Assembly: GCF_001194135.2 (NCBI RefSeq)
Contig: NC_068982.1
Location: 104,405,411-104,460,707 of the forward strand
Direction of reading: 5' to 3'
Source: Octopus bimaculoides
Taxonomy: Eukaryota
Length of the DNA: 55,297 nucleotides
Shown piece after piece: positions 1-55,297 of this stretch. Numbering within the stretch: position 1 is the first letter of the stretch; each line of letters starts with the position of its first letter. The notes below the pieces were generated by a model. It was not told the origin of the DNA and did not search any database. It saw only the letters and a list, made by a program, of their open reading frames with translations. Made by a program: the position numbers and the translations under genes.

Positions 1-1192
1 ATATATATATTCATATATATATTCATAAAATAAGGATGAAAATCATGTTAATGATTATTATCAGGTAGTCAGCATGGAATAAAAATTATAAGCAATTCAG
101 ATATTAGATTAATAATTATACACACACACACACACACATGATTTTTTTCGTCTAAATTGTAAAATAGTTATAGAACTTCCATTGCTCAGGCTGGATTGTA
201 GTGTTCAGTAAATACTTGTGAGCAACAAAATTAGAGTATGTTCAAATGCATTTAGTATTACTATATGCAAGATAAACCATAGAACACATAACATGAGGGG
301 ATAAGGTTGGTGCACCAAGTGTATTCAAGAATCAGTGTAACAAAAACAATTGTAATTACTGTAAAAGACAGTCTATGAATCAATGATTGTGATTGAAGAC
401 TGAAGAGCTACTCTCAGATAATCAGAAAAACATGTTTTTTTTATTTTTTATACTTTTTTTTCTACTATTAGCCAACAAAAAATTTTCTTTGTGGTTGCTC
501 AACTTGCTTGAAATAACAGCTAAAATCTCCCTCAAATCACACCTTACCAACTCAAAAGAAATAGGAGAGATACTTTTGACAGTGTAGACACTAATGTACA
601 AAAAGTGGGATGGTCACAACTGGAATGCCTCTAATCATGGATTTGTGCAATCAACATTGACCCAGAGCTAAGCAACAACAACAGCAGTTTTTCTTGAATG
701 TACACCTGAGTGAGTGCCACATTTTTAGGTTCTTAGTGGTGGCTTCAAAGAACTGTATAAGGAAAAGGTGTTTGGATGAAATAGAGCATTACTATTGTTA
801 CTTAGTAAAAAATATATATTACTAACAGTGCCAGAACAGACACTAGTGTCACAATTAACCAGTTAACTTGTTAAAAATATGTATTCATGTTAAGAGATAA
901 TATCTATGTCCACTTAAATGTGGTTGTTCTATTAGAACTTGGCATTTTGGTGCAAAATGCACTCTTGTGTCCATCACTGACAAGACCAAGTAAGGTCAAA
1001 ATCATGTGATCATGGCACTGAAGGTAGCTGGAATTCATCTCCCCACTAACAATTATATTGCATTTTGCACCAAAAAGCCAATGTGTGAGTTTTTCTCATT
1101 GTTACTTAGTATCCCTGTTATTTCTATTTTTTATTTTGCTTACAGTTTCATTTCTCTTCACATTTTCATTTTTCTTATTTATTTTTCTACAG

Positions 1193-1303
1193 ACATATTG
1201 TAGTGTGTGGCCATATTACATATGACTCGGTCTCAAACTTCTTAAAAGATTTCTTACACAAAGACAGAGAAGACGTGGATGTAGAGATTATATTTATTGA
1301 TAC
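1193..1303 (+). CDS. slo: Slo1/BK channel exon, start of RCK1 ([36 protein letters not shown]); phase 2 in, phase 2 out
   Basis: Acceptor tttttctacAG and donor GTaagt; 111 nt. Translation matches the BK RCK1 betaA-alphaA-alphaB segment (human [35 protein letters not shown]). It retains D362/D367, H365 and E374 equivalents. Not in the ORF track. Confidence 0.97.
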
Positions 1304-1934
1304 GTAAGTAACTTAATTTCCTCTTTATATATCTGTATGTATGTTTGTGTATATCTAATGTAAACATTAGAGATACTCAATGTATGTGTTTGTAATTGAT
1401 TTATTGTATACTCAATGTGTATATTTTTGTTTGTTTGAATATAGCAAAAATGACCAGGTGGTTAAGGTATGGAACAACCAAATCATAAATCATAAGTCTT
1501 GCTTCCATACAAATTTAACCTTTTGCACTTGCATTTACATACATGCTTGAATAAACCAAAATAATAATATGAAACCAATTATTAATTTTTTACACTAAAT
1601 ATAAACAAATGGAAGTCACCTAATTAGGCTGAACAAAGCTAATGACACCAACTCGAAAATATACATCATCATCATTTTACATTCATTCTTCATGGCAGCA
1701 TGAGTAGGACAGTTTGATAGGATTCAGCACCAAATTTTGCTCCAATGCCTCATTTTTTTTCTCTAGCAGCAGAAATCTTAGCAAAATGAGACATTGGAAC
1801 AACATATAGTTTTCTGACCCACTGAATCCTGTCAAGCCATACTATCCATGCCAGCATGGAAAACAAATGTAAAATGATGATGATAAGGGAGTATGATGAT
1901 TGATTAATTGATGTATGTATCTATCTATCTATGT

Positions 1935-2326
1935 GGGGGCGCAATGGCCCGGTGGTTAGGGCAGCGGACTCGCGGTCATTGGATCGCGGTTTCGATTCCC
2001 AGACATGGCGTTGTGAGTGTTTATTGAGCGAAAACACCTAAAGCTCCACGAGGCTCCAGCAGGGGATGGTGGTGAACCCTGCTGTACTCTTCCACCACAA
2101 CTTTTTCTCACTCTTACTTCCTGTTTCTATTGTTCCTGTAATTCAAAGGGTCAGCCTTGTCACACTGTGTCACGCTGAATATCCTCGAGAACTACGTTAA
2201 GGGTACACGTGTCTGTGGAGTGCTCAGCCAGTTGCACGTTAATTTCACTAGCAGGCTGTTTCTGTTGATCGGATCAACTGGAACCCTCAACGTCGTAAGC
2301 GATGGAGTGCCAACAACAACAACAAC
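1935..2326 (+). mobile_element. Full-length, CpG-rich tRNA-derived SINE with (CAA)n tail
   Basis: A-box-like TGGCCCGGTGGTTAGG and B-box-like GGTTTCGATTCCC, followed by a ~300-nt body and a CAACAACAAC tail. Inserted in a (TATC)n tract, with tatctatctat on both sides. Confidence 0.8.
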
Positions 2327-2417
2327 TATCTATCTATATAAATATGTGTGTATTGTTAGTGGCAGCTGTCTGTCTTAGGTCAAAGTTAACTGTTCTGTTC
2401 AGAAATCAGCTCCAACA

Positions 2418-2740
2418 GGTTGTGTGGTAAGTCTTCCACTATAGCCTCCAGTCAACCAAAGCTTTGTGAGTGGATTTGGTTAACAGAAACTGAAAGAAGC
2501 TCATCATGTATGTATGTATATATATATATATATATATATCACTGTGTCTTTGGTTGTCCCCCACCACTGCTTCACAGTTGTTGGTTTGTTTATATCCCTA
2601 TAATTTAGTGACTCAGCAAAGGAGACCAATATAATAAGTACCTGGCTTAAAAAAAAGTACTGGGGGTTAATTGGTTCAGTTAATTCTTTGAAGTAGTGCC
2701 CCAGCATGGCCAAACCTGATGACTGAAACAAGTAAAAGAT
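2418..2740 (+). mobile_element. SINE family A copy with internal deletion in the head
   Basis: Matches 11587-11997 but TGTGTGGTAAGT is joined directly to CTTCCACTATAGCC. Confidence 0.75.
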
Positions 2741-4101
2741 AATAGATAATAATTACTTTATGTTAATGAAACGTTCATAAGATGGTGTAACTAAATATCT
2801 TTATAAACAAACTCCAAGTTTTTCATCTTAGACATATGCTATGTGTAACACTCAAAACCGAATTTAATGACAAAGGATACAATTAAAATACATGAAAGGA
2901 AATACACATAGAGTTCTAACTACTAGTTATTTGTCATGCAATTTACAGTTTAAATTACTCTGGATACATACACACATATATGTATATATCAATGTGGGTG
3001 TACACACACATATACATACATTAATTAACATTAATTTTATTTTGTCTTAATGATAAGTCTTGATATCGATTTCTTGATTAATCTAAATATATATTTTTCT
3101 AAATATTGATTTCCTAATTAATAGGACATTGTGTTTAATGTGCAAAGTTTTAAAAGTTGTTATGTTCATGTATTTTTTAAAAATATTAACAATAAAAATA
3201 AAATGATAAACAATAGTTTGAACCAAGATTTGACATTGGGTTATCTAAGCAGTTTTGAATTTGCTTCTTTTCAGTATCACTCACTAAATTTTTCTTTTAC
3301 CATTATCTGTAGTTCAAACTTCACCTATTCTATAGTAGATTACTGTGCTGCCCTGTTGAAATTAGATTCTGCAATCTTTTTCATAACTTAGTAACTTATA
3401 TTAAAAAGGATAACCAACTCTAAAATCAATGTATCTGGGTTTTTCTTTTTTGTGCTAATTTTCTAGAGACTTATAAACAGCTTGCTTATGCAAGTGTTGC
3501 CAGACACCAGTAGGTTTCAGGGGTCATCAGGAGAGAATGGACACTGTTTCAAGGCCTTCAACAGGATTTTACAGTACACTGGCTGCTTCTTAGATGTGAG
3601 GCCCCACCTTCTGAATTGATCGGCTAGTATTCAACCATCAACATTCAAGTCCCTCATGTCAGGATCATAAGCTCCATTCAAATTGTGAAGTTATGCAGAG
3701 GAGAGCCATTGTTCATAAACTTTACTGACCCTCTCAGACATGTTAGCCAGTGTGGTTGAGGTTCAGTTGGAATATACGCCTTTTGAAGAGAGATGTAAAC
3801 AGAGAGGGAGTTTCAGGGAGATGCAGTTCTGTGGATAAAAGAATAATGTATAACAAAAGGTTTGGGGCAAAGCAAAAGAAGAATGACGAAGGGAAGGGAG
3901 ATGTGTTTTAGCTGGAGTTGTGCTGGAGCTTTACATGAGTTTCTAGTTTAGAGAGAGAGAGAGAGAGAGAGAAAGATGTTATTGTAGCCTCAGTGCAAAG
4001 GACAGAAAGACAAACCTTGTGCATATTAGAGGTAGTAGTTGTAATAAGCCAGATGACCTTTTCTATATGTGAGGCAGTTGCATGTTATCTTCAGTAATTT
4101 A

Positions 4102-4445
4102 TCATCATCATCATCATTTAACATCCGTTTTCCATGCTGGCATGAATTGAACAGTTTGACTGGGGACTAGCAAGCCAGGAGGCCACATCAGGCTCCAATC
4201 TGATCTGGCAATGTTTCTACAGCTGGATGCCTTTCCTAACGCCAACAACTCCAAGAGTGTAGTGGGTGCTTTTTATGTGCCACCAGCACAGGAGCCAGTT
4301 AGGTGGCACTGGCATCAGCCATGTTCGGATGGTGCTTTTTACATGTCACTGGCACAGAAACCAGTCGGGGCAGGGGAGCTGGCATCAACCATGTTTGGAT
4401 GGTGCTTTTTATGTGCCACCAGCACAGGGAGCAAGTCAGGCGGCT
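4102..4445 (-). mobile_element. Non-autonomous element with RTE-like 3' tail ending in (GAT)n; internal ~62-bp tandem units
   Basis: CATCATCATTTAACATCCGTTTTCCATGCTGGCATG at the left end and GGATGCCTTTCCTAACGCCAAC core. TGCTTTT.ATGTGCCACCAGCACAG is repeated about 3 times. Related copies lie at about 1790-1885(+), 5362-5570, 22078-22790, 23200-23460, 25080-25300, 28985-29215(+), 31486-31830 and 48760-49395(+). Confidence 0.7.
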
Positions 4446-4867
4446 CTGAGAACAACCTCAATATTTAAGTTTGGAGAACGATTCCATCCACACTATCATT
4501 GAGAAGTGGATATTACACCAGTTTTAATATAGAATCATTAACTAAGAGACAAATAAACCTTGAGTAGAGAGAGCATGTCAATATTGAGGTTACGAATGAT
4601 GAGGAAAGGACTTTGACAAATTAATTGATTGACTGCCCAAACAATTAATCAAGCAATTGTTTAGTTAATTGGTTAAATCTTAATCAATTGGCTAATAAGA
4701 AAAAAAAGGGAAATGGAACCAGTGCATGTGTTTATTATTGGCATAAAGACCCTCCAAAGATACAAGATATTAAACCACTTTTAAAAAATTATTATTATTC
4801 AGTTTATTTTATTTTTTCATGTGATTATGTTACAGAAAACTTGTATTTCATTATTTTCATTTTCCAG

Positions 4868-4973
4868 GCAACTCCCTGATTTAGAACTTGAAGGGTTGCT
4901 TAAGAGGCATTTTACACAAGTAGAATTTTTCCAAGGCACGGTTATGGATGCCAATGATTTAGAAAGAGTAAAG
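4868..4973 (+). CDS. slo: Slo1/BK exon, RCK1 (T|[35 protein letters not shown])
   Basis: Acceptor ttttccAG and donor AAG|GTaagt; 106 nt, in frame with the previous exon. Contains RHFTQVEF (H394/E399 equivalents). Confidence 0.97.
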
Positions 4974-5178
4974 GTAAGTAATATAAGAAACCAGACAAAT
5001 TTCAGTATTATTAGTTTGCATGTAGATAACTTTAATATTTAGATTGAACATTGTTGTCAACTTTTGCATTGTTTAGGTTTACTGATGTGTTATCATATTT
5101 CACTAATGAAATGTTATGTCTGAACTGGCGAAGTTGTGCTACCTTACAAATGCGTGTGTGTGTGTTTTATTATATATC

Positions 5179-5230
<52 letters not shown>

Positions 5231-8200
5231 TAATAAGAGGAATGACCACTAAAGTGGATTCCTATACGCTAGAGATAGACGTCAAATCGCCTTACCACAA
5301 AGAGTGTGTTCTCAAGAAAAGATTTTCTACCCTCATTATATAATATATATATATATATACATATCATCATCACCATCATCACCATCATCACCCTTTAACA
5401 TCCGTCTTCCATACTGGCATGGTTTGGATGATTTGACCAGAGCTGACAAGCTGGAGAGCAGCAACAGGTTCCAATCTGATTTGGCTTGGTTTTTATGACT
5501 GTATGCCCTTCCTAATGCCAACCACTTTACAGTATGTGCTGGTTGATTTTAACATGACACCAGCACAGGCACTTTTGCCTGTTAAATATTTTCTCACTGT
5601 TAAGCAGAGGTTATAGACTATCACTGTAAATCACAACCTGAAGCCCATCTATTAATTGCTTCTACACCATTATTTTTTGATAATCACAACACATTAGTGA
5701 TAATGAATGTCATTGTATTTTCCTATTAAAAAAAATAAGAAAACAAATATTTGTTATTCTCAATTGATATAAATGGCTTAGTAGTTTTTAACCTTCAGTA
5801 ACTATTGGTATTTGTTTTGGAAAATAATTGAAATCTTTTTTTAAAAAATCAATATAAGTTATAGGTTCTTGTAAATCTTTACTTAAATAATTCGAAATGG
5901 ACATTTTTCGTTAAAGAAAATTTCTGTCAAAAATATATATCTGCAGAGCAAAATAATGAATAATGATAGTAATTTATTTGTCTACAACTTCTCTTCATCG
6001 AGACTTAGATGTCAACTCAGATTCATTTATGTACATATTTATTCCATGAGCTTACTGATTCACAGATAAGTTTTAGAGGAATACCAAAACAAAATGTATA
6101 AAATACTTTAACAGAGTTAAACCATTTAGTTTAACATTTGTTTCTTATTCTAGCATAGCTTAGACAGGAGGAAAACAAGGCAGGATATTTATGGCCACTC
6201 GCCTTTCCTGTCACAAACCTTCAAGTAAGGGATTTTTTTTTATTCCAGAGACATTTGTAAGTGCATAGCTAGTGAATGATTTGTTGATCAGAAATGTCAA
6301 CAAACATCACAAGAGTTACCAAACTTCTAGATGTGTCAGGGAACTACATCTTGCTTGTTCTGTTTTCATTTCTGCTTGGTTTCTATAGTTGGGTGCTTTT
6401 CCTATTATTAACTTTTACGGAGTATATAGGATGTATTTTATCATAGTACCAGCAATAGTGTACCCAGTTAGTTAAAAGAATCTTCATCATTCAATGTTGT
6501 TTCTATTCATTCAGGACAATGTAACTGATAGAGTGAGTAGAAGAGAGGGTGACTGCACAAGATGAACTAAAATGTGTGGAAGAAAGGAGAGAAAATATGG
6601 GGGAAAAAGTGATTGGGGTGATAGTACGGGAAAAGAGGAAAAGATAGAAGACACTTCTAGGTGGAGTAATGGAAGAGGGATAATAATTACAGGGTATAAT
6701 GAGAGAGAAATAATAAATATCAGAGGGTGATGGCTGTGAGAAAGAGACACTAATGGTAGCTATCTGTCTGCTGGTAAAAGAGTGTAATATATGTCAGTTG
6801 CAAAAACCTTTGAGGAGAGGGAGTGATGGCCAGCAATACAGGATTTTTAATAGATACTTTGTAGAGAGAGAGGCACAGAGATTATGGGAGGGGTTGGGTT
6901 AAGTATGGACAATCTAAAGTTATTTCTCATTCCATGGCAGCATTATACAGTGCATAGGAGAGAGGACAAATGATAGAAAGACAAGAGAGAGAGAGAGAGA
7001 GAGTGTGTGTGTGTGTGTATGTAATACACACACATAAAATGGGTATATGAAAGCTTTGTTCTGAATATATTTGTAAGAGGAGTGAAGTGGGGAAAGATAT
7101 AAAGATAAAATGTAAAATTGAAACTGTTGCAATTGAACAAAATGAAATAAAATGATGTGTTGAAAAGATACAGAAAATGAGAAGGAAAGATGATGTTTGT
7201 TGATGAAACATTGCAAAAGAAGATTTAAAGAGAAACAATTTAGAGGAGGATGGTAATCTTATCGATGATGATGACAATCATTTGGAAATGCGAGGAATAT
7301 GTAAATGCACTGTGCATAATGCGGACAAGGGATGAAGGGGAAATAGGGATCTGTGGTACTTTTTAATTCTATGGGGATGGTTGTTGTGGTGATGATTGAT
7401 GTAGTGACTGTTATTGTTGTTGTAAATGTTTCACCTTGTGTCAACACTGATTAAGCAAACCTAGGCTCAAAGGTAGTACAGTATGATCAGAGTGGGAGAT
7501 ACAGCTGGTGTTTCTAGCAGGTTAAATAACTATGTAGAGGCTTGCTTATTGATTCATGGTGATTATTGTAAATGGGGGTGCTAGTGTTGCTGATGCTGGT
7601 GGTGTTGGTTGCTGCTGTTCTGCATTTTTTCTTGTTACTTTATACTTATTTAACGAAGTTTCATTCTATTTGAAACTGATAGGCTTGGAATCTATTAGAA
7701 ACAGGAATTGCAGAGAAATTCTATCTTATGTATGAAATTATGTTTGATGAAATAATGTAGTGAGATAGAAGTTTGGATGAGAAATGTACAGTACCATAGA
7801 TGCAGCTCTTGGTTGACACAGTAATACAATGAGACTGAAATAGTTCAAGACATTGCTTCATCTTCTTCTGGCAAAGAGTTTGTTTGAATAACTAAACGAA
7901 TCTTGTAGCTATTGAATATCTTATTGCTGCCTCCTGTTCACAGATAGGACAATGGAATTAGTTTTCTCTTTTTCATTTTCTATCTTTATTGCTTCTTATT
8001 TCTCATCTTCTTTATTTATTATTTTGCTTCTTTCTTTCCTTTTTTCTTCCTTCTTTTTTCCTTTCGGCAATCTTTTCTTATTCTTTCTCTTTTTTTTTGT
8101 TTTCTTAACTTTTTCTCTTGCCATTCTTTGTCTCATCTATAGGATCATTTACTCCAACAACTTAGTGTTTCTTATTTTATCACTTACATGGTACCTAAGT

Positions 8201-8647
8201 TGCCATTTCTAATATTACCATATTAAAACTACACAAAAAGTATTCACAAACATTGGTTTAGAAAAATTATATAAGACTATATGGATGTAATTCAATCCGC
8301 TCTGGAACATATGTGCATACAAAGAACGGCTAACACAAGAAAAACAAGGCTAATGATGGAAAATTTCCATAACTCACTTGAATATTAATACTCTCCTTTT
8401 CTCTCTATATTTCCAATGTCTAGAATGTTGACCTTGCAATAAAACACAAACCTTGATCCTTCATAATATCAGGTTAGATGTCATCTCTTCTAATCCTCTG
8501 TTGTAAAGGTCATAAAGTTTTCATTTCTTTCTATTGCCATTAGTATCAGTTCTTTGCTAAAGAAATGGACAACAATTAATTTGAAATACATCTGGCATCC
8601 TGTTGTAGCCCTTTTTTTTTTTCCTGTAAAATATTCATAATTAATCT

Positions 8648-8935
8648 TTTATCTTTCATTTACTTGTTTCAATCGTCAGACTGTGGCCATGCTGGGACAC
8701 CACCTTGAAGGATTTTAGTTGAATGAATCAACTCCAGTACTTTTTGTTTTTGTTTTTTCCATTAAAGTCTGGTACTTATTCTATCAGTTTCATTTGCCGA
8801 ACTGCTAAATTATGTGCACTGAAACACACCAATGCTGGTTGTAAAGTGGTGTCAGAGGACAAACACAGACTCAAAGACACACACACACACACTCACACAC
8901 ACAACACACGCATATATATATCCAATGGCTGCCTC
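8648..8935 (-). mobile_element. SINE family A, 3' portion
   Basis: Contains tacttgtttca..gactgtggccatgctgg and ttgccgaactgctaa, shared with the family A copy. Confidence 0.7.
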
Positions 8936-10744
8936 ACTCAACTGTTAACTGGATTTCTTTTTTACCAGAACAACACAACAGCATTATCTGGAAAAAAAAT
9001 TAAACGCAGCTACAAACTAAAAAAGAAATTGTCTTCCTTAATTAATACCTACTTTATTGACTCGACAAATTAATGAAGTATGTTGGGTTTTATCTTAGGT
9101 GTTCAACAAACATTTAAAGTGCTTGTCTATTTCCATCTTATAATAATAATTATGTTAAAACACTGGTAATTTCAATAGTTATGGTACCTGTTGGCACTCT
9201 TTTCTGCCTTTCTTTGATGTTTCTTATAAAAGATATTATCTGGAGAAGCCTTCAAGCATCAACCATACCTTAAGCTGTTATTTGTAGCTGGAAACTGTTC
9301 ATAATTAGTAGAAAGTTATTGAGATAAAAGAAAAATGTGTTCTATCACGTGCTACGAAAAATATATATGTAAAGTGTGTGTGTGTGTGTGTGTGTGCTCT
9401 ATCTTAGAATATTTGCTAATGGTAGAAAGAAACAATCTTACCTTTTTGATTAGTTCTGTGGAATGTAAGTAATTCTTATTCTTTCTATTTAGTTTGCTTT
9501 CTGTTTTTTTGTTTGTTTTTTTTCCTCTATAAATCATTGTAAGAAAATTTTGGTAAACATAAATAAGAAATGAAAAAAAAAAAGAAAAGAAAAAGAAGAT
9601 ATTAAACAGCATTCTTGATTCTTACCAATTTTCCTGAGATATCTATGTCACCTATCCAGCTTCCTATAAATTAATCATTCCTGAGAGCAGGGGAGCCAAA
9701 GTGGTGTGGGAATGAACTACTGACATTTCCAAATTACAGCCTAAGTTTAATTAACACCTACATACCTGGTATCTATAACAATGTTGCATTTTTTCCTCTT
9801 GTTTTCCAGTGCATGTCAAACCCTCTGAGTCTGTTTTTCTTTTATTCATTTCTTTCATTTGATCCTTTACTAATCATTCTTCAACAGTTTGCTTTTTTTA
9901 CAACTTTTTTGTTTTTACCCTTTATTTGTTTTCTCTTTCCCAAATCACCCATTTCCTTATTTGAAAAATGCTTCCAGAAATGTTATATGCCTGTTTTACA
10001 TAACACTTGTGTTAGCGAAAGCTGCTGTTCTGGCAAATATTCCAGTATAACCAAAAACCTCAAGTATTCAAAACAGTTAAAGAAAATAACATTAGCTTTG
10101 ATTTAAAATCAATATCATCATCATTATTTCTATTCTACTGTTCTTCCCTGCTTCCACTTTTTTTATATAGCCAGTCATTTCTTACTCTCCCCTACCTTCC
10201 ACTATTCTCTACAGTCACCCCTCAATCCTACCCATTCACTACAGTTGTCACCTACTCTTCCCTATCTTTTCATCATTTCCCACCATTCCATGCTGCTATG
10301 GGTTGGCTATGTTTGCATATCACCAACATTCTCATCTGTAATGTTCAATATCACAAGATCTCATTGTACAACCTCTTTCTACATATTTATCTGTTACATG
10401 TCCCTTCCAGTACCACCATTGGCCACTTTTTAACTTATCATTGTCCATTTGCATCATATGTCCATACCATTACAGTAATTTCTTCTACTCACATTAGCTA
10501 ATGCCTTTAATATCTAGCTATTTTGTTAATCCATGTTCTATTCCTAATGCAATTAACTACCATACACCCAGCTGAACATGTTTACCTTAATTCTCTTCAT
10601 CTTTTACATACATTCAGCATTCACTGCCATGTTTCATTCACTACTTTCTCATTACCGAATGAGGTAAAACTAGTTGACAAGAGAACCTCTAGTTTCTTAC
10701 TCCAGCTACTATATTACCACAAATATATTTATATATTTTACATG

Positions 10745-10955
10745 ACAAGCTGGCAGAATCATTAGCATGCCAGGTAAAGTACTCAGTGGAATTTCATCCT
10801 TCTTTACATTTCTTAGTTCAAATTCTGTCGGGGTTGACTTTGCCTTTCATCCCTTCGGGGTTGATAAAACAAGTATCACTTGAGCACTGGGATCGATGTA
10901 ATTAACTTACCCCCTCCCCTAAAATTGCTGTCCTTGTGCCTAAATTTGAAACCAA
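10745..10955 (+). mobile_element. ~220-bp tRNA-like SINE family B
   Basis: AGCTGGCAGAATCATTAGC (A-box-like), AGTTCAAATTC (B-box-like), CTTTGCCTTTCATCC..GGGGTTGATAAA..AAGTA core and CTTGTGCCTAAATTTGAAAC end. Confidence 0.75.
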
Positions 10956-11586
10956 TATACTTATGTATTTTAACACGTCTCTAGCCTAACGCTTCACTTA
11001 TTAGCTTTTCACTGAACAGACATTTTCTGAAAGAACACTCTTCACATTATTTGAAGGGCATAAAAACACACTTAGAAGCAGCTGTAGTAGAAAGTAGTTA
11101 AAACAAACTTGATATTACATGGCTGGCATGATATTGTTTTTTTTTTTTTTTGTTAGAATATCTTTACCACCATCAGCATCATTGCCATTATTATCATCAC
11201 CACCAATTCCACTGCCACTAATCTAATATCTTTTTTGTTGTTTTGCTCCAAGTCAGCTCTGTTCAAGATCTATGATCAAATGTGTTACAGTCTTTGTTTT
11301 TCTGTCATTTTTTTTCTTTTTTTTTCCAAAATACAATTTATCTGGGACTACATTACACTTTTTTTTAAGATGATAGTGTTCTTTGGGGAATATTTGCTTT
11401 CTATTTCGAGCAGAATAAATTATCACATAGTGGGTCCCTCATTTAATCAACTAATATATATGTTCCTGTGTTGGTAGAAGACTTCAAATTGATATTGTAT
11501 TGCATTTAAAAGTAAAAGTAAATTAATCCTCCATCTTTTTCAGCATTAAATATTCCAGGTGTTCAATCAACTAAACAGCTTACTCA

Positions 11587-11997
11587 TTACTCTTACTCTT
11601 TTACTTGTTTCAGTCATTTGACTGCGGCCATGCTGGAGCACTGCCTTTAGTCAAGCAAATCGACCCCAGGACTTATTCTTTGGAAGCCTAGTACTTATTC
11701 TATCGGTCTCTTTTGCCGAACTGCTAATTTACGGGGACGTAAACACACCAGCATTGGTTGTCACGCGATGTTGGGGGGGACAAACACGACACACAAACAT
11801 ATACACACACATACATATACATATACATATATATATACGACAGGCTTCTTTCAGTTTCCGTCTACCAAATCCACTTACAAGGCTTTGGTCGGCCCGAGGC
11901 TATAGTAGAAGACACTTGCCCAAGGTGCCACGCAGTGGGACTGAACCCAGAACCATGTGGTTGGTAAGCAAGCTACTTACCACACAGCCACTCCCAC
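11587..11997 (-). mobile_element. ~400-bp tRNA-derived SINE family A (internal TA/TG microsatellite); best-preserved copy
   Basis: The reverse complement reads GGCTGTGTGGTAAGTAGCTTGC...GGGTTCAGTCCCACTGCGTGGCACCTTGGGCAAGTGTCTTCTACTATAGCC...CAGCATGGCCGCAGTCAAATGACTGAAACAAGTAAAAGAG. The same sequence recurs many times in the window. Confidence 0.85.
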
Positions 11998-12040
11998 GTC
12001 TATAATTATAATTATAATTTTTTTGTCTTTCTAATTTTGT

Positions 12041-12246
12041 TTCTAATTTTGGCACAAGGACAGCAGTTTTGAGGGGGAAACGCAAGCTGAGTACATCAAC
12101 TCCAGTACTTCACTGGTATTTATTTTATTGATCCCCAAAAGGATGAAAGGCAAATATCAACCTCAGTGGAATTTGAACTCAGAACATAATGAATCATACT
12201 GCAATGCATTTCTTCCATGCTAACAATTCTGCCAGCTCACTGCCTT
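12041..12246 (-). mobile_element. SINE family B copy
   Basis: Reverse complement of the family B consensus (...GGATGAAAGGCAAA...GGAATTTGAACTCAGAAC...AATTCTGCCAGCTCACTGCCTT). Confidence 0.75.
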
Positions 12247-12727
12247 ATTACATTATACCACATTAATTATATGGTATTATTATAATGTAAATAATTAAGT
12301 ATTCCATAAGTGCATGTATCCTTAAAGAAATCTTCATACAGGATCAACATACTGTAGTGCATGACTAGGTTGGCCCTTTGAATTACAAATACAATCCATC
12401 TGATTGGCTTCTGCTGTTTCTATCTACCCAATTTCTTTCACAAGGCTTGGGTGGATCCAAGATTATTGTAAAAGACACTTACCCAAAATTGATCCTCAGG
12501 ATTGCAAAGCAAGCTTCTTAACCAATCACTTGTACCTATAGTCATTTGGAATCTATTAACAAACTATGTTGCATTTATCTGAATACATACACTTGCACTC
12601 TATTATTCTCACCTTCTTGACAAATTATTCCTATAAATTTTTTTATATATACATACAAGGTGAGGTAACAAGTGGTTGTGTACATCAACAAACTATTGGT
12701 ACGAAATTAATATTCCGCTTTCTTACA

Positions 12728-12733
12728 AACACA

Positions 12734-12800
<67 letters not shown>
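12728..12800. repeat. (CA)n microsatellite
   Basis: Direct inspection. Other long simple repeats: (TA)n 5182-5225, 22010-22070, 39850-39950, 45628-45676, 53065-53112, 54340-54425, 55268-55297; (GT)n 21941-21976, 42154-42198. Confidence 0.98.
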
Positions 12801-12802
<2 letters not shown>

Positions 12803-13686
12803 TTACACTTCTATTACACATTTCCATTACAAGTTTTCTTTTTGAGTGTTTGTTGTATGAAAAATGCATAAAAACATACACACATGCATGCATTTGTATA
12901 TGTAATTAATAAAACAATCATGTGCCTCTATCACATTTTCTTTTCCTTTCTCTCTCCCCCATATCCATCCATCCATCCATCCATCCATCCAAAGTAGCTA
13001 AAAAAATGTTTTTGTCATCTACTTAGAAATATAAGCTCATGCATTATAATCGTCCATGAAATCACTATTTTTCTCTTTTATGCTCTGTTCTTCATTTCTG
13101 TTCTCTCTCAGACCACCCAAATATGATTCCTAACTTCACTACAACATAAGATATCAATTTTTAATTCATTATTCTACTTTACACACACTTTCTTTTTCCC
13201 TACCTCTCTTGGACAATACCCTAAAATGTCACCACATTGTCATTGTTCATATTTAGCCCACAGACCCATCTTCAGTAAAAACATTTTAGCCATACCCATC
13301 TCATGTATTTTTTAAATTTTTACCTGATGTAAAATATCTTGGACTATGGAAGATTTTAAGACTATACAAATGATTTGAGGAAAATTGGTTGAAATTTATT
13401 TGGTTAGTCAACCACGAGGAGGTACCCTGTTGGTTTGTCACAAAGGTAAAACTGCAGGGGTTTCAATTATAAATAACTGGTCGGTAATTTAGCATATAAA
13501 TTATTCCTCACAGTGAGTAGTAAAAGAGTATAGTGCTAAAGTTTGTAAGAAACCACTTATTAGTAATTCTGTTCTTTGTCTTTCAGTGACAAACAGACAA
13601 ATAATAGTGTTAAAGTGTCATTGTGTTTTTACTGTTAACAAATTAATTACATTTTTACTCATCAATGTTCTTGGTTTCTATTTCAG

Positions 13687-13839
13687 ATTCAGCAGGCAGA
13701 TGCATGTTTGGTGCTAGCAAATAAATACTGTGATGATCCTGACCAAGAAGATGCTGCAAACATCATGAGAGTAATCTCAATCAAGAATTATCATTCGGAG
13801 ATTAAAGTTATTGTCCAGCTGTTGCAGTATCACAACAAG
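13687..13839 (+). CDS. slo: Slo1/BK exon, RCK1 ([51 protein letters not shown])
   Basis: Acceptor tttcAG and donor AAG|GTaatc; 153 nt, phase 0-0. Near-identical to the [31 protein letters not shown] motif. Confidence 0.98.
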
Positions 13840-14139
13840 GTAATCCATCTTCCAATCAAGCATATCAATCATCATTACTGTTGTCATCTTCGTCATCGTT
13901 GTCATCATCATCATCATTTTATATCATTCTCTACTGGGATGGGTTGGATAGGTTGTCATGGTCTAAATTAGTTGTTGGTCAAGTATAATTATGGCTTTGC
14001 TTTGGGCCTCAACTTCTGTTGAAGCTATAGGGGTTTGGTCATGACATACATTTCTTGAGGAATTTGAAACTTAGCAGGGCCCATCCCTCACCAACCAATT
14101 TCTTCCAGAAAGTGAGACAGGTACACAAAAAGAAAAAGG

Positions 14140-14270
14140 ACTGATACTTATCAACCCTGAAAAGATGAATGACAAAGTTGGCTACAGTAGTATTTGAACT
14201 CATAGCACAGAGAGTTAGAACGAATCCTGCTAGGCAATCTATCCAACATTCTGTTGACTCTGCCAGTTTA
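14140..14270 (-). mobile_element. SINE family B partial copy
   Basis: ATACTTATCAACCCTGAAAAGATGAATGACAAAG..TATTTGAACTC..GACTCTGCCAGTT. Confidence 0.6.
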
Positions 14271-15053
14271 TTTTTGTTTTCTAAGTGCAACATCTTAATC
14301 ACTCAGGTACCCACCAGCCTCTGATGAGTGTCTTTAATCTATATTTCTGACTTTGAGAAACAAAAGCTCAGTAAGTTTTCACAGGTGTTAAATTTGGAAC
14401 CATGAAACTTTGTTTGACTAAAATGATTGGTCCCTCTTTTGTTTCAACCCTTGTTGCATCGATGTAACATCACCAATCTTAGTCTTTCCTGTCGTTATTG
14501 CCACAGGAAGTGCTCTGATGGACTTTCTCTCGTAATTCCAGATGACCTTGTGCCATCTTGCCTGGCTCAAAATTTACACCACCTTCATTCACATGTTACT
14601 GTACTTCCACAAATAAGGAAGTTTTTCTACTGTTGTCGCTTTTTCCTCAAACTTCTTAGCTTTGGAACTCTCATCCATCTCATTGTTTTCCTCCTTCTTC
14701 TGATATGAACTCTTTCAAATCTAAAGTAAATTTATTACTTTTGTCTTAATTTCACCTTCTTTAACAGTCCCTTACACTAAGTGGCTACTCTGTTTGAGAC
14801 TTTCTGGAAAAAAAAAGAAAAGAATTTCTATTGAAATTGACATTTCCAAATGTTTATCTCTGGGTCAATGTGCACCTATAAGAAAGAGTTAGAGTTAGTA
14901 CTGCTAAGTTCATGGGATGTAAGATTGCCAGTCACAGTATCCATGAGGCCAACGTCACATCATCAGATTACAATACATAAACAAAGGCACTGTTTTTTTT
15001 TTTTCAAGTGGTGTCAATACAAAGAAAAGGCACTGTGGCACTTCAAGACAAAT

Positions 15054-15056
<3 letters not shown>

Positions 15057-15092
<36 letters not shown>

Positions 15093-15161
15093 NNNNNNNN
15101 NNNNNNNNNNNNNNNNNNNNNNNNNNNNNNNNNNNNNNNNNNNNNNNNNNNNNNNNNNNNN

Positions 15162-15230
<69 letters not shown>
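15057..15230. repeat. (TC)n microsatellite interrupted by an assembly gap
   Basis: (TC)n on both sides of the N-run at 15093-15161. Confidence 0.98.
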
Positions 15231-15233
<3 letters not shown>

Positions 15234-15530
15234 TATTCTAGCTATAAATTTCAATTACAAGGCATTTGCTAGCTCAAGACTATCATAAAAGATGCCAAGA
15301 TACTGCTGAGTGAGATTGAATCTGAAATAAGTTCTTGTGAAATGAACTTCTTATCCACACAACACGCACCTAATTTGAATTCTTGACAACCTTTCACAAT
15401 TTGTTTGCATAAAAATTGTTACCTTCCCTGCTATATGTAATTGTTTCTTAAGGATGTTGGGGTGTGGGGTTAAATTTTCCAAATACTTTTAACTGAATAT
15501 CATTCTAATTTGTTTTTATATTTTCTACAG

Positions 15531-15686
15531 GCTTACCTGTTAAACATTCCCAGCTGGGATTGGAAACGTGGTGATGATGCCGTGTGTATTGCTGAGTTAA
15601 AGCTAGGGTTTATTGCTCAAAGTTGTTTGGCTCCTGGTTTCTCGACACTAATGGCTAATTTATTCACAATGAGGTCTTACAAACCA
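15531..15686 (+). CDS. slo: Slo1/BK exon, RCK1 ([52 protein letters not shown])
   Basis: Acceptor ttttctacAG and donor GTaagt; 156 nt, phase 0-0. Contains the conserved [13 protein letters not shown] and MRS (M513/R514 equivalents). Confidence 0.98.
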
Positions 15687-17798
15687 GTAAGTAGTTGACC
15701 TAATGATCCCAGTTTCGTTTAATTACTCATAAAATTATTTTGTATTTTACCTCAGGGTTACTTTTTTGTCTTTTACTCTGCAGTTTCTTACACACACATA
15801 TATGAACACACAGAAACATACACATAAATGTGTTGAAGGAAAGTGGTTCGAGACTGTTATTATTAACAAACAGTTACCAAAGAAGCAGATAATACAGTTC
15901 TATCACTTGAAAATAAAGATTATAACAAGACAAAATAACAATGAAGTACTGTATCTCCAGATTCATCAACTGCATCGTTTGAGAGCAATGTTTAAAATAA
16001 TAGACCAGCCCATGACTGAGATCTCCAAGTTAGAAAGAGAGAAATCAAACTGAAATTTGATATCTGATTCCATATTCTTTTTACAAATCTATATCTTAGA
16101 TTGTGTGCACTCCATACTAAATTTAGTATGACTAAATTAATCTGGAATCTTTCCTTTGCAGGACTGCATCATTCTGGAACCTAATACTCTTAGTCATATG
16201 TTGCCAGTAATCTCTTCTAATGCAATAAACTAACCCAGCTAACCTTATAATTCTATCTAACACCCTACACATCTTCCCTCCTAGAGAAATAAATAAACTT
16301 TGTAACTAGAAAAAAAAAAAAGAAACAATCAAAGAGAAAAAGGAAAGGTTATCAGGAAGCAATTTTTTTAATTTTTTTTTTTATTAAATTACTAAAACTT
16401 TTCTATTTGTTATAAAAATAAACTTTATCATAAAAACCAAATTCCTGAAAAGCTTCTGTCAGAAGCTGTTTACCTTACTTAGATCCAAATGTGAAGAAAT
16501 CAGGTGAAACTGAAGGTGTGTGGCATAAATTTAGATTAAGAGATGGCTAAAAAAACCTATCTGTAACAAACCTATTCTCCCAACTATTTCAGTTTTTGTT
16601 TATTATTTGTATTTGTAAGGAATGGGTGTACTTTGTTTTGTTTTGTTTTGTTTTTGTTTTTTGTTTTGTTTTCTTTTGTTTTTGTTTTGTTTTTTTGCAC
16701 TGGAAACTTGTAGGCTAGAATTGCAGAATATTTGATGAATAGTGATGGAAAAATCACTCAAACAGAAACTGTTCTGTGAAATGTAATAGTAAAAAGAATT
16801 AAGGAAAAGAAAAAAATGCTTATGAGTGTGTTTTGTATGCATAATTAAGGAAAGCACAATAAAAAAAAATAGTGTTGGTTAATAGACTTTTCAGTTGTGA
16901 ATATAATCATTCATATATTAATAGAATTCTTCTTCCAACCGAACAAGTTGTGTGTGCATGTGTGTCTGGAGAAAGAGAGAAAGAACATGTTACATAAGAA
17001 GCAATCATTGAAATAGATTTAAAAACATTATTCCTAAGCAATCGTTATTTAAGGTAAAAAAATAAAATATTTGGAAAGAAAATAATCTTTTGAAATGCTT
17101 AGAATGCTGTCTATGAACTATATATTTACATCCACAAAATGTTTAGTGTAATTTTTAATCTCTTTCATAGATATTAAGCTTGAGTTTTCTCTTTTTTAAA
17201 AGAAAGGAGATTGGGTCTTTGAAACATTCCTGTCTTTACCAGAGCTGTAGATGAAATGAAGCATTTCCAGTTGAGAATTGAAACTGAATTTGTTGAAAAC
17301 TTTCCCCATAGGGTGATATTTGTCATTCAGATTTGTAAGAAATAGGAATAGGATTATGTGACAGTCATGCTTTTATCAAAAACAAAATAAAGGCTAAAAT
17401 AGACATAAACAAGCAATTCAAACTGGATCACAGACTAAGTTTATCAGGAACTTAACTTCTTATCATACAGTACTTACCACATTATAATTGAATAGATGAA
17501 TGGTTAACAAGTTTAGTTAATGATCATTTGGTTTGTTATGTGTTCAAACTCAGTAACAGCCTTTTTGTTATTGTGTTTTTGTATTGGTTTACATTACTTG
17601 CTTCAATACTTTATTATCATGGTATGATTGCAATCAAGAACAATCTAGTCTGCCTGTCATATACTAAAATTATGATGAAACTTCAAATTAGCTGGTGGAA
17701 AAATTAATTTTAAATACCTATTTTTAGCAATAAGATTCCTATGATTAGTTAAAGGTCATTTACAATTATTGTTATTTTTACTACTACTACTAATTATT

Positions 17799-17831
<33 letters not shown>

Positions 17832-17832
<1 letters not shown>

Positions 17833-18443
17833 AGGCAGTGAGCTGGCAGAATCGTTAACACACAGGGCAAAATGCTTAGCAGCATTTTGTCTGTCTTTAC
17901 GTTTTGAGTTCAAATTCCACCAAGGTCAACATTGCCTTTCATCCTTTTAGAGGTGGGGGTCGATAAATTAAGTACCAGTGAAATACTGGAGTTGATGTAA
18001 TCAACTAGTCCCCCCACAAAAAAAAAAGATTTCTGGCCTTGTGCCTTTAGTAGAAAGGATTAAAGAAATCATTATTATTATTATTAAGGTGGTGAGCTGG
18101 CAGACTTGTTAGCACACCAGGCAAAATACTTAATGGCATTTCATTCATCATGTTTTGAGCTCAAATTCTGCCAAGCTCAGATTTACCTTTCACCCTTTTG
18201 GGGTTGATAAAATAAGTACCACTTGATCACTGGCATTGATGTAATCAACATACGCCACCCCACTGAAATTGCTGGCCATGTGTTATTATTATTATTATTC
18301 ACATTCTGAGTTCAAATTCCGCCAAGGTCGACTTTGCCCTTCATCCTTTCAGGGATCAATAAATTAAGTACCAGTTGCACTGAGATTGATGTAATTGGCT
18401 GGCACCCTCCCCTAAAATTCCCGGCCTTCTGCCAAAATTTGAA

Positions 18444-18482
<39 letters not shown>

Positions 18483-18970
18483 TAGTTTTATTTTTATAAC
18501 GTGCTTTCACTTCACTACCGAACGCAGTTCTGTGCGCCTTGGGTATGTGCTGTGGTTTGCTGTGATGCTCTTATGGTTATTGTATTGAAAGTGTTTTGCA
18601 TAGGATGTGTGCAGTGCTCAGTCGTGCAGTCTTCGGTATGTTATATATATTTGTAAGTCCTGGTGTTTTTGTTATGTATTTGTCTGAATATTTTTTTATT
18701 ATACCTAAGGTACATACTATGATAGGAATTATTATTATTATTATAATCCAAGAAAGCAGCATGCTGGCAGAATCACTTAGCAAGTCAGACAAAATACTTA
18801 GTATTTCTTCCAGCTCTTTACGTTCTGAGTTCAAATTCTGATGCAGCTGGCTTTGCCTTTCATCTTTTCAGGGTCAACAAAATAAGAACCAGTTGAACAC
18901 TTGGATTGATGTAATCATCTTAGCCCCTGTTCAAAAACTGCTGCACTTGAGCCAATATTTGAAACCATTA
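17832..18970 (+). mobile_element. Head-to-tail cluster of four SINE family B copies separated by (ATT)n
   Basis: Copies at about 17832-18061, 18087-18280, 18301-18445 (5' truncated) and 18750-18965, each showing the GAGTTCAAATTC and TTTGCCTTTCATCCTTT cores. Confidence 0.8.
18480..18729 (-). mobile_element. 5'-truncated R4/Dong-like (RLE-type) non-LTR retrotransposon 3' end
   Basis: The minus frame reads IPIIVCTLGIIKKYSDKYITKTPGLTNIYNIPKTARLSTAHILCKTLSIQ*. This fits the C-terminus of restriction-like-endonuclease elements (IPI..GALG...IQK.AL.GTA.ILR). It is followed by a short 3' UTR and has (TAA)n at both ends. Confidence 0.7.
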
Positions 18971-19269
18971 TTTTTAATCCAAGAAAAAGAGATCACACCC
19001 ATATTCTTTCATTAACCAACCTGTTTGACGTCTAACTGTTGTTGTGTAACCTTAAAGAAAAGAATAGGACAGAGATGAAATGAATTATTCTAAATTAGAA
19101 ATCAAACATCTGAGCAATAAGGATTATCTTGATAGTGACAATGTGGTAGTTCAGAATAGCTTATATTAGAAATATTATGATATGGTTTGATCTTAAATTG
19201 TATTTGTTTTTCCATATTTCTATAAAGTGCAACTCAGACAAAATAGGCACAGGTATAGCTGTATAGGTC

Positions 19270-19630
19270 CTGGCATAGCTGTGTGGTTAAGAAACTTGCT
19301 TTGCAGCCACATGGTTTAGGGTTCAGTCCCATCGTGCTGCTCCTATGCCTTGTAAATGAATGCCTTGTAAATGAATTTGGTAAGCAGAAACTGGGTGGAG
19401 GCTTGTTGTGTGTGTGTGTCTTTGTGTTTATGTTTCTCCTCTGCCACCTCTTGACAACCAATTTTAGTTTGTTTATATCCCTATTACATAGTGGTTCAGC
19501 AAAGGAAACCAATAGAATAAGTACCAGACTTATAATAGAGTGCTAGAGTCAATTTGTTTGACTTAACCCTTCAAGCCAGTGCCCCAGCATGGTCACTGTT
19601 CAATGACTAAAACAAGCGAAGGTAAAAGAT
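19270..19630 (+). mobile_element. SINE family A copy
   Basis: GCTGTGTGGTTAAGAAACTTGC...GGGTTCAGTCCCA head through CCCCAGCATGGTCAC..ATGACTAAAACAAG tail. Confidence 0.75.
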
Positions 19631-19959
19631 GACGATATTAGTTGTGAGTTCTTTTCTTTGTTTACTTATTCTGAAAGAATTGGAATTTTCACAAAATTCC
19701 AATTCCAGCCTTATTATGTTAGTAACATCTCATATAAGTAACTGTATGAACAGTCAGCTATGTGTACACTAAAATCTTATTCAGCAACACTAAACCATTA
19801 TTAGCACTATTGCCTCACTGAAAACGTGGTCTTTGAATCTATTTGTGTCACATGCTTGGAAACAATGTTGCTTGATTCTTCCTCTAAGCCTTCCTTTAAT
19901 CTGTAGGATAAAAATAAAAAATTATAGTTTACTTTTGTACATCAGAATATGTTGAAGCT

Positions 19960-20130
19960 GCATGGCCTAGTGGCTAGGATGTTGCATTTATGATTTCAAG
20001 ATCGTGGTTTCAATTCCAGGAGTAGGTGGTGTGTTGTGTTCTTGAGCAAAACACTTCATTTCACATTGCTCCAGTTCACTCAGTTGTAAATGAGTAACTC
20101 TACGACAGACTGGTGTCTTGTTCAAGGAAT
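19960..20130 (+). mobile_element. tRNA-derived SINE family C (CORE-like central domain), partial
   Basis: TGGCCTAGTGGCTAGG A box, GGTTTCAATTCC B box, then GTTCTTGAGCAAAACACTT...TGCTCCAGTTCACTCAGTTGTAAATGAG. Confidence 0.65.
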
Positions 20131-20597
20131 GTTATGCATTTGGTATCTTATATACCATGGAAAAACCAGGTAATCAGCCCTATGAATCCTAGAACTGAAA
20201 ACAGTACTTATTTACTTCACTTATGCAAAAATAAGGAACTTACAATGAAAGGTTTTAACTGTCTTAATGTTCATTGACTAAAACATCTGAAAATTTATTA
20301 TCATCATGAAGACTCTTTCCATGTTGGCATAATGAAACCTTATTAAAACAGATTTTCTATGACCAAATGCTCTTCCTGTCAACAACCCTTACTAGTTTTT
20401 TAAGTAACATATTTTTCATTCCAGCAAGAGCATACTGAACTACAGAGCCTTTGTGCATTGGAGAAAGTAAACAACATAACTGTCTTTCAGTTATTACACT
20501 GTTAAGTGATCACACACTGAGTTATTTATACATACACGCACATACAAGTGTTTGTTTGTACCAAAATCATTTGTTCTCTCTTTCTCACTTTTTTCAG

Positions 20598-20710
20598 TCT
20601 CCTGATATGGCGCAATGGCAGAATGATTACATGAGAGGTACTGCAATGGAAATGTACACAGAATATCTGTCCAGTTCATTTAGTGGGATGACATTTCCAG
20701 AAGCAGCAGA
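20598..20710 (+). CDS. slo: Slo1/BK exon, RCK1 ([37 protein letters not shown]|E)
   Basis: Acceptor ttttttcAG and donor GA|GTattt; 113 nt, phase 0-2. Contains EMYTEY (E535 equivalent). Homologous to the fly site-E exons. Confidence 0.96.
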
Positions 20711-21269
20711 GTATTTATAAACATTTTCTTTCGTTTTTAAGTCTTTATTTATTTTGCTATCACATTGTGTATGTTAGTTATTTATCAAATAACGTTGGCA
20801 ACAAATCATACTGTGAAGTAATGGTGTGAGGTAGTTAGTGGTGGTGATGGAGAGATCAAGTGAAAAGAGATGTACAGGTGATAGTGGTAATAGTGGGAGG
20901 GTTCAGCAACACAGTAAAATTTACCTAAATAAATGACTACAAAAAATATTTTTAGTGGGTCTACATATGTTACTGCCAAGGTGTTGAAATAATAGTGATA
21001 TCTGCTTGGCAACTAATGATGGGAATGTATATTTAATATGCTTGTTTGTGAATTTTTTTGTTTTGAGGTATATATTCTGAGTTGTCCTTCATTCTCATAA
21101 AGTTGGACAAGTTTGTAGATTCATGGTTTATGGTGATTGCTTATATTGATATTGGTTGATTTACTTCATAGGTAATCTTATTTGGCTTGTATAATACTTA
21201 GATAATGGTTTCTAGTTTTGGGAGGTTCTGTGGCATATATAATGTGTGCCTTAATAAAAATCATATATA

Positions 21270-21620
21270 GGTACAGATGTGATTGTGTGGGTAAGAAACT
21301 TATTTCCCAACCATATGGTCTTGGGTTCAAGCCCACTGCAAGGCACCTTGGGCAAGTGTCTTCTACTATAGCCCCAGGCTGACCAAAGCTTTTGTTGGTG
21401 GAAATTGAAAGAAGCTTATATATATATATATGGAATCATCATCATTTAACATCCATTTTCCATATGTGTCTCTGTGTGTATGCTTTGTGTTTGCATTGTG
21501 TTTGGCCCCTACCACCACTTGACAACCAGTGTTGGTTTGTTTACATCCCTTAGTGGTTCAGCAAAAGAGATCAGTAGAATATTACCTGACTTAAAATAAA
21601 TACTAGGATCAATTTGATTA
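21270..21620 (+). mobile_element. SINE family A copy
   Basis: GGCACCTTGGGCAAGTGTCTTCTACTATAGCC core and GACAACCAGTGTTGGTTTGTTTAC segment. Confidence 0.75.
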
Positions 21621-21644
21621 TATATATAAGAAATATAAGATATA

Positions 21645-21676
<32 letters not shown>

Positions 21677-21937
21677 AGAAAGAGCAGTAGTCAGGATTTG
21701 GATAAAAATTATATATTTGGCACTTTCATCTCTTTTGAGAGATTCATCATTAATGATGTGTTTATAGAAAATTCAAACCATTTATGTGTGTGTGAGAGAG
21801 AGTTAAAAGGTATGAATTTTCTATAAATATGTTATTTGTGTTGAATCTCTCAAGAGAGATGAAAGCACTAAATAAATAATGTTTTATCCAAAATCCTGAC
21901 TACACCACTTCATACAATCTACACACACACATATATG

Positions 21938-21981
<44 letters not shown>

Positions 21982-22004
21982 CACATATGTATCATATATG
22001 TATC

Positions 22005-22074
<70 letters not shown>

Positions 22075-22236
22075 ATAATCATCATTTAACCTCTTTCCAA
22101 GCTGATATGGGCTGGATTGTTCAGTAGGATCTGATGAGTCAGTAGATTGTGTTGGACACCAATGTTTGCTCTTTGCATGGCTTGTACAACTGGATACCCT
22201 TTATAAGCCAACCACTTTATAGTGTGTACTTGGCAC

Positions 22237-22269
<33 letters not shown>

Positions 22270-23919
22270 CATGTAATTCACATGACTAAAGAATCCTTTT
22301 GATTAACCTTTAGCACACTGTAGGCGCATCGTATCACCGCATGAGTCTTCTCCCCTGTAGTAACAAGGTAGTGGCAGGGGAAACAATTCTAGAGAAAATG
22401 CGGTGTGTGAAAGGTTAAGTGGGAGTATAAGAGAATTGTATGTGCTGTTATACTAGGTGTTGAGAGTTTAAAGTATGATAGAAGAGAGAGAAATAGGTTT
22501 CTTGCTGTAGAGGAGATGCATGGTTACCTCACATTATAAAAGGGTGGCTGCAAATAATGGAAGTGGAGCTGGAAAGAGAAATAAATTTGGTGATAGTGAG
22601 GTGTCAGATTGTGCCCTTGAGGTGCAACAAGATGACAAGTGTGAGGACAGGAGATTGACAGAAGTGAGTGGGTAAAGCTTGAAAGAATGTGGAAGTGTGT
22701 GGGGGAGTTAGAGATAGGAGAAAAGATTAATGTAGTAAATCTTGACCAAGGGTGGAGGGGTGGCCAATGATATGAGTTGTGGGGAAGATCATAAGAATGA
22801 GGTATTATTGAACTACTAACTACATAATCAGGAGTTCAAATCTTAATGAAGGTGTTTTAGTCTAATCTATTATTTTATAAATTTGTTTGGAAAAAATTTT
22901 GCCATGAAAGAAATTCCAGACGGAAGTTGTTATTAAGTGAAAGGATTGGTTAAAGTGTGTTATAGGGAATCTGGTAGGTAGACCAGAGTAGATATGAAGA
23001 TAGATAGGTATTTACTTGCACGTAAAGCCTGGAGGGAGTGGATGTAGATAGGATTTCAGAAGAGCAGAGGCTATTGTTATAGCGATAAAAAATTAAAAAG
23101 AATAAAGCTGTTAGCTGATGCTGATGTAATCATTGTACTCTAGGTCCTCCTTTTGCTAACCGCTGGTTATGTTACTCACTAAAATTAAAATGAGTCATCA
23201 TCATCTTCATCATCACTATCATCATCATTATTTTAGCATCCACTTTTCCATACTTGCATGGGTCGGATGGAATTTGTAGAGGCAGATTTTTTGTCAGCTG
23301 GATACCTTCCTTGCCACCAATCCTTACCTATTTCCATGCAAGGTAATATTTCCTTTTGTCCAGACATGTTTTCACAGAAGATTGGAAACAAAGGATATGG
23401 TTTGCATGGTGGTGACACTCATTTACAACTATCAAACTATGTCAATGCAAGGCAACAATAACACACATGCACACACACACACACACACCTAGATACACAC
23501 GCATACAGATACACATACTCATATACCTACATGTGTGTGTGTGTGCATAAAAGTAAAAACTTACTGCGATATATATATATATATAAATATATATACAGGT
23601 TAGGTTTGGTGATGCAAGCAGATAAATAGAACTCAAAACATGTGTACACATATATATATATATATATAAAAATTTAAGGAATGGAGAAAACGCATGTTAT
23701 AATTGCATACTTTATTCCTACATATTGTGTTCTTTGCTACATTGGTTTCTATTAACCCATTTATTCTATCCGAAGAATTATTATTCATTAAGATAGAAGA
23801 AATACATATAATTAAATATATATATATATATATATATATACATACATACATATTTTTTATTGATATTTACCAGAAGCAATGGAGTGACTCAAGGACCAAG
23901 TTTCATGCATTGGCATTTA

Positions 23920-24066
23920 TCAAATGCACAAACTCTCAGCCCTTGAGTCACTTAGGTCAGCCTGGAGTTATATTAAAAGACACTTACTTAAGGTACCATG
24001 CAGTGGGACTGAACTCAGAATCATGTGGTTGAGAAACAAACTTCTTACCACACTGCCACGCCTGTG
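23920..24066 (-). mobile_element. SINE family A head fragment
   Basis: CAGTGGGACTGAACTCAGAATCATGTGGTTG...CTTACCACACTGCCACGCC is the reverse complement of the family head. Confidence 0.7.
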
Positions 24067-24861
24067 TCCACAGGATGGAACATTTTTGTTACAGATGATG
24101 GAAAATATTTGCTTAAAAATTACTATAACAAACTTATTTCTTTTCTTTGAAGTACATTCACACATCATTTATATGCCAGAATTTTACATTTCTCAGTCAG
24201 TAATATTTACAGTAACCATTTCATTATAGAAAAATCTGCCTAAAAATATCAGTTATGGTGTTATGATGGTGTCATAATAGTTAGCTGTTAATGTCATTGT
24301 TAATTATAAATTATCTAAGCTTCATTAAATGTAGGCTAATTACAGGTACCATCTGTAACATCCAGTTCCAGAACAACTGTACAGTTTGTTTCATAATTCA
24401 TTTTTTTTTCAATGTATTTTATCTTTATAGTGTTCACTTTGTTCATTATAAGTTTATATATATNNNNNNNNNNNNNNNNNNNNNNNNNNNNNNNNNNNNN
24501 NNNNNNNNNNNNNNNNNNNNNNNNNNNNNNNNNNNNNNNNNNNNNNNNNNNNNNNNNNNNNNNNNNNNNNNNNNNNNTATATATATATATATATATGTAA
24601 TTACTGTAGGTTTGTTATGATGTAAGTTTAGATAAGCTAGGTGAAAACTAGTTAAAACTTTCTCTTCATGATGATGTTTGCAGTTATTGTTAGAAAGTGC
24701 AATGAGACTAGATCTAGAACTCACTTGGTAATTAAAACCAGATTAGAAATTAGTTGATAAAGCTAAAAGATTATATAGCTGGACATGCATCCTTCTTTGT
24801 TCAGCAGAATTTTCATTTCAACTCAACCAAATTAAAGTGACCACATTTGGGTTTTGTTATT

Positions 24862-24920
24862 ATCATCATCATCATCATCTTCATCATCATCATCATCATC
24901 ATCATCATCTTCATCATCAT
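24862..24920. repeat. (CAT)n trinucleotide repeat
   Basis: Direct inspection. Confidence 0.95.
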
Positions 24921-25740
24921 CCTGCTTCTGGAATAATAATTATTCCAAACAATTCATATTTACTGAAACAGGGAAATATACAAAAAGTTTGAGCAAGTGT
25001 CTTCCACTATAGCCCCAGGCCAACCAATGCCTATTAAGTGAATTTGGTAAATGGAAACTGTGTGGAAGCCCATCATATGTATCATCATCATCGTCGTTGT
25101 TATTGTCATTATTTAATGCCATGTTCCAAGATTGCATGGGTTGAACAGTTTGACAAGACCCAATGGGTTCTAAGACTGCATTGTATTTCAAAATCTGTTT
25201 TGGCATGGCTTCTACTCTTCCTTACTCCAACCACTTTACATCATGTTCCAGGTGCTTTTTTCATACCACCAGCTCTACTGAGGTTGTCATACAACTTGCA
25301 AGACTATGAACTCTGAAGGAGGAAGGGGAAATCAGATTAGGCTCAAGGATGAGAGGTTAGAGTATGAGAAAAGGGAACTAAGCAGAGCATGTTCTTGTGG
25401 AAGAGCTGTAATATGTGTGTCTGTGCTTGTGTCTCTGCAAATTAACAATTTAACAAAGGAGATCAATATAATAAGACTTAAAAATACTGGGATTGATTTA
25501 TTAGACTAAACCTTTCAAGATGGTGTTCCAGATTCAATGCAGTCCAATGACTGAAACAATTAGAAGATAAGATAGATTATAAAATTGGAAAGAGAAAATG
25601 GCCTTCAAATATTCTGTACTCAAGAACATGGAAGTAGTTTGTCGACCAGCTTACACTTGGATACTTTAACAATAAGAACAAACATTCAGTAATTTAGTAC
25701 CTCTAATTTATACCCAAGGATATATTACACAGATTTAGGG

Positions 25741-25828
25741 ACGAAGTTTGCATGCTGTGCAAACCTCATCCTTATCTTTTTGTAACGAAGTTTGCATACT
25801 GTGCAAACCTCATTCCTATCTCTTTGTA
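25741..25828. repeat. 44-bp tandem duplication, each unit with a GTTTGCA-N5-TGCAAAC hairpin
   Basis: ACGAAGTTTGCAT(G/A)CTGTGCAAACCTCAT at 25741 and 25785. Confidence 0.85.
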
Positions 25829-27230
25829 ACATTTCAAAATTTGTTAATGCTAATTCATTCTTCATGTTCCTCTTCTGTGCATTGGGAGGCCATTTCAACT
25901 TCAATGTCAAATTTTCAAATTTAATGTTTTTTCAATGACATATTTAATAGTTTCATAGATATTGATTTCCGGTTAAATTATGAATAAAGTAACTGAATTA
26001 GAAGAAAAAAAATTCCAACATAAAAGGGTGAAAAAATTTTTTGAAAATAAAATCAACTGGTTGTTAATTGCTTAAGAGATTTCTAATATTGTGAACTTCT
26101 ATTCACTTTTTACAAGTGTGGTAAAAATTAACTTTCATAAAGTAGTTCTTAAAACTTTTGACTTTGGTTTGTTCCAAGAAATTTGGAAGTCTTTTTCAGA
26201 GTAGCTACAAATCATGTCAGAAAATATTTTAGTGGCTAGCTGAAAATCATTTTGGAATCAAATTCTATCAGTTGAAGAAATAAATCTTCTAATTTTTACT
26301 TCCAGCTCTAAGCTGTTGAATTGTCTGAATTTTATATATCTGAGTGGAGAAAGTATTTTCTGTTGTATTTGCTTAGATTTCCTTTCTTAGTACACTCCTA
26401 ACCTGGTACACACTTAGTACATTTAACCAGTATCTTTTCACTTTGGCAAACTGTCATTTTCCCATTATATAACTGAGGAGCTTGCCAGTGTTTAGCCTTG
26501 CAAATAAAGCTCTGATATATGATAATTGCAACAACATAAATGGTTTGTAATAAGTTTCATTTCTGCTATGAATTAAAAATGTTTATAGAATGAAAGCATC
26601 CTGACTACCATTATTATAATCAGTTTTATATTATATCCCTTTTTCTGTAATGGCATTGATTGTAAATAGTTATAGTCACTCTTTTCCCACATGTATTTAT
26701 CCTTCAGTTATGTTTTCTGTATTATTATTTAGCTCAACTTTTCCACTTCTCTCTTCTCATGACAATGGTTATTTCTCTGGCATTCACTCGTTAATGCTTA
26801 TCATACCATTTATTCATTTACAGAACAAATTACAGTCGAAAAGTGACAATCTTTCATTTCACATTATACAACCAGTATATCAACTCATTTTAATTCTTGT
26901 TAACCTTTGAAAACTTTTATGCTTCACTGCTACAAACAATACCCTTGTGTAGAGTGTATCATATAGCATATATATCATAGTATCAGTTTTTCCATCATCA
27001 AAGAGAACAGTTTCTCAATATTTCTTTTATCTACATCTAATTGTTATAGTATTATTTTACTAAACTTCAGCTTAAAGAAAAATGGCATAAATAATAATAT
27101 ATTTGGAAACTTCAGTTCTTTGTACCCAAATTCTGACCCTTTCTTAAATGCTTAAATTTAAGTCTGTAAAATATTTTTGTTAAACGACTAGAAAATTTCC
27201 AAAATCTGAAAAATATATTCTTTAAAATAA

Positions 27231-27638
27231 AGGCATGAGCATAGCTGTATGGTTAAGAAGCTCATTTTGCAACCATGTGGTTTTGGGTTCAGTCCCGCTG
27301 CACAGTACCTTGAACAAATGTCTTCTACTATAGCCCAGGGTTAACCAATATATTGTGAGTAAATTTGGTTGACAAAAATCTGTTTTGTGTCTGTGTATGC
27401 ACATGTGTGTGTGTGTGTACACGTGTGTGTTTGTTTTGTATTTGTGTTTGTCCCACCACCACCATTTGACAACCAGTTGGTTTGTTTATGTCCCTATAAA
27501 TGAGTGATTTAGCAAAAGGGACTGAAAGAAGAAGTACAAGATTTGAAAAGAGTACTAATATTGATTTGTCCAACTTAACTCTTCAAGGCTATCCCTTGCA
27601 TGGCTACAGTCCAATGGCTGAAACAAGTAAAAGAAAGA
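27231..27638 (+). mobile_element. SINE family A copy, near full length
   Basis: Head GCTGTATGGTTAAGAAGC..GGGTTCAGTCCCGCTG, internal (TG)n, and tail GCATGGCTACAGTCCAATGGCTGAAACAAGTAAAAG. Confidence 0.78.
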
Positions 27639-28589
27639 TATATGACTTTGTATTATTATTTTTACCATAGGAGATTGAGATGGGTGCTAACCATTGAAGT
27701 TAAACTCCTGAAAGCAAATACTGTTTTGTGTATATTGAAAGAGAATTTTTTGCTGAAAGAACATTTAATTTACAACCTCTCTTCTCAAAAAGTCGTTTGG
27801 GAATGTTTAGAAGGTTATTTCCTTAATAGAACATGATTAAGGAAATCACTTGTATATATGTGAGAGTAAAAGAGATAATAGCACTCATATTAACTATCAC
27901 AGCTATTCATTTTCTAAATGTCAAATGTAATCAAATGATATCTGAAGTCTTAAATCTTTCAAAATAACCAAAGATAAGTAGTAAATAAACTGCTGCAGTA
28001 AATTTATAATCTTTTATGAGAAACTTTACTTTGAAAGGCATTTTATGTAGTGTGAATGGTAGATTAGAGTCACACTAGTTGTGAAAATAAGACCTTCCTA
28101 ATTTATTTTTAAAGTCTCAAAATAACAGTGATAATGCATATACAAATGCATTATCCAATGTGTCCTTCCTTATTTAAAGATGTTAGACTATAATATGAAA
28201 AAGATTTGGGTGTTATTTTTGGTAGGTTGAGTAACCACATAGCGGTTTCATCACCCAAAGTTAATAAAAACAGTGATTGTTCATAACTATTTTCCTTGCC
28301 TTTCAACAGTGCAGTCAGTAGAACAGTAATTGGCAAGGTCAAGAAGATTACCTTTCTTGGGAAGGGGATATACTACTGCATGTTTTCAAAGTTTAGGATA
28401 AGCCCTTATAAAGAGAAAAAAGTAATAAAGTTTTGCAAGAACAAAAGCTATCCCTGCCGCACACAGTTTGAAGGTAACAGAGGGAATACCATTAGAACTG
28501 GTTGCCTCATTGGTCTGAAGGAATTTCTTACACACATATATATATGTGTGTGTGTAATGTGGTGTGTGTGTAATGTGGTGTGTGTGTAA

Positions 28590-28903
28590 NNNNNNNNNNN
28601 NNNNNNNNNNNNNNNNNNNNNNNNNNNNNNNNNNNNNNNNNNNNNNNNNNNNNNNNNNNNNNNNNNNNNNNNNNNNNNNNNNNNNNNNNNNNNNNNNNNN
28701 NNNNNNNNNNNNNNNNNNNNNNNNNNNNNNNNNNNNNNNNNNNNNNNNNNNNNNNNNNNNNNNNNNNNNNNNNNNNNNNNNNNNNNNNNNNNNNNNNNNN
28801 NNNNNNNNNNNNNNNNNNNNNNNNNNNNNNNNNNNNNNNNNNNNNNNNNNNNNNNNNNNNNNNNNNNNNNNNNNNNNNNNNNNNNNNNNNNNNNNNNNNN
28901 NNN
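28590..28903. other. Assembly gap (largest of six)
   Basis: N-runs at 15093-15161, 24464-24577, 28590-28903, 30361-30449, 48131-48185 and 51567-51749, all flanked by simple repeats. Confidence 0.99.
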
Positions 28904-28948
<45 letters not shown>

Positions 28949-29663
28949 GCATACATATAGGTGTGTGTGTATATATACACATATATATATGTAGGTATGT
29001 AAAAAGCACCCATGCCAGACCATATGAAAACACCCATACTAGTTCACGTAAAAAGCACCCAGCACACTCTGTAAAACAGTTGGCATTAGGAAGGGCATCC
29101 AACCATAGAAATCCAGCCAAATCAGACTGAAACCTGGTACAGCTCTCCAGCTTGACAGCTCTCGTCTAGCCGTCCAATTCATGCCCACATGGAAAACGGA
29201 TATCAAATGATGGTAATATATATAATATGTATGTATATAAGTGTTTACCTTTCATTCACTCATGTAAATCAGCAAAGGATATAAACATCAGCAAGAAAAT
29301 TACAAAACCACTACCCTTCAAGTGAAGTTCTTTTGCAATATTTGTTCATCTCGTGTCACGCTTTCCATCAGGTGTATGTAACTAATGATACTATTGTTCA
29401 CTAAATAACCACTCCACTCTCATTACTACCTTTTGAAAAAGTGTGAATATCACAACACACCATTTACTTCTCTCTCCTAAACTGAGGTATCACACTTAAG
29501 AACTAGTTCTATAAGGAAAGAAGCTACTTCATAGGATTACATATAGCACAGCTACCTACTAAACTTGTTGAATTTCAGTTTTTAGATATTTCTGTATGTA
29601 TGGAAGATAGCTAGAGATGGCATACTATCATATAACAGGCTGTCAGTTTCCTTCTTAAATTAT

Positions 29664-29718
<55 letters not shown>

Positions 29719-32126
29719 ATTATCTGCATCTTTTTATTTATTTATTTATTTATTATTTTTTCTATTTCCTTTGGCCAACTCAGCTCAAAATAGATGTTAA
29801 TCTTATTTCATAGCTGAATGGTTAGTAGTAACAAAAGCATCCAGTTGAAAAATACAAATACGAAAAAAAAAAATGCATTTTCTGCAACACATTAAATGCA
29901 AATATTAAAATATACAAAATCCTTCTTACCCTAGTTAAGATAGTTTCTTTATTCCTTTTTAGAAAAAAAAAGAGGGATGTAAAAACTTCTTTTTTTTTTC
30001 ATTTCAAGAATGAAAACATCATTATTTTGTGCAATATTTAGAAAACCAATATTATTCATTTTGTTTATACATACATACACACATACATGCATCCATACAT
30101 ACAAACACACATTCTTTTATTCTTTTATGTGTTTCAGTCCAAAGGCTGTGGCCATACTGGGGCACTGCTAGTGTTATCACTTTTTCAATGGCTATTCTTA
30201 TGCAATTGGCTTTTGGAGAAGGTGGGAGTTCCATATTGCTGCTCTCTTTTCAGTTTCTTGCTGTGATGTAGGTTCATCTGGGGCCTTGGACACCAGGAAG
30301 TCAATTTGTTTCTTGAAAGCATCTACCTTATGTATGTACGTATGTATGTATGTATGTATGNNNNNNNNNNNNNNNNNNNNNNNNNNNNNNNNNNNNNNNN
30401 NNNNNNNNNNNNNNNNNNNNNNNNNNNNNNNNNNNNNNNNNNNNNNNNNGTTTCTTGAAAGCATCTACCTTATGTATGTACGTATGTATGTATGTATGTA
30501 TGTATGTATGTACGTACACACACGTGTGTTTTGTGCAGAAGTAATGAAAATAGAGCACAGAGAGAAGGTAGAAGAATAAACAGATAGTATTATGTTGAGA
30601 CCCAGGAAAATAGAAAAAGAAGGAAATGTCTAATGTTTCAAGTATACACTCTTCTTCTGACAGATAGGATAGAGATGGAAAAGAAAGGAAAAGAAAAATT
30701 TGAAAAATAGATACACACATGTAACCAACCATCATGATGTGGTGAAAAATTGGAAGTAGTTGAGCAGTCGCTTTAGGTGTGAGTGTCAAGGGCTACAACT
30801 GTGACCTGACATGTATGCATGTGTGCTTATTTGCTTGTTTATTTGTATGTGCGTGTGTGTGCTTGTTTGTTTGTGTGTGTGTGAGGCTGTTGTGTGCATT
30901 TATACTGGATAAGCATGTTTATGTGAAAACTGGGGACATTAATGTGTGTTGGGGGTTAGGAAGTGTAGATGTGTCATCATTTTCTGGCTACTATATATAT
31001 ATATGTGTGTGCATATGGATGGCATGTGAAACTAATTGAAGTATATGTGCTAGTGTATGTGCATATTTTTAAGTGTATATGTGGCTTCAATGTGTATGTG
31101 TACTCTGTTTAAATGTTTGTGTGGATGGTGTTGGGTATTTTGCTTATAAGAGTGGTGTAGAGATGTAAGGAATTTTGAATACGGGGACTGTGGGAAAGCA
31201 TGAAATGGGTAGTGTGTATATGAAGTGGTAAAAAAAGTGAAGTTAAACAAACAAGGGGTTGAAAATTAAAACTGTTGGAGATCAAAGTTTAAAAAAGAAA
31301 AAACTAATTCCTGCTCCAGATGGAGACAGAACCCAGGAGGCCTTTATACACTACCAGTTTGAGCACACAGATATTGAAAGGAATGCCAAGCCAAGTGAAG
31401 TGGAGCAAGACTGGAGTTTCATTCCAGAGTCTTTTAACCTATAAGTGTTAAGCAAACATATATACATATATGTATATCATCATCATCATAATTTAGCATC
31501 CATCTTCCATGCTGACATGAGCAGGACAGCTTGACATGATTCAAAATGCTGGAGGACAACATTGAGCTCCAATATCTGTTTTAGCATGGCTTCTGTGGCT
31601 GGATGCCCTTCCCACTGCCAACCACTTTACAGAGTACACTGGGTGGTATTTTTTTCATGATACTAGCATTTGTGAGATTACCAAGTAACTTGTAAGACAT
31701 AGAAAAGATCCGTTGTCTGAGTGGGGTAGTAGTTGAGAGGGAGGTGGCCTTATGCCAGGTTTTGAGAAGCTAAAGTATGATAGAGGGACAGGCATAGGAG
31801 ATACACAGCTACACCACAATATATACAGGTGGAGGGAAGTAGCTAGAAGGAAGATAAAAATGGTTGTGATGAGGTGTCATAAAGTATCAGTGGCATGATG
31901 AACTGTACTCGGTCCACATTGTAAGACATACATAACACCAAAGTCAGACACTCTCTGTTACTGTGTGTGCAAGATGACATAGTCCATGACAATGTCTCCA
32001 ACCTATTCCAGCTTGCAAAAATGGATGAAAGAACTAGAAATTTGTACATTTCTTTTCCACCATGTGATAAAAAAAAATGATATATATATTTGTCTATATT
32101 CTTTTATACTATGTTTTATTTTATAG

Positions 32127-32285
32127 GTTATGTTTCACGAAACTGAAACTCTTGTTGTTAGCTATTGAAGCACGTCTTGGTGATAGCAGAGAAAGTTCTC
32201 TTGCAATTAACCCAGGACCCAAAATCAAAATAGAAAGAGCAACTCAAGGATTCTTCATTGCAGAATCTGCTGAAGAAGTTAAAAG
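32127..32285 (+). CDS. slo: Slo1/BK exon, RCK1 C-lobe ([52 protein letters not shown]|R)
   Basis: Acceptor ttttatAG and donor AAG|GTattt; 159 nt, phase 2-2. Contains LCF.KLKLL..AIE, INPG and GFFIA...EEVKR. Confidence 0.97.
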
Positions 32286-32476
32286 GTATTTTCTTTTGCA
32301 GTATTGGTATATGTATCTCTCTAATAATCCTCATCTATATAATCATCTTCCATAAACAATCCACATGTGTCACTCATTACACTGCAACATCACACTTTTT
32401 ACATATAATCTTTTGCATGAAGAAAAATTTCCCAGCCATTACCAGCAGAAATAACAGTTCCCATCCTATATTTAAA

Positions 32477-33850
32477 CATCATCGTCCTTCTCATCACTTT
32501 TATGTCCATTTTTCTATGCTTGTATAGGTTGGACAGCTTTCCTCCAACATAGCATCCCATCACTTATTACATTTCCTTGTCATTTCATTTGTGAGTTCCA
32601 GCTTCCTGAGTTCGACCTTCATTGATTTTGCCCATGTCTTCCTCTTCTATTGAATCCTTCCACATGAATCTCCTGACACTTTTTCACCCACTTGTCATGA
32701 TCCATATGCATTATATCTCCATATCAATATAACTGTTACTCATGCAGACTACGGTTGATTCCTTTTATACCCAATTTTTCTCTCAGATTATCTATGCTTT
32801 GTCATTTATGCACAGTAATTATACATATCAAGCAGATCGTATTCACCTCATTTCTTTACAGCCATTGCACATCTTTTGCATTCACTACCATGCAACGTCA
32901 CAGTGTGTACACAGACATCATACAATCTACCATTCACCCAGAAAACAAATCCCTTTTTTGTTAGCAGAAGTAATAGCTCCCTGGATTTATTCCAGTCTAT
33001 TCTAATTCTGGCCACTATGCTTTCAGAACACCCTCCCCAACTGCTGATTAGATCACTTATGTAAAAGAAGCTATCAATTACTTCTATAGAGCCTTCTGTG
33101 CATTACAAGGAATTTATTTTACTGATTCGCTAAGGCCTCTCTACTTCTGTATTTCTACCACAAGCAAAGTCTCTATTCTCTGTCAGCCTGTCTTTGATTC
33201 CACTACACTTCTTATGCACCTATAGATCACATATCTCTATCCCTACTTGAGGTATTTTCAGAATACTACATTGACCAACTGCTTTTTTCAGACTTCATAT
33301 GCTTAGTAGGCATTTTGACCACATAACTATCTATCTCAGTAGCTTCCTTCTACATTTTTTTCATTTTAAACAAGCTCTCATAGTGAGTCTATCAGATCTC
33401 TCTCTTCTCATCACTCAAGGAAACTGCACTACTATTATTTTGGGCACACTTTTCCCCCTGTGACATTTTGGTTTGCTTTGACATACTGCCTTGTAATTTG
33501 GAACACATCATGCCTCTAATCCTTCCAGCACTAAACCTTCTTTTTCAGCTACTCTCCATGCTATATACACTTGTTATCTAGCTTCTCTTCTAGTAAAATG
33601 GTATTCCTCTTTGGTCCCCAATCTCTTTCAGACTTGTCTTTTAGCTTTTAAGGTTCTATTTACAGTGTTATTCCACTAGCATGCTACTTTTTGTTTTACT
33701 GGTGCTTTGCTCCAACCAGAGATCTGGTCAGTAGCTTTCAGCAAATTATCCCATAGAAACTGCCACTTGTCCTCCAAGTTATAAGTCTCTATCATGTCCT
33801 TTTTGTCATATATATCATCTAGGATCCATGACCCTATGCAGGGACTCCAT
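32477..33850 (-). mobile_element. Degenerate, internally deleted RTE-clade LINE
   Basis: Minus-strand remnants read IETYNLEDKWQFLWDNLLKATDQISGWSKAPVKQKVAC*WNNTV, VHKKCSGIKDRLT and YGDIMHMDHDKWVKKCQEIHVEGFNRRGR..TW. These are followed by a short 3' UTR ending GATGATG. Multiple stops and frameshifts. Confidence 0.75.
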
Positions 33851-34341
33851 AACTATTGGGAAGTAAGGAGAAAATTATTTTCAGACTGGTGACTGGCCCA
33901 AGTGCTGGCCAGCAGGAACTCTACTGAAGGTACCCAAGGGTCAAGTAATAATGCTAAAGTGGATGATGGATTAAGACTCTCACCTGAGATGGAACAGTTC
34001 TGCTGGCAGGGTTCCTCCCAGTTTCCATCTACCAAACTTCTTCCTTCCCAAGGCATTGTTTGATCAAAGACAATGGTAGAAGGCATTTGCCTATGATGTT
34101 AATCAATAGAGTCAACTGTATATTCATGTAGCTTCAAAGTAAATTTATTAACCACACAGCCATGCATATTTCCATTTAGTTCCAAGTTATTATTCTCTGC
34201 TATACCAATTAAAACATTTTTTCCAACCTCTCACCCATGAAATTTTCATTTCCATTTCATAATTTAGAAAATCTTGAATTTTAATTAAGGCTTCTTTTAT
34301 TTTAGTATATTTATATATATATTTCATTGTTGCTGTTATAG

Positions 34342-34418
34342 GGCTTTCTATTATTGCAAGACTTGCCATGGAGTTGTGACAGATGTTCGAGCAATTAAAA
34401 AATGTCGATGTCGACCAG
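34342..34418 (+). CDS. slo: Slo1/BK exon, end of RCK1 with CxxCH heme motif ([25 protein letters not shown])
   Basis: Acceptor gctgttatAG and donor CAG|GTaggg; 77 nt, phase 2-1. Matches human [26 protein letters not shown]. Confidence 0.96.
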
Positions 34419-35065
34419 GTAGGGATGTTGTTTTAATTTGCATGTGTCATTATTAATTTCAACATTGTACTAGAAATGAAGAGACAAGTTTGTAAGCTGA
34501 AAGGAATTTGAAATATCATTAATTGTTGTGAATCATAAAGTACATGGTGAAGAAGATACAAATGTACAATATTTTATTTTGAGGTTATCAATATGATTTT
34601 GTTTGTTTTGAGGTTTGGTATATAAATATATATACGACATACTTCAGTATAATATATTTTTCATATTTTTTGTTATCAATGTGTTTAAATATCTACTGTA
34701 GACCTCCCACAAGGAGAATGTTTTTAAAACGCATAAGTCTCAACTATAAAAATGTTTCAGTTAATCATTGTTTAAAATGCACTTCCATTTTTGTAATTAA
34801 TATAAAAAGCTATAGTGGTATTTCATCAACCACACTGCATTAGACCTTGATCAAAATAAACTCTCATTGTTTTTATTTAGAGAAATAGAGGGAATTATTA
34901 AGTTGTGATATTCCCATCCCCGTTCACATGTTATGCAGTTAAATAACCAGATTTCTTGAAAGTAGATACTTCATTTAATATTACCATAAAACATGTTTAA
35001 CAGTTACACTTAAGACTACATCTCCAATTATAACACCATATAATTTCTGAGTATTGTAATTGAAT

Positions 35066-35392
35066 AGGCCCATGGCTCAGTGGTTAGAGCATCAGTCTCA
35101 CAATCATGATGCTGTGAGTTTGATTCCCAGACTGGGCTGTATGTTGTATTCTTGAACAAGACATTTTGTCATGGTGCTCCAGTTTACTCAGCTGTAGAAA
35201 TGAGTTGCAACATCATTGGTGCCAAGCCGTATTGAACTTTGCCTTGGATAACATTGGTGACATGGAGATGGGAGGCTGGTATGCATGGGTGATTGCTGGT
35301 CTTTCATAAACAACCTTGCCCAGACTTGTGCCTCAGAGGGGAACTTTGTATGTGCAATCCCATTGTCATTCATAACGAAAAGGGTCTTTACC
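35066..35392 (+). mobile_element. tRNA-derived SINE family C copy
   Basis: TGGCTCAGTGGTTAGAGC A box, GAGTTTGATTCCC B box, then TTCTTGAACAAGACA...TGCTCCAGTTTACTCAGCTGTAGAAATGAG, shared with the 19960 copy. Confidence 0.7.
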
Positions 35393-36939
35393 CATTTTCA
35401 TTATAACTGAAGTGTGCACATTTAAAGATAATTAATGCTTTATTTAGACACATTGTATCCATTAAAGAATGTTACAGTGTCACTTGTTAAACATTAAAAA
35501 GAATAAACTAAAGAATATCCAATTGGAATAAACTCCAGTACCTTTGGTGGATTCAGTACTTTATAGAATCCAAATAGTAGAACCATGTAACTGCTTAAGA
35601 ATCAATGCAACCAATTTTTTTTCTGATATAATACAAAGCAATTGTAAAATAATTTCCATCTTTTTGGCCATTTTATTCACTATTGAAATACCCTTGTGAC
35701 TAAGTTCTTAAAAACTGTTGTTAATCTGAATCTATAAGCTGTCACCATCCCTTTCACCCCAATTTGTTGTTCTTGACCAGTACAATCTGGATTGCAATGG
35801 AATACATTATTTTTTTTTTTTTTTTGACCCTTTTTAAAAAGAAGTCTTGAAAATGTATTAGTAGTGAGAAATATTCTTTGTTTTGTTTGTTTTTGTTTTT
35901 AACTTTTTATGATATCTACCAATATTCTTTCATTTCTTTTGTAATATCATTTCTGCAGCAACACTATCCAATACTGTATGGCACTATTTTCACTTTAGGT
36001 TATAAGAACTGTCTGAGCAAGTTATGCCACTTCTTTACAAACTTCATACATTTCAAACAGTACTGTTTTCTTGAATGTTTTCATAAATTTCTCTAATATT
36101 ATACTACTTCTTTAAGTAAACATTAAATCTTCACTAAATATCTCATTCATTTTCACTGAAACAAAACATACTTTTCTTTTCTTTTTTTTCTTTTGTTACC
36201 AAAATTCATTATTTCCAAACCTTTCGTGTGAAACTATCTACATACAATATGATAATGATAACAAATGCCTCCACTCAATTTTTTCAGTAGAAAATCATGT
36301 AAATTTTACAGTATAAACTCAAACATGTTTTAATAAACTACATAATAAGTTAAGTAAATATTTTAAGTTTATAAAAACACTTTCATATACTGAACTAAAT
36401 AGTTTAACATTTTCATTTTCAAGTAGAATTAAGACTTTTTTGTGTTATGCTTATTGATTCCATGTGTTTTATCTAATATTAAGAAAAATCTTTTTCCTTT
36501 CTTTCTCAAACATTAACAATTTTTATTTGTTGCAAATATGAAAAGTTTTATCATCAAAAACAACAGCTATTTTAGTTCATCTTCTCACCTAATGCTAACT
36601 TATTCCATGGTGCAATAATGGCAGCAGAATACAAAAAACTTACAAATAGGAAGAATTATTCCTAGTGAAAAATATATTGTACTAGCAACGAGACTGAAAT
36701 CTTTCAACTGCATTATCTAGAAATGAATTGTATAAGCCATATCAATGAAAAACCCTAAATATTGAGAGAAAGCAAGAAGCATTTAAATGTTTATCTTCAT
36801 TAATCATATGGCAAATAACAAATTCATATTATCAAATTAAAACAAAAATTAGAGATAATTCAACATGAAATTGTCTATATATTTGGAACTAGTATGCAAT
36901 TTATTATAGATAGTCTAGTTGTATGAACTAGATAACCAG

Positions 36940-37165
36940 ACTTGTGCCAATGAGTAAACCTTTTACATGGTTGCTTATTCTGCTAGAAATAGTAACCAAA
37001 TTGCCAAACATCATTTTCTAGCCTGAAAAAAAAAAGACGAGCGTATTGGACAATGTTGGATAATGTAGACTTAGATATGCAATAAACCAGACTGGTTACT
37101 ACTGGAACATATTTGGCCATAGGTTTGTCTAGTCTGTGATCACCTAAAGCTAAACAACAACAAAA
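36940..37165 (+). mobile_element. Dispersed repeat with (CAA)n tail (SINE-like family D)
   Basis: The 3' end ACTGGAACA..CATAGG...CTAAACAACAACAA is shared with about 570-685(+), 50860-50910(-) and 52200-52300(-). Confidence 0.5.
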
Positions 37166-38443
37166 AATGACCAGTCCTTAATAAGTATATACATATGTAT
37201 ATAATATCATTCATGTTGACCACATTGGTCAACAAAACTGCTGAAACATAAAAATTAGAATTATGCTATTCCTCTCCAGGGACAGAATATATTTCAGTTC
37301 TAGCCTGCTGCTGAATTTATATGAAGCACAAATATCCACTACCCTGGAATATGACTCAAATATATGAATGATGCTCCTTACCATATACACACATATCAGC
37401 CAATGAACAGGCTCTCTATGTGATCACTCAACATGCTTGAAATGGCAGTTAAATATTATTCAAATCACACCCTGCTGACCTACAGAAGATAAAGACAATG
37501 TCATCTTAGATGCCTTGAAACAGTTGGATTGGTCATGGCTTGCATGCCTTTGATTATAGGTCTGCTTAATTGGGGTGACATGGAATTAAATAACAATATA
37601 CACATTCTAGATTGCATACTTCTCTACATGAAAGCTATCTATTTTATAGATAAGACTTCACTCATGAGTGCTCTACAACATCTAACTCCATTATCATTCT
37701 TCTGCAGTTGCAATGCAAAAGTTTCTACTCTGCATATACAATGCCCTTAACTTGACCATCAGAACAGATTACTAGTCCTTTAACTTCATCTATCTCCAAC
37801 CATCACCACAGAAGAGCATTGTTGATACTCAGACTAAGAATTAGAAACATACAAATATATGTCTGCATGGGTGTGTGTGCATACACACCTCACACCTATA
37901 GATAAATATCTATATACATATATATTCATATATAGATACATATAAATAGCACAGTATTCACTTGATAGTAATTATAGAAGACAAAGTAAATTAATCATAA
38001 TGTGTATATCATTGTGACACTGACTAGCTATGTCATAAAATTTAACAACCAGAATAACAAGCAAATCAATAAAATACCATAAACTTCTATGTATAACCCT
38101 TCATCATATTTTATTGCTGCTAGCTATTCATTGCAAATTTATCTTTTCTCAGCTTCTTCTCATACTGTTTCCATTATAACATAACAAAAAAATATTCTTT
38201 TACTTACAGCATGCCTTTTTTTAACATTTCATATATTCAAATGGTGTTTTAAATATCTCATAAATCCATCAGTTTCATTAACTCATCTTCATATATATAT
38301 TTTTTTATTTTCCTATTAATATAGTATAACTTAATTTCCTGATTCTATTAACCAACTGAAGTCCCAGACTTGAACAATTATGGAGTATTGATTAAGATAA
38401 CCATACTTATTATTGTTTTCAAATTTCTTTTTCCCTCTCACAG

Positions 38444-38479
38444 TTGCATTATTCCGAAAAGGAGCATCCGCAGTTCTAG
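38444..38479 (+). CDS. slo: Slo1/BK 36-nt linker mini-exon (V-ALFRKGASAVL), phase 1-1
   Basis: Strong acceptor ttctttttccctctcacAG and donor TAG|GTagag; in frame with no stops. The peptide resembles the recalled invertebrate linker segments (fly LATFRKGVRAV, Aplysia LAMFKKGAAAVL). Confidence 0.85.
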   Translation: MHYSEKEHPQF

Positions 38480-38499
38480 GTAGAGTGTAATATTATCTT

Positions 38500-39040
38500 A
38501 TCTGTCACTGTTAGCAGTCAACTCAGTCAAACTATTTCTCTTAGTGCTAACAACAGACTCTGTTGGGTCATACTTGTTAATGATAGTAAACAGTTTTCAT
38601 TGGGTCATTCCATCTAATGGTAACAACAGATTCTTTTGGGCCATCCCATCAAAAATGTAATAATAGATTCTGTTGGGCCATTCCATATAATGGTAACAAC
38701 AGATTCTTTTGGGTCATCCTATCAAAAATGTAATAATAGACTCTGTTGTTCATTCTACCTAATGATAACAACAGACTCTATAAAGTTATACTCCTGAATG
38801 ATAACTTGGGCCTCTATTCAGCCATTTCAACTGGTGGGAACAATAGACTCTGTTGAACCATTTCTAATGCTCAGAACTGACACTGTGCAGCTGTTTCATC
38901 TAATAATAGCTTCAGTCAGTGTTGAGCGATTTCATATAATGGTAACAACAGGTTCTGTTTGGCCATTCCCCTTAATGGTTAAAAAACAGCCTCTGTTGCA
39001 CCAATCTTCTTCTCATTAGCATTAACAGAATCTGTTCAAC
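38500..39040. repeat. Degenerate minisatellite, ~36-37-bp unit, about 14-15 copies
   Basis: The recurring AACAGA(C/T)TCTGTTGGG(C/T)CATTCCAT core starts at 38554, 38591, 38627, 38664, 38700, 38737, 38772, 38844 and onward. A 73-bp dimer is nearly exact at 38627/38700. Confidence 0.85.
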
Positions 39041-39864
39041 TACTTTCTTTCTTTTTAGCTGCTTCTTTTCTTAACTAAAATAATGACTTCAGATATTTTA
39101 ATTTGGGAAAACTCTTTTATTTTATCTATTTGTTGCTTTAAGTATGGTTCATTTATTGGATTATTGGCACATATATTGATTTTAAGAATATCTAAGCTGG
39201 CTTCTACTCATTGTATTCCTGATAAGGACTCATTTTCGTATGACATTTTTTGTTTTTTTCATGATTCATATAAAAATACTAATACACAACTACAGAAATT
39301 TAACTATTTTTTTGCTTTCATTCTAAACTTATCCATCTATAGATAATTTATTATGAGGAATTCAGTTCTATAAATCTTTGAAGAACAATCTCAGTTTTTC
39401 TCTCTAAGATGTGCCAGTAAAACTTGTAAATGACTTTAGTATTTTTTATATGTCACAAAGTCTGGTCCATTGATATTTGTCGCTGCTGTGCATTATGTAT
39501 TTATTATTGTACTTTTGTTTCTTTTCTAAAGGTGAACTTTTTATTCGCTTTTGGTATTTTCATTTCTGTTATTTGTCTTGTCATTCTATAAATAAGTGTA
39601 TATACAAACATATAAATACAAACATACACACACACACACACACACACACATACATACATACATACATACATACATACATACGATGTATATAATTAGGCCT
39701 TTCTGCACTATTCAGAGTTTCATGTAATAGATGTTTCATCATGATATGTGTATAATGTGAAACTCTAAGTAGCAGTGCAAAAGGCACCAGTCAACTACAT
39801 TAAAAAATAATTCTATAGTATTGAGTACTCTTTCTCTCATTCATGACTGTATATATATAAATAT

Positions 39865-39954
<90 letters not shown>

Positions 39955-40269
39955 AATAGCTTGTTTGTAATCTTATTCACAGTGATATTGTATAAGAACA
40001 TCTTTGTGTGTAAAGACACTGATATGTACACTTGTATTTATAAAAAGAAATCATTCTATATGAATACTATGCACCTTTGACATTCTGCATCACATGTATG
40101 TCTCATGATAACTTGTATTTGTTTGTTTTTTGTTTTGTTTTTCATTGTTTACTTCAAGTTTTTTTTATATATTTATCTTTGATTTATTGTCCCAACTCTT
40201 CCCAAAATGTTCTTGTCTTTTGGGGGGGTTTTTCTCCAAACTTCATGAAAATACCTTACTCTATTTGCA

Positions 40270-41570
40270 TTTAAATCTCATTAAAAACAACTTTATCTTT
40301 CATCCTCTAAGGGAGATTGATAAATTAAGTAGCAGGCAAATGCTGAGGTTGATTCAATAGAAAACACCTTTCCCCCAAATGTATGGCTATGGTGGCCTGT
40401 TTAAGAAATTATTCTAGTGAACAGAATCTGTGGGACAGGGGAAAAAAATGCTTTCCAGTATTTATTCTGGTTCTTTAACTTGTAATTTCAAATTCCATAC
40501 CAGTCACCTTTGCCTTTTATTCTTCTGAGGTTGATCAAATAATATACTAGTCATATGCTAAGATCTATGTAATTAATTGTTCCCCCTTATTATTATTGTT
40601 GTTGTTATTATTATTATTATTATTATTATTGTTATTATTATTATTATTAGTAGTAGTAGTAGTAATAATAATAATAAGGCAGAATCATTAGCACACCAGG
40701 CAAAATGCTTAGTGGTATTTTGTTCATCTTTACGTTCTGAGTTCAAGGTCATCTTTGCCTTTCGTCCTTTCAAGGTTGATAAATCAAGTGTCACTCAAGT
40801 ACTGAGGTCAGTGGGATCGACTTACCTCCTTCCCACAAATTTCAGACTTTGTGCCTATAGTAGAAAGGATTATTATGTTTATTAAAGAGCTGAAGGATTG
40901 GTAGAATCATTAGAGCTTTGAACAAAATACCTTGGGATAATTAGTTCCTGCTCTTTACATTCTGAATTCAAATCCTGCTACAGTCAATTTTGCCTTTCAG
41001 AGTCAATAAAACAGAATGCCAATGAAGTATTGAGGTTGATGTAATTGACTATTTCCCTCACCTATAATTTGATGCTTTTTGCCTTTGGAAGAAATCATTT
41101 TAATCATTAGAGCAATGAGTTGGCTGAATCATTTGTGTCAGAAATAGTACATCACAGTATTTCTTCCTACATTTATGTTCTGAGTTCAATATCTTCTGAA
41201 GTCAGCTTTACCTTTCCTCTTTTTGGGTTTGATGAAATAAAGTATCAGCCAAGTTCTGGGATTGGTGGTATCAGCCAAATCCCTACTTCTGAAATTGCTG
41301 GCCTTATGCCAAAATTTGAAACCATTAATTATTATTATTGTTGTTTTTATTATTATTATTATCATTATTATTAAGGCAGAAGCTGGCAGAATTGTTAGTG
41401 CACAGAACAAAATACTTAGCTGTAATTTGTCTGTCTTACATCCTGAGTTCAAACTCTGCAAAGGTTTCAGGGTTTATTAAATGAGTATCAGCTGAGCACT
41501 GGAATCAATGTTATCAGCTAGCTCCTCCAAGGAAATCTCAGGCCTTGTCACTATAATACAAAGGATTTTA
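40270..41570 (+). mobile_element. Head-to-tail array of about six diverged SINE family B copies with (ATT)n spacers
   Basis: Copies at about 40270-40400, 40410-40590, 40676-40870, 40885-41100, 41107-41325 and 41372-41570. Confidence 0.75.
40588..40676. repeat. (ATT)n/(GTT)n/(AGT)n/(AAT)n compound trinucleotide repeat
   Basis: Direct inspection. It explains the poly-Ile/Ser/Asn ORFs at 40573-40885. Confidence 0.95.
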
Positions 41571-41936
41571 TTATTACATTTTCCAATTTTTTTTTTGTAA
41601 CCATTTAATATATTGTTACTTTTTCCCTACACATAAGGTAAGTAATGTTTCATTTATAATTCACCTTTGATTTTATTTATTGATCATTGCATTAATTCAT
41701 TCTTTGCTAAAATTAAATATATGCAAAATATGTCCCTATACATGCTTTTCTGATTTTTTTTTTTTTTTCAGTACATATTTTAAATATCAGTGTTTATTTC
41801 TACAGGCTGTTACTACTCTAGCTATGAAAAATATTCTTTTTCGTTGTTTATTATTCATACAGTTGTTTTTGCTCCCCTTTCTTTCTTTCTGTCTCTCAAA
41901 ATTTTTGAGATAATTCATCTTTATTTCTTTTTACAG

Positions 41937-41942
41937 CATCGG
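41937..41942 (+). CDS. slo: Candidate 6-nt microexon CATCGG adding Ala-Ser to the RCK1-RCK2 linker, phase 1-1
   Basis: Long pyrimidine tract ending tttatttctttttacAG, then CATCGG, then GTaaga. Frame-preserving. Three TGCATG motifs lie downstream (42128, 42428, 42468). There is no transcript evidence. Confidence 0.55.
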
Positions 41943-42149
41943 GTAAGAAAATACAGCACTTTGTAACTATTATGGTTAGATGGCAGTAATATGCCACACA
42001 CATCTTGTGCTTTATTTAATGCATTTAAATCATTGTAGTTATTGTTGTTGTGGTTTCAACCATTGTATCTTTTGATTTTTAATAGTTAGTAAAGCCATGC
42101 TAGTAGTTGATTGGTATACCCTTTGTTTGCATGAATTGGATTTACCCTT

Positions 42150-42199
<50 letters not shown>

Positions 42200-42899
42200 A
42201 TATATATGTTTATATATTTGAGTTTTTTTCTCAGTTAATGTTTTATGGCTGTTGTAAGTTGAATAAATGATATCATCCCAGTTTATATTAGATATAACAA
42301 ACCTTTGCCAGACACTGTACACACTCTAACCCAATGGTATATTGAGCACTTTTATGCTTTGTTCCACAAAATATAGAAGATATATTACTCACTGTATTTA
42401 GTCTTGTATATGCTGTACCCTATACTTTGCATGGAAAAGCTGATCCAAATTTGTTATTATCTAATTCTGCATGGAAGATGAGACTAGAAGGGTCAGGGAG
42501 CTTTTCAAAATTGTATAACATGTGTACCGTTCTTAGTAGAGTTAAACAATTAAATTTTTAACACATTGATTATAGAATAACCACATCATGCATAATACAT
42601 AACCAAAAATTATATTATGATATCAAAGAAAACCATTAAAGCAAATTTAATAAGTCATCAATTAACGTTCAAGGTTAAGCTCAATTATGAAACCATCAAT
42701 CAATAACAAAATATTATTAATTACAACTTTAAGAAATCAATGTTAAAATCAATTTAAAAGTCAAAGTTAAATGTTTCCTCATCACTGATGCTAAAAACGA
42801 CCTCCTATTTCTTGTATCAAATGTTTGTCTGCATCCTATGATGTTATTAATTCATCCATCTTCTTATGTTTTGGTTGTGTTGGTCATTAACTCGCAAAT

Positions 42900-43030
42900 A
42901 GTAATCTTCAGAAGCCCTCTATTTTCAAGAAGCTCTAAATTACTATCTCATTAGAAATATCATTCTATGCATTCTTCACCCATTATTTTATAAGGGACAC
43001 ACTTGGTTTCTTGAAGTTGCCATTTTTGGT
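42900..43030 (-). mobile_element. Fossil pogo/Tigger-like (DDE_1) transposase C-terminal fragment
   Basis: The minus frame reads TKNGNFKKPSVSLIK*WVKNA*NDISNEIVI*SFLK, matching the T..GN.K.PS....W...AW..I....I..SF.K pattern. Three stops. Confidence 0.55.
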
Positions 43031-43316
43031 CAGTTTCTTTTAGTATGAAGACATTCAGGTCATCTGCATCTGACACATTCTATCCTTCAATAACTTATTC
43101 AGCACCACATCCTTCAGATGACAGTGAGGCAATCCAAGGTTGTGGTAGAAGACATCCAAGGTGTTGCACAGTGGGATGAAGCCTCAGACCACATGAGTGT
43201 GAGATGAACTTATCATTTGGCAATGCTTGTAACATTACATGTATGTCTAAACTTAGCTAAGCACTTACGCATTCAAACATACATGTACACACATATGCAC
43301 TCATACATATACGCAC

Positions 43317-43625
43317 AGGCTCTTCTTGATATATAGAAAAGGTGTAGGTAGAAACTCCATAAGATGTACCCGGTGCAAGCTATGGACACATAAGAGGTGC
43401 AGCAATATCAGAGGAAAGTTAACAGGGAAAATGGTCTCTGTGTGTGGCAGATGCACAGGTATAATAAACACTAGAAATATACAGAAAATAGATTCTACCA
43501 GATGCCAAGTGGGATATCTAGAAGATGATGATTGCTTTCATTATCTAGGTGACCAAGTCAGCAGTAGTGGTAGATGCCCTGAGAGTGTAGCTGCTAGAGT
43601 AAGAATAGGTTGGGCAAAGTTCAGT
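43317..43625 (+). mobile_element. RTE-clade LINE ORF fragment (Cys-rich zinc-binding insert after RT)
   Basis: RKGVGRNSIRCTRCKLWTHKRCSNIRGKL...CGRC...F.YLGDQVSSSGRCPESVAARVRIGWAKF is typical of RTE/BovB-like ORFs. It is homologous to the VHKKCSGIK remnant at about 33200. Confidence 0.8.
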
Positions 43626-45624
43626 GTGCATGTATGACAGAGTGTAAGCATCTTAAGAGAAAAAAATGGGTATAAGGGGCATCAGATGTGGTATGTAAGA
43701 GAGATGACTGTGCTGATATGGCCATGTGATGTGTATTTACTTTGTTATATTGTTTAGTACATCAAAAGAATTGACATTGTTAATCAATTCATGTGTTACT
43801 TTTTCATTAACTTAATTCCTTTTGATTAAAGTGCTCTGGTTAATTAATATAGAATAATAGAAATTTAGCTTTAATTAACAGAGATCCAACTAATTATTCT
43901 GGGGAAAATATCTTAAGGAAAAACACAGAGAATAGTGAAGATCTCTGCAAAACTTTGGAGGAAAGGGAGGGCAAAAGGAGAGGAAAGAAAAGGAGGGGGA
44001 ATAATTGGTATATAGAGATAGCTATAATCACAGCAATCATAACCTATAAATGCTTAAATAGAAAAAAAATAGGGTAAATCTAATGGAGAAAGTAAGCAAC
44101 ACTGTTGGCAGAAGATGGTGTTGACATAACAAACAAATAAATGTGTATACTAGACTAATGAAAGTAGTTTAGGCTATAATCAGTGTCAACATAAAGGATA
44201 TAAATATTGTAAAGATACCACCTAAGGTTAAGAGCAAACTATAAAATTAGTTCATTATAAAATATATAAAATTACAATCATTGGTGTATGCCATTAGAAC
44301 TAAAGGTACACAAAAGTAGCTTAAATATGATCAGTTATTAGTATTAGCAGTATTAAGCTATGCTAGGCTACCTAAATATAATCTATGACTCTTATTACTA
44401 GTAATTAAGGTCTGTATTGTAAGTTATAGATATGTATCTAGACTCAGAGAAGACTTTATAGAATTGGCTTAAAGTATAAGAAAGTTCTATGGATAGAATG
44501 TAAACATTTGATCCTTAATTCATCTGATCTATTAACAGTTTAAGATTTCTGACAATTCCTAACAGCAAAGATTGCAATCATATCTATCACTTACATAAGG
44601 CTTAACATGTCTAGCAACATTTCACATTAGAGGGTACTCAATATTTTTGTCCTTTAACTCCCAGACTTTCACAGAGAGCAATATTGTTTCCACTTTATCT
44701 CTCCTTGTAAATGTGTGATTATAAATCTTGATTTAAAATTAGAGGAAATGGATCCTACATAAGTGAAAGTCTATAGATTAGTTTTACCATTACATTTATA
44801 CACAAGGTTTTGATCAGGTATTTATTTCCTAGCATTTCTTCTAAAAATTGCATAATCTAGTTAATGTCAGGATGGAAATATTGTGGGTTACATAACTCAT
44901 ACTACTACGCAGTACACAGCTATAATCAGTAGAGTGTGCAGTAGCCACTCCATCAACACTTACATTACCATGATTTGTACTGTTGCTTTGTATATATGCA
45001 TATATACGCAAAAATATATGTATGCATACATCATATCAAAAGCAAGTAATATAAGCGAAACTCCGTTGGGTTTGACAATGAATATTTACAGTTGTTCAAT
45101 CAACTGAACTTACCAAAGTACTCAATATTCACCTATACATGGAACATAGTATATAATTTTAGGGTTCTGTAGAAACTTCTATTTGATGGCTTTACATTGT
45201 ATCTAGGAATCTGGACACCACAATCTTCATCAGACTTTTGAAATAGATCCAGATATAAAAGATAAGTTTGCTTTTCCTACAAACCATAAAACCATGGTGC
45301 AGGAAAAACCAAATGCACTAAATATATATACATATGTATGTGCATACACTTGTATGTATAAGCACATGCATTATTTATGACTAGGCCTATCTGTTTCAAA
45401 AGTAATAAAACTTGTCTTTGTGTTACCATAATTAATGTAATAATTATAAACTATATAAGTTTTAATTACATGCTTTGCTGTTTCATTTGTAGATTAGATT
45501 AGAAATACATAGTTTAACTATTAACATTCTAGATTGCAAATTTTGGTGTTGATGTTGTTTAGTTGGTTTTATTTGTTATAGATTTTTAATACCAAAATTC
45601 CCTATGGAATATTCAACAATGAGG

Positions 45625-45684
<60 letters not shown>

Positions 45685-46189
45685 AAACTTACTTGGAAGA
45701 GGATGCATAGCATTCAATCATATAATAATATAAATAATATATATATATGCATATATACATATGTATATGTACATACTTACATCTATACGTGTGTATATAT
45801 ATATATACATACATATATATTTTTTACTTCAGTTACCGACCCATTTTCTCTTTTGCTACTTTTATTATCAGCTGTTATTAGAGTAACATAGATTGGCTGC
45901 TGAAGTGAAGATATTAGAAAAGTTTCAAGTTAATAGACAATATTATGAAGGGTGGTACTAAAAATGATGAAGATGATAATAATGCTATAGTTATGTTGGT
46001 TGTAATATAGTTTGAATTATCTTCAGTATTTAGAATGATGAATGTTATATTTCTTGTGAGACAACTGCAAGAATCAAATCAAACAAACAAGATAATTGTG
46101 TATTTGTTGACCTATAAAAACCTATGATGATGTCCCACACTCTTTAGTGTGATAATTAAAAAGAAATCTAGGTATGTATGAATGGTAAA

Positions 46190-46470
46190 TGACAAATATT
46201 TATGTTATTAATGGTAAGACAAAGAGTCAGGGTTATTGTAATCTCAGACATATAGAGGAATGCATGGTGTGTCATAACCAGTTTTCTTTTGTCCATTCTA
46301 TTCTATGAAACAGTTACAAATCAAATACCATTAAGAACTTTTTTATGTTAATGATTTGGTTCTTGTTGCAAAATATTTTGAAGAACCACGGAAACCAGAA
46401 GCTTTGAAGAGTAAGCTTCATTAAATGAATTGAAGATAAATGTGGCTATCATAAGTTAGAATTAGAAACT
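46190..46470 (+). mobile_element. Highly decayed reverse-transcriptase fossil (RTE-like)
   Basis: Remnant frames YVNDLVLVAK (cf. YADDLVLIAE) and ELKINV (cf. GLKVNV). Very diverged. Confidence 0.35.
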
Positions 46471-49400
46471 ACACCTTCAAAATCAAGAAGAAGCCTTGTT
46501 CACTATGAAAGGAAAGAAAATCATGGAATTAAATACTATGAGGTTTGTGGAACAATTGTATCAGCAAAAATAAAGAAAGGTGCAATGAGATCTCTGGTAG
46601 ATTGACTGAAAGCTGAATTTTAAGTGTAACACATGAGGCAGAATGGCTTAGAATATAAGAAATCATGACTTTAAACCAGAAATTTTTCAGATGGCACATA
46701 GATGTTGTTGGCAGAATTAGTGATAGCATAATTACTAGGAGGTTGGAATTAATGATTTTATAGTGACTATGATGTAGATAGGAGATAATTTTATAGACGT
46801 GATATTGCAAAAAAAATAATGATATATTTTTACCATGCAAAAACCAGATTATTTAGCTAATGTTTAAGAAGTGTTATCCTGTAATTTTAGCAAAACATGA
46901 GCAATGAAAGAGAAATTGGACTTTGTCTATAAGATGATTCTTGCTAAATTAATGATAAAGACTATACAAGTATTCAAGAAAGCATTAAGGAACATATAAC
47001 AAAAGAATATTGAATATGCTAGGTAAAAAGTGCTGTGAGTTTGTGATAACAGGTTCTTATGTTAAAGATAAAATAAGGAATTCCTAGGAAGAATTAGTTC
47101 AGAATTCACAATATTTAGCTTCAGAATTGGAAAGGGAATGACATAGATACATAAAAAGAAACTTCATTGCAATCCAGTGACGATGATTAGTTTCTCTACT
47201 GACATATATTAGAAATTCCTCAAACAAATAAATAAGTTGTATAATAGTGTTTACTTAAGTGTAATTTTGTTGGAAACTCCTATTTAACTTGCCAATTAAT
47301 CAATATAGCTTTTCACATCAGTGACTATGGAAATGTTTCTAAACACACTTAAGTGTTAATAGCAGGAGATACCAGCTTCTCAGTCAAGTAGAATATATTA
47401 TGCTCGATTTGGCATAGGATGACTTGTCTATTCATTCACAACCACGTGGTGAAATTATAAACACACAAGGAAAAACAATCTGGCTGGAAAGGAATTTATT
47501 TTCAACAATGTATCCTTAATGAATGTTCTAATAGTTGTCAATGCTACTGTTTTAGCTGCTACACTATTATTGGTATGTCATGGTCTGAAAAATTTGCCTC
47601 ATTTTATAAACTAGGGTGAGCACAAACATTATTTACTCTTGTGCATATGAAAACGGAGTGAGTAGTGGTGATCCTAAAGGTTTTCAGATTTTACAGATTT
47701 ATCTTTAGGTGTGCGGATAATAATCAGTTGAGGTTACAGAGTCACTGCAGGAAATACACTTTCTTGTTCTGAATACAAATTCACACACACACACACACGC
47801 ATGTAATTTTCAGCATATGAGTATTTGAAGGAAAGGGTTAAAAAAAAAGAAGCTACATCTATTTGTGATGGATGAGTGAATGTAATTTGAGTCCAGGTAT
47901 GGATTTTGTTATGAAGTCACAATAGGGATAATTATGGTTTGGATTCTGCCTGGGATTGTGTTTGTTGATCACAGGATATAATTCTTTTATTGTTTTGCTT
48001 CCTAACTCAAATTGTTTAACTGCATTATGACACATTTTATACCACTCAGATCAATCTAGGCAATAACTTTCCCAAGATGTTGAATAAAGCTGTAGGGATT
48101 GTCTCAACTTATCTTTATATATATATATATNNNNNNNNNNNNNNNNNNNNNNNNNNNNNNNNNNNNNNNNNNNNNNNNNNNNNNNTATATATATAATCAT
48201 AGTTTTGTGGCCAGTTTCTGTGATGCATGAGTTGGACAGATCTTATCTCCTAGGCAAGCTAGGGAACCATATCCCATTCCAAGTTCCGGTTTTGAGCTTT
48301 GTTTCCATGGCTGGATGTTTTTCTTAGCACCAACCATTTTACAGAATCGACTGGGTGTATTATATGATGGCACCAACTCTAAAAAATGTTTCATAGTTTT
48401 GACAAGACTAAATGTCTTGACCTGCTTAATAGAATGTATTAAGTGCCTTTTATTGTGGCACGAGCACTTGAGAGAATTGCTATGTCTTTGAGAACACTCA
48501 GTGGTACTCTTGATTCCCATGTCTCTGCTCCTTCTCATTCTCACTTTACAGAGTGTCCTAGCTGGAATTTTGGTGGCACTAACACAAGTGGGGTTGCCAA
48601 TTACCATGTAAGAATAGAGAGTCCTCATCACTGGAATGCACTTGTTCACTCAGGACGACTATGTAGCTAATGAGCTGAATAGAAGAGAACAACAATGATA
48701 GAAGAACCAGCGTAGGTGGAAAAGAGGAGCAAGAGTGTGATAGTAAAAGTAACATCTTTCCTTCACTGCATTTACCTACTGCCCTTTACTCTCTGCTTCA
48801 TTTTCCTTCTACTGCCTCTCCCCACAGCTTCCCCTCCTCCAACATCTCTTCCAATCATTCTTCCTCACAACTCCCACATCTCTCCTTTGATTACTTTCTC
48901 AAGATTCCTGTCTACCTTAATCTATTTCTCCTTTTTCTCCAACTTTCTGTCCATACTCACTTCTTATGATGTTGGATAACCCTAAATCTCCACACACATC
49001 CCACTCATTCACCTTTCAACTCTAACCTCCCCCTTTTTCTCAACCCCTGTTCCTACTCCCTTTTTTTCCTGTTCCTTGTCAACTCCTCCCCATCTTTTCA
49101 TCTTATAATCTCTTATTCCTCTACTTAGAATCATTGCTAACTCTTAGTTGTATGGGCCATTTTTCCGTCCTTAGTCTTGTAAGTTACAAGGCAATCTTCA
49201 GTAGCACTGGTGTCATAAGAAAAAAAGACACCCATTACATTCTGAAAAGTAGTTATCATCAGGAAAGGCATCCACCCATAGAAATTATGTCAAAGTAAAC
49301 ATTGGTACATGACACAGTCCTCCAGTTCACCAGATCCACTCAAACTCTCCAACCCATACCAGCATGGAAGCCAGATGTTAAATGATGCTGATGTATGTAG

Positions 49401-51824
49401 TTGGAATGCTTGTAGCTGTAACCTGTATGATATAGTGTCTGCATGGATGACAGGGTGAAAACTATCCTATAGTCTGAGTCAAAAGAACCTGGACATTCCT
49501 TCATAGCATCAGTGTTCCTCATCACTTTTGTGTGTAGAAGACAACAGCAGCTGTAGTGTTCATCAGTTTTATGTAATGTGTTTACATTACTGATTCAGTA
49601 TGTTTTTTTGTTAGCCAATCTCAGATAAGTTACAACAGTGTTTATGTTAGTCAACATAAACTGTGTAGGATGATAACACGTTTGTTAGCTATATTAACAA
49701 ACATCAATTCTACAAATCATTTAACATGTGCGATAAGTTGTTTTAGTAACACGTGTTTTTAGAAAACTGACCCCAATACAGCTGTTCATATTTCATATCT
49801 AAGTAATATTAAATGGCTTTATGTATTATTATCATGAATACAAGATTGTAAGTGGAGACATGTGTGAGCAATATGCTTAAATTCAAGAGATTGGTAAGCC
49901 TAATAACAGAATAGCTTCTAGTTATACTAATTGAATATAAAATTACAAAGAAGAGTTTTTAACAAGAGAAACAAGTGACTGCCTTTCTGACTGGTTGACT
50001 AAACAAATGTTTGAATTTATAGGAACAATTGTCTATTTGATAGAGGTATGACAAAATTTGCAGCATAGTAGTAGAAAAGTAAGATGAAAGCTTGGAGTTA
50101 AGTTAAAACTTATATTTGAAGCTGAGATCAAATACGACTCATATTGCTTTCTTTACATATTCATCTCTTCCCCTTCTATTAATTTGAAGGAGTAGCTAAC
50201 TAGATTTCTTAATAGCATTGAAGGTGTGAAATAATTTCAGTCTTGCTATAACTTTAGTTCAAAATAATCTCTTGCTAACAATACAAACTCAGTTTCTTAT
50301 ATAAATATTTTACTTTTAAAAATATTGTGTTCCCTATCAATACATATATTAATGTATTATAAGTGACTAAAGTATTGGACTACTGACCTGTTTGTTATAT
50401 TTTCTACCTCAGATATTTCAATGTCTTCCTGCGGCATTTTTTTTTTTTTTCAATTCTGAAAGCCTTGCTTCATCTAACCCTAGAAATAAATAGCAGAGCT
50501 TATGACAGTGTTATTTATCATACACAAAATAATTTATGTGCTAAGAAATTAAAACTATTAAAAAAGTTTCTACACCTCTTTAGCAACTGGAAACGTCATG
50601 TCACCTCCTGCTACTCTGTTAATAATTTTGATTGAATCATATATTTATGTGTTTTTTTTTTTGGTGGTGGGGGGTTATTGTAAAAATGTCATGATAGAAT
50701 TCAATACATAAGCTTTGTCCTGATTAAAAAGAAATTATGAGTGTAATAGAGAATCATGGGTTATTTTTGAAGGCAACATAATCATATCTAGCTGGTGGAT
50801 TGATACTGAATATTCACTTTGAGAAGAATTCTCTTAAAAATAACCAATGTGTCAACATTCAGATGTGTTGTTGGTTAGGGCCATATTAGCCTGATCGAGC
50901 AACCCTATGATCAATGTGTGTGTTTTAGTTTTCTGGAGATTTAATGCAGACAGAATACTCTTATATGCAACAATGTTATAATTAAAACATTCTAACCATT
51001 TATAACAACATATTCTAGTTAAAAATTACTATAGAAACACAACTAAATACTAAATTCTTAATGAAGCTATAAGTTTCTAAATGTGATATCAAGCTTGTTC
51101 ACCATACATACGCATAAGCATATGACCAACATGCATCATATATGATTTAGAAGCTTATAATTTGGAATTTAGGATTACATAAGTAATTAGCAGTTATTTG
51201 TCAGTTTCTATCAATGTAGTAACAACAACAATTTCTGACCAATTTACATATAAAAGGGGATTTGTTTGTATGATAGTGTATAGAGTAATGTATTATTCAA
51301 AAGACTTCCAACTCTGTCTGTTTGAAACACTTCTGTCACACAGGACCTTGAAGATTGCTAGAAAGCAGGAAAGTATACTAGTCCATAAATATTTAATATT
51401 CAATATTTCATTTATTCAATAAGACATTCAATACTTCATTTCATTTTAATATATATACTATATATTCCATATTCTATATCCCACATTAATTTTATAAGAA
51501 TATAAATAAAACATAAAAAACAGACAGAGTTGGAATTCTTTTGAATAATATATATATATATATATANNNNNNNNNNNNNNNNNNNNNNNNNNNNNNNNNN
51601 NNNNNNNNNNNNNNNNNNNNNNNNNNNNNNNNNNNNNNNNNNNNNNNNNNNNNNNNNNNNNNNNNNNNNNNNNNNNNNNNNNNNNNNNNNNNNNNNNNNN
51701 NNNNNNNNNNNNNNNNNNNNNNNNNNNNNNNNNNNNNNNNNNNNNNNNNATATATATATGTATGTATATGTATGTATGTATATGTATGTATGTATATGTA
51801 TGTATGTATATGTATGTATATATG

Positions 51825-51856
<32 letters not shown>

Positions 51857-53060
51857 TGAGGCTGGATGTATGTTGACTTCAGTTATGGAGCTGTATTCCT
51901 AGTTACATTATTGTATGTGCACATATACACACACACATACACACATTTATGCTCCTCATTTTCATTTGAGTAACAAACTACACAGGACCCCCTCAGATGA
52001 ACTTATCCAAAGCCAACTCAATGATTATTTAAAAAAACTTTTTTCAGTTGTAATCTACCACTAAATGCATAATACATATTTAAACAATGGTTATACACAA
52101 AGAAATTCCAGTAATGTACTCAGTTTGAATCTAGTGTCTCATGAAATTTTCATTTTAGAATTCAGGAATTATCTTCCAAATAACTATTGTGTCTGCTTCC
52201 AGATTTGTTCCTGTTTAAGCCCAGCTTGGCTCTGATCAGATATGCTTCTGATCAAAGTTGTTCCATTTTGAAAGGTTGGGTATAACATGTCTAGGACTAT
52301 ATTATTTACTGTGATCTTTTTGTTATGATAGTTGAGCTTGAGTGATTCAAATAAAATTGAATGTGGATCTCATCAGTTAATAGTAGAAGCCACAAACATC
52401 AATAAATTTGTAAAAGAAGCCTTGTTCAGCATGCAAGAAACGTCAAAGACTAAGGTTTTAACAAAATAATGGTATCGGTAACAAATATGAAAATATTATA
52501 ATTTTAGACAGAAATTATTAAAAATTGGAGAAAATTAATCTTTGGTTTAATAAAAGCCAGATAAAATAAAAACCATGTGCTTCAGAGAGGAATTATATTC
52601 AGTATGAAGAAAACCATGTATTATCTACCTCCTGTTTTTATCATGTGTAATTTTTTTATGCCTCTGCTTTGATGGTATGTTATGTTCTCATCTAAACTTC
52701 CTTGTTACTCTTTCCCTTCAGCATTACAAAGAAGGTCTGAATTGGTACACACAGACAACCAAATAGGTATTCAAATAGATTTATCACTGCCACTACACAT
52801 CTCAATCATTCTTTCTCTCTTCTATGTCTCTTTCTCTCTCCCACTGTGTGTAATTTCACTCTCTCTGTGCCTCACTTCTGCTTTTCTGGCCTTCACTTGC
52901 TCAACTTCACTGTATATTTTGAGGACATTTACAGAGACCTACACATGTGGGTATATATATATAAATAAAATACACATGCATATACTTTTATGTATACATT
53001 ATATATTCATGAATTATATATGTGTATATATTATATATATGTATGCATATTTTGAGTGTA

Positions 53061-53116
<56 letters not shown>

Positions 53117-53599
53117 TATATATGCATATATATGCAAGGCTCCAGTTGAATTACTAAAACTGGCAAAATGAAATGAAATAATAATATATTGCTAACATTA
53201 GTCACTCCAACAGAATACTGAATATAGTTTTGTTATGGAAGTATTCCAAGTCAGTAAAAATATGTATGTATGGGAACCAGGATATGAATCTTTTGTCACT
53301 GGTTTCATATCATCCATTTATTCTCACAAACATTTGTCAAGCTTTCACTGAAGTTTACAGTGGCCACATTAAGTAGTGATGGATGGCAGAGTTTCACATA
53401 TGTAATATGAGGATTTGAGTACTACTTCTTCTGCAGTTGTCTCACTAGGAAGATGGCATTCTTGGTACCTTTTCTCAGCACAAAGCCAAACTAAATTCAT
53501 TTAGCTATTTTTGTTCCTCATCAATCAGGTTATAATTCTGCAAATTTCATAATCAGTTTCATCAATTTGGTAATATTTGATATATATATATATAATTTA

Positions 53600-53703
53600 T
53601 ACATACATGCATGCATACATACATACATACATACATACATACATACATACATACATACATACATACATACATACATACATACATACACACATACATACAT
53701 ATA
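53600..53703. repeat. (CATA)n tetranucleotide repeat
   Basis: Direct inspection. Similar tracts at 30330-30510, 39650-39680 and 51750-51857. Confidence 0.95.
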
Positions 53704-54326
53704 CTATACTTGATAAGCTTATTGTATATAGCGTTCAGGTGCACTACAACTTGTCGTAAAAGAGGGGACAGAAAGCAGCAATAACTAAAGAAATCAGCAA
53801 TGTTAGCTTAAAGCAGATGCAGAGTACACAGAATAAAACACCTGAACACAGAATTGTAAATGGTACCATGGAATCTTTGAAGAATGTACTGTCCTAACAG
53901 CTAACAACTAATGTAAATAGCTTATTCTATTCTGAACATAACGAAAAAAAATGTTTCCAAAAGTCATGGATGCTGTGTTATTTTTTGATATATTAAACAT
54001 GTTCCCAGGTGGTAAAGATGCTGGATCATAAAAGGTGACCAAAGTTGTTGTTGGAAAGATAGTGGATAATGTTATGGGATTTTTGCCAAGTCACTTACTA
54101 AACATTGAAGATTTAGTGTGTCAGTGCCCAGAGAAGCAAAGGTCCAAGAATTTGAGAATTTTTCTTTGATAATTTAACTGATTTTTCTCAATACAGATCA
54201 GGACCATGGCAAAAGAATTAAGCCAAGATGAATTTTTTTAATATCAAAACTCTTTCCAAGCAATGCAAACTTGTCTTATTTTGGGAATTTTATACACGTA
54301 TATATATATATAATATGTACATGTGT

Positions 54327-54429
<103 letters not shown>

Positions 54430-55264
54430 CATATGTATATATACACACACACACAAATATATTAAAATATATACATACACAAACATAACCACACACTATA
54501 TATAATTGCATGTATGTATATAGATAGAGAAAAGGTTATCCCTTTATAAGTCAAGGTTTTTCTTTTTACATTCTAGTTTGTATTGTGTATTGTCCAAAAA
54601 TTTTGATCACATGATCTTGTTAGAGTTATCTCCCTTAATTATTGTTGTTTAGATCTTAAACATCTCCAGAGACAGATATTGTCCCTCATTACAAGGATAA
54701 TATTAATTAATTGAAGTTTTTCAACTCTTTATATTACATATCGTGAGACTCTATCCTATGTATACTTTCTATGTATGCATATAAGTTATCAAGCAAATAT
54801 ACATACATTTTGTGTAAATGTTTATTAGCACATATTCATGTAATCACATAAACACATATCACAGCATTATCTTTCTCAAAGATTTTCTCTATTCTTTTTT
54901 CTTGCCACCCCACCTATATTCTTCCATTTCTTAATGTATTCTAGATACTTGCTTATTCTGTTGTTTCTCATTGTTTCTTGGCAAGACAACTCTTGCATTT
55001 CCATCAGTGTTCATCTGGGGATTTGGTTATATTGGTTGGTGATTTCTTTCTTTCTTTTTAAGCTATTTTAGAGAAAACCTCAATGCTTAAGTAACATCTA
55101 ATGTATTCTTAATCTTTTGCACATTTTCAGCTTTCAGTTGACTTCTGGAAAAAATCTTTGCTTGGTGCTTTCTGGCTTTTTCTTATCTCTCTTCATTCCT
55201 CTCACCATATTCTCTTTTCCTCATTCTCTCATTCTCCAACTGCTTAAACTTTTTTGTGAGTTGA

Positions 55265-55297
<33 letters not shown>

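Follow-up and report, generated by a model that had tools for sequence, protein, structure and literature searches.

Linkers made of short, frame-neutral exons are a known design. In vertebrate KCNMA1, STREX and IYF are frame-neutral cassettes that alter channel regulation, STREX being a roughly 58-residue cysteine-rich insert. The arthropod LATFRKGVRAVQMVGR motif lies within the disordered RCK1-RCK2 linker; residues C631-E777 are disordered in the fly channel structure (PMC8660915), and short optional segments have been reported in the linker region of filarial SLO-1 (PMC4270693). In Aplysia californica Slo1 (PDB 5TJ6/5TJI), the linker sequence ...CRPLAMFKKGAAAVLALQRTPGLAVEPDGE... stands directly after the CxxCH exon, as does its counterpart in the locus described here.

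The window, i.e., the whole stretch of 55,297 nucleotides that was analysed, carries on its + strand the RCK1 half of a mollusc-type BK/Slo1 gene, with RCK1 exons mapped at about 1194, 4875, 13684, 15483, 20553, 32095, and 34340 and the CxxCH exon last (Table 1). A fragment composed of exon F, the CxxCH exon, and the proposed linker matched Aplysia Slo1 (PDB 5TJ6) with E = 1.3e-44, and further matches were Drosophila isoform J (7PXE) and human BK. This bears out the BK/Slo1 identity given in a preliminary description of the region, which was also right about the phase 1 end of the CxxCH exon and about the linker as a site of BK splicing: the junction after the CxxCH exon is that of vertebrate STREX/IYF and of arthropod and nematode cassette exons. 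The region is probably the start of the RCK1-RCK2 linker in a mollusc-type BK (Slo1) gene, with at least two short phase 1-1 exons after the CxxCH exon.

Table 1. Features of the linker region in window coordinates; a slash marks an exon-intron boundary.
Feature	Position	Strand	Remarks
CxxCH exon, 77 nt	34342..34418	+	encodes (R) + 25 residues; phase 1 end, CCA G/gtaggg
36-nt phase 1-1 exon, (V)ALFRKGASAVL	38444..38479	+	AG/GT ends, homology; opens conserved protostome linker motif
juxtaposed 3'/5' splice-site-like motif, tttttccctacacataag/GTAAGTAA	41626..41645	+	300 nt upstream of the 6-nt candidate
CATCGG, candidate 6-nt microexon (would add Ala-Ser)	41937..41942	+	tttttacag/CATCGG/gtaagaaa
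assembly gap in intronic (TA)n microsatellite	48131..48185		TA repeat at both edges
21-nt segment (DISMSSC)	50413..50433	+	rejected as exon
second assembly gap	51567..51749		N run; follows the 21-nt segment and precedes the 45-nt exon, adjoins TATG/TA microsatellite
45-nt phase 1-1 exon, (A)LQRRSELVHTDNQI	52722..52766	+	likely orthologue of the gastropod/Aplysia ALQRTPGL... exon

A conserved 36-nt exon after the CxxCH exon

The preliminary description had proposed three microexons of 36, 6, and 21 nt; all three are found at their positions and join in phase 1 as RP-VALFRKGASAVL-AS-DISMSSC. It had also described each as stop-free and phase 1-1 with acceptor-like and donor-like flanks, which holds for the 36- and 6-nt segments and fails at the donor of the 21-nt segment, where GC and poly-T stand in place of GT. 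Stop-free, phase 1-1 AG...GT segments of 3 to 60 nt number 610 in the + strand tail of the window and 534 on the opposite strand, so this property by itself carries no meaning. Splice sites were scored with a simple, generic vertebrate-style PWM; on this scale the donor of the CxxCH exon scores 7.2.

The 36-nt segment has canonical AG/GT ends and is stop-free (...ccctctcacag/TTGCATTATTCCGAAAAGGAGCATCCGCAGTTCTAG/gtagag). Its acceptor, at 11.3, outscores every other in the window on the simple PWM, and its donor (TAG/GTAGAG) is weak at -0.3. The peptide it encodes, VALFRKGASAVL, aligns to LAMFKKGAAAVL of the cDNA-derived Aplysia Slo1 protein, which reads ...KKCKCRPLAMFKKGAAAVLALQRTPGLAVEPDGEANDKDKSRG at this position. 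Genomic loci of lophotrochozoans gave six further, independent cases (L001-L005 and L009) of a 36-nt AG...TAG/GT phase 1-1 exon at the same position after the CxxCH exon, so that size and phase are kept in seven loci including the window. Fly and nematode versions of the motif read LATFRKGVRAVQMVGR and LSLFRKGGKQVQLVKR, and in arthropod and nematode proteins these and similar sequences come straight after KKCKCKN. With homology far above chance, the 36-nt segment is, on these comparisons, a genuine and anciently conserved exon, as had been proposed. The further suggestion that it was hidden or overlooked did not hold, as by its sequence it is the orthologue of an already known exon, found both in Drosophila isoform J and in the Aplysia Slo1 cDNA/PDB sequence.

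A likely next exon and the linker it would encode

The preliminary description had found nothing conserved that was recognisable before the end of the window. This can be revised: a 45-nt segment encoding ALQRRSELVHTDNQI (ctttcccttcag/CATTACAAAGAAGG...AAATAG/gtattc) matches the exon that follows the 36-nt exon in gastropod loci, a 51- or 54-nt phase 1-1 exon reading ALQRTPGLTIESDG... that is confirmed in the Aplysia protein. It lies further downstream, outside the range covered by that description. The 45-nt segment is likely, from this match, to be the orthologue of the gastropod/Aplysia ALQRTPGL exon, and a chance match, with the real next exon beyond the window or within a gap, appears improbable. 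Chance would be easier to accept given that only about 5 of 15 residues agree with the gastropod exon (ALQR, one Leu, and a loosely placed Asp), that the donor GTATTC scores poorly (-2.3) on the vertebrate-style PWM, and that the intron is interrupted by two gaps. Moreover, no ALQR-type exon was found in the 5 to 8 kb searched downstream in the mollusc-like loci L003-L005, so the exon is confirmed only in gastropods and the window. Against this, exact AG/(A)LQR occurs four times in 336 kb, three of the four belonging to the ALQR exon family, which puts the empirical chance background at about 1 per 330 kb and the expectation in the tail at about 0.05; even with a relaxed [AVGDE][LIVM]x[RK] pattern, no other match in the 16.8-kb tail stands at a good acceptor. 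The acceptor (8.8) is among the six best on the strand; strand, order, and phase are all correct; the size is near that of the gastropod exon; and the GTATTY-type donor recurs in the real exons E and F of the gene (GTATTT). Joining the 36- and 45-nt exons also restores a conserved 16-residue motif.

On the orthologous-exon reading, the coding path would run from the CxxCH exon to the 36-nt exon and, 14.2 kb on, to the 45-nt exon, giving RP-VALFRKGASAVL-ALQRRSELVHTDNQI as the predicted spliced product. The first 16 residues of the joined exons are the window's version of the pan-protostome motif [LV]-[AS]-x-F-[RK]-K-G-x-x-A-[VI]-[QL]-x-[VL]-x-R, which aligns to about residues 649-660 of the fly protein, within the disordered part of the linker. 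Both exons are multiples of three in phase 1-1, and either could therefore be skipped without a frameshift; insect protein and gene-model sequences do differ by presence of the FRKG exon (P0049/P0018 versus P0117/P0058/P0059). Homology and splice signals suggest that both exons are included in transcripts of the source species, where their inclusion may be alternative rather than constitutive and may tune channel gating or regulation.

The first assembly gap is intronic, between the 6- and 21-nt candidates (...tatatatatatat[N55]tatatatataatc); as each candidate has its own splice sites, no reading frame spans it, and neither does any candidate exon. Most likely it hides just further TA repeat, though an exon within it is formally possible. 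Tandem repeats at 51750-51873 lie beside the second gap.

The 6- and 21-nt segments

The 6-nt candidate (...ttatttctttttacag/CATCGG/gtaagaaa; acceptor 6.9, donor 5.8) is the only site in 38480-50412 able to yield 'AS' between AG and GT. Its location, splice-site-like flanks, and phase 1-1 are as the preliminary description gave them. The splice signals are strong; no homologue accompanies them, and two gastropods whose orthologous intron was covered in full showed no equivalent. The signals are nonetheless statistically unusual, and treating the candidate as non-coding may for that reason be wrong. On both strands of the window, no other AG/GT pair 1 to 60 nt apart has both scores >= 5; site densities predict about 0.02 equally strong pairs per 12 kb. 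In 200 trials with Markov-shuffled sequences of 55 kb, no pair of this strength arose, and the yield of pairs at >= 5/5 was 0.045. Comparable intron from other molluscs, about 25 kb in all, held no pair even at acceptor >= 3 and donor >= 2, so the criterion seldom fires by chance, and the candidate does not fall into any repeat family of the window. These points speak for a genuine lineage-specific microexon, whose Ala-Ser would stand between AVL and ALQR in an extra isoform atop the 36- and 45-nt exons. We nevertheless consider such a microexon rather unlikely. Besides the evidence of the two gastropod introns, AVL runs straight into ALQR in Aplysia cDNA; the insertion would break a motif that nematodes and molluscs alike conserve; and the candidate has neither the upstream UGC motif nor the UCUC-rich tract described for eMIC-dependent microexons (PMC8797185). 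The scores, moreover, come from the generic PWM, and many kilobases had been scanned in the preliminary description for just such pairs.

Somewhat better than even, in our judgment, are the chances that the site, perhaps together with AG/GTAAGTAA at 41637/8, is either a coincidence or an element that takes part in splicing of the 14-kb intron without coding, for example as a decoy, a cryptic site, or a point of stepwise (recursive-type) intron removal. The intron is long (38480-52721), 'AS' has no coding homology, and the near-perfect AG/GTAAGT 300 nt upstream has a donor score of 7.6, which no real donor of the window exceeds and the best one equals. A true recursive site, however, needs GT right after AG, which the 6-nt site lacks; the acceptor side of the 41638 motif is weak (0.5) because of its AAG; and base-composition arithmetic predicts about one AGGTAAGT per 55-kb strand by chance. 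Between a lineage-specific microexon and two strong splice sites paired by coincidence or cryptic in nature, we lean to the view that the 6-nt segment is not a regular coding exon.

The 21-nt segment (...ttttctacctcag/ATATTTCAATGTCTTCCTGCG/gcattttttttt; acceptor 3.4, pseudo-donor -1.4) was rejected as an exon. It is followed by GC and then T14, so its flank is not confirmed as donor-like; read-through gives ...CGIFFFFQF and then TGA before any GT; and no homologue and no protein or DNA similarity was found for it. It is ordinary intron, no better than chance. A combinatorial set of 36-, 6-, and 21-nt microexons giving up to eight variants, RP-[VALFRKGASAVL]-[AS]-[DISMSSC], is accordingly very hard to sustain. 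Each of the three segments has an AG acceptor and is stop-free in phase 1-1, the 36-nt exon is real, and the paired signals at the 6-nt site are strong, but the scheme includes a segment that has no donor and runs into a stop, and it leaves out the conserved continuation after AVL (ALQR..., at 52722). With the 21-nt segment lacking a donor, the 6-nt segment having signals only, and the 45-nt exon found, the eight-variant switchboard is unsupported as drawn.

Comparison with known linker systems

Vertebrate STREX/IYF use the identical exon junction, after ...KKCGCKR (P0074, P0072); they have no sequence similarity to the window exons, and no STREX-like insert was found in the window tail. Like exons of the neuronal microexon programme (Srrm234/SRRM4 eMIC), the window exons are short, symmetric, and located in a neuronal ion-channel gene, although 36 and 45 nt exceed the usual microexon limit of 27 nt or less. 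Among the lophotrochozoan loci other than the window, UGC lies 12 to 15 nt upstream of the acceptor of the 36-nt exon in five out of six, and CUAAC branch-point-like motifs occur in several as well, which fits the published eMIC cis-code (PMC8797185). In the window, neither the 36-nt exon nor the 6-nt candidate has a UGC near the acceptor. Gastropods have a weak AAG acceptor preceded by UGC, whereas that of the window is a strong CAG with no UGC.

The nematode SLO-1 linker (LSLFRKGGKQVQLVKR) shares motif and junction with the window and is more divergent in sequence. The Drosophila slowpoke/arthropod exon LATFRKGVRAVQMVGR (isoform J, PDB 7PXE) likewise has the same junction and the F-R-K-G...A-V-x-x-V/L-x-R motif; no counterpart of the neighbouring arthropod cassettes (YVGMIMMQTGMVK... 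and others) was found in the window. Some arthropod protein and gene-model sequences contain the motif and others lack it, which indicates cassette-like behaviour. In the insect sequences compared, the 16 residues are present or omitted as one unit, fitting a single cassette exon, whereas in molluscs and the window an intron splits the motif after residue 12.

The 36-nt exon shares 8 of its 12 residues with Aplysia Slo1, and both continue with ALQR, past which the sequences have diverged (RSELVHTDNQI in the window, TPGLAVEPDGE in Aplysia). The two exons are separated by an intron of 14.2 kb in the window as against 2.2 to 2.35 kb in the gastropod loci. In related gastropod genomes, as in the window, the two parts are separate phase 1-1 exons, there of 36 and 51/54 nt.

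The BK gene of the window and its 36-nt linker exon

Seven RCK1-side exons were located on the + strand, near 1194, 4875, 13684, 15483, 20553, 32095 and 34340, by a tblastn search whose BK query served as a lead only; the same search found no RCK2 exon downstream of them in the window. The RCK1 domain exons stand in order with the CxxCH (heme-motif) exon last, the arrangement that marks BK/Slo1 (KCNMA1/slowpoke), and in a search of solved structures the fragment from the preceding exon through the CxxCH exon to the proposed linker matched Aplysia Slo1 (5TJ6) with E = 1.3e-44, as well as Drosophila isoform J (7PXE) and human BK. Pfam domains PF22614 and PF03493 occur in the database matches to the RCK1 exons. 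The window has a G+C content of 33% and six assembly gaps; alternative RCK1 exons occur in other taxa at the exon E-F part of the gene. Word-indexed protein searches, one of them run with seven aligned mollusc-type linker peptides, and a HMMER search against cluster representatives gave no BK sequence from a cephalopod, and two ORFs of the window, looked up as exact sequences, had no record; the closest HMMER matches were gastropod-like single-exon ORFs, and the nearest relatives of the window gene that we found are gastropod-like. Literature searches gave no paper on the splicing of BK in cephalopods or on cephalopod microexons in the BK gene; Aplysia Slo splice isoforms are reportedly the subject of an earlier paper.

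Positions of exons, candidate segments, repeats and gaps (slashes mark splice boundaries; L001-L004 and L009 are genomic loci used for comparison)
Feature	Position	Strand	Remarks
CxxCH exon	34342-34418	+	25 residues; end CCA G/gtaggg = phase 1
36-nt exon	38444-38479	+	long pyrimidine tract, CAG; donor G/GTAGAG; encodes VALFRKGASAVL
6-nt candidate	41937-41942	+	tttttacag/CATCGG/gtaagaaa; unique in region
21-nt segment	50413-50433	+	acceptor cctcag/; then GC + fourteen T's
45-nt exon	52722-52766	+	ctttcccttcag/CATTACAAAGAAGGTCTGAATTGGTACACACAGACAACCAAATAG/gtattc; from enumeration of phase 1-1 exons in tail
Repeat copies of the 'LQRFQGL' region	10747-10917, 17829-17926, 18866-18928, 40899-40978		dispersed repeat
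UGC-bearing regions upstream of 36-nt exon	L001 13866-13909; L002 11937-11980; L003 11837-11880; L004 15353-15396; L009 1497-1541		
Assembly gaps	24464-24577, 28590-28903, 30361-30449	n/a	all in 11.4-kb intron 20712-32126, between RCK1 exons E and F
Assembly gap	48131-48185	n/a	(TA)n on both edges; intronic
Assembly gap	51567-51749	n/a	adjoins microsatellite

The 36-nt exon lies directly 3' of the CxxCH exon, and its product follows the protostome 'FRKG' pattern x-[AS]-x-F-[RK]-K-G-x-x-A-[VI]-x, the window peptide VALFRKGASAVL aligning with LAMFKKGAAAVL, LAMFRKGATAVL, LALFKKGATAVI, LAQFKKGVTAVI and LATFRKGVRAVQ. Its acceptor (11.3) is the best in the window and its donor (-0.3) is weak, as scored with a simple generic donor/acceptor PWM written by ourselves, on which the acceptors of the gene's real exons score 2.6-11.3 and their donors anywhere from below 0 up to 7.6. 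Genomic loci were fetched from public assemblies around single-exon ORFs of the exon preceding the CxxCH exon (L001 and L002, Aplysia-like gastropods; L003-L005, other mollusc-like), and a further locus, L009, a short contig, was located via the CxxCH exon. All six carry a 36-nt exon after the CxxCH exon, encoding LAMFKKGAAAVL, LAMFRKGATAVL, LALFKKGATAVI or LAQFKKGVTAVI; its length, its phase (1-1) and its AG...TAG/GT boundaries are identical in the window and in these loci. The cDNA-derived Aplysia protein reads ...KKCKCRPLAMFKKGAAAVLALQRTPGLAVEPDGEANDKDKSRG at the linker, and arthropod and nematode BK proteins have LATFRKGVRAVQMVGR, VAPFRKGVRALQLVGQ, LSLFRKGGKQVQLVKR and similar peptides at this junction; for Aplysia and Drosophila, cDNA-derived PDB sequences are evidence of the FRKG exon in mature mRNA. 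Since the exon is present in all six loci and in the Aplysia, arthropod and nematode proteins, the 36-nt segment is, judged by its sequence, orthologous to a BK exon that is already known and deeply conserved, and not an overlooked novelty. The general idea of the preliminary description, that small frame-neutral exons lie at the splicing hot spot of BK, holds.

Read-through of the 36-nt exon's donor (38476-38488) gives ...AVL-GR-V-stop, in which 'GR' recalls the arthropod ending ...VQMVGR, probably by coincidence. A tandem repeat with a 37/73-nt period (38548-38779; 2.5-6 copies, 69-87% matches) starts 69 nt 3' of the same donor and has a further partial copy at 38929-38969.

The following exon and the 21-nt segment

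In both gastropod loci the following exon, of 51 or 54 nt and phase 1-1, is found 2.2-2.35 kb further downstream; it encodes (A)LQRTPGLTIESDG..., in agreement with the Aplysia protein. The 45-nt exon of the window, which encodes (A)LQRRSELVHTDNQI (ALQRRSELVHTDNQI; acceptor 8.8), has the features of this mollusc 'ALQR' exon: it comes next after the 36-nt exon, is of phase 1-1 and about 50 nt long, and starts with (A)LQR; past ALQR, its likeness to the gastropod exon is weak. Scanned with the looser pattern [AVGDE][LIVM]x[RK] next to an acceptor of at least 2, the 16.8-kb window tail gave 52722 as its sole match, and the gastropod loci gave the true exons and one false match; exact AG/(A)LQR occurs four times in 336 kb on both strands, and three of these four belong to this exon family. 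The GTATTC donor resembles the GTATTT donors used by two certain exons of the same gene. Joined, the 36-nt and 45-nt exons read VALFRKGASAVL-ALQR and rebuild a 16-residue motif whose arthropod form is LATFRKGVRAVQ-MVGR. Taken together, these features make 52722-52766 very probably the true next exon after the 36-nt exon. The exon includes an RRS tripeptide, speculatively a candidate basophilic-kinase site. An ALQR-like tblastn match, 'LQRFQGL' at 41447-41485, was rejected, as it sits in a dispersed repeat.

The three segments of the preliminary description, of 36, 6 and 21 nt, do lie where it had placed them and join into RP-VALFRKGASAVL-AS-DISMSSC. Their being stop-free and of phase 1-1 carries no weight, since AG...GT segments of 3-60 nt with these properties are abundant (610 in the + strand of the tail, 534 on the opposite strand). 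Donor-like flanks had been described for each; the 36-nt and 6-nt segments have them, and the 21-nt segment, followed by GC and T's instead of GT, does not. Read-through of the 21-nt segment reaches TGA before any GT, and its scores are 3.4 for the acceptor and -1.4 on the donor side. No protein similarity to it was among the tblastn matches listed for linker queries against the tail, and DNA comparison with the mollusc loci gave nothing for it beyond simple repeats. Without a GT donor, with a stop on read-through and with no protein or DNA likeness, it was rejected as an exon and is, on these signals, ordinary intron. The specific three-exon switchboard does not hold: it loses its third member and had omitted the exon at 52722, which lies outside the interval then described and contradicts the statement that nothing conserved was recognisable before the window's end. 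The exon map that replaces this tempting model has the 36-nt exon and the very probable 45-nt exon, 14 kb apart. The assembly gap at 48131-48185 falls within the intron, between two candidates with splice sites of their own, and so poses no problem of reading frame for the claim.

The 6-nt candidate and other elements of the long intron

With an acceptor of 6.9 and a donor of 5.8, the 6-nt candidate is the sole acceptor-donor pair in the whole window, on either strand, that is no more than 60 nt apart with both scores at least 5. From site densities, about 0.02 equally strong pairs would be expected within the 12-kb region and 0.09 for each strand; in 200 Markov-simulated 55-kb sequences there were 0.045 pairs at 5/5 or better and none equal to the 6-nt pair. 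This statistically unusual pair of splice signals is of phase 1-1 and lies outside any dispersed repeat within the window, all of which would suit a genuine coding microexon. However, the Aplysia cDNA joins AVL straight to ALQR with no 6-nt insert, and phase 1-1 segments of up to 60 nt with an acceptor of at least 3 and a donor of at least 2 number zero both in the orthologous introns of two gastropods, covered in full, and in about 20 kb of downstream sequence from four other loci. The candidate also has neither the UGC nor the UCUC features of eMIC-dependent microexons (PMC8797185), no UGC being seen within about 70 nt upstream of its acceptor when the printed sequence was read by eye, and its Ala-Ser would fall inside a motif conserved across protostomes. 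We think it unlikely that this segment is a genuine coding microexon; it is an equally doubtful proposition that CATCGG is a cephalopod- (or octopus-) specific microexon, absent in gastropods, which adds Ala-Ser at the intron splitting the 16-residue motif. Were it true, the microexon would be an extra switch on BK regulation in this lineage, beyond the skippable 36-nt and 45-nt exons.

Alternatively, this part of the 14-kb intron could possibly hold non-coding splicing elements, given a near-perfect AG/GTAAGTAA that precedes the 6-nt candidate by 300 nt, but the acceptor side of that site is weak. A recursive site is defined by a polypyrimidine tract and AG followed directly by GTRAGT, within a long intron; at 41637/8, AAG/GTAAGTAA has a donor half equal to the best real donor and an acceptor score of 0.5. 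The 6-nt site itself does not fit a recursive splice site, having 6 nt between AG and GT. The surrounding sequence, 41626-41645, reads tttttccctacacataag/GTAAGTAA, a juxtaposed acceptor and donor that resembles a recursive site within a 14.2-kb intron.

Elsewhere, a second 36-nt AG/GT segment at 48552-48587 (+; ECPSWNFGGTNT; acceptor 7.6, donor 3.7, phase 1-1, stop-free) has no homologue; long ORFs overlap it on both strands (48197-48649, minus; 48443-48670, plus), which suggests repeat or TE sequence. A 103-aa intronic ORF at 43326-43637 (+) has a CxxC...H..C zinc-finger pattern, with sub-threshold Pfam PHD/C1 matches only, and is probably a transposable-element remnant. The element at 41370-41580 belongs to a SINE-like dispersed family with copies near the four repeat positions in the table and near 18095-18132; one copy gave the false 'LQRFQGL' exon match, and a strong cryptic acceptor (ctttgcctttcatcctttcag/GG) lies near several (18353, 18872, 40775). 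The Rfam scan of 34000-55297 gave no RNA family and the ARAGORN scan of the whole window no tRNA. Only low-complexity noise was among the matches listed when 52 invertebrate and vertebrate linker sequences were compared with the tail by tblastn, and at the DNA level the candidate regions shared simple repeats alone with the mollusc loci.

The octopus linker and known BK systems

BK channels owe their diversity in large part to splicing of the RCK1-RCK2 linker. In the window gene, the linker after RCK1 would be encoded by a run of short symmetric exons, the 36-nt and 45-nt ones with others past the window's end, and this symmetry would make each skippable without a frameshift. We infer that the 36-nt and 45-nt exons are alternative in inclusion. 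The conserved weak TAG/GT donor, and the UGC found 12-15 nt upstream of the 36-nt exon's weak AAG/UAG acceptor in five of the six other loci (several of the five with a CUAAC branch-point-like motif near), fit regulated inclusion, whereas the window copy has a strong CAG acceptor and a CUCUC tract and lacks a UGC within 45 nt upstream. A UGC near the 3' splice site and a UCUC-rich tract characterize eMIC/Srrm-dependent neural microexons (PMC8797185); their length, at most 27 nt, is exceeded by the supported exons at 36 and 45 nt, and the 6 nt are a candidate only.

By sequence homology the gene provides a new lineage's orthologue of the Aplysia, Drosophila and nematode BK linker exon. The biology is the expected extension of the fly, worm and Aplysia BK genes, to which the 6-nt candidate, if real, would be the sole new addition. 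Short segments are optional in the linker region of filarial SLO-1 (PMC4270693), and insect database proteins and gene models vary in whether the FRKG exon and its neighbours are present at this junction; in the Drosophila structure the motif lies within the disordered linker residues C631-E777 (PMC8660915). Vertebrates insert STREX or IYF (database linker sequences P0074 and P0072) at the junction equal to that of the window linker; no match to P0074, a linker that contains the Cys-rich STREX insert of about 58 aa, was among the best 60 tblastn matches against the tail. The junction that takes STREX in vertebrates carries a conserved basic motif (FRKG...AV.x.R) across protostomes, and the division of this 16-residue motif over two small frame-neutral exons, of 36 and about 50 nt, appears specific to molluscs.

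Follow-up and report, generated by a model that had tools for sequence, protein, structure and literature searches.

A candidate six-nucleotide cassette exon in a linker intron of the octopus Slo/BK channel gene

The Slo/BK gene and its linker exons

The window (the whole stretch of Octopus bimaculoides DNA analysed, 55,297 nucleotides) lies within a gene for a Slo/BK (slowpoke, KCNMA1-type) calcium-activated potassium channel, the + strand encoding the RCK1 domain together with the first part of the RCK1-RCK2 linker. The protein assembled from the exons matches Pfam PF22614 (Slo-like_RCK, 3.9e-35) and PF03493 (BK_channel_a, 6.3e-33), documenting the presence of an RCK1 domain and of the BK alpha-subunit signature. 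BK structures from Aplysia, Drosophila and human all match it with E values from 1e-137 to 1e-186, the alignment with the Aplysia structures in the PDB covering residues 333-643 (E = 3.6e-186). The exons are located as follows.

1193-1303, + strand: Slo/BK exon
4868-4973, + strand: Slo/BK exon B
13687-13839, + strand: Slo/BK exon
15531-15686, + strand: Slo/BK exon
20598-20710, + strand: Slo/BK exon
32127-32285, + strand: Slo/BK exon F
34342-34418, + strand: Slo/BK exon G
38444-38479, + strand: exon H, 36 nt, encoding VALFRKGASAVL and, together with a G supplied by exon G, V-ALFRKGASAVL; phase 1 at both ends
52722-52766, + strand: exon I, 45 nt, translated as ALQRRSELVHTDNQI and likewise in phase 1 at both ends; the partner 3' of exon H

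Exon H ends with GCA GTT CTA G, in phase 1, and has homologues in Aplysia (LAMFKKGAAAVL) and in two mollusc ENA contigs, L001 and L002 (VAMFKKGAAAVL), distant comparators with compact introns that carry exons F, G, H and I. Exon I, the DNA of which reads CATTACAAAGAAGG..., with GCA TTA CAA AGA as its first codons, was located by means of these two loci; its homologues read ALQRTPGLTIESDGHTS in L001 (16136-16188) and ALQRTPGL in Aplysia. An Aplysia cDNA with the sequence ...FKKGAAAVLALQRTPGL confirms that exons H and I are directly joined. The intron that separates them in the octopus is 14.2 kb long, and the hexamer CATCGG considered below is positioned 3.5 kb inside it. Exon I, which had not been named in the initial annotation of this DNA, is itself of micro-exon size and bears an RRS motif.

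The window is AT-rich, CpG-depleted and cephalopod-like. The observed to expected ratio of CpG is 0.18 window-wide, as compared with 1.0 for GpC, and the density of CpG is 3.5-fold higher in exons. There are six runs of N, at 15093-15161, 24464-24577, 28590-28903, 30361-30449, 48131-48185 and 51567-51749. In L001 (18657-19142) and L002 (16690-17186), a block conserved between both contigs is present 3' of the linker exons. Downstream of a CAG acceptor this block reads SSSGDSQSSLSPDSSHLRGEKNKLIMKNKKREKDVVIPMDSQSKSRLSM-stop, possibly an alternative terminal exon that would truncate the channel after RCK1, and it has no match in the window.

The candidate exon and its splice signals

Within the intron between exons H and I, a hexamer bounded by AG and GT is preceded by elements appropriate to a 3' splice site.

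41860-41897, + strand: CU-rich distal block, 87% pyrimidine, in which CTTTCT/TCTT recurs
41914-41918, + strand: putative branch point TTCAT, by direct reading, with its A at 41917, 20 nt 5' of the candidate exon
41919-41936, + strand: U-rich polypyrimidine tract and acceptor CTTTATTTCTTTTTACAG; acceptor score 6.3, inside the range of the real exons (2.1-10.4)
41937-41942, + strand: candidate cassette exon CATCGG, 6 nt, read G|CA TCG G (Ala-Ser) with phase 1 kept; contains one CpG
41943-41948, + strand: donor GTAAGA with CGG immediately 5'; score 6.1, higher than six of the eight confirmed donors scored

In the initial annotation a CATCGG microexon had been placed between ttttacAG and GTaaga, and that description is exact to the base: the text reads ...ttcatctttatttctttttacAG|CATCGG|GTaagaaa, with the AG at 41935-41936, the hexamer at 41937-41942 and GTAAGA at 41943-41948. 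The wider flanks are TTCATCTTTATTTCTTTTTACAG on the 5' side and GTAAGAAA on the 3' side. The pyrimidine-rich run of ~75 nt described upstream is also readily apparent, 76% of the residues from 41860 to 41934 being pyrimidines, a level reached in 1.4% of the 75-nt windows of the sequence. It consists of two blocks, 41860-41897 (87%) and 41914-41934 (86%), separated by an A-rich stretch. The first block is located 5' of the last AG that precedes the acceptor and therefore is not the functional polypyrimidine tract, although it is possible that it provides a PTB-type binding platform. From 41910 to the acceptor the sequence is free of AG, and the TTCAT at 41914-41918 conforms to the branch-point consensus yUnAy.

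With exon H ending in phase 1, joining CATCGG to this 36-nt exon does generate AVL-A-S, as had been proposed. Inclusion is predicted to convert ...RKGASAVL-ALQRRSEL... to ...RKGASAVL-AS-ALQRRSEL.... The junction predicted for skipping is written GTTCTAG|CATTACAAAG or GCAGTTCTAGCATTACAAAG, and the sequences predicted for inclusion are GTTCTAGCATCGGCATTAC and CTAGCATCGGCATTAC, with the junctions GCAGTTCTAGCATCGGCATTACAAAG. The candidate has canonical AG and GT dinucleotides, a competent acceptor and a competent donor, keeps the reading frame and introduces no stop codon. A recursive splice site (ratchet point) was considered and rejected: six bases part the AG from the GT, and the junction with exon H, CTAG|CATCGG, has no GT. 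A structured RNA was likewise rejected, with no Rfam match at the gathering threshold in the region 38000-55297 and an unexceptional local folding z of -0.91, as was derivation of the site from a repeat or transposon, no second copy being present inside the window, the microsatellite aside.

Splice sites were scored with a crude position-weight matrix, an approximate human-type consensus rather than a cephalopod model, with the base composition of the window as background, and eight confirmed exons, exon I being left out, were scored in the same way. On this scale the confirmed exons have acceptors of 2.1 to 10.4 and donors of -6.0 to 7.8, and CATCGG has a summed score of 12.4 (6.3 + 6.1), the highest on the + strand of the window among AG...GT pairs 3-30 nt apart. 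The runner-up in the intron between exons H and I has a score of 5.7. On either strand of the window, CATCGG is the sole 3-30-nt pair in which both scores are at least 6; the - strand has two exon-like sites at 12.0-12.2, but these scores are acceptor-driven, with donors of 1.5-1.7. In the equivalent intron of L001 and L002 the best candidate reaches 0.7, in comparison with which 12.4 is unusual.

Dinucleotide shuffling yields 0.125 sites of such quality per 55-kb strand when 28 exon lengths are allowed, and ~0.01 in-frame sites when the count is limited to the 10 in-frame lengths and the 14.2-kb intron. In 669 kb of real AT-rich sequence, used as an empirical null, one further independent site had an acceptor and a donor score of 6 or more, an estimate that derives from a single event and is close to the shuffle figure. 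The chance that an intronic 6-mer contains a CpG, as CATCGG does, is ~2%. The top microexon-like site of the null set, at 7441-7463 in L001 with a matching site in L002, is on the minus strand of both contigs, antisense to conserved exon D, and most likely arises as a side effect of coding conservation. A lenient filter applied to the three downstream introns left two stop-free, phase-preserving exon candidates no longer than 400 nt, CATCGG and 48552-48587. The latter is 36 nt long, encodes ECPSWNFGGTNT, has a score of 10.9 and is located in a region (48197-48670) where both strands have long ORFs and which is possibly transposon-derived.

Comparison with other Slo/BK linkers

Two homology arguments in the initial annotation do not survive comparison with the sequences concerned. 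An Ala that follows AVL in Aplysia had been cited, but the cDNA reads ...AAAVL-ALQRTPGL and this Ala is encoded by the codon that opens the 45-nt exon I, with no microexon involved. Similarly, the RAS-DI stretch of a fly isoform occurs as ...AVQMVGRAS-DITRD, in which GRAS aligns with the QRRS of octopus exon I; Drosophila isoform J reads ...AVQMVGRASDITRD. The two-residue insert is absent from the Aplysia cDNA at AVL-ALQR, and there is no conserved block or microexon candidate between exons H and I in L001 or L002. With no counterpart in these two contigs the exon, if real, is lineage-specific or at least not ancestral to molluscs.

Protein queries of 92, 52 and 143 aa, together with exhaustive HMMER searches, returned short ORF fragments and distant relatives, none with a cephalopod exon H or I, and the 52-aa query, the exon G-H-I peptide, matched two unrelated genomic ORFs only. 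No mollusc Slo above ~68% identity was obtained by exhaustive HMMER and no full-length Slo by the word-indexed searches. The Aplysia BK of the PDB nevertheless aligns closely, at 3.6e-186, and absence from the collections searched is therefore not evidence about the exon. An exact look-up of ten ORFs from the window, including one that ends 24 nt before the candidate, found none in the protein collection, none of 62 loci from a scan of JGI metagenomes was close, and a Logan contig (L065) was too distant and too short to provide a usable orthologue. No homologue of the arthropod, nematode or vertebrate linker cassettes, STREX included, was found in the window. The literature search found no paper with the peptide strings and nothing on cephalopod slowpoke splicing; a splicing atlas of Octopus bimaculoides exists as a preprint.

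Short inserts in this part of the channel occur in vertebrates. The four-residue SRKR insert of KCNMA1 is at C-terminal splice site 1, and IYF and STREX occur at a further insert site in the linker. The octopus candidate resembles SRKR in its gene family, in its location in the RCK1-RCK2 linker and in being a very short frame-preserving insert, here five residues N-terminal to the RRS of exon I. It differs in linker position and sequence, is half the size, shows no sign of exon homology and is absent from Aplysia. The SRKR insert acts by enabling the phosphorylation of an adjacent constitutive serine (PMC3840922). The octopus insert had itself been credited with a phosphorylatable Ser but, as read from the sequence, V-L-A-S-A-L fits no basophilic, acidophilic or proline-directed kinase consensus, so that the Ser is phosphorylatable in name only and a new phospho-site is a weak claim.

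In arthropods, cassettes that follow ...AVQ-(M/V)(V/I)GRA(S) occupy the corresponding junction region of this protein, but they are placed after the equivalent of exon I, not before it, and have no sequence in common with Ala-Ser. Four arthropod metatranscriptome contigs (L003, L005, L007 and L008) differ immediately after ...AVQVIGRA(S), where they have the cassettes NDHVTPQFTPPELPKRVHVRG (21 aa) and ADYSICDS (8 aa). This is direct evidence for short alternative cassettes at a neighbouring junction in another phylum. The linker is a recurrent splicing hot spot in which vertebrates and arthropods have independently placed short regulatory inserts.

Flanking motifs, regulation and interpretation

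Downstream of the donor, the + strand has three TGCATG motifs and one microsatellite.

42128-42133, + strand: TGCATG, proximal Rbfox-type motif, +186 from the donor
42155-42198, + strand: (TG)22 microsatellite, +212, between the first and the later TGCATG motifs; the sole microsatellite nearby
42428-42433, + strand: TGCATG, distal, +486 from the donor
42468-42473, + strand: TGCATG, distal, +526 from the donor

These motifs are where they had been reported to be, at 42128, 42428 and 42468, outside microsatellites and without overlap with the (TG)22 repeat, to which CELF/TDP-43-type factors might bind. The + strand of the window has 33 copies of TGCATG. The probability that at least three copies occur within the 531 nt after a fixed point is 0.004, and the probability that some 346-nt window anywhere holds three is 0.40. 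The cluster 3' of the candidate is the only one of its kind on the + strand, and it counts only through its coincidence with a splice-site pair that is independently top-ranked. Rbfox motifs in the downstream intron are typically within ~300 nt of the exon, as is one of the three (+186), the other two being further away. Upstream, sequences that could function as PTB-type motifs, with PTB binding putative, are present as TCTT at -57, -53, -19 and -11 and as CTTTCT at -60, -56 and -52.

A downstream enhancer and an upstream repressor form the architecture of the N1 exon of c-src, an 18-nt neuronal exon. The appeal of the initial annotation to downstream UGCAUG with Rbfox-type control as an established pattern is well founded, as alternative micro-exons have TGCATG over-represented downstream and pyrimidine-rich motifs upstream, with RBFOX and PTBP1 as their regulators (Li et al. 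2015, PMC4317164). The octopus candidate shares with these their tiny size, the TGCATG downstream and CU-rich sequence upstream, and with them the logic of a 3' enhancer and a 5' repressor. In those micro-exons and in c-src N1, however, the motifs are conserved, mostly proximal and CLIP-bound, whereas two of the three octopus motifs are ~500 nt away and all three are putative binding sites. An Rbfox homologue has been reported from Octopus vulgaris transcriptomes (PMC5736919). In comparison with the neural microexons controlled by SRRM3/4 (eMIC), the candidate has the size class, a neuronal ion-channel host gene and a strong pyrimidine tract, but lacks the UGC that these have near the acceptor. 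Control of the SRRM3/4 type had already been called unsupported on this basis, and the present analysis agrees: the defining UGC between the polypyrimidine tract and the acceptor AG is missing, and the sole TGC within 110 nt upstream is at -67.

The ~0.01 in-frame site pairs expected, the P of 0.004 for the TGCATG cluster and the ~0.02 for the CpG jointly argue against chance, and make a reasonably good sequence-level case for a real microexon. We consider it the likeliest reading, at odds about even or slightly better, that CATCGG at 41937-41942 is a genuine and probably alternatively used 6-nt cassette exon of the intron between exons H and I, possibly lineage-specific. Control of this candidate by Rbfox, suggested by the motif counts, is plausible but a weaker inference than the exon itself. 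If real, the candidate joins kinds of element that are already known, the BK linker micro-inserts and the Rbfox-type microexons.

Exons of six bases are difficult to splice and long introns commonly harbour strong pseudo-exons, and there is a substantial, though lesser, likelihood that CATCGG is such a chance pseudo-exon: a T-rich stretch of intron that ends in CAG, with a GTAAG six bases further on, that is spliced never or to a negligible extent and has no relationship to the TGCATG motifs. Consistent with this, the site was picked after a scan of 55 kb, it is not conserved in L001 and L002, the comparators at hand, the Aplysia cDNA has no insert, and the homology arguments from Aplysia and fly have both collapsed. 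A three-motif cluster somewhere in the window is not surprising (P = 0.40), and the - strand has two sites with scores almost as high. The joint occurrence of the features listed above is, however, unlikely by chance, and in the two - strand sites the high score comes entirely from the acceptor. Should CATCGG not be spliced, it provides a caution that the best-looking AG-N6-GT, even with a homology that seems to support it, may be a decoy; here that homology belonged to the neighbouring exon I.

A microexon that is real but not controlled by Rbfox appears quite unlikely. Such an exon might be constitutive in the lineage, or controlled by a PTB-type factor, by a CELF/TDP-43-type factor bound to the (UG)22 or by an eMIC/Srrm-type activator that does not use a canonical UGC. 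The constitutive micro-exons of PMC4317164 do have a similar combination of a strong donor with a strong U-rich tract, here 5-20 nt upstream. TCTT occurs four times and CTTTCT three times on the upstream side, a (TG)22 is at +212, and two of the three TGCATG are distal. Against this, the TGCATG cluster is statistically the most striking of the flanking features and, for the Srrm3/4 route, the 66 nt next to the acceptor lack a UGC. It is highly improbable that the acceptor is used without the adjacent donor, giving a longer poison or terminal exon (ASGKKIQHFVTIMVRWQ-stop) and a channel truncated after RCK1: the frame past the acceptor does stay open for 17 codons to a TAA, and the conserved L001 block at 18657-19142, with its stop-ended ORF, suggests that truncating exons may exist in this gene family, but a donor as strong as that directly after the six bases (6.1) would normally be used and there is no homology between this stretch of the window and the L001 block.

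For the preferred reading, a cassette exon of six nucleotides, a mechanism can be proposed. The branch point at about -20 and the short U-rich tract would recruit U2AF and U2, and the strong GTAAG donor would recruit U1. Six bases being too few for ordinary exon definition, inclusion is proposed to depend on intronic enhancers, for which the UGCAUG motifs at +186, +486 and +526 are the best candidates, presumably bound by an Rbfox homologue in neurons or muscle. In other tissues, the CU-rich block 40-75 nt upstream may serve as a platform for a PTB-type repressor. The effect on the channel would be a two-residue change in spacing beside the RRS motif of exon I, not the introduction of a new phospho-site.

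BK channels set spike width and transmitter release. If the exon is confirmed, a cephalopod two-residue insert would add a third lineage to the pattern of linker inserts, the presence or absence of Ala-Ser would be a simple handle for electrophysiology, and the locus would allow Rbfox-type control of extreme microexons to be tested in molluscs. A more specific version, that a cephalopod-specific, Rbfox-dependent 6-nt exon arose de novo in the BK linker and that the shift in RRS spacing tunes kinase regulation or gating in neurons or muscle, is rather doubtful as a whole. If true, splicing would add to the RNA-editing-based diversification of cephalopod ion channels, and, outside vertebrates and insects, few documented regulated exons would be as short.

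The sequence downstream of the TGCATG cluster includes, ~850 nt past it (43326-43637), a Cys/His-rich ORF of 103 aa with weak PHD/C1-type Pfam matches that is probably a mobile-element remnant. TGCATG is also present at 34439-34444 (+21 after exon G), 5017-5022 (+44 after exon B) and 32414-32419 (+129 after exon F). With the candidate included, 4 of 10 exons have a TGCATG no more than 300 nt downstream, as compared with ~1.6 expected, and the motifs near exons B, F and G hint at a wider Rbfox-type input to the Slo/BK gene.
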